The notes under the pieces are model-generated. The model was not told the origin of the DNA and did no database searches. It saw only the letters and a list, made by a program, of their open reading frames with translations. From Candidatus Zixiibacteriota bacterium (lineage in GTDB: Bacteria > Zixibacteria > MSB-5A5 > GN15 > FEB-12), in assembly GCA_034003725.1 (NCBI GenBank), contig JAVEYB010000005.1, positions 38,831 to 70,830 on the forward strand: DNA of 32,000 nt, in the 5' to 3' direction. Each line of letters starts with the position of its first letter. Positions within the stretch are counted from its first letter, which is position 1. Shown here one piece after another: positions 1 to 32,000 of this stretch. The position numbers were made by a program, and so were the translations under genes.

Positions 1-205
1 CGCGTTTACATTTATTGCAGCAGAAATGAATGCGCTTGTCTTCGTAGTCAAGATAGATGTTGGGATCTGCCTTTTCGGAAGTCGTAACAGGGCAGTATTC
101 ATTCGTTTGAGCCTTGAGTTGACCACTAGGTGCCAGGAACGTTACGACCAGCAATAGAAGGGGTACCGCAAACCGCACTAGATATGCACTTACCGGGTGT
201 CTCAT
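1..205 (-). CDS. YHS/TRASH-type metal-binding periplasmic protein, partial (C-terminus lies beyond window start)
   Basis: Absent from the ORF track because it runs off the window. Manual minus-strand translation from ATG 205-203 gives MRHPVSAYLVRFAVPLLLLVVTFLAPSGQLKAQTNEYCPVTTSEKADPNIYLDYEDKRIHFCCNKCKR. This is a signal peptide followed by a CPV...Y.DY...FCC.KC module, the same module seen twice in 6125-6628. The ATG overlaps the RND stop codon (ATGA at 202-205). Confidence 0.6.
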   Translation of the reverse strand, partial: MRHPVSAYLVRFAVPLLLLVVTFLAPSGQLKAQTNEYCPVTTSEKADPNIYLDYEDKRIHFCCNKCKR

Positions 206-3200
206 TCTTCAATCTCCTTTCCACGGGAGATCTGGCGCTTGACCCGCAGCTCTGCCAGCAAACAGTAGAGAGTCGGTACTGTGAAGACGGTTATCAACAC
301 TACCGTCATGCCGCCAAATGATGGTATTGCCATCGGCACCATGATATCTGCGCCACGGCCAGTCGAAGTAAGCACGGGAATCAGCGCAAGAATAGTCGTG
401 GCTACCGTCATCAATGCCGGACGGATTCGACGCTTGCCGGCTTCGACAGTCGCCTCACGCACGGCCTGAATAGTATTCGGACGATCTCGGTCAAACACCT
501 GCTTGAGGTAGGTTGAGATGATCACACCGTCGTCGGTAGCGATGCCGAACAAGGCAAGGAATCCTACCCATACCGCAACCGATAAGTTGAAGTTCCTAAC
601 CTGGAATAGTTCCCGCATATTCTCTCCGAACAATGAGAAATCCAGAAACCAACCCTGGCCGTAGAGCCACAGCATGAGGAACCCGCCCGACCACGCAACA
701 AAGATGCCGGAAAAAACCAACAAGGTTGTCGGAACGTGCTTAAACTGAAAGTACAGGATCAGGAATATCACGATCAGGGCGAGCGGCATTACCACCATCA
801 GCTTCTTTTCGGAGCGAACCTGGTTCTTGTACGAGCCGGCGAACTCGTAGCTGACTCCGGCCGGAACATCAAATTCTCCTGAACGAATCTTGTCCTGTAG
901 CAGCCTCTGTGCATCCTGCACAACGTCGACTTCAGCGTAACCCGGCTTCTTATCAAAAATGACGTAGCCGGTAAGGAAAGTATTCTCAGACTTGATGACC
1001 ATCGGACCGCGCACAAACCGAATCTCGGCCAGTTCAATGATCGGTATCTGGGCACCGCTTGCCGTAGGTACCAGGATACTACCCAATTCATCCAGGCTAT
1101 TGCGAAGTTCACGCTGATAGCGAACACGAACCGGATATCGCTCCCGGCCCTCTACGGTTGTAGTCAACTTCTTTCCACCGACAGCCACTTCTATTACGTC
1201 CTGCACTTTTCGAATGCTCAGACCGTATCGTGCAATCTTCTCCCTGTCGATATCGATCTCAAGGTAAGGTTTGCCCACGATTCTGTCGGCAATCACGGCC
1301 GCCGGCTCCACCGAGGGTACTTGCTTGAGATACTTCTCGATCTCAAGACCGACTCGCTCGATGGTCTCAAGATCCGGTCCTTTGACCTTCACTCCCATGG
1401 GGGCTCGCATACCCGATTGCAACATCACTATTCGAGCCGCGATCGGCTGGAGCTTAGGAGCGGAGGTTGTACCCATGAGCTTACCGGCTTTTACTATCTC
1501 GTCCCAGATATCGTCCGGACTCTGGATATGGTCGCGCCAATTACGATACGGCCTACCATCATCATCCGGAATCAGCTCGCCGTTCTGATCTCGGACGAAC
1601 TCTCCCTTTTCCTCATCGTACTCGAAGCGCAGCCGGTGACCACTCTCATCCACCTTGTATTCCGGCTTGTAGTTGATGACTGTTTCTATCATGGAGATGG
1701 GAGCCGGATCTAGCGGCGAATCCGCTCGCCCGAGCTTACCAACTACCGACGAAATCTCAGGAATACTTCGGAAGGCCATATCCTGATGCTGCAACACATC
1801 CAATGCTTCACCGATGGAGGCGTGCGGCATCGTCGTCGGCATCCACAGAAACGACCCCTCGTCGAGATCCGGCATGAACTCCTTCCCAAGACCCGGGAAG
1901 GCGTGATTCATTGCCACAAACGGTCGGCTTGAACTAACCCAGCTGGGCATCCAACCGAAAATGGACCCAAACCCCAGCCAGACAGTCAGTCCGAGGACAA
2001 CCAGAAGGACCGGCATTGAAAGAAACAAGGCCTTGTGTGACAAACACCAGCGCAGTATTGGTTCATAGGCCCAGATGAACAGTTGAAACAGCAAGAGAAC
2101 CCCACCCAGTGAGAACACCACGAATATGAAGTTCAGTATTATACCGGCGTCAACACCCAGCGGCTCCCAGTGACCAGCGAGCAGCCACGCGACAATGACA
2201 ACAACTATATAGTTGAAGTATGTTGGCACCTTCGAAGTGACTTTCGCAGGTAGACGGGACTTGAAGTGCAGATACGCTCCGACTGCAATCAATACAAAGC
2301 CTGTGAACCAAAAGGCGAAGAAGAACGCAGTCAATCCGCCAAGCAGCAGTCCAAAAGACCAAAAGCGTCGCGAACGCGAGAGGTTTTTTCCCTTTGTGAA
2401 CAGGATATGCGCCAGCGGCGGAATAATGGTAAGCGCTACGATCACCGATGCTATCAGCGCAAACGTCTTGGTGAATGCCAACGGCTTAAACAGTTTTCCT
2501 TCGGCTGCTTCCATCGTAAACACCGGCAGGAACGAGACGACAGTCGTCGCAATCGCCGTCAAAACGGCACTGCCTACCTCTGAAGACGCACGGAAAATAA
2601 CCTCCAGGCGGTTCTCCTCCGGGTGCGCATTCTCAAGATGTCTGAGAATGTTCTCGCATATGACGATACCCATATCGACAATTGTGCCGATAGCAATCGC
2701 AATCCCGGACAACGCAACGATGTTTGCGTCGACTCCAAACAGCTTCATGGCAATAAACGTCATCAGCACGGTCAGAGGGAGAAGCCCCGAGATCAAGAGC
2801 GAACTCCTGAAATGCATGACCATGATGATGACTACGATAATCGTGACCAGAATCTCGTCAACCAGGGCCGTGTTGAGTGTTCCTAGGGTCTCGTATATCA
2901 ACCCCGTGCGATCGTAGAATGGCACGATCGTGACTTGCGAGGTCCGGCCGTCCGCCAGAACTTTCTTCGGCAGACCCGGCGAAATCTCCTTGATCTTGGC
3001 CTTGACGTTCTTAATGCTCGCGAGGGGGTTTTCACCGTAGCGGACCACCACGACGCCGCCAACAACTTCTGCACCGCCTTTGTCAAGCGCGCCGCGTCTC
3101 AAGGCGGGCCCGAGCGAGACGGTAGCTACATCAGACACCCGCAGGGGCACGTTGCCCGTCTGCTTGACTACGGTCTTTTCAATATCCGCTATTTCTTCGA

Positions 3201-4005
3201 TGAACCCGAGACCACGGATCACGTACTCCGCTTTGTTAATCTCGATAGTCTTTGCACCAACATCAACATTGGACATCCTGACGGCGTTGAACACATCAGT
3301 CAGCGTCACATCGTTTGCCCGCATGGCATCGGGGTTGACATCAACCTGGTATTCCTGGACAAAACCGCCGACCGACGCAACCTCCGAGACACCATCTGCA
3401 GACTGCAAGGCATAGCGTACGGTCCAGTCCTGGATTGACCGCAGTTCGTGGAGATCCCAGCCTCCAGTGGGGTTGCCGTCTTCGTCACGTCCTTCCAACG
3501 TGTACCAGAAGACCTGACCCAAGGCGGTAGCATCCGGACCAAGGGCTGGTTGGACGCCGTCCGGAAGTGTACCGCTGGGCAATGAGTTGAGCTTTTCCAA
3601 GACACGTGAGCGGGACCAATAGAATTCAACATCATCTTTAAAGATGATATAAATGCTCGAGAATCCGAAAAACGAATAGCTGCGAATGTCCTTCACGCCC
3701 GGAATACCCAGCAACGAAACGGTGAGCGGATATGAAATCTGATCTTCGACGTCCTGCGGCGAACGGCCCATCCATTCGGTGAAAACAATCTGCTGGTTTT
3801 CTCCGATATCGGGAATGGCGTCAACCGGAACAGGGTCTCGCTGCAAGCCGACAACCCGCCAATCGAACGGAGCCACCATGATTCCCCAAGCGATAATGAC
3901 CAGCATAAGAAGTATAACGACCAGCTTATTCTCCAGACAGTACCTGATCACCCGGTCCAACAGTGACGCTCTCTGAAATTCACGTGAATGTTGTTGCTCA
4001 GTCAT
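202..4005 (-). CDS. CusA/CzcA-family heavy-metal efflux RND permease (1267 aa, longer than the classical ~1050 aa pumps)
   Basis: Long ORF. The N-terminus LLDRVIRYCLENKLVVILLMLVIIAWG and many TM segments are typical of the heavy-metal efflux (HME) RND family. It sits in an operon with an adaptor and a TolC-like factor. Confidence 0.93.
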   Translation of the reverse strand: MTEQQHSREFQRASLLDRVIRYCLENKLVVILLMLVIIAWGIMVAPFDWRVVGLQRDPVPVDAIPDIGENQQIVFTEWMGRSPQDVEDQISYPLTVSLLGIPGVKDIRSYSFFGFSSIYIIFKDDVEFYWSRSRVLEKLNSLPSGTLPDGVQPALGPDATALGQVFWYTLEGRDEDGNPTGGWDLHELRSIQDWTVRYALQSADGVSEVASVGGFVQEYQVDVNPDAMRANDVTLTDVFNAVRMSNVDVGAKTIEINKAEYVIRGLGFIEEIADIEKTVVKQTGNVPLRVSDVATVSLGPALRRGALDKGGAEVVGGVVVVRYGENPLASIKNVKAKIKEISPGLPKKVLADGRTSQVTIVPFYDRTGLIYETLGTLNTALVDEILVTIIVVIIMVMHFRSSLLISGLLPLTVLMTFIAMKLFGVDANIVALSGIAIAIGTIVDMGIVICENILRHLENAHPEENRLEVIFRASSEVGSAVLTAIATTVVSFLPVFTMEAAEGKLFKPLAFTKTFALIASVIVALTIIPPLAHILFTKGKNLSRSRRFWSFGLLLGGLTAFFFAFWFTGFVLIAVGAYLHFKSRLPAKVTSKVPTYFNYIVVVIVAWLLAGHWEPLGVDAGIILNFIFVVFSLGGVLLLFQLFIWAYEPILRWCLSHKALFLSMPVLLVVLGLTVWLGFGSIFGWMPSWVSSSRPFVAMNHAFPGLGKEFMPDLDEGSFLWMPTTMPHASIGEALDVLQHQDMAFRSIPEISSVVGKLGRADSPLDPAPISMIETVINYKPEYKVDESGHRLRFEYDEEKGEFVRDQNGELIPDDDGRPYRNWRDHIQSPDDIWDEIVKAGKLMGTTSAPKLQPIAARIVMLQSGMRAPMGVKVKGPDLETIERVGLEIEKYLKQVPSVEPAAVIADRIVGKPYLEIDIDREKIARYGLSIRKVQDVIEVAVGGKKLTTTVEGRERYPVRVRYQRELRNSLDELGSILVPTASGAQIPIIELAEIRFVRGPMVIKSENTFLTGYVIFDKKPGYAEVDVVQDAQRLLQDKIRSGEFDVPAGVSYEFAGSYKNQVRSEKKLMVVMPLALIVIFLILYFQFKHVPTTLLVFSGIFVAWSGGFLMLWLYGQGWFLDFSLFGENMRELFQVRNFNLSVAVWVGFLALFGIATDDGVIISTYLKQVFDRDRPNTIQAVREATVEAGKRRIRPALMTVATTILALIPVLTSTGRGADIMVPMAIPSFGGMTVVLITVFTVPTLYCLLAELRVKRQISRGKEIEE

Positions 4006-4012
4006 GATGCAT

Positions 4013-6085
4013 TTACTCCGTCACTGCATCTCCGGCATGCAGCTCCTTCTTAATTTCTCCGCAACGAAGCATTGATTCGCCGTAAAAGGAGTTCCAGACG
4101 ATGTCTTCCTGTTGCAACCAGTATGCTCCGGCATTGTCACGGGCCATCGGACAATACGTCAGATAAAACGGCTCATCGGACGCGTGTCCAAACGTATCGT
4201 GCATTTCTATAGTTGCCAATGATAGATTGAAGAAAGCGTCGCGCGCCCCGACAATCGATCCTGCGGAGTTACCGATTTTAGCGGCTCCTGCAAGATTCTC
4301 GGATATGTCCATCCACCGCTCGTGCGCTTTGCCTTCAAACAGGCTCATGTCCACGCCATCGATCAACTTGGCCAGCGTGCCGTATGCTTCTCTTGCCTCG
4401 TCGAGATTGTCATTGGCCAAGGCCATCTGAACGTCGAAGTAAGCGTCGTATACAGGAGCCAGGGCAACCAGAGCTTCTTCACAATCATCCAGTCTCTCAG
4501 CGGTACCAGCTTCGTACGGGCGTTCTTCCGCTGTGGCCATCCTGACCGACCCGGTCTCGCCGTGATCGTGGCCAGCAGCAACGGCACCACCCTGTGGCGA
4601 CATCATACTTGGCTTGGCCTTGATCTGAAGTTCACTGTCAATCTTGAAGGCCCCGTTGGTAACAACCTGTTCTCCCTCTTCCAGCCCGTCTCTTACGACA
4701 TAGTATTCCTGAGCACGAGGACCAAGCGTGATCTGCCGTCCCTCAAAAACGACACCTTCGTCGCTTGGCACCTGCACATAGACAACCGCTCGCTTGCCCG
4801 TAATTAGCGGTGCGGAGGCGGGAATCAGCAATGGAGCTTTCCCCGTTTTCTTGTTTCCTCCTGAGTAGCCAAACGTCTCCGCCGGCACCAGGTCCATACC
4901 ACAGATGTCACATTTGCCTGGGCCATCTTTGACAATCTCCGGGTGCATCGGGCTGATCCATTTCCCCGCAAGCTCCGGCGCTATGACATTGCCCTCGCTA
5001 TCCAAACGAGATTGGACCGAAGCACTGACGAACATCTCCGGTTTAAGCCGCTGGTCGGCGTTACCCACCACCGCGCGAATATTGACCGTCCGTGTTTTGG
5101 GATTTACTACCGGATCGATGAAGCTGATAACGGCATCGAAGACCTCACCCGGAAATGATGGCGATGTGAATGCAATGCGCTGGCCGTATTTCAGCCAAGG
5201 TAGATCTGATTCGTACGCCTCGAGCAGAACCCACAGCCGCTTGAGGTCTGCAATCGTGTAAATACGGGTTCCTGTTGAAACATACATTCCCTCTTTTGCA
5301 TCCTTGTGGACAACTACGCCACCAGCAGGCGCCGTAATCGTAAGATGGTCTGAGGGCACGTTTCCTTGTTCTATGGCGGCAATCTGTGATTCGGAGAGTC
5401 CATAGAGACGCAGTTTCTCGCGGGCCGATTTCAATGTTTGATTCGCCGTTGATTTTAGAACGGTACTATTGGCGGTGCTGAGAGTTGCAACTGCCTTTTT
5501 GGCCTGCAGAAGTTCTTCCTGGGCGGCTACCAACTCTGGAGAGTACATGTGAACCATGTGATCACCCTTTGACACTGTCGCTCCCGTATAATCGACAAAG
5601 AGACTGTCCAGTCGTCCCGCCACCCAAGCAGTAATATACGAAACTCGGGTCTCGTCGTAGTCGAGCTTGCCGACCATGCGGATCGATCGCTCGGCAAACG
5701 CCCTGGTGACCGGAGTCGTTTGAACGCCGGCCAGTTTAACAGCCGTTTCTGACATGCGAATTTGGCTGGGGTCGAGGTCTTCTCCGCCTCCGCTGGTTTC
5801 AATCGGGATCAGATCCATAAAGCATAACGGGCACTTGCCCGGCTTCGGGAGCTGGATCTGCGGATGCATGGAACAAGTCCACATGGTGGGTTCCGATGAT
5901 TCAGCTGATGCGGCAGGAGCGTGCTCATCTGCGCCGCTGTTCGGTTCTGTCGATTCTCCACCACCAAACAAGAGACCGCCGAGGGAGAACGCCACGATAG
6001 CTACAATCAACAGTGAGATGGTTGCTGAGCGTCCTCGCGGGATCAGCCCCCGCCAGTTGTTTCGAGTTGTCTGTTCAGTATTCAT
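4013..6085 (-). CDS. RND periplasmic adaptor (CusB-like membrane fusion protein) with two HMBD metal-binding modules and a DUF3347-like C-terminal domain
   Basis: HMBD-like motifs WTCSMHPQIQLPKPGKCPLCFMDL and SPMHPEIVKDGPGKCDICGMDL. A barrel-sandwich/beta-barrel adaptor core lies between them. The C-terminus carries YLTYCPMA...AYWLQ...FYGESMLRCGE. Only 7 nt separate it from the pump gene. Confidence 0.88.
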   Translation of the reverse strand: MNTEQTTRNNWRGLIPRGRSATISLLIVAIVAFSLGGLLFGGGESTEPNSGADEHAPAASAESSEPTMWTCSMHPQIQLPKPGKCPLCFMDLIPIETSGGGEDLDPSQIRMSETAVKLAGVQTTPVTRAFAERSIRMVGKLDYDETRVSYITAWVAGRLDSLFVDYTGATVSKGDHMVHMYSPELVAAQEELLQAKKAVATLSTANSTVLKSTANQTLKSAREKLRLYGLSESQIAAIEQGNVPSDHLTITAPAGGVVVHKDAKEGMYVSTGTRIYTIADLKRLWVLLEAYESDLPWLKYGQRIAFTSPSFPGEVFDAVISFIDPVVNPKTRTVNIRAVVGNADQRLKPEMFVSASVQSRLDSEGNVIAPELAGKWISPMHPEIVKDGPGKCDICGMDLVPAETFGYSGGNKKTGKAPLLIPASAPLITGKRAVVYVQVPSDEGVVFEGRQITLGPRAQEYYVVRDGLEEGEQVVTNGAFKIDSELQIKAKPSMMSPQGGAVAAGHDHGETGSVRMATAEERPYEAGTAERLDDCEEALVALAPVYDAYFDVQMALANDNLDEAREAYGTLAKLIDGVDMSLFEGKAHERWMDISENLAGAAKIGNSAGSIVGARDAFFNLSLATIEMHDTFGHASDEPFYLTYCPMARDNAGAYWLQQEDIVWNSFYGESMLRCGEIKKELHAGDAVTE

Positions 6086-6124
6086 GACGTTCTTTCCCTC
6101 TTACGATCTCAATGCACAGCAACC

Positions 6125-6628
6125 CTAGTGATTGTGTCCGCTGTGGTCACTGTGATCCATCTTCTTCATGTTTTCTGACTTCGAGTCAGTATCCTCATCA
6201 AGTTTCTTCAAGTAGTTCTCCGGATCTTCGTTGAACGTGCCGCGGCACTTCTTGCAGCAGAACACAACTCGACGGCCTTCGTAGTCTGAGTAGACAGACT
6301 TGTCCTCCAGTATTTCGCCTGAGACGGGACACGTGGATTGAATGTTCTCAAACAGTACGCCTTCTCCGGCAGCTTTCTTGAAAAACTTGTCCGGATCGGC
6401 TTTCAGTTTTTCCGAGCACATCGGGCAGCAGTGATAGACCCGCTGGCCCTGAATATCGGTATAGACTGTCGAATCGATCTTGCCGCCCATTACCGGACAA
6501 TGAGTCTGGTTCTTCAGCTCCTTGGGAGCGTCAGCTTCAGATTTCTTGTCTGCATCCCCAGCTTGCGCGACCGATACAAGTCCAAAGAGCAGGACGAGGG
6601 CTGTGAGTGCATGTTTGAATGAACGCAT
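6125..6628 (-). CDS. secreted tandem YHS/TRASH-domain metal-binding protein with His-rich tail
   Basis: Start moved to MRSFKHALTALVLLFGLVSVAQA (signal peptide), which is preceded by AAGGAG. Two CPV..G......Y.D..G.R...CC..C modules are present. The C-terminal tail is KKMDHSDHSGHNH. Confidence 0.8.
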   Translation of the reverse strand: MRSFKHALTALVLLFGLVSVAQAGDADKKSEADAPKELKNQTHCPVMGGKIDSTVYTDIQGQRVYHCCPMCSEKLKADPDKFFKKAAGEGVLFENIQSTCPVSGEILEDKSVYSDYEGRRVVFCCKKCRGTFNEDPENYLKKLDEDTDSKSENMKKMDHSDHSGHNH

Positions 6629-6650
6629 TTCGTTACTCCTTCCGAGTAGG

Positions 6651-7994
6651 TTATTGTTGCAGGTGTTTGCTGAGTTCTGTTCCGCTGAGCATTTCCAGTT
6701 GGGCGCGCTTCGTGGCAAGTCGGGTCTGTTCTCGCGCCACCGTCAGCTGGAAATCCAGCAATTGTCTCTGAGCATCCAAGACATTTAGAAAATCCGTTTC
6801 GCCTGCCTGATAGGCGGCATAGATGGCGTTCAGGGACTGCTCGGCTTTGGGTACAAGCCCGTCGCGGTACAGGCGAGTCTTGCGCAGAGCATCCGAATAC
6901 TCGAACAGGAGCCGTTCACTCACCGCCACGAGTTGGTTTTCCGAGTCCTTCAAATTGTATTCAGCCGCCCGGCGCCGCGCTTCGGCTTCCTTCTTGCGAG
7001 CACTGTTCTTGCCGAACCAGATTGGCAACGATACGCTGGCGCCAATCATCCAGGGATCCTTGCCGCTTTCCGACATATCCGGATTGATAGCCTCCCCAGT
7101 CTGGATGTAATCGACACCAATGGAGAACGACGGCATCGTTTGCTTGCCGGCCAGCCTCTCCTCGGCTCGTCTACTCTCGATAATCCGGTCAAGTGCTCGG
7201 AGATTCGGATTGTGGCGGGTGATGATGGCGACCACCGAATCTTCGACAAGCGGCACTTCCGCCACAGTAATAGACTGCGGGACGGGAATCTCTACGTCGC
7301 CCGGCAGATTTAGCCAGGCTCTCAATCGGGCGGCCTTGGGCTCAACCTGTTCACGGAGCGTCTGCAAATGGTCTTCGAGCTTTCCAAGTTCTACCTGAGC
7401 CTTGATGACATCGGGATGTTGCTTTAGTCCCACCTTGTATTTGGATTGTGCGACCGATTCCCAAAACTTCAGAAGCTCAAAGTTCTCACTGGTGATTTGG
7501 AGGTCTTGACCTAAAAAGTAGTAGTCATAGAATGCGGACTTTACATCGTAGTACAGCTCATACTTGGCCGCTTCAAATCGCTGATATGATGCCTGCGACA
7601 TTGCAAAGGCCATGTCTTCTTTCGCGCCAAGCGTTCCAAACCACGGAAACGACTGACGCACCCCAAACCGTTGTTCCTGCGGACCGACCCGGGTCTCCAC
7701 GTTCTCGATGAAGTAGGCGTAGTTGAACATCGGATCGGGCAATGCCCCGACATGATCGGATTTCTTCAGGTCCGCGATCCAACGATTATAGGCGGATCGC
7801 AACCGCGGACTCCTTTCCATCGCCACCGCCAAGTAGTCGGCCAGAGTGCTGGTCGAGTCAAAGGACGGAATCAGTTTTGGGATTGTGTCCAGAACAGGAG
7901 CCAGCGAGTCGATAGTCGAGCGCGCTTCAGACTTGTCGGCGGCCTGGACTAAACCTGCCCAGAAGAGAACAAACACCGCCAGTGAGGAGATCAT
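6651..7994 (-). CDS. TolC-family outer-membrane efflux factor (CusC-like)
   Basis: Two-repeat alpha/beta OMF-like sequence, first gene of the efflux operon. Start moved from 8093 to ATG 7994 (MISSLAVFVLFWAGLVQA signal peptide, GAGGA 11 nt upstream). Confidence 0.85.
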   Translation of the reverse strand: MISSLAVFVLFWAGLVQAADKSEARSTIDSLAPVLDTIPKLIPSFDSTSTLADYLAVAMERSPRLRSAYNRWIADLKKSDHVGALPDPMFNYAYFIENVETRVGPQEQRFGVRQSFPWFGTLGAKEDMAFAMSQASYQRFEAAKYELYYDVKSAFYDYYFLGQDLQITSENFELLKFWESVAQSKYKVGLKQHPDVIKAQVELGKLEDHLQTLREQVEPKAARLRAWLNLPGDVEIPVPQSITVAEVPLVEDSVVAIITRHNPNLRALDRIIESRRAEERLAGKQTMPSFSIGVDYIQTGEAINPDMSESGKDPWMIGASVSLPIWFGKNSARKKEAEARRRAAEYNLKDSENQLVAVSERLLFEYSDALRKTRLYRDGLVPKAEQSLNAIYAAYQAGETDFLNVLDAQRQLLDFQLTVAREQTRLATKRAQLEMLSGTELSKHLQQ

Positions 7995-8192
7995 GTATCC
8001 GTAGTTCCTCGTTGCGCATCGGGGCTGGTCAAATAAACGTCTGATTATCATGTTTGGCCTAATCATCCAGTTTCTCAGTCGTGTTGGTTTCATTGAACAA
8101 TGGGGATATCAAATGGCATGCCCAAAAGCACAAGCCACTTAACAACAACGACTTCCGGATTCCGAGATAGGCGAGTGTAGAATTTGTGTGTA

Positions 8193-8220
8193 GAATATTC
8201 TTCAATATCGAATAATATTC
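8193..8220. promoter_or_regulatory. AT-rich palindromes GAATATTC (8193-8200) and GAATAATATTC (8210-8220); candidate enhancer (UAS) for the sigma54 activator
   Basis: Both palindromes read directly. They lie about 115-140 bp upstream of the -24/-12 element at 8334-8349, the usual enhancer distance. GTGTAGAAT direct repeats sit nearby at 8175-8183 and 8188-8196. Confidence 0.3.
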
Positions 8221-8333
8221 TGTATAGCCCGGCAGAAAAGACCGGACCGCTTATCGTTGTTTTCCAGGACTGATACTTGTATTCCAATGTGAATCAATAC
8301 ATTACGGAGATAGTACGCGATGGAGCTGTAGAC

Positions 8334-8349
8334 TGGCATACTCATTGCT
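8334..8349 (+). promoter_or_regulatory. sigma54 (-24/-12) promoter TGGCAT-N5-TTGCT upstream of the kinase/regulator operon
   Basis: TGGCATACTCATTGCT matches the consensus TGGCAC-N5-TTGCW with correct GG-to-GC spacing. It ends 28 nt before ATG 8377, and GAGG lies 9 nt before that ATG. Confidence 0.5.
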
Positions 8350-8376
8350 AAGTAAATCGACAGAGGCAAAAGTTCT

Positions 8377-9438
8377 ATGTGGGAACCTGAAAAACAGACA
8401 ACCAAATTCTATGTCCTTGGCGGTGTAATCGCCTTCACTCTGGCCTTACATTATGGCTTGATAGTGGAGCCATTATCCGGACATGTCCATTGGATTCATG
8501 CGATTCATGGCCGGTTCTGCTATATCCCAATTGTAATTGCCGCTGCCTGGTTTGGGTTGCGTGGCGGCCTTTACGCGGCCTTGTTCATTTCCGTTGCCGT
8601 CCTTCCCTACATTTTTACAACCGGCTTGGAAGTTCACGCGCTTGCAGATGAACTGACCGAAATCATCTTTTACTTCGCGATCGCGTTGCTGTCCGGCGGT
8701 CTCATCGAGCGGGAATTCCGAAGCCGAAAAAAAGCCGAAGATATGAGACTTCAGCTGGAACATTCACACAAAATGTCGCTCGTAGGGCAAATAGCTGCCG
8801 GCATGGCTCATGAGATAAAGAACCCGCTGGCCTCCATTAAAGGGGCAGTCGAAATCCTTTGTGAAGATGGTACTTCTGAGGAAGACAAGGCAGAATTCCA
8901 AGCCATCGTATTGAAAGAAGTGAAACGTATCAACGCCAGTGTGACCGATTTTCTCGAGTTTGCCAGACCCAGTGAAACAACGTTAGCCGTACTTAATCTG
9001 GCCGATGTTGTCCGCTCCAGCCTCAAGCAGATTCAGCCACAGGCTTTGAGGCGAGATATAAGGATCATTAGTCACGTTGAAGATCCTGTAATCGTGATGG
9101 CAGACGAAGAGAGGATTCACCAGGTCATGCTTAATTTGCTGCTCAATGCCGTGGATGCATCCCCAGATGAATCGAATGTGACAATCAGCCTTGGGACCGA
9201 AGAGTCCGATGCGCGGATCACTATTGAAGATTCCGGCAACGGCATAAGTGAGGAGAATGTATCGAAGATCTTCGAGCCGTTCTTCACGACTAAATCAACC
9301 GGTACGGGGCTTGGGCTCGCCATAGCGAAGAGCATAGTTGAACGGCACAAGGGTTGCATTAAACTTGAAAATAATACCAGCCGTGGCGCAAGAGCGGAAA
9401 TTAAACTGCCATTGACGGTAGTCGGAGTACCAGTATGA
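8377..9438 (+). CDS. membrane sensor histidine kinase (HisKA + HATPase_c), ZraS/AtoS-like
   Basis: N-terminal TM segments, H-box MAHEIKNPLASI, and N/G boxes (LLLNAVDAS, DSGNGI, GTGLGLAI). A His cluster HVHWIHAIH lies in the N-terminal membrane region. Confidence 0.9.
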   Translation: MWEPEKQTTKFYVLGGVIAFTLALHYGLIVEPLSGHVHWIHAIHGRFCYIPIVIAAAWFGLRGGLYAALFISVAVLPYIFTTGLEVHALADELTEIIFYFAIALLSGGLIEREFRSRKKAEDMRLQLEHSHKMSLVGQIAAGMAHEIKNPLASIKGAVEILCEDGTSEEDKAEFQAIVLKEVKRINASVTDFLEFARPSETTLAVLNLADVVRSSLKQIQPQALRRDIRIISHVEDPVIVMADEERIHQVMLNLLLNAVDASPDESNVTISLGTEESDARITIEDSGNGISEENVSKIFEPFFTTKSTGTGLGLAIAKSIVERHKGCIKLENNTSRGARAEIKLPLTVVGVPV

Positions 9439-10784
9439 AGATTCTCCTTGCTGACGATGACTCCTCTGTCCGCAGAGTGCTGCAATTCAAGCTTGAGAAA
9501 AAGGGGTTCAAAGTGGATACAGCCGCAGACGGCCTCCAGGCTCTCGAGGCGATTAAGTCAGCACCTTATGACTTGCTGCTATCAGATATCCGCATGCCCA
9601 AAATGGACGGTATCGAGTTATTGAATGAAGCAAAAACCGCCCAGCCCGCCATAAAGGTCATCTTGATCACGGCCCACGCTACCGTTAATCAGGCTGTGCA
9701 GGCGGTCAAGCTTGGTGCATTCGACTACATCACAAAACCGTTTGAGGATGAAGAGCTGTTCGTTGCAATCGAGAAGGCCCTTCAATTCGAAAAACTCGAA
9801 TCAGAGAACAAGAGACTTCGGGGCAAGCTGAAAAAGGTTGAGTCAGACAAGAAACTGATTGGAGCCTCAAAACCATTTCGCCAATTGAAGTCGATGATTC
9901 ACAAGATTGCCGACACCGATGCGACGATTCTGGTCACCGGTGAATCGGGTACTGGGAAAGAAGTGGTAGCGCGAACAATTCATCAGGAGAGTGCCCGCGC
10001 CGAGCAGGAATTCATCGCGGTCAATTGTGCCGCGATTCCGAGGGAGTTGATAGAATCCGAGCTGTTCGGACACACGAAAGGCGCATTCACCGGCGCCGTC
10101 CGGGACAAAAAGGGCAAATTCGAACTTGCCGATAAAGGGACGTTGCTGCTTGATGAGGTGAGCGAATTGGCCATTGACCTACAGGCTAAGCTGCTGCGTG
10201 TTCTCCAGGAAAACGTTATCGAGGCGGTCGGTGCCGAGGTCTTACGACCTATTGATGTGCGACTCATTGCCGCCTCCAACGTTGACCTCCGAGCACGAGT
10301 CCGTTCCGGGAAATTTCGCGAAGACCTGTTTTATCGGCTCAATGTGGTTCCGCTTCAGGTTCCGAGCCTCAGGGAACGCCGCGACGATATCCCCCTGTTG
10401 GCTCGGGAGTTTGTTCTTAAATACAGCGAACAGGACGAAATCAGCCTTGATCCAAAACTTGTGGACAAACTCATGGAGCATGACTGGCCGGGGAATGTCC
10501 GGGAACTTGAGAACCTCATAGCGCGGATGGCGATACTCAGGCGAGGCAACAAACTGACAGCGAAGGATCTTCCGAAGGACTTCGGTCAGTTTGACCCTCG
10601 GGATGAAGGCCATGATAGCGATGGCGAGAATCAGGTAACACTCGAAGAAGCAGAAAGAAGAATGATCGTCGAAGCCTTAGAGAAAACCGGCTGGAACAAG
10701 ACCAAGGCCGCAAAGCGTCTCGATATCCCCCGCCATGTATTGATCTACCGCCTAAAGAAGTTTGAGATCGAGAATCCTGAATGA
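9435..10784 (+). CDS. sigma54-dependent response regulator (REC + AAA+ + Fis-type HTH), NtrC/ZraR-like
   Basis: Receiver domain (LLADDD...DIRMPKMDG), Walker A GESGTGKE, GAFTGA loop (HTKGAFTGA), and a C-terminal HTH KTKAAKRLDIPRHVLIYRLKKF. There is a 4-nt overlap with the kinase gene. Confidence 0.95.
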   Translation: MKILLADDDSSVRRVLQFKLEKKGFKVDTAADGLQALEAIKSAPYDLLLSDIRMPKMDGIELLNEAKTAQPAIKVILITAHATVNQAVQAVKLGAFDYITKPFEDEELFVAIEKALQFEKLESENKRLRGKLKKVESDKKLIGASKPFRQLKSMIHKIADTDATILVTGESGTGKEVVARTIHQESARAEQEFIAVNCAAIPRELIESELFGHTKGAFTGAVRDKKGKFELADKGTLLLDEVSELAIDLQAKLLRVLQENVIEAVGAEVLRPIDVRLIAASNVDLRARVRSGKFREDLFYRLNVVPLQVPSLRERRDDIPLLAREFVLKYSEQDEISLDPKLVDKLMEHDWPGNVRELENLIARMAILRRGNKLTAKDLPKDFGQFDPRDEGHDSDGENQVTLEEAERRMIVEALEKTGWNKTKAAKRLDIPRHVLIYRLKKFEIENPE

Positions 10785-10933
10785 AATAAGAGGTAAGAAA
10801 ACGGGCGAGGGTGGATCCTGACCGTCGTCTACCAATGTACCCGGGTGTGCCAGGCGATCAAGACTGATCGGCAGGTGAAGTCCAACGACGTAGTAACCAC
10901 GCCGAATAATCGTAAACCGTAAGATTCAAACAC

Positions 10934-11104
10934 TTAGAAAAACCGCCGGTCTGCAATGCCCTGACAGACAGACATGACCTCTTTTCCCAAGTGCTCCTCG
11001 TAACCCGGCGCATGGGCGATCACATGGCGGCTGTTTCGGCAATGGGTTTTCTTGATGTACTGTCACGTTACCTCGGCAGTCGGTTCAACAAAGTCGTCTT
11101 TCAA
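10934..11104 (-). pseudogene. possible degenerate toxin-like ORF interrupted by an in-frame TGA
   Basis: AAGGAG plus 7 nt precede TTG 11104. The frame reads (M)KDDFVEPTAEVT, then TGA (11063-11065), then QYIKKTHCRNSRHVIAHAPGYEEHLGKEVMSVCQGIADRRFF, then TAA. The N-terminus resembles ParE/RelE starts, but the rest is not recognisable. Confidence 0.2.
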
Positions 11105-11120
11105 TTGGATAACTCCTTTC

Positions 11121-11327
11121 TCATGAGTCAGTTGGTATTCGAGTTGACTCGTTGTTTTTGGTCAGGACAGCGACGGGATGAAGGCACGGTCCCTTCGGCT
11201 CTGTTGCGTCAGTCTTCGCGGTTGAAGAGTCCATCACCCTCAGGGCACTTTCCAGCAAGAGCTCGGCAACAAGCGACACTCGTTCTCGTTGGTTGAGCCT
11301 ACCGCTATATGTAGTCGAACGCGACAT
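11121..11327 (-). CDS. possible antitoxin-like small protein (addiction-module-component-like N-terminus)
   Basis: The 68-aa ORF contains RLNQRERVSLVAELLLESAL, which resembles the L..ER..LA..LL.SL signature of Unstab_antitox-type antitoxins. Its stop overlaps the SD of the downstream degenerate ORF. Confidence 0.3.
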   Translation of the reverse strand: MSRSTTYSGRLNQRERVSLVAELLLESALRVMDSSTAKTDATEPKGPCLHPVAVLTKNNESTRIPTDS

Positions 11328-11345
11328 AAACAGGGCTTAAGCGCC

Positions 11346-12023
11346 TTATACCTCGTTGCCCCAGCTTTTCCAGCCGCGGCGGCGGTTCCGGGCGAACAAC
11401 TCCAGATACCGCATTCCGGGGTACATGTGCTCAATCATCTCGTAAACCGAGTGCGGCTTTTTGCTATGGATGGTTCGTTTCTCACGAAACACCGAACGGA
11501 GCCGTTGCGACGGTGGCGGCACCGGAAACGTGCCCTTGCGGCCGACCAGTAACAATTCGTGTTGATTTCGCCACCAGACGCCAAGCCCCATGATCTCCTT
11601 GTCCCACACAGCATGGCTGCGATACCGAAAGCCCCAAGCTTCCATAACTTCCAGCGCATTACCAAGTATGGCCGGTGGCGTCCACAGATACAGAACCGAA
11701 TCTGCGGCCGAAGGAATCTGTAAGCTCTTTATGTCCTGCAAATCCATAGTCGGGTAGTGCTTCTCTATTTTGGTATTCATGCCCGACCATTTGTAGCGCC
11801 AGGGTGGATCGGCATAGATGATATCGAACCTCCCACGTGGCATGGGAGGTGTGTCTACACCGGCTGCAACATCAATCCGAATCAAGTGCTCAGGGATCGT
11901 GTGCCTATTCCAGATTGGTGCACCTGCTTGATGCAACCAGTGCACCGGTTGTCTGTCCCGATGTACCTCCCGATGACCTGCCGAAAGGCTGTTGTTTCCG
12001 TAAGAGTTAAGACGACTAGACAT
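11346..12023 (-). CDS. MT-A70-family N6-adenine DNA methyltransferase
   Basis: Catalytic DPPW motif in FDIIYADPPWRYKW. Size and the C-terminal HSKKP..VYE.IE pattern are typical of MT-A70. No cognate restriction gene is visible. Confidence 0.85.
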   Translation of the reverse strand: MSSRLNSYGNNSLSAGHREVHRDRQPVHWLHQAGAPIWNRHTIPEHLIRIDVAAGVDTPPMPRGRFDIIYADPPWRYKWSGMNTKIEKHYPTMDLQDIKSLQIPSAADSVLYLWTPPAILGNALEVMEAWGFRYRSHAVWDKEIMGLGVWWRNQHELLLVGRKGTFPVPPPSQRLRSVFREKRTIHSKKPHSVYEMIEHMYPGMRYLELFARNRRRGWKSWGNEV

Positions 12024-12039
12024 TTTGGATTCCCTTTCA

Positions 12040-12501
12040 TTAAGCGCCGGTAGTTCGTCCCCGACGCCTGTGTGGTCTATTAGGTGTTGATTTACTGCGC
12101 CTAGGCGACCGAAGCCTTCGTGTGACTCGTCTTACAGGCCATTCAGGTAGCAGCCGTCGGGCGAGCCAGAACACGAACACCAAAAAGGCAATGGCCAGCA
12201 GTAGTGGCATTAAGCTATCGATGTTGGTCAAAATCGTGATTACAAGTGCGATCCCGAGCACGGCTGTTACAGTTCGCACAATCAAGCCAGGTTGGTTAAA
12301 GAGGCGGAACAACCGATTGACGACGTAGCCGCCGGGAGCCGGTTCGCTGAGCCGTGCGCTGCCGCATAACCCGCAATACTGGCTATCGGGCGGGTTTTCG
12401 TGCCCGCTCTGACAAAGCCTGAGATTCCAGGTACGGCCGCAATAGTGGCACCGTTCCGGCTGACCGGGTGAGATTCTCCTGCACGACGGGCACCAACGCA
12501 T
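12040..12501 (-). CDS. double zinc-ribbon protein with a C-terminal TM helix and a basic tail
   Basis: CPSC...CHYCG...C.SGH...YCGLCG gives four CxxC-type pairs. TM region IVRTVTAVLGIALVITILTNIDSLMPLLLAIAFLVFVFWLA. Arg-rich C-terminus. Confidence 0.6.
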   Translation of the reverse strand: MRWCPSCRRISPGQPERCHYCGRTWNLRLCQSGHENPPDSQYCGLCGSARLSEPAPGGYVVNRLFRLFNQPGLIVRTVTAVLGIALVITILTNIDSLMPLLLAIAFLVFVFWLARRLLPEWPVRRVTRRLRSPRRSKSTPNRPHRRRGRTTGA

Positions 12502-12502
12502 G

Positions 12503-13363
12503 CTAGCTACGCTCCTTTGTGACTTCCTGACGATGCAGTGAAGTGGTCGTTTGTTGCCCCGGCATATTCCAAACGGAGCCGAAAAGCGGGTTTTGTGTGA
12601 CTTCTGTGAGAGTGCCGACCAATACTCGCAGTGAAGGCGACTGTGGCAGTCTTGCGGCGAGACTTGCCGCTCTGCCTGAGGACGTGGTTACAATCAGAAC
12701 CGTCAGCCGACTGAGCTTGAACAGCTTTCGGAAATAGCCGGATGACTGGGCCAATTGATAGAGTTCGAGCTTTCGGCGAAGGCGTCGAAGCGACTCACTG
12801 CCAGTATCCAGTTCCAGACAGAAGTGGTACAGCAGTCGGTTAATGGCGTATCGACCATACCCGTCCGGCCTCGGCATGACTGCCAACGGCACTTTGGCCG
12901 TCTGGCAAGTATTGAGGAAGGCGTATTCGTTAAGCCAGGAGATCCATTCACCTCCGGACGTTTTCAAACAGTGGCCGATTAATGCGGCAGCGAAGTCGCT
13001 GATGCCAAGATCATGCGCCAGCGTGCTGTCGGGCATGCGCCGAATTCGACGTCGGCGGCGCAGTAGCATATCCAGATCATTCTGGCTTATAGAAGCAAGG
13101 TGCCGGATACCTTCTCGGCCGAGATAGTAAATAGCTGGTGCGGACCCCGATTGCACTGGCATGAATCGCCGTTCCACCAAACCGGCATCGAATAATTGCC
13201 TTAGGCGACGATTGATTCGGGTGACACACGGCCAGTCCAGGAGCAATTGCAACTGCTCCCGAGTGAGAAGGAGATGTCGGTCCAGCAAGTTGAGTAGCTC
13301 TCGATCTCGATCACTCAAGACCAGGCGGGGCGCACTTTGCCGTCTGGAGGGGTTGGCTCTCAT
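12503..13363 (-). CDS. replication-relaxation family protein (Replic_Relax-like), copy 1
   Basis: N-terminal wHTH-like LSDRDRELLNLLDRHLLLTREQL...RLRQLFDAGLVER and the conserved LELDTGSE motif. It is a paralog of 19368-20498. Confidence 0.72.
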   Translation of the reverse strand: MRANPSRRQSAPRLVLSDRDRELLNLLDRHLLLTREQLQLLLDWPCVTRINRRLRQLFDAGLVERRFMPVQSGSAPAIYYLGREGIRHLASISQNDLDMLLRRRRRIRRMPDSTLAHDLGISDFAAALIGHCLKTSGGEWISWLNEYAFLNTCQTAKVPLAVMPRPDGYGRYAINRLLYHFCLELDTGSESLRRLRRKLELYQLAQSSGYFRKLFKLSRLTVLIVTTSSGRAASLAARLPQSPSLRVLVGTLTEVTQNPLFGSVWNMPGQQTTTSLHRQEVTKERS

Positions 13364-14862
13364 CAGAATCCCCCTTCGCGATAGCCGGGCGGCAAGTCAT
13401 GATTGCCTCTGTCCGGATCAGCGTCAGACGCCGGTAGCTCGTTTACCTTGGGTGGCTCAGATTTGGGCGGCTCACCAAAACTGGAGTGCTCATCGGAAGA
13501 CGCCGGGGGCCACGTTACACCGCCGACGTTGCGGTACATTTGGCGGACCATTTGCTCTTCGATCCGACTGAGCTTCTCCGGAATGGGGAGATAATCGACT
13601 GATACCTGGCGGGCCGGTTTCCCGCCGACAAAGACCATCGCCTCGCCAACTCCGAGCCGGGCGATACGGCTTCTGAGTAACTCCCGTTCCTCCCCTTGCA
13701 GTTCTGCCGTTACGGTCTTGAGATTCTCGGCGTCCATACGAAAGCAGCAGCGTACCGCGCAGTTGGTGAGAATGGTCGAGCGCATGGCTCGGTCCATGCC
13801 GGTTAGCGACTGGCCGCTCAAGAGGACCGGAATCTTCAGCTTGCGAAACTCGTTTAGGGCCGGAGCAATGATCTCGTGGACTCCGGCCAAGGCGTTGAAT
13901 TCGTCGATTATAAGAGTCGACAGGTGGCGCTCCGGCTCCGGAATGGGCAAGCGCGCGAAAGCTGCCTGTTGCTCGACTGCCAGAATGATACTGGCGACTA
14001 GTTCAGCATCCCGTCCGAGAATGCCCTTATTGAGGTCAAAGAGAACGAGCATGCGATCATTCAGGCATTGGAACAGGTCAAGATCGGACGTATTCGATCC
14101 GAACATGACGCGGAGCTTCGGATCGGCCAGAAAGGTGCTGAGTCGCGGGAGGAAAACCTGCGTGTAGAAGTCGCGCATGGCATCAGAGAGATGAAGCCAG
14201 CGATTGAGAAAGTAATTACGGCAGGCTTCATTGCGAACAGTCTGACAATGGTGATGCAGGAGGGCAGGATTTCTAAGTAGCGGTTCGGTCATTGTCAGCG
14301 GCAAACCATGCTCGGCCATCAAACAGAAGGTGTTGGCTATCAATTCACTTGAGGGCGCACCCCAGGTTGCCTCGGGCCATTGTCGGCGGAGCATAAGTTC
14401 CATGTGCTGCCCGACTCGATGCGGTTTGGCCCATGTCACTTTGGCCAGCGGATTGAATCGAACCAGCGGGGCCTGGTCATCAAAGGAGACGACGAGGATT
14501 CTGCTCAAGACTCGCTTGGGCAGGACGCCGGTGGTGACCAATCGGGCTGCCAGTGAGAGGAACTTGGGAACAGCGTCATGAATGTCGACCATCAGTCCGC
14601 CATAGCCATGCATGAGCAAGTTCACGAGGAAGACGAATATCAATGAAGTCTTCCCGCCACCGGACGAGCCCAGCGAGACAGCGTGGCGCTGCAAATCAGA
14701 CAATTCTATGGCGAACGGCTCAATGACTCGACAATCTGTCAAGGCGCTCGCCTCTCCGATCTGCAATCGTCCCGCGCCCGGACTCGCATTCGACTTCGCC
14801 GATCGGGGTCGAGCCAACAGCCGTTCAAAGAGCGGTATGAGCATCCGTTCTATCGCCGTCAT
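13363..14862 (-). CDS. soluble P-loop ATPase, type IV coupling protein (TraD/TraG/VirD4)-like
   Basis: Walker A GSSGGGKT, Walker B LIIDEFNAL, then RKLKIPVLLSGQSLTGMD, which fits the T4CP pattern (R/K..gi....QS..Q). No N-terminal TM helices. ATGA overlap with E1, and a 1-nt overlap with the next gene. Confidence 0.72.
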   Translation of the reverse strand: MTAIERMLIPLFERLLARPRSAKSNASPGAGRLQIGEASALTDCRVIEPFAIELSDLQRHAVSLGSSGGGKTSLIFVFLVNLLMHGYGGLMVDIHDAVPKFLSLAARLVTTGVLPKRVLSRILVVSFDDQAPLVRFNPLAKVTWAKPHRVGQHMELMLRRQWPEATWGAPSSELIANTFCLMAEHGLPLTMTEPLLRNPALLHHHCQTVRNEACRNYFLNRWLHLSDAMRDFYTQVFLPRLSTFLADPKLRVMFGSNTSDLDLFQCLNDRMLVLFDLNKGILGRDAELVASIILAVEQQAAFARLPIPEPERHLSTLIIDEFNALAGVHEIIAPALNEFRKLKIPVLLSGQSLTGMDRAMRSTILTNCAVRCCFRMDAENLKTVTAELQGEERELLRSRIARLGVGEAMVFVGGKPARQVSVDYLPIPEKLSRIEEQMVRQMYRNVGGVTWPPASSDEHSSFGEPPKSEPPKVNELPASDADPDRGNHDLPPGYREGGF

Positions 14863-15674
14863 GATTGTCCCTCACGATTTTCACCGCACAGCGGACATTC
14901 GGGATTTCTCGGGACAGTGCGGACAAGCTCCGGCATGAAACCGGCCAGGCGAATCTCCCGATAGTTCCAGCCAATCGGGCGGCCCATAACCAGCGAGTCG
15001 ACGGCGAATGATGTCAGAGCAGCGGCCAGCTTGAGCGGATCGATGATGGCCGGTACGCCGGGACAGGGGGTGATGTCAATGTTGATTGCGTGCGGCAGGA
15101 TGCAACCGAAACAGGCTTCGCCAGGACGTTGCACCAAGCAGTAACATTGATCGCCGTCGCGTGATACGGCGCAGAACAGAGCCGGTACGTGCTTTCTCAT
15201 AGCCCATTCCGCGACGGCCCGCCGCGACTGATCGGAGTCTACACCACAAATGACGACAGCGGGAGTAAGATCGAGACCTCGCTCCAGCGCCGCTTCGAAG
15301 AAATAGGGATAGGCATTGATGTGACTGCCCATACAACCGTCTTGCGCCAGATTGCGAGCAAGGCGTTCAGCCTTATTCTTCCACAAGTCTTTGGGTGTAA
15401 ATTGTTGCCGGTTGAGATTGGACAAGTCGACGGTGTCACCGTCAAAACAATGGATTTCTCCATAGCCTTTCTTGACCAATGAGTGAAGTATCTCACCCCC
15501 AAGTCCTCCGCAGCCGACCTGCAGCACGGTCGTGTCCCAGGCAGTTTGCTGATTCCAATTCGGAATGCCTTCCTGGCGAGACCATACCCGGTCGCGCTCG
15601 GTACCCTGATCTCTCAGATCGGGACTTTGAAACGATTTAGACTTCAGTGAGCCGATAGAGCTTTTCCGCCGCAT
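14859..15674 (-). CDS. ThiF/MoeB-type E1-like adenylyltransferase (BilD-like)
   Basis: Rossmann motif VGCGGLGGE, then DGDTVDLSNLNRQ, then two CxxC pairs (CFGC, CPLC) as in the MoeB/ThiF zinc site. Start set at ATG 15674, preceded by AAGGAG plus 6 nt; the track start 15743 lacks an SD. Confidence 0.85.
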   Translation of the reverse strand: MRRKSSIGSLKSKSFQSPDLRDQGTERDRVWSRQEGIPNWNQQTAWDTTVLQVGCGGLGGEILHSLVKKGYGEIHCFDGDTVDLSNLNRQQFTPKDLWKNKAERLARNLAQDGCMGSHINAYPYFFEAALERGLDLTPAVVICGVDSDQSRRAVAEWAMRKHVPALFCAVSRDGDQCYCLVQRPGEACFGCILPHAINIDITPCPGVPAIIDPLKLAAALTSFAVDSLVMGRPIGWNYREIRLAGFMPELVRTVPRNPECPLCGENREGQS

Positions 15675-16326
15675 GGCGAACTCCTTTCCCTGTGACACAA
15701 ACACGAAACGGCATCCGGTGAGAAAAGAATCGGGCGTAGCCATCGCGCGAATAGATGATCCCCACCGTGCGATAGCCAGCCGTTTCCAGCTGCATCTGAT
15801 TGGTCAGATCGATCTGTGACGGCAGATTCGAAGATTTCCCGCGGCCCGGATGCATGTGTAGATACGCCGTCAGCAGACTGCCCCGTTTTTCGAGTTGCGC
15901 CAGGATTCGGCTGGTAGCGGCCGCATTCGAAGTCGCCCGCCCGTACTCGGAGCGGTCGTGCTCAATGTCTACGGTGCGCTCGATAGTGAGCAGGTCATTG
16001 AAAGCAGTGCCGGTTGCGTACCGAATCACTTCGTTCTCATACTGCCGCAGAAGTTCGTACTCATTGTAAAGCAGTTCGGAGCTCACCAAGAAAGTAGGTT
16101 GGTTAGGCAAAGTATCACTGGCCAAAGCTCTGGCATGAGTTAGGCCGTACAGGAGCTCGTGATCTGTCATCAGCCGCCTGAAGATCGCCTCAGCATCGGC
16201 AATGTCTCCTTTGGTCAAGGCAGATCTCAGGGCGGTGAAATCTACCTGCGATTGCATGCCTAGACTTTGACACAATTGCTCCAGACGCTCTACGGTTAGC
16301 TTTCGCAAAAACCGTTCTCGTTCCAT
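15637..16326 (-). CDS. JAB/JAMM (MPN+) metallopeptidase (BilC/Cap3-like)
   Basis: HMHPGRGKSSNLPSQID fits a HxH...S..D JAMM motif with a slightly long spacer. An upstream Glu (ENEVIRYATGT) is present. About 100 aa of helical N-terminal extension. Confidence 0.8.
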   Translation of the reverse strand: MERERFLRKLTVERLEQLCQSLGMQSQVDFTALRSALTKGDIADAEAIFRRLMTDHELLYGLTHARALASDTLPNQPTFLVSSELLYNEYELLRQYENEVIRYATGTAFNDLLTIERTVDIEHDRSEYGRATSNAAATSRILAQLEKRGSLLTAYLHMHPGRGKSSNLPSQIDLTNQMQLETAGYRTVGIIYSRDGYARFFSHRMPFRVCVTGKGVRHAAEKLYRLTEV

Positions 16327-16360
16327 TTTCTATTTCCTTTCGATACAAGTGATTGACCCT

Positions 16361-16675
16361 TTATCCCTCGAATGCCTGGCGCAGGGTTAGTTCTATGCCC
16401 ACGATCCCGTCAACAACCGATCTGCCTCGACGTGAAAAGTGAACTTCGTAAACGTCATCTCCTTTGCGGATGAAACAGGGGCCGTGAGGGCCGGACAGTA
16501 CTTCCTGCGGCGGGTCGTAGATGTAGTATGACCACTTGGTGGCGTGGCGTTTGACGATGCGACCCTGCCACGCTCCGAACGGGCTGACCCGGTACCATCC
16601 GAAAAAACTGTCGCCACGCCGTTGCCACCGGCGATCCATCCACAGCGGCCGGAACCTTCGCGTGATATTGACCAT
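16361..16675 (-). CDS. 104-aa protein, candidate minimal E2-like (BilB-position) enzyme
   Basis: Start set at ATG 16675 (MVNITRRF), preceded by AAAGGAGAA. The sequence has a basic N-terminal helix, three predicted strands (FFGWYRV, AWQGRIV, KWSYYIY), then DPP...GPHGPC. This is loosely reminiscent of the UBC PP...HPN...C layout. It occupies the E2 slot between the Ubl and JAB genes. Confidence 0.4.
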   Translation of the reverse strand: MVNITRRFRPLWMDRRWQRRGDSFFGWYRVSPFGAWQGRIVKRHATKWSYYIYDPPQEVLSGPHGPCFIRKGDDVYEVHFSRRGRSVVDGIVGIELTLRQAFEG

Positions 16676-16706
16676 GGTCTTTTCTCCTTTCTGGTTGGAG
16701 GCGGGT

Positions 16707-16736
16707 GGGAGACGCCGGTTCTGCCCGACGCCTCCC
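16707..16736 (-). promoter_or_regulatory. GC-rich intercistronic hairpin between the Ubl and E2-like genes
   Basis: GGGAGACGCCGG / CCGACGCCTCCC forms a 12-position stem with 2 mismatches and a 6-nt loop. It lies inside the 84-nt Ubl/E2-like spacer. Confidence 0.35.
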
Positions 16737-16759
16737 TGCACCGACTCGGTTCGGTACGC

Positions 16760-17014
16760 TTACCGGCTCCCGCCGTGGTGATGGATAACATGGCCCACGT
16801 CGGTCCGACTCGCGGCATGCAGCTTCTCGCCGTCCTTGATTTCGGCGTAGATGTTTTCCGTATTGCCGAACACGTGAGCGCCGTTGTCCTTGGACAGGAC
16901 AAAGTCCTCCCCGATTCCGAGATCGCGGAAGATGTCCTCGGGTGTGGTACCGGGTTCAATAGTCACGTCGTGACTACGCCCTGAACCGGCGATTACGATT
17001 ACAACTTGCTTCAT
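16760..17014 (-). CDS. 84-aa ubiquitin-like (beta-grasp) protein precursor with a C-terminal GG-SR tail (BilA-like)
   Basis: AAGGAG lies 7 nt before the ATG. The strand/helix pattern (VVIVIAG, DVTIEPG, TPEDIFRDLGI, DFVLSKD, IYAEIKDGEKLHA) is compatible with a beta-grasp fold. A flexible tail ends HHHGGSR. It is the first gene before E2-like/JAB/E1. Confidence 0.62.
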   Translation of the reverse strand: MKQVVIVIAGSGRSHDVTIEPGTTPEDIFRDLGIGEDFVLSKDNGAHVFGNTENIYAEIKDGEKLHAASRTDVGHVIHHHGGSR

Positions 17015-17101
17015 GACAAACTCCTTTCAGTTTGAGGGTTTTGTTTGCTTGTCACGAAGCCAAAATGGACCGCTTTCAGATGCGAGTCCACCCAGTCGTT
17101 A

Positions 17102-17118
17102 TGTAAGGATTGTAAGGA
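17102..17118. promoter_or_regulatory. tandem direct repeat TGTAAGGA-t-TGTAAGGA; candidate winged-helix operator upstream of the Ubl operon
   Basis: Perfect 8-bp repeat with 9-bp periodicity in the 110-nt spacer between the TPR-wHTH stop (17125) and the Ubl start (17014). Confidence 0.35.
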
Positions 17119-17124
17119 CGGGAA

Positions 17125-18594
17125 TTAGAGGCTTGGAATCGTGTAACCGCGACCTCGTTTGGTCACGATGATATGCTTGACGGGGAGTTTTTTGCGGATT
17201 TCGGCGATGAAATAATGAGCCCTACGAGGTACGCCTTCCAGCGATTCGGCGAACTCCTCATACAGTTTGATTATGTCAGTGTTTGACACGAAATGACCCT
17301 CGCGCTCGACCAATAGGTTGAAAATGGCAAGCTGGAGGTCGGATAGTTGGCCGATGGAGAGTGTTTCCTCACCGTAAATCTCACCAGAAATCAGGTCAAT
17401 TCGGACGCCGTGACGCGAAAATACCGTAACGGCCGACTTCTTAAGTGAAGTGATAAAATCCCTGAGATCACGTTTCAGGGTCTGGGCCAACAGGCCAGAA
17501 TGTGGGGAGTCATCAACTCCGGACTTTGATAGGTCCCGAATTCGGCGTGACAGTTCAGCCGCCTGACCGCTTGGTCCGGTTTTGTTGAGCGATCCGAAGG
17601 CATGAGAAAACTGATCAAGCGTTTGACTTAGGATAGTGCTGTGCAGTAGGAAATCGGGTGCGATGAATTCGATAGCTCTCTTCAAGTGATGAATGGCCTG
17701 TTTGTAATCCCCAAGACCATTATAGGCCGTACCATAACCGAGCGGAACGAAAGGAAAAAGGGATTGCGATTTGAATCGCTTCGTCTCCTTCTCGGCAAAC
17801 CTGAACCACTCCAACGCTCTCTTGAAATCGCGCTTGTGAAGAAGCAAATTACCGACGCGCTTGAGAATGTCTGCCGACTTGGTCGAGACGTCGTGTTTCT
17901 CGGAAGCGCTCAGTGCGGCGTCATACATCCTCTCAGCCTTGTCGAAGTCGCCGACAGACCTGTAAATATCACCCTGACATAACAGACTTTCAACGAATAG
18001 TTCGAGTTGCTCCATTGAGGCCGATTGTACGTGCTCCAACAGATCCAGAGCCTTCTCATAGTTTCCCATAGCTCCATAGACCTGCCCTTGCTGAAGCATG
18101 GTCTCCAACCGCGATCGGGAGTTATCAGCATCGTCTGAGATGTGAAGTGCCTGGCGAAGATATACCAGCGCTTGATTGTGATTTTGTCTCAAGCTGTCTA
18201 TAGACGCAAGTTGGACCAGAGCGTCTGCTTCCAAAGCCGCCAGACCGTGATCACGAGCAATTACCAGCGCCTCGGCGGTTTGCTCTTCAGCTTTGGCGTA
18301 TTCCAGGTACTGCAGAAACAGGTAGCCGGATTCGATCAGCGCGTTCGCATACGTTTCCTGTGGGCACCTGTCTAGTGCCATTTTGACGAATTTGGTTGCC
18401 AGGCGCTTGGCCTTGGTCGCCTCACCTGTAGACATCAATGCTTTCGTCTGAAGAATGAGACATTCGACCTGACGTGGGAAGTCCTTTGTCCTTTGAGCTT
18501 CCTTGAGAGCCTTCTCTGAAGCTTTAAATGATGCGCCAAACTCGTCCTGCAAATAGAGGCGTTCGGCTTTGGTAATTAGTTCGCTATCTTTCAT
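17125..18594 (-). CDS. TPR-repeat protein with a C-terminal OmpR/PhoB-type winged-helix DNA-binding domain
   Basis: About 400 aa of TPR-like repeats (A..Y...G.Y..A periodicity). C-terminus LSDLQLAIFNLLVEREGHFVSNTDII...RRAHYFIAEIRKKLP...IVTKRGRGYTI matches the trans_reg_C pattern. Confidence 0.8.
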   Translation of the reverse strand: MKDSELITKAERLYLQDEFGASFKASEKALKEAQRTKDFPRQVECLILQTKALMSTGEATKAKRLATKFVKMALDRCPQETYANALIESGYLFLQYLEYAKAEEQTAEALVIARDHGLAALEADALVQLASIDSLRQNHNQALVYLRQALHISDDADNSRSRLETMLQQGQVYGAMGNYEKALDLLEHVQSASMEQLELFVESLLCQGDIYRSVGDFDKAERMYDAALSASEKHDVSTKSADILKRVGNLLLHKRDFKRALEWFRFAEKETKRFKSQSLFPFVPLGYGTAYNGLGDYKQAIHHLKRAIEFIAPDFLLHSTILSQTLDQFSHAFGSLNKTGPSGQAAELSRRIRDLSKSGVDDSPHSGLLAQTLKRDLRDFITSLKKSAVTVFSRHGVRIDLISGEIYGEETLSIGQLSDLQLAIFNLLVEREGHFVSNTDIIKLYEEFAESLEGVPRRAHYFIAEIRKKLPVKHIIVTKRGRGYTIPSL

Positions 18595-18659
18595 TAAGCA
18601 AGTACGGCATCAAAGTGACTCATGGTGATCTGAATAAGTGGCATTTCCCAGCACTCCTG

Positions 18660-19136
18660 CTAAGAGTTTTCACTGTTCGCCACAAAGGCACCTGCTAGAA
18701 AGAGCCCAATACCCCAGAGTATTCCTGTGGCAATATTCTTTTCATGCTTCTTACGCAATAAGAATTGCTGCATCCCACGGATCGATGACTCTGGTCTTCG
18801 ATAATCTAGGAGAATATACTCTCTCCCGTCTAACATAGAAAGCTTAGACGGATCAAAGCCGGGCAAGGCTATAGGTATTATTAGTTTCTCCTTTCCCTCT
18901 GCATAGCCGATTTCCTGCTGGACATAGGTAGATTGTTGACTGGCAGGAGAAAGTAGCACAATCATTCCGTCTGATCGATCAATTTCGGCTTTGACTTTTT
19001 CGGAAATATGCCGACCAGGCTGTACGTCGTGCTCGCAAAGGTAGACTTCCACTTCAATCTGTCGCGCACTATCCACAATGTAATTTGCCACTTGAATGTC
19101 CGCACTACTGTGACTGAGAAACACTCGATAAGACAT
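18660..19136 (-). CDS. small TIR-domain protein with a C-terminal TM anchor
   Basis: VFLSHSSAD start, and a conserved Glu context STYVQQEIGYAEG typical of bacterial TIR_2 domains. C-terminal hydrophobic helix ATGILWGIGLFLAGAFVA. Start set at ATG 19136 (AAGGAG plus 5 nt) rather than GTG 19142. Confidence 0.85.
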   Translation of the reverse strand: MSYRVFLSHSSADIQVANYIVDSARQIEVEVYLCEHDVQPGRHISEKVKAEIDRSDGMIVLLSPASQQSTYVQQEIGYAEGKEKLIIPIALPGFDPSKLSMLDGREYILLDYRRPESSIRGMQQFLLRKKHEKNIATGILWGIGLFLAGAFVANSENS

Positions 19137-19169
19137 GTTCACTCCTTTGATAACATGAATTTGATGGTT

Positions 19170-19199
19170 GAATATACATCTGAAGATGTTGAATACGCA
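19170..19199 (-). promoter_or_regulatory. candidate sigma70 promoter for the TIR/TPR-wHTH genes (TTGCGT-18-TATATT)
   Basis: Read on the minus strand: -35 at 19199-19194 and -10 at 19175-19170, about 35 nt upstream of the TIR start codon. Confidence 0.35.
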
Positions 19200-19367
19200 A
19201 GACTTCCGGCTCCACCATTCCGCGCCGCAGCGGACGGCGGCAACGCGGGGTGACGGCCCGGCTGCGACCAGGGCGGATCGCTATCACCCGTAACGCGCCC
19301 TGCTCCTACGTAACAGCTAATGGTCACTCGGTGAGGAAGGCGGAATGTATGAAGCCGGAGTTCCCGG

Positions 19368-20498
19368 CTATTCGATGAGACTTGTGAGTTCGCTGTTTGC
19401 ACGCGGCGTTAGCCAGCAGCGGTCGAACAGTGACTCCGGTCGTATGACCGAATACGCTTCCGGCGTCGTGAAAAGAAATAGCGAAGTAGTAACATAGAAT
19501 CTGCCCATGTCAGATAGCTGGGATATGATATTGGCAATTCTCCCGGACACGTGCGTCTTCGACCGAATGATCCCGGGAGTCACTAACAACACTTGGAACC
19601 CATTGAGACCTGAATCATCGCCGGTCGCCACTGAGTTTCTGCCGTTATCGATGTTGAGGCCAACTACAGTCCCATCGGGTAAGCGGCGGTAGCTATAGCG
19701 TCGCGGGAATCGCCCGGACTTTCTGTATAGGCGGTATGCGATGAGCTTGCGGCGAACATCAGTACGCTGGCCTTGCGCCGAAATTGGCTCGGTTCCCCGG
19801 TCAATCTCAAGGAAGTAGTGTTTTCGTTGGCCACTCGGAAGCTCCAGGCCGAAGAATGCATCGGGATAGACCGGCAATGTTTGCTTCTGATCCCAACGGT
19901 CAGTGAATTCGACATAGTCACGAAGCACTTCGCCTTGCTCCCAGAACAGCAATCTGACTTCATCGGCAGACCTTTGGCAGGCAAGTTCCAATGTCACTCG
20001 AAACCGTGTGACCTCGATAGCGTGACGGAGAAAAGGCGATTTGACGCGATTACGCTCAACTATCCGGCGAATCTCATAAGCGGGTACGCCGACGCGTTCT
20101 GCGAGTATAGGGGCGCATTTGAGCCCCACACCATAAATGGCACGTGGGGCACCATGTCCCCGTCCCATTGGCTGATCGGTCGGATAATGGCGCTCCAGAT
20201 ACCCGGCGTGGAAAAGCTGCCGGAGTCGCTTCGAGAGGGCCTGCTGGCCAAAACCATATCGTTTGGGGCGACTTTTGCCATCTGTCCCCACGGCGTATCG
20301 GATTGACCGACTCCGGTAGTCCGGTTGGAGGAGGTGCCAGAGCAGTTCGAGGGTCAGAAAGCGGTGGTTGTAGACAAGCTGAATGACGGCATAATCTCGC
20401 TCTTTGAGGGCAATTTCCGATGGGGAGGCTTTGTCCCGGACATAGCGTGATCGATGGGGTCTACTGGCTGTCAATGTCATGGGTTGAATGTAATCCAA
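19368..20498 (-). CDS. replication-relaxation family protein (Replic_Relax-like), copy 2
   Basis: LKERDYAVIQLVYNHRFLTLELL...RLRQLFHAGYLER and LEIDRGTE motifs are shared with 12503-13363. The track start 20498 is TTG; ATG 20480 (MTLTASR) is an alternative start. Confidence 0.72.
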   Translation of the reverse strand: MDYIQPMTLTASRPHRSRYVRDKASPSEIALKERDYAVIQLVYNHRFLTLELLWHLLQPDYRSRSIRYAVGTDGKSRPKRYGFGQQALSKRLRQLFHAGYLERHYPTDQPMGRGHGAPRAIYGVGLKCAPILAERVGVPAYEIRRIVERNRVKSPFLRHAIEVTRFRVTLELACQRSADEVRLLFWEQGEVLRDYVEFTDRWDQKQTLPVYPDAFFGLELPSGQRKHYFLEIDRGTEPISAQGQRTDVRRKLIAYRLYRKSGRFPRRYSYRRLPDGTVVGLNIDNGRNSVATGDDSGLNGFQVLLVTPGIIRSKTHVSGRIANIISQLSDMGRFYVTTSLFLFTTPEAYSVIRPESLFDRCWLTPRANSELTSLIE

Positions 20499-20531
20499 TT
20501 CTAATTCCGGCTTTGCCGGATTCCTCTTCCG

Positions 20532-21003
20532 GACGCCCCCCTCGTCGGAGGCCGAAAGTCACGCCCACGGCGTGACGGCCGCCCCGTGAAGCCGAGCCCA
20601 AGGGGCGACGGCTGGACGGTTGGCGGTTCGAGCCGGCCGACTCTGCCCGCTTCGCCGAGTCCCTCCACCAGATGTCAAATCGTGGGGCGAGGCCAAGGAG
20701 CGCGAACCGTTTGGTGGTTCGCAAGCGACGCAGCCGCACCTTACTGGCGGTCCCTGTCCTGCTTCGTCACTTGGAGATCGACGACATAACTCTCGGCAAG
20801 TCAAAAGAAGCAGGACAGGCAGGAAGCGTGCGGGAAGGGGGCAGAGTCGGGCGGCGACCGACCTCATTTGGCCCTTATAAGACGGCCATAAGGCCGTCGC
20901 AGAAAGTAGTAATGATAATACATCAATTCTACTTTCTTAAGCTGTCCTCGGGACGGCTTACCTGGCCAATGAGGGAAGCGAGACCGACCGACGAGGGGGG
21001 CGT
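20532..21003. other. GC-rich noncoding element with nested long-range helices (candidate large structured RNA or ssDNA-fold origin)
   Basis: Three perfect nested complements: 20532-20548 / 20987-21003 (17 bp), 20637-20648 / 20839-20850 (12 bp), and 20753-20765 / 20807-20819 (13 bp). Local hairpins at 20558-20576 (8 bp), 20702-20722 (7 bp) and 20881-20898 (7 bp). Flanking hairpins at 21014-21034 (9 bp) and 21041-21055 (6 bp). No credible ORF. Confidence 0.45.
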
Positions 21004-21199
21004 CTTTATCCAAGGGCAGTCCAGTGGACTGCCCGGCCACGGCGCGACACGCGCCGAAGTATTCAGGATGTTCGTCTTTTTCGGCAGTAATAGCATAGGT
21101 CGCCGAAGTCGACCTGACGCTTGCAGACGCTGCATTTGGGTTTGCTACGAAAGCGCGTTCGGCGGTTCTTACGGAAGGTACTGGTGGGCTGTCTCGGTC

Positions 21200-21745
21200 T
21201 CATCGGGCAAGCCTCCGTTTCTTCCTTCGGGGAGAATCAGTCCCAGTGGGAGGATGCAGTTGCAGGAATGCGACTCCACAAGCGATGGCATCAAACATGT
21301 TGCCGAAATAGCGCTCCTGACTGCCGGTCCGGCCTCTCAAATAATAGCGTGTCTCCGGAAAGCGCGACATGACGGATTTCGCGGCATCGAGCTTTCGGGC
21401 GTTGCCGTTGCCGGTTACAATCCGCCGGATTGTTCTGGCATTCAGCCCGTGGCAGGGTACGCGGTGAGACTTACTCAATGATTCGATCTTTTGGATCACT
21501 CGAATTAGCCGATAGTTGGACGTAGCCTGGGAGAATTGGTTACGCTCGAAAACAAGGACGGATGGCTGTTTTTCGACAAGCATTCGGGTGAGGATGTCTT
21601 CTACGTGCTCAAGAATGATCGGCAATCCTCCCTGACGAATCGACTTGATGCCGAAATCAACCAGTTTGGTAGAATTGAAGGCGGCATAGCCGAGGTATTG
21701 TGTTCCGGGATCTATGGCGAGCAGGCTATTTCGAGTCTCGCGCAT
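21200..21745 (-). CDS. RuvC-like Holliday-junction resolvase (element-encoded)
   Basis: LLAIDPGTQYLGYA (first catalytic Asp), VLVFERNQF (Glu), FDAIACGVAF (Asp). These are colinear with the E. coli RuvC motifs IDPG...E...DA.A.A. 181 aa with a basic tail. Confidence 0.7.
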   Translation of the reverse strand: MRETRNSLLAIDPGTQYLGYAAFNSTKLVDFGIKSIRQGGLPIILEHVEDILTRMLVEKQPSVLVFERNQFSQATSNYRLIRVIQKIESLSKSHRVPCHGLNARTIRRIVTGNGNARKLDAAKSVMSRFPETRYYLRGRTGSQERYFGNMFDAIACGVAFLQLHPPTGTDSPRRKKRRLAR

Positions 21746-22001
21746 ATTTCTTGACCAGATAGATGAACAGGGCGAGCCGTGAACGTTTGACTTTGTCGGG
21801 TGGTACCGACAAGGTGTGTTCGTGAGCTTTACGGACTATCTGTTCGGGGTACTTGCGGCAGTGCATCTGATAAGTCGGCAGGTTGTCCAGGTCGCCGAAT
21901 TCCTCAGCGATAGATCGGGCGAGTTCATCCGCAGACTTGTTAGTCGGATCGGACTCGTTGGTTTGCGGCTCGTTTTTCACCGCCGGAGTTATGTTGGGCA
22001 T
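21726..22001 (-). CDS. hypothetical 91-aa protein (acidic N-terminus, basic helical C-terminus)
   Basis: ATG start. Overlaps the RuvC-like gene by 20 nt. No recognisable domain. Confidence 0.5.
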   Translation of the reverse strand: MPNITPAVKNEPQTNESDPTNKSADELARSIAEEFGDLDNLPTYQMHCRKYPEQIVRKAHEHTLSVPPDKVKRSRLALFIYLVKKYARDSK

Positions 22002-22022
22002 AGTAGTGTTGGTTAATGGTTG

Positions 22023-22307
22023 TTAGTACTCGATTACGATATCGTGGTCTCTTTGCCGGGCGTTCACCTCCTCTCGAATCTTGCGGAAGTGGTCGCTGAA
22101 GAGCACTTCGACCGGACACCTGAGCGCTGCGGAGAGTCTGAGGGCAGTCTCCAGCGTGGGCACGCGCGACCCTGCTTCCCAGTGAGAGATATGATGCTCA
22201 ACGCGGATGCCGACCAGTCGCGCGACGTCCCGCAACCGGAGATTCCGTTTCTTGCGGAAAATCCGGATGTGATTCGGATAATTGGTCCAATCGGTGCGGG
22301 ACATCAT
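22023..22307 (-). CDS. XRE-family helix-turn-helix transcriptional regulator
   Basis: RKKRNLRLRDVARLVGIRVEHHISHWEAGSRVPTLETALRLSAALRCPVEVLF is a classic HTH_3 pattern. First gene of the colinear block. Confidence 0.85.
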   Translation of the reverse strand: MMSRTDWTNYPNHIRIFRKKRNLRLRDVARLVGIRVEHHISHWEAGSRVPTLETALRLSAALRCPVEVLFSDHFRKIREEVNARQRDHDIVIEY

Positions 22308-22563
22308 AGGGCTGTTTGTTTTTGTTTGTTACTTTCGTTCGCTTACAGGATAACCCCGCATGAAATCAGCCTCAATAACCGCCCCCGGACAATGTCGGTG
22401 GACAAGTCGTGAATCGTGTCCCCGGAGAGCTTCAAAGCCACCATGTGGCGTGTTGTTAGAGAACGGCCCCGCAAATGAGTCTTGGGCCTGTTTTAGACGT
22501 GTTTAAGCGGCCCTCGTACTATTGGGGTCGCAGCCGTAATTTGAGTCTGTGGATAAGTGAGAC

Positions 22564-22591
22564 TTGACACCGTTTCACGGTCATGTAGAAT
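22564..22591 (+). promoter_or_regulatory. near-consensus sigma70 promoter TTGACA-16-TAGAAT, divergent from the XRE gene
   Basis: TTGACA at 22564-22569 and TAGAAT at 22586-22591, read directly. Confidence 0.45.
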
Positions 22592-22597
22592 CAAGAA

Positions 22598-22675
22598 AAG
22601 AGGGGGAATAGGCCTTTTTCAAACCAAAAACAGCTACCTATGGTAGCTAATTCGCTCGGCCGAGCAATATTTTTT
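22598..22675 (+). ncRNA. candidate ~80-nt small RNA (promoter to weak terminator)
   Basis: Lies downstream of the 22564 promoter. Hairpin AGCTACC-TAT-GGTAGCT (22632-22648), palindrome GCTCGGCCGAGC (22654-22665), then a T-run (22670-22675). No ATG-initiated ORF. Confidence 0.25.
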
Positions 22676-22749
22676 GACTTACAAAGCTGTGAAGGATCGT
22701 CATCTAGTCAATGAATTGCCCGGCTTTTTTCTATTCTGAATCAAAATAG

Positions 22750-22781
22750 AATAGGGGATCGTCTTCGGCCGATCCCCTATT
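22750..22781 (-). terminator. strong hairpin AATAGGGGATCG-N8-CGATCCCCTATT; possible minus-strand terminator
   Basis: 12-bp perfect stem. On the minus strand it is followed by CTATTTTGATTC. On the plus strand no U-tract follows. Confidence 0.35.
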
Positions 22782-22907
22782 GTTGTAGTGCTCCCATGGG
22801 AACATACGGGTGAGGCGCCAGCTAAGTGGCGACCATCTTTTGGTGACAACGTGCGTGGCTCGGATACGGCTCTTACCAAGGACTTATGACGGTCCAGCTC
22901 TTCGGCC

Positions 22908-23108
22908 TTACGGACACTGTTGGCCTAGACGCACCATCTTGTGTCTGAGCGCTAGAAAGCGCAGAACCCCTACGGTATTGGCTCGCAATGAGCAATCGTG
23001 GTAGGCAATCCCAAACGCCGGCGGCGATTTACTTGGGCGATCCAATACCTCGGGTATAGTTATCCGGTACCGTAGGCAGACATCAACATGGTCACTCTGT
23101 ATGAGCAT
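22908..23108 (-). CDS. possible 66-aa ORF downstream of a strong SD (uncertain)
   Basis: AGAAAGGAGGC at about 23119-23129. The first ATG, 7 nt downstream, gives only a 17-aa peptide. The ATG at 23108 gives 66 aa with no recognisable motif. Confidence 0.2.
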   Translation of the reverse strand: MLIQSDHVDVCLRYRITIPEVLDRPSKSPPAFGIAYHDCSLRANTVGVLRFLALRHKMVRLGQQCP

Positions 23109-23147
23109 CTCATGGCGTGCCTCCTTTCTCTTTTGAAGGTGAACGAT

Positions 23148-23507
23148 TTACGGCAGTAATTTATTCGCCGTGTCTCCTATTGCAACGCATAGTTTTCTCG
23201 GGAACCCGAGCATGAACAACCCATCAGCTACAAACTTACAGGCGAAGTCGGCGAACTGACGAATCGGTTCACGAAACATCATGTAGCCACCAACGATTGC
23301 AGTAGCGCGTATTGGATGGCGCTTGATCCAACCACTGGCTCGTTTAATAAACGCCTCTTTGGGCTGTGATTGCCGGGCAAGTGTAACGGCATGTTCCCGA
23401 TTAGTAGAATAGCCGGTCCCCCATGTTCTGCCAGTCTTCCGGTCCCGCATTTCGCAGCACCATTCGTTGTCGTCTACTTTGTAGCAGACAGGATATGTGG
23501 CACGCAC
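23148..23507 (-). CDS. hypothetical 119-aa protein
   Basis: GTG start preceded by AAGGAGG plus 6 nt. No recognisable domain. A TTGACA-16-TAGGCT promoter-like element lies upstream on the minus strand. Confidence 0.55.
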   Translation of the reverse strand: MRATYPVCYKVDDNEWCCEMRDRKTGRTWGTGYSTNREHAVTLARQSQPKEAFIKRASGWIKRHPIRATAIVGGYMMFREPIRQFADFACKFVADGLFMLGFPRKLCVAIGDTANKLLP

Positions 23508-23731
23508 ATTTGACCTCCTTGTTTGTAAAGTTCAGTTTTTTCAGTCGAGGACCGCAAACAGAGTCGCCGATTGAAAAAGCCGAAAGCGCCGTCACTTAGT
23601 TGTGACGACGTTGCCAAATTGATGGAAAAGTGCCCTTTTGATGACTCCTCCTCCTGTTTTCTACAGCCTATCACAGTGAGATTTGCTGTCAAGAACCCGA
23701 CCGCCAATTTCCTGAATTACGAAGGTTTGAC

Positions 23732-24142
23732 TCAACTGAGTATCCCTTTGACTTTTGTGACGACTTCCGATGGTGAAAAGCGCGCCTTTACCCAATAATC
23801 AAGAGCTCCCAGACCCCTTGCACGCTCGATATTGCTCTGATTCTCCTCATCGAGATTTGTAAAAACGACGACCGGGATGTTGACGGTCTGATTATTCTTC
23901 TTCAGTTGTTCCAGCACCCGAAACCCGGCTTCCTTGTTCAGTGTCATCGGGAGTCCTTCCCGTTTGGGCAAGATTAAGTCGAGAAGTACAAGGTCGGGCG
24001 TCAACCTTTTCGCAAGCTCCAATCCCGATTCGGGAGTATTCGCGGTAACCAATTCAATTTCCTTTTCGAACGAGAACTTCAGTGTATACATGTGAAGGAT
24101 GTCGGGATCGTCGTCGATCAGGAGAATGGTCTTCTTATCCAT
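23732..24142 (-). CDS. single-domain response regulator (CheY-like receiver)
   Basis: ILLIDDDPD...DLVLLDLILP...VVVFTNL...K receiver signature. Confidence 0.9.
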   Translation of the reverse strand: MDKKTILLIDDDPDILHMYTLKFSFEKEIELVTANTPESGLELAKRLTPDLVLLDLILPKREGLPMTLNKEAGFRVLEQLKKNNQTVNIPVVVFTNLDEENQSNIERARGLGALDYWVKARFSPSEVVTKVKGILS

Positions 24143-24151
24143 ACGCGATTG

Positions 24152-24535
24152 TCACAATTTAGTCAGTCTCGACTCGACCAGCGAGACAACTTCCTGCGGA
24201 GTTAATTTGGCTTTCATTACGTATGCCTCGGCTCCGAGACGCTTTCCCTTTTCGGCAGCGTCTTTTTCTCCCATGTTGGTCAGGAGATAAACCGGAATAT
24301 CCTTGAGGGTCGGATCAGCTTTCATCCGTTTCAACACTTCAAAGCCGTCAAGATCATCCATGCGAATATCCAAAAGGACCAGGTCGGGTTTTTCTTTCTT
24401 AACCATATCAAGCCCCCGATATCCGCCGGTGGCTACCAACAAGTTCAGCCCGGAAAGTCGAAACTTCAGTTGATACATTTCGATAAGGGTGGGATCATCT
24501 TCTATCAGGAGAATGGTCACTTTCTTTGAATCCAT
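24152..24535 (-). CDS. single-domain response regulator (CheY-like receiver)
   Basis: ILLIEDDP...DLVLLDIRMDDLDG...VYLLTN...K receiver signature. Confidence 0.9.
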   Translation of the reverse strand: MDSKKVTILLIEDDPTLIEMYQLKFRLSGLNLLVATGGYRGLDMVKKEKPDLVLLDIRMDDLDGFEVLKRMKADPTLKDIPVYLLTNMGEKDAAEKGKRLGAEAYVMKAKLTPQEVVSLVESRLTKL

Positions 24536-24539
24536 ACAG

Positions 24540-26696
24540 TTATGCAGGTTTGGCTTTAGGCTGATGAACCGGAAGGGTGATCGTTGCGGTCGTTCCTTTC
24601 CCCTCTCCGGCGCTATCGAGACTGATCTCGCCGCGATGCTCGCTTATAACGTTCTTGGCGATGAAGAGTCCTAGGCCGGAGCCGTCCGTGTGCTGGAAAG
24701 TCGATTTCTCACCGCGCGAAAACTTTCCAAACAGTCGCGCTTTGTCGGTTTCGGAGATACCGATGCCGGTGTCCTTTACGGTGATTGTTACTTCGTTCGC
24801 GTGTGACGTCAAGTCGATCTCAACCCCTCCTTTATTCGTGTATTTCTCTGCATTGTCTATCACATTTTCTAGTGCCTCGCGCATCATCCTGGGATCCGCT
24901 TCGACCATGAGTTCCTTGGCTGACGGTTTGAAGCGCAGGTAGAGGCCTTTGCGGTCGTAGTTGGGTTTTAGTTCTTCGACGACTTTGCTTACGATGGCAA
25001 TCAAATCGACAGCTTCCATCTTGAAGTGCAGATTCCCTCCTTCAAGCTCCATCGCATCGAGCAGGTCATTGACGATGTTTGACAGACGGTTGGCCGATTC
25101 CAGCATGTGCAACTGAGCGTCCTTGCGATCCTGCTTGGGCAGTTTGTCCAGGTCGCCGTCGGCCTGCATAGCCAAAAGGCCTCGGATAGCGGTCAATGGC
25201 GTGCGCAATTGGTGTGAGGCGATTGAAAGAAACTCCGATTTCATTTTGAGCAGGTCCTGAAGGTGGCGGTTTTTCTCCTGTAGTTCGCGGGTTTGCTCGG
25301 CTACTACTTCCTCCATAGACGAGTAGAGCCGGGCGTTCTCAACTGCTACCGACGCCTGGTTGGCCAGCGTTTTCAGGAGGTCCATATCTTCCTTGGTGAA
25401 GGCTTCTCGGGTCACCTTGTGACCGATCAGAACGATGCTGTTTACCGAATTCTTGATGATCAGGGGCAGGATAACGGCAATGCCATGTCGATCCATTTCG
25501 GACTGCAGATGCTTCGCTCCCGGCACTGAAGTTGACGCGGCTAAAAGCTCTGCTGATACAATGGGTCGATTCAGTCCGGCCTTGACGCGTGATTGAATTT
25601 CGCTGTCAAAGAAATCCCGAACCGCACGCTCGTCGAAACCGATATATTTGGCCAGTGTATAATTGCCGTTGTGCTTTCCGGTGTGAAGAATAAAGGCAAT
25701 GTTGTCATTTCGCATGGCATTCTGTACGGTCTCCACGATTAACGTAATGACCTCATAAAGGTGAATGGTCTGAGAGATTCTGCTGGCGAACTGTTCAAGA
25801 GTCTCCTGATAGTCGTAGAGCCCGGTGAAGAAGTACTTGTTGGCAAAATGACGCAAAAACTTGCCTATATAGGCAAATCCAACTAGAAACAAAGGTGTGA
25901 TAACCAGTGCAGAGAGATATGCACCAGGACTGTGGAGACCGCCGAATAGGCGCTGGTCTACCCAGACGGTAACATAGTACGCGGTGAAAACAAAGACCGC
26001 CAGGCCGACATAGATAAACGATTTTCGCAAGACCAGCCGGATGTCCATGAGGCGGTGCTTGACGATGGCGTAGGTTGTAAAGGTCAGAAAGATCACCATG
26101 GCCAGCGGACCGAAAAATCTGATTTCGGCGATATGCAAAAGGGGTAGTATGAGGTTGGTTGAAACTGCCAGTCCAATTGATATTGACAAGCCAAGCAGAA
26201 CATAGAGGATCTGAAAGCCCTGGGGCGAATGTTTAAGGCGACGATACGTTCGATACATCTGGATCAATGAAACCGAGAAGCCGACGAGCATGAAGGCAAG
26301 AAAGAGCGGCTGTCCCCAGCTAAAAATGGTTCCCTCTAATCCGTAATCCACCACTATTTTGTCGCTGAGTGACAGGGCGATAAACAGCGCGGTCACGGTA
26401 AGGGCAAGAACCGCTTTCGAGCGGCTGCCGAGCCGCTCCTCGGGAAAGTACCGGGAGAAGAAATAGAGCATCAGGACGACCAATGCCGATGTGGCAAACG
26501 ACAGCCGTGACCACAATACGATTTGATCAGTCGCCGTAAGTAGATCGGTGACCAGAATTGTGACAGCCCACAACGTGGCGGATAGTATCACGAGCCAAAA
26601 ATAGACCGTGCTCTGGACCTTTCGCCCTCTTCGAAAGAGAACATACACGAGAAAGAGGTTGTAAGCGACTATGAGACTGACAAGGACGGTCGACAT
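24540..26696 (-). CDS. hybrid-architecture sensor histidine kinase: N-terminal 7TM domain + GAF + HisKA + HATPase_c
   Basis: About 7 TM helices (HisKA_7TM-like), a GAF-like middle region, H-box SIASHQLRTPLTAI, and N/G boxes (DNAEKYT, DTGIGI, GSGLGLFI). Confidence 0.9.
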   Translation of the reverse strand: MSTVLVSLIVAYNLFLVYVLFRRGRKVQSTVYFWLVILSATLWAVTILVTDLLTATDQIVLWSRLSFATSALVVLMLYFFSRYFPEERLGSRSKAVLALTVTALFIALSLSDKIVVDYGLEGTIFSWGQPLFLAFMLVGFSVSLIQMYRTYRRLKHSPQGFQILYVLLGLSISIGLAVSTNLILPLLHIAEIRFFGPLAMVIFLTFTTYAIVKHRLMDIRLVLRKSFIYVGLAVFVFTAYYVTVWVDQRLFGGLHSPGAYLSALVITPLFLVGFAYIGKFLRHFANKYFFTGLYDYQETLEQFASRISQTIHLYEVITLIVETVQNAMRNDNIAFILHTGKHNGNYTLAKYIGFDERAVRDFFDSEIQSRVKAGLNRPIVSAELLAASTSVPGAKHLQSEMDRHGIAVILPLIIKNSVNSIVLIGHKVTREAFTKEDMDLLKTLANQASVAVENARLYSSMEEVVAEQTRELQEKNRHLQDLLKMKSEFLSIASHQLRTPLTAIRGLLAMQADGDLDKLPKQDRKDAQLHMLESANRLSNIVNDLLDAMELEGGNLHFKMEAVDLIAIVSKVVEELKPNYDRKGLYLRFKPSAKELMVEADPRMMREALENVIDNAEKYTNKGGVEIDLTSHANEVTITVKDTGIGISETDKARLFGKFSRGEKSTFQHTDGSGLGLFIAKNVISEHRGEISLDSAGEGKGTTATITLPVHQPKAKPA

Positions 26697-27976
26697 TAGG
26701 CAATCGGTCGCTTAGCGTATAATTCAATGTAGTCGGCTCCGAGAGCGGCGGCGCGGTTGTGTTGTCGCAATTGGCTTGAGACGCGCTGCGCATTGAGGGT
26801 ATAGCGGGGGTCGTCGAGGACCTGCTTGATGGCGGCCATAATCGTTTTAGGTTTGACCTGGGTGGCTTTGAGGAAGTACTTCTCCCGCTTGGAGAAGTCA
26901 AGCAGGTTGACGGCATTAAGGTTCACTCCGACGCCGAGTTCCTGAATTCTGGCGGCAATGGTTCCCTGATCGATATTGTGTGGAATGGTCACGAGCGGTT
27001 TGCCGTGCCAGAGGGACTGCATGACGGTTCCGTGACTGGCCGTGTTTACCACCAACTCGGCCTCACGGGCGGCTTTGAGTCCGGGAACGTACTCGTGGAG
27101 TTTGAAATGCCTGGTGTCGGCCGGAAACTCGGAACGCTTAAAATTCGGTCCGATACTCATAATGATATTCCATTCCGACTGGCCGATGAACAGGTTGATA
27201 AGATTATTATAAACATCCTGTTTGAAAATTGACCCGCCGAGTGATACGTAGATCAGTGGTCGCTTCGGATCATGAAACATCCCGCGCCGGTCGAATTCCA
27301 TATCTTCAAAACCTCGCCAGAACAAGGGTCCGATGAAATGGACATCGTCGCGCGTATCCGGTTCCAGTGGCTCGAATTCAGCTATGCTGGGAATGAGAAT
27401 CGGATTGTGGGCGTGAAGGTCGGCTCGCTTGGAAGGGACGAAGCCGATATTGAGGGCGCGATAGAATTCTCTGATCTCAGTTAGGTACAATTCCTCGAAT
27501 CGTTTTGTGAATACCGGTCGTAAGGCATTGCGAAGCAGAACATGCGGCAGGGCTTCGGTCGACTTGCCCAATCCGAGCAGACCGCGAAAGTGGTTCAGCC
27601 ACTGGGCATTCAGGATCGTGACGTACGGAATGCCATACTTGTGTCGGATGAGCGAGCCGAAGAAACTCGGCGAATTTACAACGATATCAGGTTGGAAGTT
27701 TTCAGCTGCAGCCAGTTCATCCGACAGCCAATTGAGAAACAACTCGCGGTTCTGACGAAAGTAACTAATGGACTGATCTTTTTCATCATTGAGGTTGACC
27801 TCGGCGTGGCCCTCACCGTACACGTCATACCCGGCTTGATTGATAAAAGGCTTCCGTACTCTTGTGGTTGTGAAGAGTATCTCGTGCCCGCGACTCTTGA
27901 GCTCATCGGCGATAGCCAAAGAACGGATTACATGGGCGATTGATCCCCCCGAGTAGGGGGTAAAAAGGATTTTCAT
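26696..27976 (-). CDS. GT1-family (MGT/UDP-glycosyltransferase-like) glycosyltransferase
   Basis: MKILFTPYSGGSIAHVIRSLAIADELKSRGHEILF N-terminus and a C-terminal HGT...G.P....P...DQ nucleotide-sugar motif. 1-nt overlap with the kinase gene. Confidence 0.82.
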   Translation of the reverse strand: MKILFTPYSGGSIAHVIRSLAIADELKSRGHEILFTTTRVRKPFINQAGYDVYGEGHAEVNLNDEKDQSISYFRQNRELFLNWLSDELAAAENFQPDIVVNSPSFFGSLIRHKYGIPYVTILNAQWLNHFRGLLGLGKSTEALPHVLLRNALRPVFTKRFEELYLTEIREFYRALNIGFVPSKRADLHAHNPILIPSIAEFEPLEPDTRDDVHFIGPLFWRGFEDMEFDRRGMFHDPKRPLIYVSLGGSIFKQDVYNNLINLFIGQSEWNIIMSIGPNFKRSEFPADTRHFKLHEYVPGLKAAREAELVVNTASHGTVMQSLWHGKPLVTIPHNIDQGTIAARIQELGVGVNLNAVNLLDFSKREKYFLKATQVKPKTIMAAIKQVLDDPRYTLNAQRVSSQLRQHNRAAALGADYIELYAKRPIA

Positions 27977-28142
27977 TGCGGTTAGGTTTAAGGCGGAAAG
28001 GTGCGAACCGGCCGTAGATATCCCGTCGATGACCGCAGTACGTACCAGTTACCGGCGAAGTATAGCCAGTTCGCACTATGCCCTAATTTTACCCAAAAAC
28101 GCGGAAGTCCGCCAGTCCCCGAATCAAGATTCACTTCTACAC

Positions 28143-29756
28143 TCAAGGCAAGCGTAGAACCAGCAATCCTTCATCAAGTGCTGCCAAATATACGTAGTCG
28201 CCTACAATATCAACCCGGGTGCCGCCTAATCCACTCCCTGAATGGTTGGCGTAGTAATGGCCAATACGAGACGGCTGTGCCGGGTTAGATACATCAAGGA
28301 CGAACAATCCCTTCTTGAGATAATGGACCGACGAGACGCAAGCGATGTTGTCTGACACATCAATACCACTCGCATTGAAACCGTCAGTCGGTTGGTAGGT
28401 ACCGGTCAGCGTTGGTTGCGCCGGACTAGTTACGTCGAATATCTGCATTCTACCGCCGGAACCCGTGAATACTTGGTTTCCAAACACCTGAATTGCCCAG
28501 TCGTCTTTTGTGAATTGAGAAGACACCACAGTCGGAGTAGCCGGTGAGGAAACATTATAAACCGCTCCGCCGTCAAAATCGGCGATATACAGATAACCGT
28601 TTGTTGCAGCGATATTTCCTACCCGGCTGCGTGTAATGGCGCCAAGGTGTTGGGGTGAGGCGGGCGTCGAAACATCGATAATTTCGACGTATCCTTTGCC
28701 CGAGCTATCAGCGAAAGTACTAAGATACAATATGTTTCCATCGGCGCATAATCCCCAAAAGGCGGTTGTGCCTATCGTCAATACTTGCCCGATTGGCTGA
28801 ATTACATTAGGAGTTGAAATGTCAAACACTTCAAGAACACGATCCCGTAAGAGAAACAGACTCGTACCGCGGAGCGTGAGATCCGAGACGCTGGAGGTTT
28901 GACGTGTGGCAGCCAAGTACGGCTGTGAGGGCGAAGCCACGTTTACGACTTGTATTCGGGCGCTGAAATTGGTTGAGCCGGCATTGAGTAGATATGCCCA
29001 ATCTCCCGATACGGCTACGGTAGTAACAAACCCCGCAGTTGAGAATCGACCTACGAGTTGGACCTCTTGAATAGTCTTGAAGCTCCAGACAGGCCCGCTT
29101 CTCTCGTGCCCATGATTATCTTTCGCCACAATCTTCCAGTAGTAGGTCGTGTTGTAACTTAGCTGGTTGAACCAATCACCGCCAGTGGCCTGATACATTT
29201 GCTGCGTAAGATTGGATTTGACCAAGGGAGGATTCGTCCCGGTGCCGAAGTACAAGTCAGATGACACCGGGTCACCATCCGGATCGGAACACTGCCACCT
29301 CAGCGTAATACCGGCAGTATCCTGCCCGGTGGAGCCATTTGTCGGCACTGGATCGGAAGGGATGGTCGGCGCTTGGTTGCCAACGGTAGAGAAGCTCCAG
29401 ACTGGACCACTCGCGGAGGCTCCTTTCACATCCGTTGCCGTCACTTTCCAGTAATAGGTTGTGGAAGTGGCTAGTTGACCGGGGGCGTATGAGGACGAAG
29501 CTTGATCGTTGCTTACGACTGGAGGTGGATTCGATGTACCAAGCGAGACATCATAGGTGATGGAGTCCCCTTCCGGATCGGAACATTGCCAGGCGAGTTG
29601 AGTGGTAGTTGATACATTTGAGGCCCCGCTGGCGGGATGCGGATTGCTTGGTGCGACCGGAGCTTTGTTGCCGCCGCCTGAATTGGTCCCTGAATCACCA
29701 CTACTGCACGATACCAGCAGTAGAATGGCTACAATGGACATTATCGCTTTTGTCAT
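28143..29756 (-). CDS. surface lipoprotein: two Fn3-like repeats followed by an LVIVD-type beta-propeller region
   Basis: Lipobox LLVSC. Tandem modules W.CSDP.GD...YYWK..A.D..G....GPVWSF.T occur twice. The C-terminus carries repeated GNxxY(L/V) motifs ending GDYVYLAALDEGLLVLRL. Confidence 0.8.
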   Translation of the reverse strand: MTKAIMSIVAILLLVSCSSGDSGTNSGGGNKAPVAPSNPHPASGASNVSTTTQLAWQCSDPEGDSITYDVSLGTSNPPPVVSNDQASSSYAPGQLATSTTYYWKVTATDVKGASASGPVWSFSTVGNQAPTIPSDPVPTNGSTGQDTAGITLRWQCSDPDGDPVSSDLYFGTGTNPPLVKSNLTQQMYQATGGDWFNQLSYNTTYYWKIVAKDNHGHERSGPVWSFKTIQEVQLVGRFSTAGFVTTVAVSGDWAYLLNAGSTNFSARIQVVNVASPSQPYLAATRQTSSVSDLTLRGTSLFLLRDRVLEVFDISTPNVIQPIGQVLTIGTTAFWGLCADGNILYLSTFADSSGKGYVEIIDVSTPASPQHLGAITRSRVGNIAATNGYLYIADFDGGAVYNVSSPATPTVVSSQFTKDDWAIQVFGNQVFTGSGGRMQIFDVTSPAQPTLTGTYQPTDGFNASGIDVSDNIACVSSVHYLKKGLFVLDVSNPAQPSRIGHYYANHSGSGLGGTRVDIVGDYVYLAALDEGLLVLRLP

Positions 29757-30469
29757 GATCTGTTTCCTCCTGTGTCATTGAGAATTGATATTTGTTTCAT
29801 AGTTTTCGCATAATTGCTTCGCACATCGGATAGTCCCTCTCGTCCGTACAAGTCCATCGTAGTCGCCTGACTGGCGTGTCCGAGAATGGACGAGAGCGTC
29901 TCAATGGAGCCGCCAGCATCTTTCCACAGGCGGGCGAAGGTATGGCGAAACAAGTGGCAGGTGAGCTTGGTACGGTTTGGGTCGGGGTGCTGTACGCCGG
30001 AGTCTATTCCGGCTCGTTCTACTATCCGGTTTAATTGCCTGCTGGATAATCGTCCGCCACTTCGACTGACAAATACATATCCCTCTCGTCTCCCGCCCAT
30101 GCACTGTCCAAGCAGAAGGACCAAGTGATCGGTCAAAGGGACCAGCCTGGTCTTACCGCCCTTGCCGTTTCTGACGACTGCAAGTTGTTCTTGCAGGCGG
30201 ATATCAGCGATTTCCAAAGAGACTACTTCTGAGCGGCGCAATCCGGTCTCAGCCATGAGGGTGAGCATGGTTTGGTCACGCAGAGAGCGCGTAGCGGCTA
30301 AGACTTTCCGTACTTCGACTCGGGTAAGGTGATATTCGGCTCGCGAATGGCGGCCGTTTCCGCCGTTACTGTTGGATAAAGGTTGTTTACTGTGCATACC
30401 GAATGACGGGAAGGTCACTTTGTTAGAGAAAGCTGACGTTGGATTCGTCTCCCGTGCTGCATCGGCCAC
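29753..30469 (-). CDS. short tyrosine recombinase (catalytic domain only, XerC/D-like)
   Basis: R (TGLRRSE), K (GKGGKTR), HxxR (HLFRHTF), H (LGHAS) and Y (MDLY) are all present. Only about 45 aa precede the catalytic domain. The start is uncertain (GTG 30469 or ATG 30397, neither with an SD). The stop overlaps the lipoprotein ATG (ATGA). Confidence 0.85.
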   Translation of the reverse strand: MADAARETNPTSAFSNKVTFPSFGMHSKQPLSNSNGGNGRHSRAEYHLTRVEVRKVLAATRSLRDQTMLTLMAETGLRRSEVVSLEIADIRLQEQLAVVRNGKGGKTRLVPLTDHLVLLLGQCMGGRREGYVFVSRSGGRLSSRQLNRIVERAGIDSGVQHPDPNRTKLTCHLFRHTFARLWKDAGGSIETLSSILGHASQATTMDLYGREGLSDVRSNYAKTMKQISILNDTGGNRS

Positions 30470-30624
30470 GGGCTGTTTTGCGCTGTGGTCAGGGAAGAAT
30501 CAGCGTCGGTTGCCGACTCGCACGCCATGGAATCATGACGACCAACGATGAGGCAGGAGATGGAGCAGGAAATACTGAATTGGCCTGAAAGGCCCGTAAT
30601 TATTGATGATTCAAGGAGTTAGAC

Positions 30625-30654
30625 TTGACAGGAAAGGTCACTTTCCTCTAAGAT
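30625..30654 (+). promoter_or_regulatory. sigma70 promoter TTGACA-18-TAAGAT with a 6-bp inverted repeat (GGAAAG-gtca-CTTTCC) in the spacer
   Basis: Read directly. It points toward the serine recombinase gene. Confidence 0.45.
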
Positions 30655-30679
30655 TAGGACATTGGGGATTCATTGTCAA
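30651..30679 (-). promoter_or_regulatory. sigma70 promoter TTGACA-17-TAATCT on the minus strand; its -10 overlaps the plus-strand -10
   Basis: Read directly on the reverse complement. It points toward the tyrosine recombinase/lipoprotein genes. Confidence 0.4.
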
Positions 30680-30910
30680 TCACAAAATAGCGGATCGTTT
30701 CATCCACAACATTTCAAGGCTTTGCCACCGCCCCCGGTCATTGTGACACTTGACGGGACCCGGGCATACTGGGTAGCATGCCCCTCCTGCAACGTCACAT
30801 AGATGAACTGAAACGGATCCATCTCGCCGAAACCGGCGAAAACCTTTCTGATGAAGAAGCCTGGGCAATGGCAACAAGACTATTTACGTTAGCACGAACA
30901 ATTTCTCAAT

Positions 30911-32000
30911 ATGACGACCACATCCAAGGCGGTAATTTACGCACGCAAGTCGACCGAATCGGAAGACCGTCAGGTACTCTCCATTGATTCGCAAGTAAAA
31001 GAATTGCAAACCTTTGCTGATAAGCAGTCACTCGCGGTCTCAGAAGTCTTGACGGAATCAAGGTCCGCTAAAGGTCCGGGTAGACCGATCTTTGACGAAC
31101 TGTTTCGCCGCGTCCAGAGGCGTGAATTCGATACTATTGTCTGCTGGAAACTCGACCGACTGGCCCGCAATCCGCTCGACGGTGGGGCTCTCATTTGGGC
31201 ACTGGATCAAGGACAACTGCAGCAAATAGTTACGCCATCTTCGAGCTATCGCAACTCTGGAAGCGATAAGTTTCTGATGCAACTGGAATTCGGGATGGCC
31301 AAGAAGTACGTGGACGATCTATCGGATAATGTTAGGCGAGGTATGCGGGCCAAAACTGAATCCGGTTGGTTTCCACACCTGGCGCCATTCGGATACTTAA
31401 ATGATAAGGCAAGGAGAACAATCATCAAAGACCCAAAGCGATTCATGATGGTTCGACGCATGTGGGATATGATGCTCACGGGCAACTACACTCCCTCTCA
31501 GATCGCAAGCATCGCAACTGAACAATGGGGGGTGAAATCGAGGAAAAAGCATGATACGGCAAGTAAGGGGCTGTCACGTTCTGCTGTATACAACCTGTTT
31601 TCAAACCCCTTCTATTACGGGTTGATTGTGCGGGCAGATCAATCCGTTGTAGGGAAACATTCTCCGATGGTTACGAAGCAGGAATTCGACCGTGTGCAAA
31701 GTTTACTGGGCAGAGTTGACCGACCAAGAGCCAAGCGACATTCGTTTACTTATTCGGGTCTATTCAAATGCGGCAACTGCGGATGTTCTATCACAGCAGA
31801 GGAAAAACAGAAAACACTCAAGACGACGAGACAGACGGCCCGTTACGTATATTACCATTGCACTCGGCGCAAACCTGGGGTCGTTTGCAAAGAACCCGCC
31901 ATCACAGAACAGGCCTTGGAAGCGCAGCTAGTACGATTTTTCGTATCAATCAAGCTGCCCGCACAATATACAAAATGGGTAGTTCAATGTTTGAACGAAT
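30911..32000 (+). CDS. large serine recombinase (resolvase domain + recombinase domain + zinc ribbon), partial (continues beyond the window)
   Basis: Absent from the ORF track because no stop occurs before the window end. Manual translation gives MTTTSKAVIYARKSTESEDRQVLSIDSQ...IVCWKLDRLARN (catalytic Ser region), then FGY...PMVTKQEFDRVQ and CGNCGCSITAE...YYHCTRR (zinc ribbon). Confidence 0.9.
   Translation, partial: MTTTSKAVIYARKSTESEDRQVLSIDSQVKELQTFADKQSLAVSEVLTESRSAKGPGRPIFDELFRRVQRREFDTIVCWKLDRLARNPLDGGALIWALDQGQLQQIVTPSSSYRNSGSDKFLMQLEFGMAKKYVDDLSDNVRRGMRAKTESGWFPHLAPFGYLNDKARRTIIKDPKRFMMVRRMWDMMLTGNYTPSQIASIATEQWGVKSRKKHDTASKGLSRSAVYNLFSNPFYYGLIVRADQSVVGKHSPMVTKQEFDRVQSLLGRVDRPRAKRHSFTYSGLFKCGNCGCSITAEEKQKTLKTTRQTARYVYYHCTRRKPGVVCKEPAITEQALEAQLVRFFVSIKLPAQYTKWVVQCLNE

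What the first reader, a model, noticed from the sequence alone, without database searches (positions are those of the whole stretch)
11346..17014. Eight-gene overlapping operon joins a ubiquitin-like conjugation cassette to conjugative-type DNA-handling genes
Seen in the sequence. Ubl, E2-like, JAB, E1, T4CP-like ATPase, replication-relaxation protein, zinc-ribbon TM protein and MT-A70 methylase are colinear on the minus strand. Their junctions imply co-translation:
- JAB/E1 overlap by 38 nt.
- E1/ATPase share ATGA (14859-14862).
- ATPase/RepRelax overlap by 1 nt (13363).
- RepRelax and the zinc-ribbon gene are separated by 1 nt.
- The zinc-ribbon gene and the methylase are separated by 16 nt.

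Established knowledge. Ubl-E2-JAB-E1 cassettes (Bil systems, CBASS Cap2/Cap3) act in anti-phage defence. T4CP ATPases and Replic_Relax proteins belong to plasmid/ICE DNA transfer and replication.

Inference. I know of no described system in which a Ubl conjugation module is operonically fused to a coupling-protein ATPase, a relaxation protein and an orphan methylase. Two readings are possible: a mobile element that uses Ubl tagging to control its own transfer or replication proteins, or a composite defence system that tags incoming DNA-associated proteins.
Basis: partly seen in the sequence, partly recalled or inferred. Interest (0 to 1): 0.85.

Follow-up and report, generated by a model that had tools for sequence, protein, structure and literature searches.

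The report
Ubiquitin-like cassette wired into a mobilisable element
Eight back-to-back genes in an uncultured Zixibacteria genome join a ubiquitin-like protein-tagging kit to the DNA-transfer genes of an integrative mobile element, and the same pairing recurs in many bacterial phyla, pointing to an undescribed link between protein tagging and gene mobility.

Summary
Eight intact minus-strand genes (11346-17014) have exactly the junctions described.

**Domain calls**
- Solid: E1 (ThiF), JAB/JAMM peptidase, Replic_Relax and MT-A70.
- The Ubl is a true ubiquitin fold. Its conserved reactive glycine is Gly74 ("DVG"), not the "GG" in the tail.
- The "E2" is a new Cys/His family. I could not show it is a UBC fold.

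**Recurrence**
- Of 36 well-flanked relatives of the E1, JAB occurs in 34, Ubl in 31 and the E2-like gene in 32.
- The ATPase occurs in 30, Replic_Relax in 27, the zinc-ribbon gene in 26 and an integrase in 30.
- The genes appear in two different orders. All loci come from metagenome-assembled genomes (MAGs).

**Interpretation**
- Replic_Relax is the MOB_C relaxase family. ATPase, relaxase, (Xis) and integrase match the compact module of integrative mobilisable elements.
- In window-type relatives the integrase abuts a tRNA gene.
- The window copy lacks Xis and Int at that end.
- Two relatives carry the mobility module without any Ubl genes, so the cassette is a lineage-specific addition.

What the Ubl tags is unknown. 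I found no description of this pairing. I rate it a new variant of known kinds, of high interest.

The parts
16760..17014 (-). Ubiquitin-like protein precursor (84 aa). The mature part ends at invariant Gly74 (codon 16793-16795) and is followed by a 10-residue tail, HVIHHHGGSR.
   Evidence: In the 22-sequence family alignment G74 is invariant and tails run 0-16 aa. An AF2 model of a homologous Ubl-E2 fusion has pLDDT >92 over the Ubl domain. Foldseek matches that domain to ubiquitin, NEDD8 and Caldiarchaeum Ub with TM 0.66-0.74. The best profile-to-PDB hit is SAMP2, E=0.11, which is not significant.
16361..16675 (-). E2-like candidate (104 aa): a small protein with invariant Cys67 and near-invariant His64 and His79. 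It belongs to a new family with no Pfam model.
   Evidence: Alignment. There are 493 cluster representatives at E<=1e-3 among 1.84 billion proteins. 28 of the best 150 are natural Ubl-E2 fusions. There are no Pfam or PDB sequence hits, and hhalign against UBC gives probability 0.4%. In the AF2 model this domain has pLDDT 94-98 and folds as short helix, four-strand meander, PP turn, Cys hairpin and long helix.
15637..16326 (-). JAB/JAMM metallopeptidase (229 aa) with a poorly conserved helical N-terminal extension.
   Evidence: E99, H157, H159, S170 and D173 are invariant. The family profile hits BRCC36 at 3.6e-4, Rpn11 at 0.011 and BilC at 0.02. Prok-JAB is found in 10 of 13 members.
14859..15674 (-). 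E1-like adenylating enzyme (271 aa).
   Evidence: ThiF 6e-24. The family profile hits Uba1 at 1e-20, as well as MoeB and ThiF. The GxGxxG, NRQ and D146 motifs, two CxxC pairs and Cys204 are conserved.
13363..14862 (-). Soluble FtsK-HerA/VirD4-superfamily ATPase (499 aa). It is coupling-protein-like and has no N-terminal TM segment.
   Evidence: TraG-D_C 6e-4 and PADLOC mad8 2e-13. The family profile hits DotL at 1e-10, HerA at 1e-10 and TrwB at 3e-6. Among 12 family members, TrwB_AAD_bind hits 11 and TraG-D_C hits 8.
12503..13363 (-). Replic_Relax protein (286 aa): wHTH plus PD-(D/E)xK domain, the MOB_C relaxase family.
   Evidence: PF13814 3e-26. The literature equates PF13814 with MOB_C and the PD-(D/E)xK fold. 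H117, D165, E184 and D186 are conserved in 31 relatives.
12040..12501 (-). Double zinc-ribbon protein (153 aa) with a hydrophobic membrane segment and a basic tail.
   Evidence: DZR 4e-4. The Cys pairs are conserved in 29 relatives. The gene always follows Replic_Relax.
11346..12023 (-). MT-A70 DNA methyltransferase (225 aa) with no cognate restriction gene identified. It is optional in the family.
   Evidence: MT-A70 2e-23 and PADLOC MTase_II 8e-48. It is present in 12 of 36 relatives. In Acidobacteriota it occurs as a ParB_N-MT-A70 fusion after E1.
17125..18594 (-). TPR + winged-helix (Trans_reg_C) regulator immediately upstream of the operon.
   Evidence: Pfam. The same gene sits upstream of Ubl in L003 (83% identity) and in L016. 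Other relatives have a sigma-54 activator or an ECF sigma factor at this position.
19368..20498 (-). Second Replic_Relax paralogue (376 aa).
   Evidence: PF13814 3.5e-14. It holds the same upstream position in L005, L012 and L016.
21200..21745 (-). RuvC-like resolvase (181 aa).
   Evidence: RuvC 1.4e-4. Orthologues in L012 and L083 score 5e-12 and 2e-11. The gene is conserved upstream in L005, L012, L083 and L125.
22023..22307 (-). XRE-type HTH protein (94 aa).
   Evidence: HTH_3 1.2e-10. An HTH_3 gene holds the same position in L005.
29753..30469 (-). Small tyrosine recombinase (238 aa), a possible left-end component of the element.
   Evidence: Phage_integrase 8e-32. It is 47-48% identical to the small recombinase at the left end of L012 and L016, against 26-31% to the large integrases.
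18660..19142 (-). TIR-domain protein (160 aa), lineage-specific cargo.
   Evidence: TIR_2 3e-17 and ThsB-like 3e-10. No homologue was found in any related locus.

Best explanation
The eight genes are the core operon of a previously unrecognised family of integrative, probably mobilisable, elements found in uncultured bacteria. The operon has two halves.

**Downstream half: DNA processing and mobilisation.**
- A soluble coupling-protein-like ATPase.
- A MOB_C (Replic_Relax) nuclease-type relaxase.
- A small zinc-ribbon membrane protein that may anchor the first two. This role is inferred.
- An optional orphan MT-A70 methylase. It probably protects the element's DNA from restriction in new hosts; this is inferred from the carriage of orphan methylases by other mobile elements.
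- In relatives, Xis and a tyrosine integrase that sits next to a tRNA gene.

**Upstream half: a Bil-like protein-conjugation cassette of a new sequence family.** The steps below are inferred from conserved residues and from Bil/Bub precedent.
1. The Ubl is made as a precursor, with a tail or fused to the E2-like protein.
2. The JAB peptidase trims it after Gly74.
3. E1 adenylates Gly74 and probably forms a thioester at Cys204.
4. The Ubl passes to Cys67 of the E2-like protein and then to a target lysine.

**Linkage and likely function.**
- Shown: the two halves are co-inherited, and in the window lineage they are translationally coupled.
- Inferred: the cassette works on or with the element's transfer or maintenance machinery, for example by tagging the relaxase, the ATPase or a regulator. 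On this view it is not interchangeable cargo.
- The window copy lacks the Xis-Int end. It may be immobilised, or it may depend on the distant small recombinase.
For: **Junctions and intactness.**

**Conserved neighbourhood.** Loci at 45-47% E1 identity keep the same order, followed by HTH_17 and an integrase. In 36 non-redundant, well-flanked loci from Zixibacteria, WOR-3, Thermodesulfobacteriota, Lentisphaerae, Planctomycetota, Verrucomicrobiota, Alphaproteobacteria, Acidobacteriota and one Methanosarcinaceae MAG:
- JAB 34
- Ubl 31
- E2-like 32
- ATPase 30
- Replic_Relax 27
- Zinc-ribbon 26
- Integrase 30

**Two gene orders.** The ATPase lies downstream of E1 in 8 loci and upstream, beyond the integrase, in 22. 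The linkage has therefore survived rearrangement.

**Variable genes differ, the cassette does not.** Regulators and the TIR gene vary between relatives while the cassette stays.

**Mobile-element signatures.**
- PF13814 is MOB_C, and CP-relaxase-(Xis)-Int is a known IME layout.
- tRNA genes abut the integrase in L007, L009, L012, L016 and L018, with different tRNAs in different loci.

**Cassette components.**
- Ubl fold and invariant C-terminal Gly.
- Ubl-E2 fusions in 28 of 150 representatives.
- Published precedent that a JAB-E1 protein cleaves a Ubl-E2 fusion (PMC11601596).
- Intact JAMM and E1 motifs.
Against: - Two relatives, L083 and L125, carry RuvC-like, ATPase, Replic_Relax, zinc-ribbon (and in L125 an integrase) with no Ubl, E2, JAB or E1, even at relaxed thresholds. 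The cassette is therefore not needed for the basic module.
- In the Acidobacteriota order the cassette lies beyond the integrase. It could be outside the element there.
- No att repeats were found.
- The window copy has no Xis or Int at the expected end.
- The ATPase lacks the TM anchor of classical coupling proteins and is equally close to HerA.
- Relaxase activity and oriT are untested.
- The E2-like fold is not identified.
- All evidence is genomic and comes from MAGs.
Confidence: 0.55

Rival explanations
1. The Ubl-E2-JAB-E1 genes are a self-contained Bil-like anti-phage (or counter-defence) system carried as cargo by the mobile element. They share a transcript with the transfer genes but act on phage or other foreign proteins, not on the element's own machinery.
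For: - The gene order is identical to BilA-B-C-D, and Bil tags a phage tail fibre (PMC11601603).
- Mobility modules exist without the cassette.
- A TIR gene lies next door in the window.
- In the Acidobacteriota order the cassette forms its own block after the integrase, together with a ParB-methylase.
Against: - Defence cargo normally varies between related elements. Here the cassette is the constant part across about 30 loci in several phyla, while regulators and the TIR gene vary.
- E1 and ATPase are translationally coupled in the window lineage (junctions of -29 to +22 nt in relatives).
- None of the four proteins reaches any PADLOC, NCBIfam or Pfam model for Bil/Bub components.
Confidence: 0.27
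2. All eight genes form one composite defence system of the restriction-modification kind. MT-A70 marks self DNA, the PD-(D/E)xK Replic_Relax protein together with the HerA/FtsK-like ATPase attacks unmarked DNA, and the Ubl module regulates them. No DNA transfer is involved.
For: - The best named hit for the ATPase is mad8 of the methylation-associated MADS system, at 2e-13 (10.1101/2023.03.30.534895).
- HerA is as close to the ATPase as DotL is.
- Replic_Relax has a nuclease fold.
- The methylase scores 8e-48 against type II methyltransferase models.
Against: - The methylase is absent from two thirds of relatives. It also changes type and position, appearing as a ParB fusion or a Dam-like enzyme. 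A self-marking enzyme could not be lost in this way.
- Xis, integrase and a tRNA gene follow the module in relatives.
- mad6 and mad7, which are mandatory for MADS, are absent.
Confidence: 0.08
3. The Ubl, E1 and JAB proteins act as a sulphur-carrier system of the CysO/QbsE kind, where JAB trims the carrier and E1 makes a thiocarboxylate. On this reading they do not conjugate proteins.
For: - The E1 is MoeB/ThiF-sized, with two CxxC pairs.
- The Ubl is ThiS/SAMP-sized with a single C-terminal Gly and a tail that needs trimming. It resembles SAMP2 and PF1061, but not significantly.
- The 'E2' is not demonstrably an E2.
Against: - No rhodanese, sulphurtransferase or biosynthetic genes occur in any locus.
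- The modelled Ubl matches ubiquitin itself best.
- An invariant-Cys partner is fused to the Ubl in many lineages, as in Bub conjugation systems.
- The context is always a mobile element.
Confidence: 0.04
4. The adjacency is incidental island packing of unrelated genes.
For: The window region is an island with mixed content, including TIR, regulators and a recombinase.
Against: Linkage is conserved in about 30 of 36 loci from many phyla and in two gene orders.
Confidence: 0.02

Closest known systems
Bil (bacterial ISG15-like) operons, types I and II (BilA-BilD)
   Same: - Four separate genes in the same order: Ubl, E2, JAB/JAMM and E1.
- A beta-grasp Ubl with a reactive C-terminal Gly.
- A JAMM peptidase with intact catalytic residues. 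BilC is a weak profile hit, E=0.02.
   Different: - No protein reaches a Bil-related model.
- The E2-like protein is only 104 aa and has no detectable UBC similarity.
- The E1 is a minimal, MoeB-sized enzyme of 271 aa.
- The cassette is fixed next to coupling-protein and relaxase genes in integrative elements.
- No anti-phage role has been shown.
Bub (6E/DUF6527) operons
   Same: - Ubl-E2 fusions are common in the family.
- A JAB peptidase is expected to release the Ubl, as BubCD does for BubAB.
   Different: - There is no DUF6527 protease.
- JAB and E1 are separate proteins.
- The family keeps an invariant Cys (E2-like) and a near-invariant Cys (E1). This suggests thioester chemistry, whereas Bub uses oxyester chemistry.
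Integrative and mobilisable elements with a coupling protein and a MOB_C (PF13814) relaxase, e.g. streptococcal IME class 8
   Same: A compact, co-oriented run of coupling-protein-like ATPase, PF13814 relaxase, (Xis) and integrase. Relatives are inserted beside tRNA genes.
   Different: - Tyrosine integrase, where class 8 has a serine integrase.
- The ATPase lacks a TM anchor and is as HerA-like as it is VirD4-like.
- There is an extra zinc-ribbon membrane protein, a second Replic_Relax gene and a RuvC-like gene.
- A Ubl conjugation cassette is embedded, which is not reported for IMEs.
- The hosts are uncultured phyla.
PRTRC (ParB-related, ThiF-related cassette) and the '6b/6d' E1-JAB operons of plasmids and ICEs (Iyer et al. 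2006)
   Same: - An E1-like and JAB system carried by mobile elements.
- Acidobacterial relatives also place a ParB-domain protein next to the E1.
   Different: - The PRTRC ThiF model scores 39.7 bits against a cut-off of 144.75.
- The accessory proteins are different.
- No coupling-protein or relaxase linkage is described for PRTRC.
MADS (methylation-associated defence system)
   Same: The ATPase resembles mad8 (2e-13), and a DNA methylase is present.
   Different: The mandatory mad6 and mad7 are absent. The methylase is MT-A70 and optional, whereas the MADS methylase is type-I-like.

Membership tests
Bil-type Ubl conjugation operon | Ubl, E2, JAB and E1 encoded as neighbouring co-oriented genes | tested here: met
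   The order Ubl, E2-like, JAB, E1 is present in the window and in relatives.
Bil-type Ubl conjugation operon | Ubl with a beta-grasp fold and a reactive C-terminal glycine | tested here: met
   Gly74 is invariant. The AF2 model of a homologue matches ubiquitin with TM about 0.7. The window protein itself was not modelled.
Bil-type Ubl conjugation operon | E2 of the UBC fold with a catalytic Cys | tested here: inconclusive
   Cys67 is invariant. There is no Pfam or PDB sequence hit, and hhalign against UBC gives probability 0.4%. Ubiquitin matches filled both fold-search lists, so the E2-like domain was never tested.
Bil-type Ubl conjugation operon | JAB/JAMM peptidase with E...HxH...S..D | tested here: met
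   All motif residues are invariant. The profile hits BRCC36, Rpn11 and BilC. Prok-JAB is found in 10 of 13 members.
Bil-type Ubl conjugation operon | Sequence membership in known Bil/Bub/Cap2 protein families | tested here: not met
   PADLOC and NCBIfam gave only generic E1 hits below cut-off, and nothing for Ubl, E2-like or JAB.
Bil-type Ubl conjugation operon | Protects against phage by tagging a phage protein | not testable with these tools
   This needs phage challenge and mass spectrometry.
Integrative mobilisable element (CP + MOB_C relaxase + integrase) | Relaxase of the MOB_C / PF13814 family | tested here: met
   PF13814 3e-26, above the cut-off. Acidic and His residues are conserved. 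The NCBIfam MobC subfamily model is not reached: 16.9 bits against a cut-off of 200.
Integrative mobilisable element (CP + MOB_C relaxase + integrase) | Coupling protein (VirD4/TcpA-type ATPase) next to the relaxase | tested here: inconclusive
   Among 12 family members, TrwB_AAD_bind hits 11 and TraG-D_C hits 8. The profile hits DotL at 1e-10 and TrwB at 3e-6, but HerA equally at 1e-10. The window protein is below Pfam cut-offs and has no TM anchor.
Integrative mobilisable element (CP + MOB_C relaxase + integrase) | Integrase (and excisionase) adjacent to the module | tested here: not met
   Not met in the window: there is no Xis or Int after MT-A70, and none in the 96%-identical relative. 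It is met in 30 of 36 relatives. A small recombinase lies 12.7 kb upstream of the Ubl gene in the window.
Integrative mobilisable element (CP + MOB_C relaxase + integrase) | Insertion at a specific site with flanking att repeats | tested here: inconclusive
   tRNA genes abut the integrase in five relatives. No convincing direct repeats were found, and the window has no tRNA gene.
Integrative mobilisable element (CP + MOB_C relaxase + integrase) | oriT nicking and mobilisation by a helper T4SS | not testable with these tools
   This needs experiments.
PRTRC system | PRTRC-type ThiF protein (TIGR03736) | tested here: not met
   39.7 bits against a cut-off of 144.75.
MADS | mad6, mad7 and mad8 all present | tested here: not met
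   Only a mad8-like hit at 2e-13 was found. No other mad models hit any of the ten proteins scanned. The requirement is stated.
CBASS type II (Cap2/Cap3) | CD-NTase plus an E2-E1 fusion | tested here: not met
   No CD-NTase was found in any of the annotated genes of the window. E1 is separate from the E2-like protein, and Cap2 models match only the adenylation domain.
Bub operons | DUF6527 serine protease present | tested here: not met
   No DUF6527 hit was found in the window or in the annotated relatives.

The most novel reading that the evidence does not exclude
Ubiquitin-like conjugation is an integral step in the life cycle of a widespread, unrecognised family of integrative elements. The element's own Ubl would be attached to its nuclease-type (MOB_C) relaxase, its coupling ATPase or a regulator. 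That tag would license excision, relaxosome assembly or hand-over to a host secretion system. This would be a protein-tagging control of horizontal gene transfer with no described precedent in prokaryotes.
Probability: 0.25. Interest if true: 0.9.

Novelty: new variant of a known kind. Interest (0 to 1): 0.72.

Why it matters
All characterised bacterial ubiquitin-like conjugation systems (CBASS Cap2/Cap3, Bil and Bub) are framed as anti-phage or stress pathways, and most of their targets are unknown.

This finding adds three things:
- A fourth sequence family, with about 500 E2-like clusters at 50% identity, all environmental.
- A different genomic partner. This family is consistently tied to the coupling-ATPase and relaxase module of integrative elements in at least eight phyla.
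- A short, concrete list of candidate targets encoded in the same operon.

It therefore offers a tractable way to ask what bacterial Ubl tagging is for outside defence. It also defines a new class of integrative elements in poorly studied lineages such as Zixibacteria, WOR-3 and Acidobacteriota.

Tried and rejected
- **AF2 of the window E2-like protein alone.** pLDDT was 47, so the model is unusable.
- **Fold search for the E2-like domain.** I modelled a natural Ubl-E2 fusion with 150 homologues. Ubiquitin matches filled both the PDB and the BFVD result lists, so the E2-like domain stayed unclassified.
- It was not significant, although it lined up the conserved Cys with the E2 catalytic Cys.
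- **A SAP-like motif at the JAB N-terminus.** It showed only weak similarity to the Ku70 SAP domain and is not conserved in the family. I dropped it.
- **ATPase-Replic_Relax fusions.** The 660-735-aa ATPases of L017, L018, L029 and L037 looked like such fusions. My Replic_Relax profile gives only E=0.09-0.5 on their C-terminal extensions, and Pfam finds nothing there in the two proteins scanned, L018 and L029. I make no such claim.
- **MADS membership.** Rejected, because only mad8 is hit.
- **Word-index searches with JAB and ATPase.** They returned only close relatives.
- **Search for att repeats and partial tRNA copies.** Nothing was found.
- **Consensus scan for promoters and terminators.** It was uninformative.
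- **Plasmid and viral collections.** No members of the family were found.
- **Reciprocal scan from the ATPase side.** It was dominated by a paralogous ATPase pair sitting between dnaK and dnaJ. Only about six element-type loci were informative.
- **Literature searches.** Full-text searches found no paper describing the combination. The library lacks most subscription journals.

Full report
**Source and setting**

The window comes from a candidate division Zixibacteria MAG. The ATPase is 100% identical to NCBI protein RBT76_07585, which lies on a 198-kb contig. To the right of the finding lie chromosomal genes: a Cus-type metal efflux system and a sigma-54 two-component pair. From 11.3 kb leftwards to at least 22.3 kb, all genes are on the minus strand and look like an island.

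**Checking the observation**

The eight ORFs and every junction are as described.
- The 38-nt JAB/E1 overlap depends on starting E1 at ATG 15674. That start is preceded by AAGGAG and agrees with gene calls in relatives.
- Pfam supports ThiF (6e-24), Replic_Relax (3e-26) and MT-A70 (2e-23) outright.
- JAB (0.019), TraG-D_C (6e-4) and the double zinc ribbon (4e-4) are sub-threshold in the window proteins.
- Family-level analysis rescues the JAB call. E99, H157, H159, S170 and D173 are invariant. The profile hits BRCC36 at 3.6e-4, Rpn11 and BilC. Prok-JAB is found in 10 of 13 members.
- The ATPase family hits DotL and HerA at 1e-10 and TrwB at 3e-6. TrwB_AAD_bind is found in 11 of 12 members.
- Where dS is not saturated (TPR, Ubl, E2-like, JAB, ATPase), dN/dS is 0.05-0.17.

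**The Ubl and the 'E2'**

Neither protein has a Pfam, PADLOC or NCBIfam hit.

*Ubl.*
- Homologues from related loci show Gly74 invariant at the end of '(E/D)VG'. It is followed by 0-16 variable residues.
- The window's HVIHHHGGSR is therefore a removable tail, and its GG is not the conserved glycine.
- A profile search gives only non-significant best hits to SAMP2 and PF1061.

*E2-like protein.*
- It defines a family with invariant W17, G26, G38, C67 and F68, and near-invariant H64 and H79.
- An exhaustive HMMER search finds 493 cluster representatives.
- 28 of the best 150 are Ubl-linker-E2 fusions that keep the 'VG'.

*Structure.*
- An AF2 model of one fusion, P0183, built with 150 homologues, has mean pLDDT 88.9.
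- Its N-terminal domain matches ubiquitin, NEDD8 and archaeal Ub with TM about 0.7.
- The C-terminal domain is confidently folded: short helix, four-strand meander, PP turn, Cys-bearing hairpin and long helix. It found no listed match, because ubiquitin hits filled both result lists.
- Sequence and profile tests against UBC are negative.
- The E2 role is therefore an inference from position, the invariant Cys and fusion to the Ubl.
- In Bub systems a JAB-E1 protein cleaves a Ubl-E2 fusion (PMC11601596). This supports the processing step I propose.

**Recurrence**

Searches with JAB or ATPase found only close relatives with the same gene order. The E1 has a distinct clade at 40-48% identity.

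Three of its members sit in the order small protein, small protein, JAB, E1, ATPase, Replic_Relax, zinc-ribbon, [MT-A70], HTH_17, integrase. A second Replic_Relax gene and a variable regulator lie upstream.

A scan of one genome per species gave 60 loci, all MAGs. My own ORF and HMM analysis of 36 non-redundant loci with at least 6 kb on both sides gave these counts:

| Gene | Loci (of 36) |
|---|---|
| JAB | 34 |
| Ubl | 31 |
| E2-like | 32 |
| ATPase | 30 |
| Replic_Relax | 27 |
| Zinc-ribbon | 26 |
| Integrase | 30 |
| MT-A70 | 12 |

Two gene orders exist.
- The window type has the ATPase directly after E1 (8 loci).
- The mainly Acidobacteriota type runs ATPase, Replic_Relax, zinc-ribbon, integrase, Ubl, E2, JAB, E1, then often a ParB_N-MT-A70 fusion (22 loci).

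Linkage that survives rearrangement across phyla rules out incidental packing.

**What the downstream half is**

- The literature equates PF13814 with the MOB_C relaxase superfamily and with the PD-(D/E)xK fold.
- It also describes a compact layout of coupling protein, relaxase, (excisionase) and integrase in integrative mobilisable elements. One class has a VirD4-type protein and a PF13814 relaxase (PMC5357655 and PMC3424549).
- The module here has that layout.
- In L007, L009, L012, L016 and L018 the integrase abuts a tRNA gene, and the tRNA differs between loci. This is typical of site-specific integrative elements.
- No member occurs in PLSDB plasmids or in IMG/VR viral contigs.

I therefore read the module as the mobilisation and integration core of an integrative element. 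Relaxase activity, oriT and the coupling role remain untested. The ATPase has no TM anchor, and the conserved zinc-ribbon membrane protein may supply one; this is an inference.

**The window copy**

- There is no Xis or Int after MT-A70, and no remnant of either.
- A 96%-identical relative has the same chromosomal flank.
- The only recombinase, at 29753-30469, is 47-48% identical to the small recombinase at the left end of the L012 and L016 elements.
- The element may therefore extend to about 30.5 kb and include extra genes. It may be immobile.

**Reciprocal test**

Starting from the ATPase in metagenomes, most hits belong to a paralogous ATPase pair lying between dnaK and dnaJ. Of the few element-type loci:
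- L081 keeps JAB-E1-ATPase.
- L082 has a divergent E1.
- L083 and L125 have RuvC-like, ATPase, Replic_Relax and zinc-ribbon (and in L125 an integrase) with no Ubl genes, even at relaxed thresholds.

The cassette is thus an addition to an older mobility module. Within its own clade, however, it is almost never found without that module.

**Mechanism and rivals**

I favour a functional tie between the cassette and the element's transfer or maintenance machinery. The reasons are constancy across relatives, translational coupling and the variability of true cargo.

The main rival is a Bil-like defence or counter-defence cargo. It is favoured by the Ubl-less relatives and by the identical Bil gene order. 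An R-M-like composite, a sulphur-carrier role and chance adjacency are each less likely, for the reasons listed under the rival explanations.

**Comparison and novelty**

- The system works like Bil or Bub in logic, but it fails sequence membership in Bil, Bub, Cap2, PRTRC and MADS.
- Its partner genes work like an IME mobilisation module.
- Full-text searches found no description of the combination. Iyer et al. 2006 note only that some E1-JAB operons ride on conjugative elements.
- I rate it a new variant of known kinds.

Noticed in passing
window 18660-19142 (-): A stand-alone TIR-domain protein (TIR_2 3e-17, ThsB-like 3e-10) sits between the TPR regulator and the second Replic_Relax gene. 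It has no counterpart in any related locus, so it is probably lineage-specific defence cargo.
   Followed up: partly
window 29753-30469 (-); L012 1851-2519; L016 252-1079: A short tyrosine recombinase (220-275 aa) recurs at the upstream end of window-type elements. The window copy is 47-48% identical to those of L012 and L016. In the window about 8 kb of extra genes separate it from the RuvC-like gene: a histidine kinase, two response regulators, a glycosyltransferase and an LVIVD protein.
   Followed up: partly
L016 (Methanosarcinaceae archaeon MAG) vs L012 (Zixibacteria MAG): The two elements have matching gene lengths, and their small recombinases are 77% identical, although one MAG is archaeal and the other bacterial. 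This is either recent cross-domain transfer or a binning error.
   Followed up: no
L131 10016-13594 and many of L084-L159: A pair of soluble coupling-protein-like ATPases occurs in groundwater and sediment metagenomes. One is about 700 aa with a treble-clef zinc finger, and the other is about 500 aa. In L131 the pair sits between dnaK and dnaJ, next to grpE. This housekeeping context has no mobile-element genes and is unexplained.
   Followed up: partly
P0161 and P0193 (relatives of the E2-like protein): These proteins have an N-terminal membrane segment and two tandem E2-like domains. The first domain lacks the conserved Cys. This resembles an inactive UEV-like partner paired with an active E2.
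   Followed up: no
window 20500-21200: This stretch has high GC (0.59) and only overlapping ORFs without family hits on both strands: 20559-20867 on the minus strand and 20672-21481 on the plus strand. Its coding status is unclear.
   Followed up: no
L017, L018, L029, L037 (ATPases of 670-735 aa): In these loci the ATPase carries a C-terminal extension of about 200 aa and no separate Replic_Relax gene follows. By eye the extension looks like a wHTH plus a nuclease-like segment, but it does not score significantly against Replic_Relax (E 0.09-0.5).
   Followed up: partly
L125 17586-20275: A second ATPase-Replic_Relax pair lies about 3 kb beyond the integrase of a Ubl-less element. This suggests tandem accretion of related elements at one site.
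   Followed up: no
L009 15798-15813 and 15887-15902: A 16-nt exact repeat of the 3' part of the tRNA-Leu gene lies about 70 nt downstream of that tRNA, beside the integrase. It may be a leftover attachment site.
   Followed up: no

What the first reader, a model, noticed from the sequence alone, without database searches (positions are those of the whole stretch)
14859..17014. Bil-like (Ubl-E2-JAB-E1) cassette in canonical gene order
The order small beta-grasp protein, small Cys-containing protein, JAMM peptidase, ThiF-type E1 equals bilA-bilB-bilC-bilD of bacterial ISG15-like systems. The supporting motifs were read directly:
- GCGGLGG and DLSNLNRQ in the E1, with CFGC and CPLC zinc pairs.
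- HMHP...S..D in the JAB.
- A GG near the Ubl C-terminus.

No CD-NTase is present, so this is not CBASS. The E1 (271 aa) and the E2-like protein (104 aa) look compact for proteins of these roles, suggesting a reduced variant.
Basis: partly seen in the sequence, partly recalled or inferred. Interest (0 to 1): 0.75.

Follow-up and report, generated by a model that had tools for sequence, protein, structure and literature searches.

The report
Ubiquitin-like tagging cassette on mobile element
Four adjacent genes encode a ubiquitin-like protein, its processing protease, its activating enzyme and a small unclassified cysteine protein; the set resembles known bacterial ubiquitin-like systems but belongs to none of them, and it rides on an integrating mobile element found only in uncultured bacteria.

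Summary
Four co-directional minus-strand genes lie at 14859-17014, and every quoted motif is present.

Three assignments hold:
- The 84-aa protein is a beta-grasp Ubl.
- The 229-aa protein has an invariant JAMM motif.
- The 271-aa protein is a ThiF-type E1 with a Cys4 zinc site and a conserved crossover-loop cysteine.

The "Bil-like reduced variant" label does not hold.
- The E1 is a single adenylation domain of normal ThiF/MoeB/UbaA size, not BilD's tandem-domain architecture.
- The 104-aa "E2" belongs to a large family (589 representatives) with an invariant Cys. It has no sequence-profile link to any E2, BilB or Pfam family, and only a weak fold match to a bacterial E2.
- The conserved Ubl end is Gly74 (…DVG), not the GG at 81-82.

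Support for an E2-like role is contextual. About 16% of family members are Ubl-X fusions, as in BubAB. A sister element carries a recognisable E2-JAB-E1 set in the same slot.

The four genes are co-inherited in about 46 MAG loci across many phyla. They sit in a variable slot of integrative elements, next to a TraD/HerA-type ATPase, Replic_Relax, MT-A70 and recombinases.

Verdict: a previously unclassified variant of bacterial Ubl-conjugation cassettes. The function is inferred.

The parts
16760..17014 (-). Ubl precursor gene, 84 aa. The beta-grasp domain is residues 1-74 (16793-17014) and ends in the conserved ...TDVG. A non-conserved 10-aa tail, HVIHHHGGSR, follows (16763-16792).
   Evidence: The AF2 model of the 55%-identical Ubl domain of fusion homologue P0135 has pLDDT 94-98. 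Foldseek PDB hits are ubiquitin, SUMO, NEDD8, TtuB and BilA, with TMt 0.6-0.78. Conservation of the C-terminal VG is shown.
16361..16675 (-). X gene, 104 aa: a member of an unclassified ~100-aa domain family and the candidate minimal E2-like carrier. The invariant Cys67 codon is at 16475-16477. H64 and H79 are near-invariant.
   Evidence: The family has 589 representatives at E<1e-3. Invariant residues are W17, G26, G38 and C67. The AF2 model has pLDDT 91.5. No Pfam hit in 118 members. Best fold match is the CBASS E2 8hsb_B, TMq 0.54, E=0.55. 24 of 149 representatives are Ubl-X fusions.
15637..16326 (-). JAMM/MPN+ metallopeptidase gene, 229 aa, with a ~75-aa N-terminal helical extension. Motif residues are E99, H157-x-H159 (15850-15858), S170 and D173.
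   Evidence: The motif is invariant in 11 orthologues. Prok-JAB PF14464 is hit by 9 of 11 orthologues, best E 1.9e-4. Profile against PDB gives BRCC36 5.8e-4, RPN11 6e-3, BilC 0.06.
14859..15674 (-). E1-like adenylating enzyme gene, 271 aa, single ThiF-type domain. The Gly-rich loop is residues 54-59. Also present: SNLNRQ, K101, D146, zinc Cys4 (C188/C191/C260/C263) and the crossover-loop C204 (codon 15063-15065).
   Evidence: PF00899 E 6.2e-24. PDB best hit is UBA3, 2e-13, with ThiF/MoeB at 5e-7. Conservation across 100 family members is shown.
13363..14862 (-). P-loop ATPase of the TraD/TrwB/HerA-FtsK type, 499 aa. Its ATG overlaps the E1 stop codon (ATGA), so it is in the same operon.
   Evidence: TraG-D_C hit 5.8e-4. 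PADLOC mad8 2.2e-13. Orthologues carry DUF87, TrwB_AAD_bind and TraG-D_C hits.
12503..13363 (-). Replication-relaxation family protein, 286 aa, same operon.
   Evidence: PF13814 E 3.2e-26. It co-occurs with the ATPase in 16 of the 17 ATPase-positive loci (17 of 46 genome loci carry the ATPase).
12040..12501 (-). Double-zinc-ribbon protein with a hydrophobic segment, 153 aa, same operon.
   Evidence: PF12773 E 4.1e-4. Conserved with the ATPase and Replic_Relax genes.
11346..12023 (-). MT-A70 family methyltransferase, 225 aa, the last gene of the co-directional block.
   Evidence: PF05063 E 2.1e-23. MT-A70 accompanies the cassette in 10 of 46 genome loci, and in L012 it is fused to ParB_N.
17125..18594 (-). 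TPR protein with a C-terminal OmpR-type winged helix, 489 aa, immediately upstream. It is the candidate regulator of the operon.
   Evidence: TPR_12 E 2.8e-19 and Trans_reg_C E 3.2e-5. The same gene sits upstream of the cassette in L001 and in L013/L021.

Best explanation
This is a self-contained ubiquitin-like activation and conjugation cassette of a lineage not covered by the Bil, Bub, CBASS or PRTRC definitions. It sits in a variable slot of an integrative mobile element.

Proposed mechanism:
1. The 84-aa beta-grasp precursor is trimmed by the JAMM peptidase just after the conserved Gly74. In fused homologues the same cut separates the Ubl from X.
2. The 271-aa E1, probably a homodimer like ThiF, MoeB or UBA5, adenylates Gly74 and takes the Ubl onto its crossover-loop Cys204 as a thioester.
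3. The Ubl passes to the invariant Cys67 of the 104-aa X protein, which acts as a minimal non-canonical E2-like carrier helped by His64 and His79.
4. The Ubl is then transferred to lysines of unknown targets.
5. The JAMM enzyme can also reverse the modification.

What is shown here: the folds or motifs of the Ubl, JAMM and E1; the conserved glycine; the conserved cysteines; the strict co-inheritance of the four genes; and the Ubl-X fusions.

What is inferred: every chemical step, the E2 role of X, and the biological purpose. The purpose is most likely defence against phage or rival elements, or help in establishing the element.
For: Ubl:
- The beta-grasp model has pLDDT 94-98.
- Structural hits are ubiquitin, SUMO, NEDD8, TtuB and BilA.
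- The domain ends in a near-invariant VG in 24 fusion and 4 stand-alone homologues, followed by variable sequence.

JAMM:
- E99, H157, H159, S170 and D173 are invariant.
- Prok-JAB, BRCC36, RPN11 and BilC are the hits.

E1:
- PF00899 hit, with ATP-site residues conserved.
- The Cys4 zinc site is 96-100% conserved and Cys204 is 95% conserved across 100 family members.

X:
- 589 family representatives with an invariant Cys.
- 24 of 149 representatives are Ubl-X fusions. This mirrors BubAB, which the Bub JAB domain cleaves after a conserved Gly (10.1101/2024.11.21.623953).
- In tandem X-X proteins, only the second copy keeps His and Cys, and these proteins sit in the same cassette.
- The only PDB match with TMq above 0.5 is a bacterial CBASS E2.
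- In sister element L097, the same slot holds a recognisable UBC-type E2, then Prok-JAB, then ThiF.

Co-inheritance:
- Among 46 loci of the E1 family, JAB was found in 45, X in 39 and Ubl in 35.
- None of these three was found in 33 loci with more distant ThiF proteins.

Mobile-element context:
-.
Against: - X has no significant sequence or profile similarity to any E2: Pfam on 118 members, PDB profile search, hhalign against eukaryotic E2s, BilB and the L097 E2.
- Foldseek finds nothing significant for X. Type III secretion chaperones and the MotA C-terminal domain score about as well as the E2.
- The predicted X topology has a beta-hairpin after the Cys and lacks the UBC N-terminal helix.
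- The E1 resembles sulfur-carrier E1s in size, zinc site and cysteine position. TtuB is among the top structural matches of the Ubl.
- No target, E3 or effector is identified.
- No experiment exists for any member.
Confidence: 0.55

Rival explanations
1. E2-independent conjugation, as in archaeal SAMP/UbaA/JAMM1. The E1 alone activates and conjugates the Ubl. X is not a carrier but a target, adaptor, regulator or Ubl-binding partner.
For: - X has no demonstrable E2 homology.
- The E1 matches the UbaA model over its whole length at 5.3e-11 and is UbaA-sized.
- SAMPylation needs no E2. This statement rests on established knowledge of Haloferax SAMP/UbaA, not on a test here.
Against: - The invariant Cys with flanking His residues and the retention of these residues in only one copy of tandem X-X proteins point to catalysis rather than passive binding.
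- Ubl-X fusions parallel the Ubl-E2 fusion BubAB.
- A true E2 occupies the same position in L097.
Confidence: 0.2
2. Sulfur-carrier pathway of the ThiS/MoaD/QbsE/CysO/TtuB type. The JAMM enzyme trims the Ubl, the E1 adenylates it, and a thiocarboxylate is formed. That thiocarboxylate donates sulfur to a nucleic-acid or small-molecule modification made by the element. X acts as a persulfide relay through its Cys.
For: - The E1 has ThiF/MoeB size, a Cys4 zinc site and a cysteine at the ThiF C184 / MoeB C187 position.
- TtuB is the top Foldseek hit of the Ubl.
- JAMM plus a Ubl with a C-terminal extension plus an E1 is the QbsCDE and CysO-Mec layout. This rests on established knowledge, not on a test here.
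- Some loci carry Fer4_12 or DndB neighbours.
Against: - All ThiF, MoeB, MoeZ and TcdA equivalog scores are far below their cut-offs.
- There is no rhodanese domain, cysteine desulfurase or biosynthetic enzyme conserved with the cassette.
- The conserved terminus is a single Gly, not the GG of the ThiS/MoaD-type sulfur carriers.
- The E1 carries the SNLNRQ-F signature and scores better against UBA3, UBA1 and SAE2 than against ThiF or MoeB.
Confidence: 0.15
3. A true but reduced member of the Bil (bacterial ISG15-like) anti-phage family.
For: - The gene order is the same as bilA-B-C-D (10.1101/2023.09.26.559546).
- BilA (8tyx_A) is among the Ubl structural hits.
- BilC appears weakly in the JAB profile search, E=0.063.
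- A TIR-domain gene lies nearby.
Against: - The E1 lacks BilD's IAD and CYS domains and aligns to BilD only over the Rossmann core at 23% identity.
- X shows no relation to BilB.
- No PADLOC or Pfam Bil-type models (Prok-E2, Ub-Mut7C) hit.
- The E1 family forms its own cluster, which is always linked to X.
Confidence: 0.07

Closest known systems
Type I Bub operons (BubAB, BubCD, BubE; formerly '6E.1')
   Same: - Minimal single-domain E1.
- JAMM peptidase encoded next to the E1. Here the two ORFs overlap by 38 nt, whereas in Bub they are fused.
- The Ubl ends in a single conserved Gly followed by extra sequence.
- Ubl fused to the following small protein in part of the family, implying JAMM cleavage after the Gly.
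   Different: - No DUF6527 (BubE).
- JAB and E1 are separate proteins.
- The E1 crossover loop has a conserved Cys and X has an invariant Cys, so thioester rather than Bub's oxyester chemistry is expected.
- X is not recognisably related to BubB or to UBC.
Bil systems (BilABCD, types I and II)
   Same: - Four separate genes in the order Ubl, small Cys protein, JAMM, E1.
- The Ubl precursor needs C-terminal trimming.
- A Cys with a conserved His about 12-13 residues downstream: BilB C138/H151, here C67/H79.
   Different: - BilD has IAD-AAD-CYS architecture (about 535 aa), against a 271-aa single domain here.
- No detectable homology of X to BilB.
- Bil models do not hit.
- The cassette is embedded in a mobile-element operon.
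Archaeal SAMP / UbaA / HvJAMM1
   Same: - Small beta-grasp modifier.
- E1 of about 270 aa, MoeB-like, with a zinc site.
- JAMM protease that processes and deconjugates.
   Different: - SAMPs end in GG and need no E2-like partner.
- The UbaA model score is 42 against a cut-off of 450.
- SAMP genes are not in one operon and not on mobile elements.
Type II CBASS Cap2/Cap3 and E2-only CBASS
   Same: - E1, E2 and JAB chemistry used by a mobile defence module.
- The best (weak) structural match of X is the Serratia CBASS E2 (8hsb_B).
   Different: - No CD-NTase.
- No E2-E1 fusion.
- A dedicated Ubl is present.
PRTRC (ParB-related, ThiF-related cassette) of plasmids and ICEs
   Same: - ThiF-family protein plus a small Ubl-like protein carried on mobile elements.
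- ParB or methyltransferase neighbours in some loci.
   Different: - The PRTRC ThiF model scores 39.7 against a cut-off of 144.75.
- No PRTRC A-E proteins were detected.
QbsCDE / CysO-Mec-MoeZ sulfur-carrier systems
   Same: A Ubl with a C-terminal extension is trimmed by a JAMM peptidase and then adenylated by an E1.
   Different: - No rhodanese domain on the E1.
- No biosynthetic genes.
- A single conserved Gly.

Membership tests
Bil (BilABCD) | Gene order Ubl - E2 - JAB - E1 | tested here: met
   ORF map. The same order is seen in all related loci.
Bil (BilABCD) | E1 (BilD) with inactive adenylation domain, active adenylation domain and inserted CYS domain | tested here: not met
   The E1 is 271 aa with one ThiF domain. 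BLASTP against E. aridi BilD aligns only residues 53-184 at 23% identity. The catalytic Cys lies in a short crossover loop.
Bil (BilABCD) | E2 (BilB) of the Prok-E2/CEHH type | tested here: not met
   No Pfam, NCBIfam or PADLOC hit. hhalign of the X profile against E. aridi BilB gives probability 0.4%.
Bil (BilABCD) | Beta-grasp Ubl whose C-terminal Gly is exposed by the JAB peptidase | tested here: inconclusive
   The beta-grasp fold and the conserved Gly74 followed by a variable tail are shown. Cleavage itself is not testable here.
Bub (types I and II) | DUF6527 serine protease BubE in the operon | tested here: not met
   No such domain was found in any operon gene or neighbour scanned.
Bub (types I and II) | JAB-E1 fusion (type I) or E2-E1 fusion (type II) | tested here: not met
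   The genes are separate, with a 38-nt overlap in different reading frames.
Bub (types I and II) | No catalytic Cys: a Tyr in the E1 crossover loop and a Ser in the E2 (oxyester chemistry) | tested here: not met
   E1 C204 is 95% conserved. X C67 is invariant.
Bub (types I and II) | Ubl-E2 fusion precursor | tested here: inconclusive
   Ubl and X are separate in the window. 24 of 149 family representatives are Ubl-X fusions.
Type II CBASS | CD-NTase plus Cap2 (E2-E1 fusion) plus Cap3 | tested here: not met
   PADLOC E1-E2 models match only the E1 core. No CD-NTase was found in the ORFs scanned.
UBC/E2 superfamily (for X) | UBC fold | tested here: inconclusive
   The AF2 model has pLDDT 91.5. 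Foldseek against PDB gives no significant hit. The best TMq, 0.54, is to the CBASS E2 8hsb_B (E=0.55), and type III secretion chaperones score similarly. The BFVD search found nothing.
UBC/E2 superfamily (for X) | Sequence-profile relationship to known E2 families | tested here: not met
UBC/E2 superfamily (for X) | Conserved catalytic cysteine after the beta-meander and PP motif | tested here: met
   C67 is invariant. P55, P56, H64 and H79 are at least 90% conserved.
JAMM/MPN+ metallopeptidases | E ... HxH ... S-x-x-D zinc site | tested here: met
   E99, H157, H159, S170 and D173 are invariant. Matches to Prok-JAB, BRCC36 and RPN11.
ThiF/MoeB sulfur-carrier E1s | Equivalog-level match and thi/moa gene context | tested here: not met
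   TIGR02356 scores 64.5 against a cut-off of 275. MoeB models score 47-50 against cut-offs of 266-449. No biosynthetic neighbours.
SAMP/UbaA | UbaA equivalog; modifier ending in GG | tested here: not met
   NF047750 scores 42.4 against a cut-off of 450. The conserved end is a single Gly.
PRTRC | PRTRC ThiF protein with PRTRC A-E and ParB proteins | tested here: not met
   TIGR03736 scores 39.7 against a cut-off of 144.75. No other PRTRC model hit.

The most novel reading that the evidence does not exclude
The cassette would be a further, unclassified lineage of prokaryotic ubiquitin-like conjugation. It would use thioester chemistry and pair a ThiF-sized E1 with a new minimal carrier fold (X), which would be either an extremely reduced E2 or an independent invention. 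Integrative mobile elements of uncultured bacteria would deploy it as an interchangeable module to tag host, phage or their own transfer proteins. That would place Ubl conjugation among the tools mobile elements use for establishment or counter-defence, not only among host anti-phage defences.
Probability: 0.35. Interest if true: 0.8.

Novelty: new variant of a known kind. Interest (0 to 1): 0.62.

Why it matters
Bacterial E1/E2/JAB/Ubl operons (CBASS type II, Bil, Bub) are the recently established prokaryotic relatives of eukaryotic ubiquitination, and each newly characterised family has shown unexpected chemistry.

This cassette combines three things not seen together in those families:
- the simplest kind of E1 (ThiF-sized, with the cysteine in the crossover loop);
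- a dedicated Ubl;
- a 100-aa cysteine domain that no profile links to E2s.

If X is a carrier, it would define the smallest E2-like module known. That would bear on how a conjugation cascade can arise from a ThiS/ThiF-like pair.

Its place in a swappable slot of integrative elements, where a sister element carries a recognisable E2-JAB-E1 set, also gives a concrete, testable link between Ubl tagging and mobile-element biology.

All members come from uncultured organisms. Function would therefore have to be tested by heterologous reconstitution.

Tried and rejected
Sequence and family searches that gave nothing:
- Pfam, NCBIfam and PADLOC on the Ubl, X and JAB as single sequences found nothing.
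- Word-indexed homologue searches for X and JAB returned only 3-4 close relatives. The exhaustive profile search was needed to find the X family.
- PDB sequence and profile searches for X found nothing relevant.
- Pfam scan of 118 X-family members found no shared family.

Attempts to link X to E2s:
- Foldseek of the two-domain fusion model was swamped by ubiquitin hits, so X was modelled alone.
- The PDB and BFVD searches of that X model were non-significant.

Context tests:
- I tested whether the cassette is a universal core of the ATPase/Replic_Relax element backbone and rejected it. Only 2 of 47 ATPase-family loci with enough upstream DNA carry the cassette.
- tblastn of the JAB protein found no relatives in PLSDB plasmids or INPHARED phages. 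Only one locus was found in IMG/VR.
- The sigma-70 promoter and terminator scan gave background-level results.
- A sigma-54-like motif upstream of the Ubl, read by eye, has the wrong spacing.
- I considered a programmed frameshift joining JAB and E1. It is unnecessary, because the E1 has its own strong ribosome-binding site.

Literature:
- Searches found no description of this cassette.
- The library searched is limited to open-access papers and bioRxiv.

Full report
**1. What is in the sequence**

Window 14859-17014 holds four co-directional minus-strand genes with good ribosome-binding sites.

| Gene | Coordinates | Length | Notes |
|---|---|---|---|
| Ubl | 16760-17014 | 84 aa | |
| JAB | 15637-16326 | 229 aa | |
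| E1 | 14859-15674 | 271 aa | overlaps the JAB 3' end by 38 nt |

- The E1 stop codon overlaps the start of a fifth gene (ATGA).
- The block continues with a 499-aa TraD/HerA-type ATPase, a Replic_Relax protein, a double-zinc-ribbon protein and an MT-A70 methyltransferase.
- Upstream lie a TPR/winged-helix protein, a TIR-domain protein and a second Replic_Relax gene.

**2. The three parts that can be assigned**

*E1*
- PF00899 at 6.2e-24.
- The best solved relatives are NEDD8, ubiquitin and SUMO E1s (2e-13 to 2e-8). ThiF and MoeB come at 5e-7, but the stronger matches cover only the Rossmann half.
- Every curated NCBIfam model scores far below its cut-off: ThiF, MoeB, UbaA, PRTRC ThiF and Cap2-type.
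- Across 100 family members, the ATP-site residues are conserved. The zinc tetrad C188/C191/C260/C263 is 96-100% conserved, and the crossover-loop C204 is 95% conserved.

*JAB*
- The single sequence gives only a weak BRCC36 match.
- In 11 orthologues, E99, H157, H159, S170 and D173 are invariant.
- 9 of the 11 hit Prok-JAB.
- The profile finds BRCC36 (5.8e-4), RPN11 (6e-3) and BilC (0.06).

*Ubl*
- An AlphaFold2 model of P0135 has pLDDT 94-98 in both domains. P0135 is a natural Ubl-X fusion whose Ubl domain is 55% identical to the window protein.
- The N-terminal domain matches ubiquitin, SUMO, NEDD8, TtuB and BilA, with TMt 0.6-0.78.

**3. The glycine**

- Alignment of 24 fusion proteins and four stand-alone orthologues shows that the domain ends in a near-invariant ...VG. 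This is Gly74 in the window protein.
- What follows the glycine is variable:
  - HVIHHHGGSR in the window;
  - TPSHVRAS in L006;
  - NVTFKL in L011;
  - a long linker in the fusions.
- The GG at residues 81-82 is therefore incidental. The expected processing site is after Gly74.

**4. The 104-aa protein X**

- Word-indexed search found three relatives.
- An exhaustive profile search found 589 cluster representatives, 212 of them below 1e-10.
- W17, G26, G38 and C67 are invariant. P55, P56, H64, F68, H79, G90, I91 and E95 are at least 90% conserved.

No library knows this domain:
- Pfam on 118 members;
- PDB profile search;
- hhalign against eukaryotic E2s, E. aridi BilB and a bacterial E2 from L097.

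Structure prediction:
- The AF2 model has pLDDT 91.5.
- Its topology is a short helix, a four-strand meander, the PP motif, H64-x-x-C67, a beta-hairpin ending at H79, and a long helix.
- Foldseek finds nothing significant. The only PDB match with TMq above 0.5 is the Serratia CBASS E2, 8hsb_B (TMq 0.54, E=0.55).
- Type III secretion chaperones and the MotA C-terminal domain score similarly by E-value.

E2 identity is therefore not demonstrated.

**5. Contextual support for a carrier role of X**

- 24 of 149 representatives are Ubl-linker-X fusions. In type I Bub operons, the Ubl-E2 fusion BubAB is cut by the JAB domain immediately after a conserved glycine (10.1101/2024.11.21.623953).
- Some members are transmembrane proteins with tandem X-X domains. 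In these, only the second copy keeps His and Cys, like a UEV/E2 pair. They sit in the same cassette.
- Non-canonical bacterial E2s pair the nucleophile with a nearby His: BilB C138/H151 and BubB S333/H335, as described in the two Corbett-lab preprints. X has H64, C67 and H79.
- In L097, which shares the TPR-regulator and ATPase/Replic_Relax/zinc-ribbon backbone, the slot holds a different cassette:
  - a 72-aa ORF;
  - a 150-aa protein whose top-20 PDB hits are all E2 enzymes (25 of 26 hits overall; 7wlh_B 8.9e-4, catalytic Cys aligned);
  - a Prok-JAB protein;
  - a 368-aa ThiF protein;
  - an SH3 protein;
  - an M23 peptidase.

**6. Co-inheritance and distribution**

- A genome scan with an E1 alignment returned 46 informative loci at 34-46% identity.
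- They come from MAGs of Zixibacteria, WOR-3, Thermodesulfobacteriota, Ignavibacteria, Anaerolineales, Planctomycetota, Acidobacteriota (many), Victivallales, Omnitrophota and others.
- One MAG is labelled Methanosarcinaceae.

Results of single-sequence phmmer on these and on more distant loci:

| Loci | JAB | X | Ubl |
|---|---|---|---|
| 46 loci of the E1 family | 45 | 39 | 35 |
| 33 loci with more distant ThiF genes | 0 | 0 | 0 |

- Several of the misses in the first group lie at contig ends.
- Every X-family context sampled has the same four genes.
- No relatives were found in PLSDB plasmids or INPHARED phages. One was found in IMG/VR.

**7. Mobile-element setting**

- Around the cassette are TraD/HerA/FtsK-type ATPases, Replic_Relax, HTH_17 excisionase-like genes, and tyrosine or large serine recombinases.
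- MT-A70 accompanies the cassette in 10 of 46 loci, and in L012 it is fused to ParB_N.
- The reverse test shows that the ATPase backbone family is much larger than the cassette family. Only 2 of 47 ATPase loci with enough upstream DNA carry the cassette.
- In L098 the same slot holds an NYN nuclease, a DNA methylase and a VWA protein.
- The cassette is therefore an exchangeable accessory module, not a universal core.
- In a 90%-identical relative (L001), the adjacent TIR gene is replaced by an unrelated gene. This is further evidence of cargo turnover.

**8. Comparison with known systems**

- The cassette works most like Bil and Bub.
- It fails defining features of Bil: the BilD architecture and the BilB family.
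- It fails defining features of Bub: no DUF6527, no fusion enzymes, and cysteines where Bub uses Tyr and Ser.
- It also fails the tests for CBASS type II, PRTRC, SAMP/UbaA and the ThiF/MoeB sulfur carriers.
- The E1 is not 'reduced'. It has the ordinary size of homodimeric E1-like enzymes.

**9. Verdict**

- The most likely mechanism has four steps:
  1. JAMM trimming after Gly74;
  2. adenylation and thioester formation on E1 Cys204;
  3. transfer to X Cys67;
  4. conjugation to unknown targets.
- The E2 step and the biological role are inferred.
- Rivals are E2-independent conjugation and a sulfur-carrier role.
- I found no description of this cassette in the searchable literature. That library is incomplete.

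Noticed in passing
window 18571-19203 (TIR gene 18660-19142) versus L001 7011-8098: The TIR-domain gene (TIR_2 3.1e-17, with ThsB-like hits) lies between Replic_Relax#2 and the TPR regulator. In a ~90%-identical relative it is replaced by an unrelated 279-aa gene on the other strand with no Pfam hit. This looks like a cargo or defence hotspot inside the element.
   Followed up: partly
L097 2189-5902 (also L101): A sister element with a homologous TPR regulator and ATPase/Replic_Relax/zinc-ribbon backbone carries a different cassette in the same slot. In order: a 72-aa ORF, a clear UBC-type E2 (150 aa), Prok-JAB (167 aa), ThiF (368 aa), an SH3_3 protein and a Peptidase_M23. No obvious Ubl was recognised.
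   Followed up: partly
L098 2271-6001: In another backbone relative, the same slot holds an NYN-domain nuclease, an N6/N4 DNA methylase and a VWA-domain protein. This resembles a defence or anti-defence module.
   Followed up: no
proteins P0151, P0159, P0241; locus L176 1170-2060: Some X-family members have an N-terminal hydrophobic segment (probably transmembrane; no TM prediction was run) followed by two X domains. The first domain lacks the His/Cys motif. In the one case checked, the gene still sits between an 81-aa Ubl and the JAB and ThiF genes.
   Followed up: partly
window 15637-15674; L006 6001-6038; L011 5678-5715: The JAB and E1 reading frames overlap by 38 nt in the window and in distant orthologues. 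In Bub systems the two domains are fused. Translational coupling is likely. No frameshift signal was evident.
   Followed up: partly
window 16213-16305 (JAB residues 8-38): The N-terminal helical extension of the JAB protein gives a weak match to the Ku70 SAP motif (E=0.44). This may be chance.
   Followed up: no
window 13363-14862: The operon ATPase matches the PADLOC model mad8 of the MADS defence system (2.2e-13) better than it matches the conjugative coupling-protein models.
   Followed up: partly
window 202-10784: Left of the element, homology to L001 stops exactly at the end of MT-A70 (position 11350). The window then carries a sigma-54 two-component pair and a CusCBA-like heavy-metal efflux operon (OEP, HlyD_D23 with HMBD, ACR_tran, YHS protein). 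L001 has an HTH_17 gene and PmbA/TldD there instead.
   Followed up: partly
window 21200-21745 and 29753-30469: A RuvC-like protein (at the Pfam threshold) and a 238-aa tyrosine-recombinase fragment or gene lie to the right of the element. No tRNA gene is present in the window, and the element ends were not defined.
   Followed up: no
L013/L021 (GCA_052361145.1, labelled Methanosarcinaceae archaeon): An element with the same organisation (integrase, HTH_3, Replic_Relax, TPR, cassette, ATPase, Replic_Relax, HTH_17) sits in a MAG labelled as archaeal. This is either cross-domain transfer or a binning error.
   Followed up: no
L178 8080-12306; L012 7831-8931: Cassette neighbours repeatedly include DNA-modification and partition-type genes: D12 and MT-A70 methylases, ParB_N or ParB-CE, NT5C, and HD/thymidylate kinase. 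These are typical of early or leading regions of mobile elements.
   Followed up: no

Follow-up and report, generated by a model that had tools for sequence, protein, structure and literature searches.

The window analysed in this study, a stretch of 32,000 nucleotides, carries on its reverse strand a short gene for a tail-anchored TIR protein (18660..19136; an ORF of 158 aa plus stop). A GTG two codons upstream would give a product of 160 aa, but the ATG at 19136-19134 is favoured as the start, since a strong Shine-Dalgarno sequence read from the DNA, AAGGAG (19142..19147, same strand), lies 5 nt before it and all homologues begin with M-x-Y-x-V-F-L-S-H-S. The two motifs from which an earlier note on this DNA had recognised a TIR domain, FLSHSSAD and VQQEIGYAEG, are present at aa 6-13 and 72-81, and the assignment stands: Pfam TIR_2 (PF13676) matches aa 5-112 over profile positions 1-110 of 122 with 63.7 bits against a cut-off of 28 (E 3e-17), and the ThsB_TIR (30.8 bits against 21.2) and TIR models likewise exceed their cut-offs. 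CAP12-PCTIR_TIR stays below threshold (22.4 against 24.7), and so does PF13271 (16.7 bits against 24.7), the model relevant to the DUF4062 or NIR TIR-like NADases (Swarozyc, Evangelion); we class the protein as a canonical TIR_2. Thirty full-length homologues were returned by a word-indexed search, and judged by its sequence the ORF is well past chance.

The TIR domain covers aa 1-114 (18795..19136, reverse strand). An AlphaFold2 model based on a 31-sequence alignment (pLDDT 88.2) gives a TIR alpha/beta fold, with strands at 3-8, 29-32, 57-62 and 85-90 and helices at 11-25, 44-54 and 70-81, followed by one helix from 115 to 155. All 50 top Foldseek matches in the PDB had a probability of 1.00, and 49 of them were TIR domains, the exception being the nucleotide hydrolase MilB; the best structural matches were NADase TIRs, namely SARM1, the MapSPARTA TIR-APAZ (TMq 0.70), the SpbK filament (9phb) and AbTir (TMq 0.67). 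In a profile-to-PDB search, where the best profile matches reached 1e-9, Y71-V-Q-Q-E75 aligned with W-T-N-Y-E of AbTir and BtTir, the Glu of which we take to be the catalytic residue of these two enzymes. Glu75 (codon GAA, 18912..18914, reverse strand), the predicted catalytic glutamate by this alignment and by conservation, is invariant in 31/31 aligned sequences and is kept in 109 of the 109 short family members. The BB-loop region (aa 34-40, C-E-H-D-V-Q-P; 19016..19036, reverse strand), placed by the alignment and the model, has an invariant E35 and near-invariant D37, P40 and adjacent G41 among the 31 sequences, and shows the lowest pLDDT inside the TIR domain (73), which fits expectation because the BB loop is mobile. 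This loop is required for the assembly of TIR NADases (PMC12847820). The residues for NAD+ cleavage thus appear to be in place, and enzymatic activity is predicted.

Beyond the TIR domain, a basic juxtamembrane helix (aa 115-134; 18735..18794, reverse strand) runs unbroken into a C-terminal transmembrane tail anchor (aa 135-153; 18678..18734, reverse strand), the two forming a single helix in the AlphaFold2 model. The hydrophobic 19-mer has a mean Kyte-Doolittle hydropathy of 2.04 and is followed by 5 residues, so the single C-terminal TM helix of the earlier note is borne out. The tail is kept in 102 of the 109 short members (94%), with a median of 4 residues beyond it, and a hydrophobic tail was seen in all 35 fetched family loci; the 12 residues before the TM segment have a family mean net charge of +1.0. 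Among the seven short members that lack the tail, the four clearest (P0071, P0134, P0179, P0180) have C-termini that look frameshifted, and another is a truncated sequence of 120 aa. The tail anchor seems to be an architecture under selection in this family, and the protein itself is confirmed, at the level of sequence, as a one-domain TIR with a Glu at the catalytic position and a single C-terminal TM helix, for which insertion into the membrane is predicted.

Packing motifs (GxxxG, small-xxx-small, GxG) were not enriched in the TM segments over shuffles, GxxxG occurring in 14 of 102 members against 11.4 expected, thus there is no pointer to a sequence-specific, TM-driven assembly. These data bear on the proposal that the membrane helix might be the true effector and the TIR an oligomerising sensor or scaffold, in which case clustered tails would permeabilise the membrane like the TM effectors of CBASS, Pycsar and type II Thoeris. 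While phage AC1 encodes TIR plus TM proteins (PMC9122126), Pycsar uses PycTM (PMC13069673) and the retention of the tail would suit such a role, a single helix with about 4 residues outside and no conserved sequence or packing motif resembles an anchor rather than a pore former, and the invariant Glu and BB-loop residues argue for selection on enzymatic activity. In addition, three relatives (P0042, P0052, P0054) carry a soluble C-terminal domain in place of, or after, the tail. We regard a pore-forming tail as very unlikely.

The family is compact and unnamed, its members being about 155-170 aa long, and an exhaustive profile search yielded 476 representatives of 50%-identity clusters at E<=1e-30. 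They are scattered patchily over unrelated phyla of bacteria and archaea, the archaeal MAGs including Asgard, methanogen and DPANN lineages, and every member comes from MAGs or metagenomes. The PLSDB plasmids gave only generic matches to the TIR core (<=34% identity, confined to the first ~125 residues, with the tail uncovered), and the INPHARED phages gave no match to the family. No name for the family was found in PADLOC 2.0 or NCBIfam, and the literature searched held no description of a tail-anchored or TIR-TM bacterial protein.

The TIR gene lies inside a mobile element, as had been proposed from the letters of the window. Pfam scans covered the named genes of the window, setting aside ORFs of >=110 aa inside or opposite them, and for the serine-recombinase ORF, which continues past the right end, the translation was read; the element genes comprise serine and tyrosine recombinases, a RuvC-like protein, two Replic_Relax genes and a TraG/HerA-like ATPase. 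Between 10600-11500 on the left and 30300-32000 on the right no att-type direct repeats of >=12 nt were found, and the right end of the element leaves the window. Related elements come from Acidobacteriota and Zixibacteria MAGs. One of these sister elements, L039, matches the window at 90-91% identity (blastn) over 11350-18570 and 19204-28122, and the sole break in collinearity is a TIR cassette of 633 bp (18571..19203, reverse strand), with breakpoints at 18570/18571 and 19203/19204; in L039 its site is occupied by 1,088 bp of unrelated sequence (8976-10063). The arrangement is not an assembly chimera, since contigs of an independent DNA run (X2) cross both cassette junctions.

The left edge of this cargo slot is formed by an upstream backbone gene for a Replic_Relax protein (19368..20498, reverse strand; PF13814, 3.5e-14), which holds the same position in L002, L039, L040, L041 and L042, and the right edge by a downstream backbone gene for a TPR protein with a C-terminal OmpR-type wHTH (17125..18594, reverse strand; Pfam TPR_12 and Trans_reg_C). 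Nothing occupies the slot in L040 and L042; L039 and L041 have other genes there (279 aa and 531 aa, respectively), neither of which has a Pfam or PADLOC match or a defence annotation. GC content of the cassette is 43.6%, about 10 points below the 53% of the element, its flanks having 50-56%. The TIR cassette is a single-gene, swappable cargo in a variable slot between Replic_Relax and TPR-wHTH. Elsewhere in their sequence, L040 carries a CBASS-type CD-NTase with a Cap15-like gene, and L042 an Eco57I-type restriction-modification (RM) gene with an ArdC-type gene of an anti-restriction family. The locus shows a cargo hotspot cleanly, in a family of integrative elements from environmental bacteria about which little is known, and this hotspot could be mined for further unknown cargo.

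The cassette probably also brings a promoter. An own promoter had been placed at 19170-19199 in the earlier note, and this claim holds in part: the hexamers TTGCGT (19195-19200) and TATATT (19171-19176) are there, separated by an 18-nt spacer (19171..19200, reverse strand), and the site lies wholly within the swapped cassette, 3 nt from its upstream boundary. Since the cassette brings 67 bp upstream of the ATG, an own promoter for the TIR gene is plausible. However, the -35 hexamer matches at only 3/6 positions, which leaves this weak site below the threshold of the sigma-70 scan, and the scan did not report it. The single RNA-labelled run, whose library type is uncertain, gives a weak signal at contig level without strand resolution: its contigs extend over the TPR gene and TIR gene positions 18539-18984, and depth is zero at 19204-19400.

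The TIR protein could in principle be the effector arm of the adjacent operon of Ubl, E2-like, JAB and E1 genes, or form a two-gene module with TPR-wHTH as sensor or regulator. The TIR stop and the TPR-wHTH start are 65 nt apart on a common strand with no terminator between them in the scan, the two genes are neighbours in two elements, that of the window and L002, and paired or fused TIR and TPR systems are known from E. coli TIR-II (PMC11350192) and BcTir/Tpr (10.1101/2023.05.26.542521). In the latter, however, BcTpr has an NAD glycosidase domain at its N-terminus and BcTir, with K at the Glu position, is catalytically dead; the TPR-wHTH protein has no glycosidase domain, its C-terminus being a Trans_reg_C wHTH in Pfam. 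The distribution of the genes speaks against both pairings. A tblastn search with 16 window neighbours against the 35 family loci found no Ubl, E2-like, JAB or E1/ThiF homologue near any TIR gene (0/35), so that the co-occurrence of this TIR clade with such genes raised in the earlier note was not found, and the backbone genes, TPR-wHTH included, were shared only by the sister element L002/L003. L002 has TIR and TPR-wHTH side by side and lacks the Ubl operon, L039 has the Ubl operon, a TPR-wHTH of 91% identity and, in place of the TIR, another gene, and L040, L041 and L042 have TPR-wHTH at its backbone position with no adjoining TIR. Conversely, the TIR occurs without a TPR gene in 28 of the 30 distinct loci. 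TPR-wHTH has 23 homologues in a word-indexed protein search, with identities of 40-92% within its family, and a metagenome scan for it gave nothing but two TPR matches at 25% identity, both spurious. The comparative data largely rule out both partnerships, which we consider highly improbable; TPR-wHTH is a backbone gene of the mobile-element family and in all likelihood no TIR partner. Read-through co-transcription of the TIR with TPR-wHTH is possible as a consequence of the insertion site. Between the Ubl operon and the p67/p200 backbone genes of related elements no similarity was found; p67 is a small TM protein.

The 35 fetched family loci reduce to 30 distinct ones with 115 neighbour proteins, and at least 12 of the 30 have RM or other defence-type genes within two genes of the TIR. 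Type IIG RM enzymes adjoin it in L007, L012, L014 and L018; a methyltransferase with an Mrr domain lies near it in L013, a related N6_N4 methyltransferase in L010 and an Mrr-STAND protein in L016; type I RM genes (HsdS and, in L027, a partial N6_Mtase ORF) and DUF1016/YhcG nuclease genes occur in the archaeal L027, L028 and L029 and the bacterial L035, and SLFN/AlbA_2 proteins in L030 and L035. The contigs of L004, L005/6 and L036 are prophage-like or viral; the genes of the viral contig L036 gave no Pfam or PADLOC match. Several loci have ordinary chromosomal surroundings, for instance a Na/Ala symporter and heme genes in L001 and SelB in L021. The earlier note had named, as grounds for refutation, homologues that are housekeeping genes outside mobile contexts; the family does not show this picture, appearing in prophage or mobile-element contexts and beside RM or defence genes. 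A non-conflict role, as a membrane-associated housekeeping or regulatory enzyme that processes NAD or nucleotides, might be read from a weak, sub-threshold similarity to nucleoside 2-deoxyribosyltransferase (E 0.0025) and from the few loci with metabolic neighbours. However, the patchy occurrence across unrelated phyla of both prokaryotic domains, the cassette-type presence and absence between near-identical elements, the foreign GC and the RM or defence neighbours all count against it, and we give this role hardly any credence.

No conserved partner emerged from the same loci. The commonest neighbour Pfam family accounted for at most 5 of the 115 proteins, and an all-vs-all blastp of these proteins gave no recurrent unannotated partner, only RM-type clusters. 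Small ORFs (74-75 aa) downstream of the TIR in L005 and L010 were considered as a partner and rejected, because those of the two loci show no relation; one of them is MqsA-like. The absence of a ThsA, SLOG or STING partner, as described from the window alone, agrees with the Pfam scans of its named genes, and ThsA-like effectors (SIR2, SLOG, Macro, caspase-like) were found neither in the window nor among the 115 neighbour proteins. Likewise, no cyclase stands next to the TIR in any locus, no APAZ or pAgo occurs in the window or the family loci, and there is no fusion to SAVED, STING, cNMP-binding or CARF domains, the protein being TIR plus TM only.

An intact Glu does not make every TIR a depleter of NAD, since some that have it generate signals or act as scaffolds. 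The protein might be a ThsB-type TIR that turns NAD+ into an ADPR-derived messenger, its effector lying elsewhere in the host genome or the element. The best PADLOC matches are ThsB models (4e-10), at the domain level only, the ThsB_TIR score in Pfam is above its cut-off, and NCBIfam gives a weak match to a Thoeris type III TIR protein; moreover, SpbK also makes N1-cADPR, and its receptor, if any, is unlinked (PMC12847820). On the other hand, neither the window nor the 30 distinct loci hold an effector or a recurrent neighbour, the cassette moves as a single gene and so would usually leave an unlinked effector behind on transfer, and the NCBIfam ThcB4 score is 32.6 bits against an equivalog cut-off of 220. 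A messenger with a distant effector seems to us unlikely.

We propose instead, at a confidence slightly better than even, that the gene, as cargo in a hotspot of an integrative element, encodes a stand-alone, membrane-tethered TIR NADase with a role in abortive infection or exclusion. A stand-alone abortive-infection effector, one of the two options left by the earlier note, would be the best fit to the comparative data, given the single-gene cassette, the RM or defence genes near the TIR and the prophage and mobile contexts; the other option, the effector arm of an adjacent system, found no support in the comparison. Points counted against the proposal are the ordinary chromosomal loci, the unannotated alternatives in the slot, the weak promoter and the absence from the plasmid and phage databases. 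A related possibility is that the TIR serves the mobile element itself, as a weapon of exclusion or competition against rivals or as an addiction-type toxin, with NAD+ depletion or membrane damage as output. The gene is cargo of an integrative element in a slot beside replication and transfer genes, and defence cargo of P2/P4 hotspots mediates competition between elements (PMC9122126). Against this, no antitoxin or immunity gene travels along, since the cassette is one gene, and most family members lie in RM-type islands outside this element family. We think such service to the element rather unlikely; mechanistically it overlaps with the stand-alone NADase that we prefer, and the target alone differs.

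For this tethered NADase, the cassette would be self-contained, supplying a ribosome-binding site and probably also a promoter, and a competent-looking TIR domain would face the cytoplasm, with one C-terminal helix holding it to the inner membrane face. In an uninfected cell the tethered TIRs would be spread out and idle, given that TIR enzymes build their NADase site only where TIRs adjoin one another in an ordered assembly. A cue from a phage or a competing element would then cause them to cluster within the membrane plane; as the protein has no other domain, only the anchor, the juxtamembrane helix or the surface of the TIR could receive the cue, and in a protein that lacks a recognisable sensor domain any trigger is purely conjectural. 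The assembled TIRs would cleave NAD+, leading to its depletion and possibly to ADPR or cADPR-type products, growth would stop, the invader could not propagate, and the host population of the element would be protected. Should the protein confer defence, it would rank with the smallest TIR immune modules, and the tractable question would arise of how infection is detected without a sensor and what tethering contributes. More speculatively, and with a probability that we put well short of even, membrane tethering may itself be the regulatory principle of an unrecognised prokaryotic class of sensor-effectors, in which a bare TIR, through its confinement to two dimensions, can sense membrane-proximal infection and cluster into an active NADase array; genome injection, membrane remodelling and the assembly of phage structures at the envelope would be candidate cues. 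Were this true, the family would be the simplest known TIR immune module, common to bacteria and archaea, and a functional parallel to the induced-proximity activation of membrane-tethered animal receptor TIRs.

Among known systems, SpbK (YddK) of the Bacillus subtilis element ICEBs1 is a close parallel, being a single-gene TIR NADase carried as integrative-element cargo and activated through clustering on the phage portal, with an activity that needs the clustering-driven self-association of TIRs (PMC12847820). It is one of the top structural matches (9phb) and gives a weak PADLOC spbK match (4e-4) in the TIR part only, at profile positions 149-249. However, SpbK has 266 aa, with an N-terminal 4-helix-bundle sensor that docks on the phage portal and no membrane anchor, whereas the TIR of the window protein begins at residue 3 with no N-terminal domain before it and a TM helix at the C-terminus, and the similarity is restricted to the TIR core. 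The short TIR-only defence proteins are alike in that one short protein suffices, the active-site residue is needed and the outcome is cell death or growth arrest, their triggers being phage structural proteins (portal, tail fibre). They are described as a short TIR alone, the source paper mentioning a TM domain for just one of its other new systems, and the present family is set apart from them by description, not by sequence.

Thoeris ThsB (types I-IV) is a small stand-alone TIR as well, and supplies the best PADLOC and the secondary Pfam matches, but the definition of Thoeris requires linkage to a ThsA-type effector (SIR2-SLOG, Macro-TM, caspase-like), which is found at none of the 30 loci, and ThsB is soluble, usually with an extra beta-sheet subdomain. 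AbTir, BtTir and the SARM1 TIR share the fold and the W/Y-x-x-x-E motif (Y71...E75) at about 20% identity; AbTir and BtTir have an N-terminal coiled coil and SARM1 has ARM and SAM domains, and none of them is tail-anchored. With SPARTA the likeness is confined to the TIR domain. The hotspot system of phage AC1 and type II Thoeris likewise combine a TIR with a membrane component in a mobile-element defence hotspot (PMC9122126), but as separate TIR and TM proteins joined by a diffusible signal, whereas here both are in one chain of 158 aa and the TM segment resembles a plain anchor. Animal TLR/IL-1R offer an analogy only: they too hold a cytoplasmic TIR on a single membrane helix and are activated by induced proximity, but their TM segment is N-terminal to the TIR, their ectodomain is large and their TIRs scaffold, so that homology extends to the TIR fold at most. 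While characterised single-gene TIR defence proteins have a sensor domain or are soluble, the family described here joins a bare catalytic-type TIR to a tail anchor within about 157 aa, in hundreds of diverged members from uncultivated bacteria and archaea.

The minus-strand open reading frame at 18660-19136, which an earlier note had read as a single TIR domain followed by a C-terminal membrane helix, exists and translates into 158 residues from an ATG at 19136, with a Shine-Dalgarno sequence (AAGGAG) 5 nt 5' of that ATG on the same strand. While a GTG two codons upstream is a possible alternative start, all homologues open with M-x-Y-x-V-F-L-S-H-S, thus the ATG was taken as the start. Both TIR motifs quoted in the earlier note occur in the translation. 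The Pfam TIR_2 model matched residues 5-112 (E 3e-17, 63.7 bits against a gathering score of 28), the ThsB_TIR and TIR models likewise scored above their own cut-offs, and the sole strongly hydrophobic segment lies at residues 135-153 (Kyte-Doolittle 2.04), five residues before the C-terminus. An AlphaFold2 model, computed from an alignment of 31 family sequences, was confident (mean pLDDT 88.2) and folds into a TIR alpha/beta core and then a single unbroken helix (115-155). Nearly all Foldseek matches of this model in the PDB were TIR domains, the top ranks being NADase-type TIRs (SARM1, SPARTA TIR-APAZ, the SpbK filament and AbTir), and alignment of the family profile with PDB sequences placed Y71-V-Q-Q-E75 on the W-T-N-Y-E catalytic motif of AbTir and BtTir. 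The earlier description was thus borne out by reading frame, motifs, Pfam, hydrophobic tail, AlphaFold2, Foldseek and profile alignment alike; the protein falls in the TIR_2 superfamily and, judged by its residues, probably also among the enzymatic TIRs.

A word-indexed search recovered 30 homologues at E<=1e-19 (156-174 aa, 39-99% identity) and a 31st, without the tail, at E 2e-5. Residues F6, S8, H9, D13, E35, S69, V72, E75, P88, L102 and G104 are invariant in the homologue alignment, and a hydrophobic tail ends every aligned homologue except the most distant one. When 1.84 billion cluster representatives were searched exhaustively with the family profile, 476 proteins reached E<=1e-30, and about half of the best 150 of these are 150-215 aa long and match the whole profile, tail included. 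The catalytic Glu is kept in all short members (109/109) and a C-terminal TM segment in 102 of the 109, with a median of four residues beyond it; short members lacking the tail mostly look truncated or frameshifted. The TM sequence is unconserved across the family and no enrichment of helix-packing motifs was found in its TM segments, which fits a putative role as a plain anchor. Set beside this variable tail and the uniformly retained Glu, the reading in which the TM tail, although almost always present, is the true effector seems quite improbable. The helix preceding the TM segment is basic (mean net charge +1.0) and the TIR-TM protein has no signal peptide, thus the TIR domain should face the cytoplasm.

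Screening one genome for each GTDB species yielded 24 family loci, every one from a MAG, in bacteria (Acidobacteriota, Ignavibacteria, Chloroflexota, Planctomycetota, Actinomycetota, Stahlbacteria and Goldiibacteriota) and archaea (Promethearchaeota, Methanomicrobia, ANME-2, Nanoarchaeota and Micrarchaeota). One member was found on an IMG/VR viral contig; PLSDB plasmids and INPHARED phages contain none. The family lacks an NCBIfam equivalog, and PADLOC matches to the TIR protein were at domain level only. Giant proteins of 1,000-2,300 aa (the database entries P0032, P0033 and P0073 and about 70 others) also score high against the family profile; they carry 3-7 tandem TIRs, joined by a TM segment and C-terminal WD40-type repeats in the three named, and in many of the others the first TIR starts at a fixed position near residue 236. 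These are a separate multi-TIR architecture whose TIRs resemble the TIR-TM family. In three close relatives of the TIR core, P0042 (246 aa), P0052 (278 aa) and P0054 (237 aa), the same TIR is followed by a different C-terminal module, a soluble region of about 100 aa. A short hydrophobic segment comes before this module in P0042 and not in P0052 or P0054; an L-T-G-x-G ending is conserved between P0042 and P0054.

The gene lies in an integrative element, at least 19 kb long, most of which occupies window 11346-32000 and whose conserved backbone is seen by comparison with the sister element L002 and the related elements L039-L042; relatives come from Acidobacteriota and Zixibacteria MAGs, and no att repeats were found inside the window. 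A large serine recombinase gene runs on the plus strand from near 30916 past the window end, and further backbone genes encode a tyrosine recombinase with an LVIVD-repeat protein, HTH_3, RuvC-like and two Replic_Relax proteins, a TraG/HerA-like ATPase and an MT-A70 methyltransferase. Window 1-10784 is ordinary chromosome, with a Cus-type heavy-metal RND efflux operon (AcrB-family pump, HlyD/HMBD adaptor, YHS protein and OEP) and a histidine kinase and sigma-54 response regulator pair; the source is metagenomic DNA from a landfill, with related sequence present in many metagenomes from sludge.

The downstream neighbour of the TIR gene, the TPR-wHTH gene (17125-18594, minus strand), belongs to a family of its own, with 23 members about 490 aa long and a fixed place in the backbone in every context examined: serine recombinase, HTH_3, small protein, RuvC-like, Replic_Relax, a slot, TPR-wHTH, two small proteins or the Ubl operon, TraG/TrwB/HerA-like ATPase, excisionase-like HTH_17 and tyrosine integrase. 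The slot contains nothing in L040 and L042, a 531-aa orphan in L041 (7014-8609, minus, opposite strand) and a 279-aa orphan in L039 (8998-9837, minus, opposite strand); neither orphan has a Pfam or PADLOC match and, being hotspot cargo, both may be conflict genes of an unknown kind. The comparison that decides on TIR partnership is with L039. This element is collinear with window 11350-18570 and 19204-28122 at 90-91% nucleotide identity, Ubl/E2-like/JAB/E1 operon within range, whereas in place of window 18571-19203 (633 bp) it has 1,088 bp of unrelated sequence. The swapped segment comprises the TIR ORF, 89 bp downstream that extend into the first TPR-wHTH codons, and 67 bp upstream that hold the Shine-Dalgarno sequence and a promoter-like TTGCGT-18 nt-TATATT, its -35 beginning 3 nt inside the boundary. 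The cassette has 43.6% GC against 50-56% in the flanks and 53% in the element, and both junctions are crossed by contigs of an independent sludge DNA run. The clean swap, deviant GC and junction-spanning contigs thus identify the TIR gene as self-contained, compositionally foreign single-gene cargo in an element hotspot. The promoter proposed earlier for the gene (19170-19199) corresponds to this promoter-like site; a sigma-70 scan does not report it because its -35 matches just 3 of 6 positions. Over the 65 nt that separate TIR from TPR-wHTH, the same scan found nothing resembling a terminator hairpin, so read-through into the TPR-wHTH gene is possible. One sludge run labelled RNA-Seq gave contigs over the TPR gene and the TIR gene (18539-18984) and zero depth at 19204-19400, where a DNA run is continuous; this is compatible with a transcription start just upstream of the TIR gene and is given little weight, being contig-level, unstranded and of uncertain library type.

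When 16 neighbouring window proteins were searched by tblastn against 35 TIR family loci, backbone genes were shared only with the sister element (L002/L003, TIR 64% identical), and Ubl, E2-like, JAB and E1 homologues were absent from all 35, other genes standing at the operon's place in L002. The earlier note had left two interpretations, a stand-alone effector or the effector arm of the adjacent system. Adjacency speaks for a partnership with the Ubl or TPR genes, a reading we hold very improbable: the operon occurs at 0/35 TIR loci and persists in L039 where TIR is lacking, and the slot beside TPR-wHTH is empty or differently filled in L039-L042. Both are positional neighbours, not partners, and the stand-alone interpretation holds up, with its function predicted.

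The Ubl operon (14859-17014, minus strand; L039 11620-13776) has a Bil-like order and encodes an 84-aa Ubl ending HHHGGSR, a 105-aa protein with an HGPCF motif, a JAB-like protein and a ThiF E1; the JAB and 105-aa proteins had no significant Pfam, PADLOC, NCBIfam or PDB sequence matches. L002, L040, L041 and L042 carry at this position, before the TraG/HerA-like ATPase, genes for a 66-76-aa single-TM protein and a 180-207-aa protein that show no sequence similarity to the Ubl genes, and the site looks like a second variable region. Between the LVIVD and HTH_3 genes, window 22400-28122 and L039 hold a glycosyltransferase, a 7TM-GAF histidine kinase and two response-regulator genes where L002 has merely about 400 bp (6349-6755), and this block is another cargo insertion. 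Adjoining the serine recombinase, L040 (878-2417) has a CBASS-type CD-NTase (SMODS) with a Cap15-like receptor domain/effector, and L042 (1-4340) an Eco57I-type RM gene, an SMC-like AAA_23 ATPase and ArdC. The element family thus ferries conflict genes, the recognised defence and anti-defence cargo of L040 and L042 lying outside the TIR slot.

Pfam annotation of 115 proteins encoded no more than two genes away from TIR at 30 distinct loci revealed no dominant neighbour, the commonest family occurring in at most 5 proteins; the leading families are all restriction-modification (N6_Mtase, Eco57I, MmeI_Mtase, Methylase_S, HSDR_N, DUF1016/YhcG, N6_N4_Mtase and Mrr_cat), and PADLOC agrees. A type IIG RM enzyme lies directly upstream of TIR in L007 (gap 9 nt) and two genes upstream in L012 and L014, with a homologous enzyme near TIR in L018; in L013 the TIR start is overlapped by a gene for a methyltransferase-Mrr fusion, in L010 TIR has an HSDR_N protein on one side and a DNA methyltransferase on the other, with a toxin-antitoxin pair alongside, an Mrr-STAND NTPase is near TIR in L016, and SLFN/AlbA_2 proteins are near it in L030 and L035. 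Genes for type I RM specificity subunits (HsdS) or DUF1016/YhcG PDDEXK nucleases lie within two genes of TIR in archaeal L027, L028 and L029 and bacterial L035 (a Thermodesulfobacteriota MAG), as does a partial N6_Mtase gene in L027; this arrangement recalls how prrC and similar abortive-infection genes are placed inside type I RM loci. In a Goldiibacteriota MAG (L024 9356-9994), a LexA-like repressor (LexA_DNA_bind and Peptidase_S24) ends 4 nt before the TIR-TM start, which suggests DNA-damage-linked or prophage-type regulation at that locus. Defence genes make up a few percent of prokaryotic genes, and by this rough comparison the at least 12 of 30 distinct loci with RM or defence-type neighbours appear well above expectation. 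Contigs L004, L005/6 and L036 are prophage-like or viral, while L001 and L021 have ordinary chromosomal surroundings; such surroundings would suit a housekeeping role for the protein, which nevertheless has hardly any probability.

The family thus has a TIR fold in which the catalytic Glu and the residues of the BB loop are conserved, and a tail anchor that is conserved as well; no further domain is present. The gene behaves as hotspot cargo, occurs in defence-type neighbourhoods and has no conserved partner. In TIR NADases such as SARM1, AbTir and SpbK, the active site forms between adjacent TIRs, and ordered self-association is the on switch. SpbK, the single TIR protein of ICEBs1, is activated by a phage portal that clusters it (PMC12847820), and in E. 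coli short single-protein TIR systems give Glu-dependent defence with portal or tail-fibre proteins as triggers (PMC11350192). We propose, at slightly better than even probability, a stand-alone tethered TIR NADase that is clustered by a cue and acts in abortive infection or exclusion. The protein would be inserted tail-first in the membrane with its TIR cytoplasmic and inactive when dispersed; an infection-linked cue would cluster it, and the ensuing NAD+ cleavage might arrest the cell and abort the infection, or exclude a rival element. Carriage in an element hotspot is also what an exclusion or addiction toxin serving the element would show; this reading is unlikely, though not negligible.

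The closest working likeness of this tethered protein is to SpbK and the E. coli short-TIR systems, although the N-terminal sensor domain of SpbK is absent. Unlike Thoeris, no ThsA-type effector is present; a ThsB-like signal generator with an unlinked receptor, a reading in line with the ThsB_TIR match, has a small chance of being right. CBASS, Pycsar and Cat1 TIR effectors differ in that no nucleotide-sensor domain or cyclase is found here, and SPARTA in that there is no APAZ domain or pAgo. In contrast to BcTir/Tpr and TIR-II, the TPR pairing is unconserved, the TPR protein differs in architecture and the TIR is not catalytically dead; the score against the DUF4062/NIR model is below cut-off. 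The protein thus lacks features that define each of the named multi-component TIR systems considered. Our literature search met no description of a tail-anchored bacterial or archaeal TIR, and the E. coli survey mentions one TM-containing TIR system. While phage hotspots pair TIR proteins with separate TM effectors (PMC9122126), here TIR and TM share one small polypeptide. As assigned from sequence and context, the TIR-TM family is a novel architecture within a known theme, single-gene TIR defence; the concept is familiar, and the minimal membrane-tethered design, the scattered occurrence in bacteria as well as archaea and a hotspot swap with very clean boundaries make it worth experiments.

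What the first reader, a model, noticed from the sequence alone, without database searches (positions are those of the whole stretch)
20532..21055. ~470-nt GC-rich noncoding element with three nested perfect long-range helices
The 700-nt gap between the RuvC-like and replication-relaxation genes has no credible ORF; all track ORFs there are Arg/Pro/Gly/Ser-rich and mutually overlapping. It contains three nested perfect complements:
- GACGCCCCCCTCGTCGG (20532-20548) pairs with 20987-21003.
- CCGACTCTGCCC (20637-20648) pairs with 20839-20850.
- CCTGTCCTGCTTC (20753-20765) pairs with 20807-20819.

At least five local GC hairpins are also present. The helix centres differ, so this is a branched fold, not a simple palindrome. 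Candidate identities are a large structured ncRNA carried by the element, or an ssDNA-folding origin (oriT or single-strand origin) serving the neighbouring relaxation/resolvase proteins. A MITE is less likely, because I see no target-site duplication flanking the 17-bp terminal repeats. It does not resemble RNase P, tmRNA, SRP, 6S or group II intron domain V as far as I can read.
Basis: seen in the sequence. Interest (0 to 1): 0.7.

Follow-up and report, generated by a model that had tools for sequence, protein, structure and literature searches.

The report
Conserved giant folded element beside relaxase gene
A roughly 470-base non-coding stretch next to a DNA-transfer nuclease gene folds into a large branched structure. 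Evolution has preserved that structure across distantly related mobile elements, so it is a real and undescribed functional element, most likely a folded single-stranded DNA origin or else a new large RNA.

Summary
The three nested perfect helices exist. One arm is offset by 1 nt, at 20988-21004. They belong to a fold with about 14 helices: closing helix P1 plus three domains, z about -12.

The same element lies at the same place in at least 14 diverged loci from uncultivated bacteria. The gene order there is HTH, 91-aa ORF, RuvC-like, 46-aa zinc-ribbon ORF, the element, then a Replic_Relax (MOBC-type PD-(D/E)XK) gene.

On 13 sequences, 94% of cells pair. 47 of 100 pairs change on both sides, against 18.6 ± 2.7 in shuffles and 11-17 in slid controls. 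A held-out 57%-identical homologue keeps 84% of pairs.

The core shows no coding signal. It has no Rfam match, is single-copy, and has no target duplication, so it is not a MITE.

The window + strand, antisense to the genes, folds better in 12 of 12 homologues. Wobble pairs are rare (3%) and several stems are sequence-invariant.

Best reading (about 0.5): a cis-acting origin (oriT/single-strand origin) that folds in the transferred + strand. Main rival (about 0.3): a new large ncRNA. Sequence alone cannot separate the two.

The parts
20506..20531 (+). Flanking hairpin H0 (TCCGGCTTTGCCGGA, 20506-20520) followed by a pyrimidine-rich linker. It lies between the Replic_Relax start codon and P1.
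   Evidence: Scored as terminator-like on the + strand. The stem covaries among homologues (for example CCCGG/CCGGG, CCCGC/GCGGG, GCCGCG/CGCGGC), and the U/C-rich linker is conserved.
20532..20551 (+). P1, 5' arm of the closing helix (GACGCCCCCCTCGTCGG plus GG).
   Evidence: Perfect 17-bp complement of 20988-21004. 11 of its 17 pairs change on both sides across 13 sequences. The pairing is kept in held-out L069, where CCTC/GAGG becomes CGTTC/GAACG.
20553..20630 (+). Domain A. The invariant CGAA/UUCG closing helix carries hairpin 20558-20576 and the long hairpin 20579-20626. Conserved junction sequences are GGAGGCCGAAAGUC and GGCGGUUCGAG.
   Evidence: Helices 3-7 are 85-97% paired, and 12 of their 24 pairs change on both sides. 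Alignments.
20632..20855 (+). Domain B, a long irregular arm. It contains:
- P8: 20632-20653 with 20834-20855
- side hairpin 20654-20693
- side hairpin 20702-20708 with 20716-20722
- P9: 20734-20746 with 20820-20833
- P11: 20753-20765 with 20807-20819
- a variable 41-nt apical loop
   Evidence: Inverted repeats I1 and I3. Helix 8 has 20 pairs, 98% paired, 8 with double changes (for example CTCTG/CAGAG becomes CTACG/CGTAG). Helix 11 has 13 pairs, 98% paired. Hairpin 20702-20722 covaries: GCGAACC/GGTTCGC, GCGAGTTGA/TCAACTCGC and GTGACCGGC/GCCGGTCAC.
20862..20974 (+). Domain C. It contains the hairpin GACGGCC/GGCCGTC (20881-20898), the AT-rich hairpin 20901-20937 and hairpin 20940-20958. The lower stem of the AT-rich hairpin, AAAGTAGAA/TTCTACTTT, is nearly invariant in sequence.
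   Evidence: Helices 12-14. The AT-hairpin lower stem is invariant in 12 of 13 sequences and is compensated in L017 (GTACAA/TTGTAC) and in L069 (CGTACAATTG/CAATTGTACG). The upper stem covaries. A sigma-70-like site on the minus strand at 20940-20912 lies inside this hairpin.
20984..21004 (+). P1, 3' arm (CC plus CCGACGAGGGGGGCGTC), preceded by the conserved junction ACCGACCGACGA.
21014..21056 (+). Two flanking hairpins between P1 and the zinc-ribbon ORF. H1 is 21014-21034 (GGGCAGTCCA-G-TGGACTGCCC, with a conserved GTCCNGTGGAC core). H2 is 21040-21056 (CGGCGCG-ACA-CGCGCCG).
   Evidence: Inverted repeat I4. Both stems covary among homologues. Neither is followed by a T-run on either strand.
21063..21203 (-). 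Unlisted 46-aa basic zinc-ribbon ORF (ZnR): MRPRQPTSTFRKNRRTRFRSKPKCSVCKRQVDFGDLCYYCRKRRTS. It overlaps the RuvC-like stop codon by 4 nt.
   Evidence: The C-terminal sequence ...KC.VCKR.VDFG.LCYYCRKRRTS* is conserved in every locus that has the element. Substitutions show 3-periodicity, p = 3e-13. Gene callers found it in L004 and L005. No Pfam, NCBIfam or PADLOC hit.
19368..20480 (-). RR-A, a 370-aa Replic_Relax (PF13814; MOBC-type PD-(D/E)XK) protein immediately downstream of the element in the sense of the genes.
   Evidence: Pfam match at 53.8 bits against a cut-off of 25.3. Conserved PDA...FLE(I/M)D(R)GTE motif. ATG at 20480 is the start used by gene callers. 119 related clusters.
21200..21745 (-). 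181-aa RuvC-like protein upstream of the ZnR ORF.
   Evidence: Pfam RuvC at the cut-off (22.2 bits). Invariant D12, E67 and D152 in the alignment of 13 homologues.

Best explanation
The element is a cis-acting DNA site of an integrative mobilizable or conjugative island. It is the transfer/replication origin region (oriT with an attached single-strand origin) used by the adjacent MOBC-type Replic_Relax nuclease RR-A, probably together with the co-inherited 46-aa zinc-ribbon protein.

Proposed mechanism:
1. RR-A nicks the window + strand, which is the template strand of all island genes, at or next to the element. A plausible position is near hairpins H1/H2, on the 3' side of P1.
2. That strand is unwound and transferred or displaced 5'->3'. 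ZnR, RuvC-like, the 91-aa ORF and HTH enter first as a leading region. RR-A and the coupling-protein-like gene enter last.
3. Once single-stranded, the roughly 470-nt stretch snaps into a P1-closed three-domain fold. This fold resists SSB and presents duplex, sequence-specific sites: CCGAC/GTCGG, P11, and the AAAGTAGAA/TTCTACTTT stem. These would serve for re-binding of the nuclease or for recruiting the host polymerase or primase to start complementary-strand synthesis.

Shown: the fold, its conservation by compensatory change, its strand bias, its non-coding nature, and its strict linkage to ZnR and RR-A.

Inferred: that the folded molecule is DNA, the nick, the direction of transfer, and the priming role.
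For: **The structure is real and selected**
- On 13 sequences, 94.4% of cells pair.
- 47 of 100 pairs change on both sides, against 18.6 ± 2.7 in shuffles (0 of 500 reach 47) and 11-17 in slid controls.
- Held-out L069 is 57% identical. It keeps 82 of 98 pairs, against 21-40% when slid, with 14 compensations.

**Position and partners**
- The element lies directly upstream of a Replic_Relax gene. That family is PD-(D/E)XK (PMC3424549) and equals the MOBC relaxase class (PMC5357655, PMC5714925).
- The island also carries a TraG/T4CP-like ATPase and a second Replic_Relax gene.
- RR-A keeps its catalytic motif.
- Element, ZnR and RR-A-type genes co-occur in all 14 lineages and are jointly absent from sister loci.

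**Strand**
- The + strand exceeds its own shuffles more than the - strand does in 12 of 12 homologues, by 11.6 kcal/mol on average.
- G·U/G·T cells on the + strand number 38, against 17 A·C cells.
- DNA-parameter energy is -154.8 (+) against -142.3 (-) kcal/mol.
- The + strand is the template strand of every island gene. That is the strand and gene layout of the F-type transferred strand (PMC11541004).

**DNA-like traits**
- Only 3.2% of pairs are wobble.
- Three stems are nearly sequence-invariant (P11, the CCGACU core of P8, the AT-hairpin stem), which suits duplex-reading proteins.
- CCGAC/GTCGG occurs 6 times against 2 expected.
- No promoter-plus-terminator pair frames the + strand.

**Precedent**
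- Single-strand origins depend on structure and orientation, and ICEs carry them (PMC4595007).
- Sister loci have a simpler conserved hairpin abutting their Replic_Relax gene.
Against: - No known oriT, sso or ssi has a 14-helix, P1-closed, three-domain fold of about 470 nt. Known ones are hairpins or short hairpin clusters.
- Highly conserved unpaired junction nucleotides, and A-enrichment at unpaired positions on the + strand (31% A against 21% T in all 10 sequences), are typical of structured RNAs.
- The ssoA hallmark CS-6 (TAGCGW) is absent.
- No T4SS genes are in the window. The T4CP-like hit is below the Pfam cut-off (20.2 against 22 bits).
- RR-A has never been shown to nick anything.
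- Weinberg et al. state that ssDNA and RNA motifs cannot be reliably told apart by sequence (PMC5737381).
Confidence: 0.5

Rival explanations
1. A new class of large structured non-coding RNA of about 470-560 nt. It would be transcribed from the window + strand, antisense to the operon, and would act in trans. One possibility is as the RNA subunit or scaffold of a complex with the basic zinc-ribbon peptide and/or the PD-(D/E)XK protein RR-A.
For: - The architecture is multi-domain, closed by a long-range helix, with invariant junction sequences (GGAGGCCGAAAGUC, GGCGGUUCGAG, GGGGCGAGGCCAAGGAG).
- Covariation is strong.
- The + strand is preferred in 12 of 12 homologues, and wobble pairs exceed A·C mismatches on that strand.
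- Unpaired positions are A-rich on the + strand.
- GC is raised over the flanks, 0.55-0.62 against 0.49-0.59.
- The core is far more conserved than the flanking proteins. For L046 the core is 84% identical while RuvC is 39% and RR-A 54%.
- It co-occurs with a small Arg/Lys-rich zinc ribbon.
Against: - No promoter is recognisable upstream of 20506 on the + strand, and no terminator follows 21056. A terminator-like hairpin sits on the wrong (5') side.
- A promoter would have to lie inside the RR-A coding sequence.
- Only 3.2% of pairs are wobble, and the helices are long and perfect.
- Hairpin loops vary in size and sequence, with no conserved tetraloops.
- Several stems are sequence-invariant.
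- No Rfam family matches.
Confidence: 0.3
2. A structured part of the minus-strand operon mRNA. It would be an intercistronic region or long 5' leader that controls expression, processing or stability of the RR-A message.
For: - The element lies between two genes on the same strand.
- The two hairpins after the ZnR stop codon lack T-runs, so read-through is plausible.
- A sigma-70-like site on the minus strand at 20940-20912 lies inside the conserved AT hairpin.
Against: - The minus strand is the worse folder in 12 of 12 homologues.
- On the minus strand the recurrent wobbles become A·C mismatches, and unpaired positions are U-rich.
- A transcript starting from the internal promoter would lack one arm of P1 and half of domain C. 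Yet P1 is among the best-supported helices (11 of 17 pairs with double changes).
Confidence: 0.1
3. A MITE or other selfish palindromic insertion with 17-bp terminal inverted repeats and no function for the island.
For: Perfect 17-bp terminal inverted repeats.
Against: - The element is single-copy in the window and in every locus, and always at the same syntenic position.
- There is no target-site duplication.
- It is retained with compensatory changes across loci whose proteins are only 39-45% identical.
- It is absent from the viral, plasmid and phage collections.
Confidence: 0.02

Closest known systems
Single-strand origins (sso) of rolling-circle plasmids and ICEs, such as pBAA1 sso and ICEBs1 sso1 (PMC4595007)
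   Same: Both are non-coding, orientation-specific, and active only when folded as ssDNA. Function depends on secondary structure more than on sequence. Both sit next to the nickase or relaxase gene of a mobile element.
   Different: Known sso are about 150-350 nt with roughly three stem-loops. This element has about 14 helices closed by a 17-19-bp long-range helix. It lacks the ssoA CS-6 motif and has no sequence similarity to anything in the plasmid collection.
oriT of MOBC-relaxase plasmids: pAD1 TraX and CloDF13 MobC. The family assignment is from PMC5714925 and PMC5357655. The large inverted repeat at pAD1 oriT is from my own recollection of Francia & Clewell 2002.
   Same: Both lie in an intergenic region next to a PD-(D/E)XK Replic_Relax/MOBC gene and a TraG-like gene, and both are dominated by inverted repeats.
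   Different: pAD1 oriT is, as I recall, one inverted repeat of about 140 bp plus short direct repeats. Here there are nested, branched repeats spanning 470 nt. No nic site or relaxase activity is known for this clade. RR-A has no significant match in PLSDB plasmids apart from one 30% hit.
Frpo/ssi single-stranded DNA promoters and priming signals of conjugative plasmids (PMC11541004)
   Same: Both fold in the transferred strand to mimic duplex DNA. In both cases the genes use the transferred strand as template, and all genes have the same orientation relative to oriT.
   Different: Frpo elements are single long hairpins of up to about 350 nt, with -35 and -10 boxes, placed upstream of leading-region genes. 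This element lies between the putative leading genes and the relaxase gene, is GC-rich and is branched. Only one weak promoter-like site lies inside it.
Plasmid-associated structured motifs ARRPOF, GEBRO and PAGEV (PMC5737381)
   Same: All are GC-enriched, 200-350-nt conserved folds in or between replication origins. It is explicitly undecided whether they are ssDNA or RNA.
   Different: cmscan finds no match to any of them. This element is larger, has different hosts, and is linked to a Replic_Relax gene and a zinc-ribbon ORF.
Large bacterial ncRNAs of mobile elements: ROOL, GOLLD, OLE and HEARO/omega RNA (own knowledge; all are Rfam families)
   Same: They share size class, multi-domain covarying architecture, and residence on mobile DNA.
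   Different: There is no Rfam match. Wobble content is very low, hairpin loops are not conserved, and no transcription signals are evident.

Membership tests
Any Rfam 15 family (including RNase P, tmRNA, group II intron, ROOL, GOLLD, OLE, HEARO, ARRPOF, GEBRO, PAGEV) | Covariance-model score at or above the family's gathering threshold | tested here: not met
   There are 0 hits at the gathering threshold in the window and in 10 homologous loci. With E up to 10, the only hits over 20300-21300 are chance hairpin matches such as miRNA precursors at 24 bits or less against thresholds of 74 or more. ARAGORN finds no tRNA or tmRNA.
Structured functional nucleic acid (RNA or ssDNA), generic | Secondary structure maintained by compensatory substitutions in homologues | tested here: met
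   47 of 100 pairs change on both sides, against 18.6 ± 2.7 in shuffles (0 of 500 reach 47) and 11-17 in slid controls. 94.4% of cells pair. The held-out homologue L069 keeps 84% of pairs.
Independent ncRNA gene | Its own promoter and terminator on the folded strand, and a discrete transcript | tested here: inconclusive
   No sigma-70-like promoter lies upstream on the + strand and no terminator lies downstream. The scan does not cover the promoter types of these phyla. The existence of a transcript cannot be tested with these tools.
oriT of a MOBC-type relaxase | Lies beside a gene of the Replic_Relax/MOBC family, with inverted repeats | tested here: met
   RR-A matches PF13814 at 53.8 bits (cut-off 25.3) and starts 52 nt from P1.
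oriT of a MOBC-type relaxase | Site-specific nick by the relaxase, and transfer dependent on the site | not testable with these tools
   This requires nicking and mobilisation assays.
oriT of a MOBC-type relaxase | Companion coupling protein or mating apparatus | tested here: inconclusive
   The 499-aa ATPase at 13363-14862 hits TraG-D_C at 20.2 bits, below the cut-off of 22. Homologous loci show weak TraG-D_C, TrwB and T4SS-DNA_transf hits. No VirB4 or other pore genes are in the window.
Single-strand origin, ssoA type | CS-6 consensus TAGCG(T/A) in a terminal loop | tested here: not met
   The pattern is absent on both strands in the window core and in all 12 homologues examined.
Single-strand origin, generic | Strand-specific folding of one DNA strand | tested here: met
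   The + strand folds better than the - strand, relative to composition-matched shuffles, in 12 of 12 homologues. This also holds with DNA parameters in the window.
MITE | Terminal inverted repeats, target-site duplication and multiple dispersed copies | tested here: not met
   The terminal inverted repeats are present. There is no flanking duplication. There is one copy per locus, at a fixed syntenic position.
Protein-coding sequence | Three-base periodicity of substitutions and indels in multiples of three | tested here: not met
   In the core, substitutions by position mod 3 are 470, 440 and 450 (p = 0.6), and only about 10-15% of indels are multiples of 3. In the adjacent ZnR ORF the counts are 134, 108 and 236 (p = 3e-13).

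The most novel reading that the evidence does not exclude
The element is a new class of large (about 470-560 nt) structured RNA. It would be made from the strand antisense to the operon and would assemble with the 46-aa zinc-ribbon peptide and the PD-(D/E)XK Replic_Relax protein into a ribonucleoprotein. That complex would act in transfer, replication control or targeting of a family of mobile islands. These islands are spread across MAGs assigned to Ignavibacteriales, Zixibacteria and Patescibacteria.
Probability: 0.3. Interest if true: 0.85.

Novelty: new variant of a known kind. Interest (0 to 1): 0.62.

Why it matters
If the element works as DNA, it would be the most elaborate conserved single-stranded DNA fold yet tied to a transfer or replication nuclease. 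Weinberg et al. call even a slightly branched ssDNA motif "rare".

It would also be the first cis site for the little-studied PD-(D/E)XK (MOBC/Replic_Relax) relaxase class outside Firmicutes and enterobacterial plasmids. That would give a handle on how mobile islands move in uncultivated FCB-group and candidate-phyla bacteria.

If it is RNA, it joins the short list of bacterial ncRNAs over 400 nt of unknown function, with two obvious protein partners to test.

Either way, the triad of ZnR, element and RR-A is a clean module that can be tested by experiment.

Tried and rejected
**Database and collection searches that found nothing useful**
- Rfam at gathering and permissive thresholds: nothing.
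- tRNA/tmRNA scan: none.
- blastn of the region against PLSDB plasmids and INPHARED phages: no match.
- IMG/VR pattern and protein scans: only two chance 17-mer hits (L067, L068), which are not homologous by nhmmer.
- tblastn of RR-A against plasmids: one weak Herpetosiphon hit.
- PDB sequence search with RR-A: nothing.
- PADLOC and NCBIfam: nothing for RuvC-like, ZnR, the 91-aa ORF or RR-A.

**Computations that failed or were uninformative**
- MAFFT Q-INS-i was not available. L-INS-i plus RNAalifold were used instead.
- My first shuffle script timed out.
- Polymorphisms among close relatives were too few to call the strand: 7 G·U against 5 A·C.

**Readings considered and dropped**
- A poxvirus-like concatemer junction for the RuvC-like enzyme. 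The repeats are not one simple palindrome, and RuvC-like genes also occur in loci that lack the element.
- An omega- or bridge-RNA-like guide for a RuvC nuclease. The protein is a 181-aa canonical RuvC-type fold, not a TnpB-, IscB- or IS110-type protein.
- ssoA. The CS-6 motif is absent.
- Coding ORFs called by gene finders inside the core in L011 and L017. These are rejected by the lack of periodicity.
Full report
**Observation**

The region was read directly.
- 20532-20548 with 20988-21004: 17 nt, perfect.
- 20632-20653 with 20834-20855: 22 nt, 91%.
- 20753-20765 with 20807-20819: 13 nt, perfect.

The 17-mer occurs nowhere else in the window, even with 3 mismatches allowed.

The 561-nt stretch folds far better than dinucleotide shuffles as RNA, with z = -12.3 (+) and -12.4 (-). 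The 486-nt core does the same as DNA, with z = -12.1 (+) and -9.0 (-). GC peaks here at 0.59, against about 0.50-0.55 nearby.

**Context**

All genes around the element are on the minus strand. In reading order they are:
- an HTH_3 protein (22023-22307)
- a 91-aa ORF (21726-22001)
- a 181-aa RuvC-like protein (21200-21745)
- the gap
- RR-A, a 370-aa Replic_Relax protein (19368-20480)
- a TIR protein
- a TPR/Trans_reg_C protein
- small ORFs
- a ThiF-like protein
- a TraG/T4CP-like ATPase (13363-14862; below the Pfam cut-off)
- RR-B, a second Replic_Relax protein (12503-13363)
- a double zinc ribbon protein
- an MT-A70 methylase

A tyrosine integrase lies at 29753-30469. No mating-pore genes are present. 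The island therefore looks like an integrative mobilizable element.

Replic_Relax is a PD-(D/E)XK family (PMC3424549). It corresponds to the MOBC relaxase class (PMC5357655, PMC5714925).

**Homologous loci**

Sources of homologues:
- The exact RuvC-like protein occurs on 17 metagenomic contigs.
- 15 related protein clusters exist.
- Look-ups and two collection scans gave 71 loci in all.

The order HTH, 91-aa ORF, RuvC-like, Replic_Relax is widely conserved.

One set of lineages has a Replic_Relax gene at least 38% identical to RR-A. These are the window clade, L011, L015, L017, L018, L023, L025, L026, L044, L045, L046, L062 and later L069. In these, a GC-enriched gap of 720-830 nt separates the RuvC-like and Replic_Relax genes. 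All of these gaps fold far better than shuffles, with z from -5 to -18.

In another set, the RuvC-like gene abuts a distant Replic_Relax gene (24-29% identity) and there is no gap.

MAG titles name Ignavibacteriales, Zixibacteria, Eisenbacteria and Omnitrophota. L069 lies on a 1.1-Mb contig labelled Kerfeldbacteria.

**A missed gene**

The first roughly 140 nt of the gap is a 46-aa ORF at 21063-21203 on the minus strand. It overlaps the RuvC-like stop codon.
- Its C-terminus, KC.VCKR.VDFG.LCYYCRKRRTS*, is conserved in every gap-bearing locus.
- Substitutions there are 3-periodic (p = 3e-13). The structured core shows no periodicity (p = 0.6), and its indels are mostly not multiples of 3.

ZnR, the structured core and the RR-A-type gene are always present together or absent together.

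**Structure and covariation**

L-INS-i plus RNAalifold and the tool alignment A2 with fold_alignment agree on the following architecture:
- Closing helix P1: 20532-20551 with 20984-21004.
- Domain A: 20553-20630.
- Domain B: 20632-20855, containing P8, two side hairpins, P9 and P11.
- Domain C: 20862-20974, including an AT-rich hairpin.
- Covarying flank hairpins at 20506-20520, 21014-21034 and 21040-21056.

On 13 distinct sequences and 100 pairs:

| Measure | Observed | Shuffles | Slid controls |
|---|---|---|---|
| Cells forming a standard pair | 94.4% | 85.5 ± 0.5% | 38-52% |
| Pairs with changes on both sides | 47 | 18.6 ± 2.7 (0 of 500 reach 47) | 11-17 |

Examples of compensatory change:
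- P8: CTCTG/CAGAG becomes CTACG/CGTAG.
- P1: CCTC/GAGG becomes CCTTTC/GAAAGG.
- Hairpin 20702-20722: GCGAACC/GGTTCGC becomes GCGAGTTGA/TCAACTCGC.

L069 was fetched only afterwards and is 57% identical. It keeps 82 of 98 scorable pairs, against 21-40% when slid, with 14 compensations relative to the window.

nhmmer finds exactly one copy per locus and none elsewhere in the window. With no target duplication, this removes the MITE reading.

**Which strand folds**

- On the consensus structure there are 38 G·U/G·T cells (22 columns) on the window + strand. There are 17 A·C cells (13 columns), which would be wobbles on the minus strand.
- In 12 of 12 homologues the + strand exceeds its own composition-matched shuffles by more than the minus strand does, by 11.6 kcal/mol on average.
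- DNA parameters give the same direction in the window.
- Polymorphisms among close relatives alone were too few to decide.
- Unpaired positions are A-rich on the + strand, 31% A against 21% T, in all 10 sequences examined.

The functional single strand is therefore the window + strand, antisense to all the genes. This argues against a role as part of the minus-strand operon mRNA. A transcript from the promoter-like site inside the AT hairpin would in any case lack one arm of P1.

**RNA or DNA**

For DNA:
- Wobble pairs are only 3.2% of pairs. Helices are long and perfect.
- Three stems are almost invariant in sequence: P11, the CCGACU/AGUCGG core of P8, and AAAGTAGAA/TTCTACTTT. This is as expected for proteins that read duplex DNA.
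- CCGAC/GTCGG is enriched, 6 occurrences against 2 expected.
- Hairpin loops vary freely.
- No promoter-terminator pair frames the + strand.
- The site abuts a MOBC-class nuclease gene with an intact catalytic motif.
- The + strand is the template strand of all island genes, and the element separates a possible leading region (HTH, 91-aa ORF, RuvC-like, ZnR) from the relaxase and coupling-protein side. That is the layout of F-type plasmids, where the transferred strand is the template for leading genes (PMC11541004).
- Single-strand origins are defined by structure and orientation and are found in ICEs (PMC4595007).
- Sister loci carry a simpler conserved hairpin, followed by TGCGGGAGCG, abutting their Replic_Relax gene. 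A cis site next to this gene therefore seems general.

For RNA:
- The element is large and branched.
- Its junction nucleotides are invariant.
- Unpaired positions are A-rich on the + strand.
- GC is raised over the flanks.
- The core is more conserved than its protein neighbours. For L046 the core is 84% identical, against 39-54% for the proteins.
- A basic zinc-ribbon partner co-occurs with it.

Weinberg et al. note that the two cannot be reliably separated by sequence. They also describe plasmid motifs (ARRPOF, GEBRO, PAGEV) with the same ambiguity (PMC5737381). None of these, nor any other Rfam family, matches here.

**Verdict**

This is a real, selected and undescribed structured element.
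- About 0.5: a cis-acting origin region (oriT with a single-strand origin) that folds in the transferred + strand and serves RR-A and ZnR.
- About 0.3: a new large + strand ncRNA.
- About 0.1: an mRNA-embedded regulator.
- About 0.02: a MITE.
- The remainder is unassigned.

The RR-A family has 119 clusters at E ≤ 1e-5, so the element is probably much more widespread than the 14 lineages I could fetch.

Noticed in passing
window 21063-21203 (minus strand): A conserved 46-aa Arg/Lys-rich zinc-ribbon ORF (CxxC...CYYC) overlaps the RuvC-like stop codon. It is too short for the ORF lists and has no Pfam, NCBIfam or PADLOC match. It is strictly co-inherited with the structured element and RR-A.
   Followed up: yes
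L030 4412-4600. Also L024, L027, L029, L031-L034, L039, L042, L043 and L047-L050, at the 3' end of their Replic_Relax gene.: Sister loci that lack the element carry a different conserved motif of about 50 nt. It is a 15-bp hairpin, CCCGGCGGATGAGG...CCTCATCTGCCGGG, followed by TGCGGGAGCG. In L029, L030, L031 and L042 it is followed by repeated TATACAG units. It is a candidate simpler cis site (oriT?) for that lineage. L024 has two copies about 1.3 kb apart.
   Followed up: partly
L062 1149-1470: In this 85%-identical relative, an insertion of about 320 nt replaces the P1 arm and both flank hairpins on the ZnR side. On the opposite strand the insertion carries a small ORF (MATYKDIQDWVRKRYGFVPQTCWIGHCKELNGLP...). 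The other P1 arm is still intact. This is either a disrupted copy or an assembly chimera.
   Followed up: partly
L046 6744-7229 compared with window 20525-21010: Conservation is mosaic. The structured core is 84% identical, while the flanking proteins are only 39% (RuvC-like), 50% (ZnR) and 54% (RR-A) identical. This means either extreme constraint on the core or exchange of the core alone between lineages.
   Followed up: no
window 17125-19142 compared with L011 8565-9404 and L017 8644-11415: The slot just after RR-A holds different cargo in different relatives: a TIR-domain protein here, an unrelated 279-aa ORF in L011, and an Mrr_cat/nSTAND NTPase in L017. It looks like a hot spot for defence genes.
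   Followed up: no
L020, L021, L037, L038, L040, L041 and L052-L057: More distant relatives carry two tandem RuvC-like genes after the 91-aa-type ORF and no Replic_Relax gene. In L020 and L021 these are followed by Hypoth_Ymh, PDDEXK_1 and RadC genes, and in L021 also by DUF932.
   Followed up: no
window 20532-21004 and all homologues: The pentamer CCGAC/GTCGG occurs 6 times against about 2 expected (p about 0.013) and 4-7 times in every homologue. Most copies lie inside P1, P8 and the junction before P1'. It may be a protein recognition unit.
   Followed up: partly
(RR-A homologues): RR-A-type proteins form 119 clusters. Some are on MAGs labelled Patescibacteria/Kerfeldbacteria and one on a Methanosarcinaceae archaeon. 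If the binning is right, the island family crosses phylum boundaries and perhaps domain boundaries. The L069 contig labelled Kerfeldbacteria also carries Por_Secre_tail (T9SS-type) genes, which makes its label doubtful.
   Followed up: partly
window 12503-13363 and 19368-20480: The island has two divergent Replic_Relax paralogues, about 27% identical. RR-B sits next to the T4CP-like ATPase and RR-A next to the structured element. This may be a division of labour, for example relaxase versus replication initiator.
   Followed up: no
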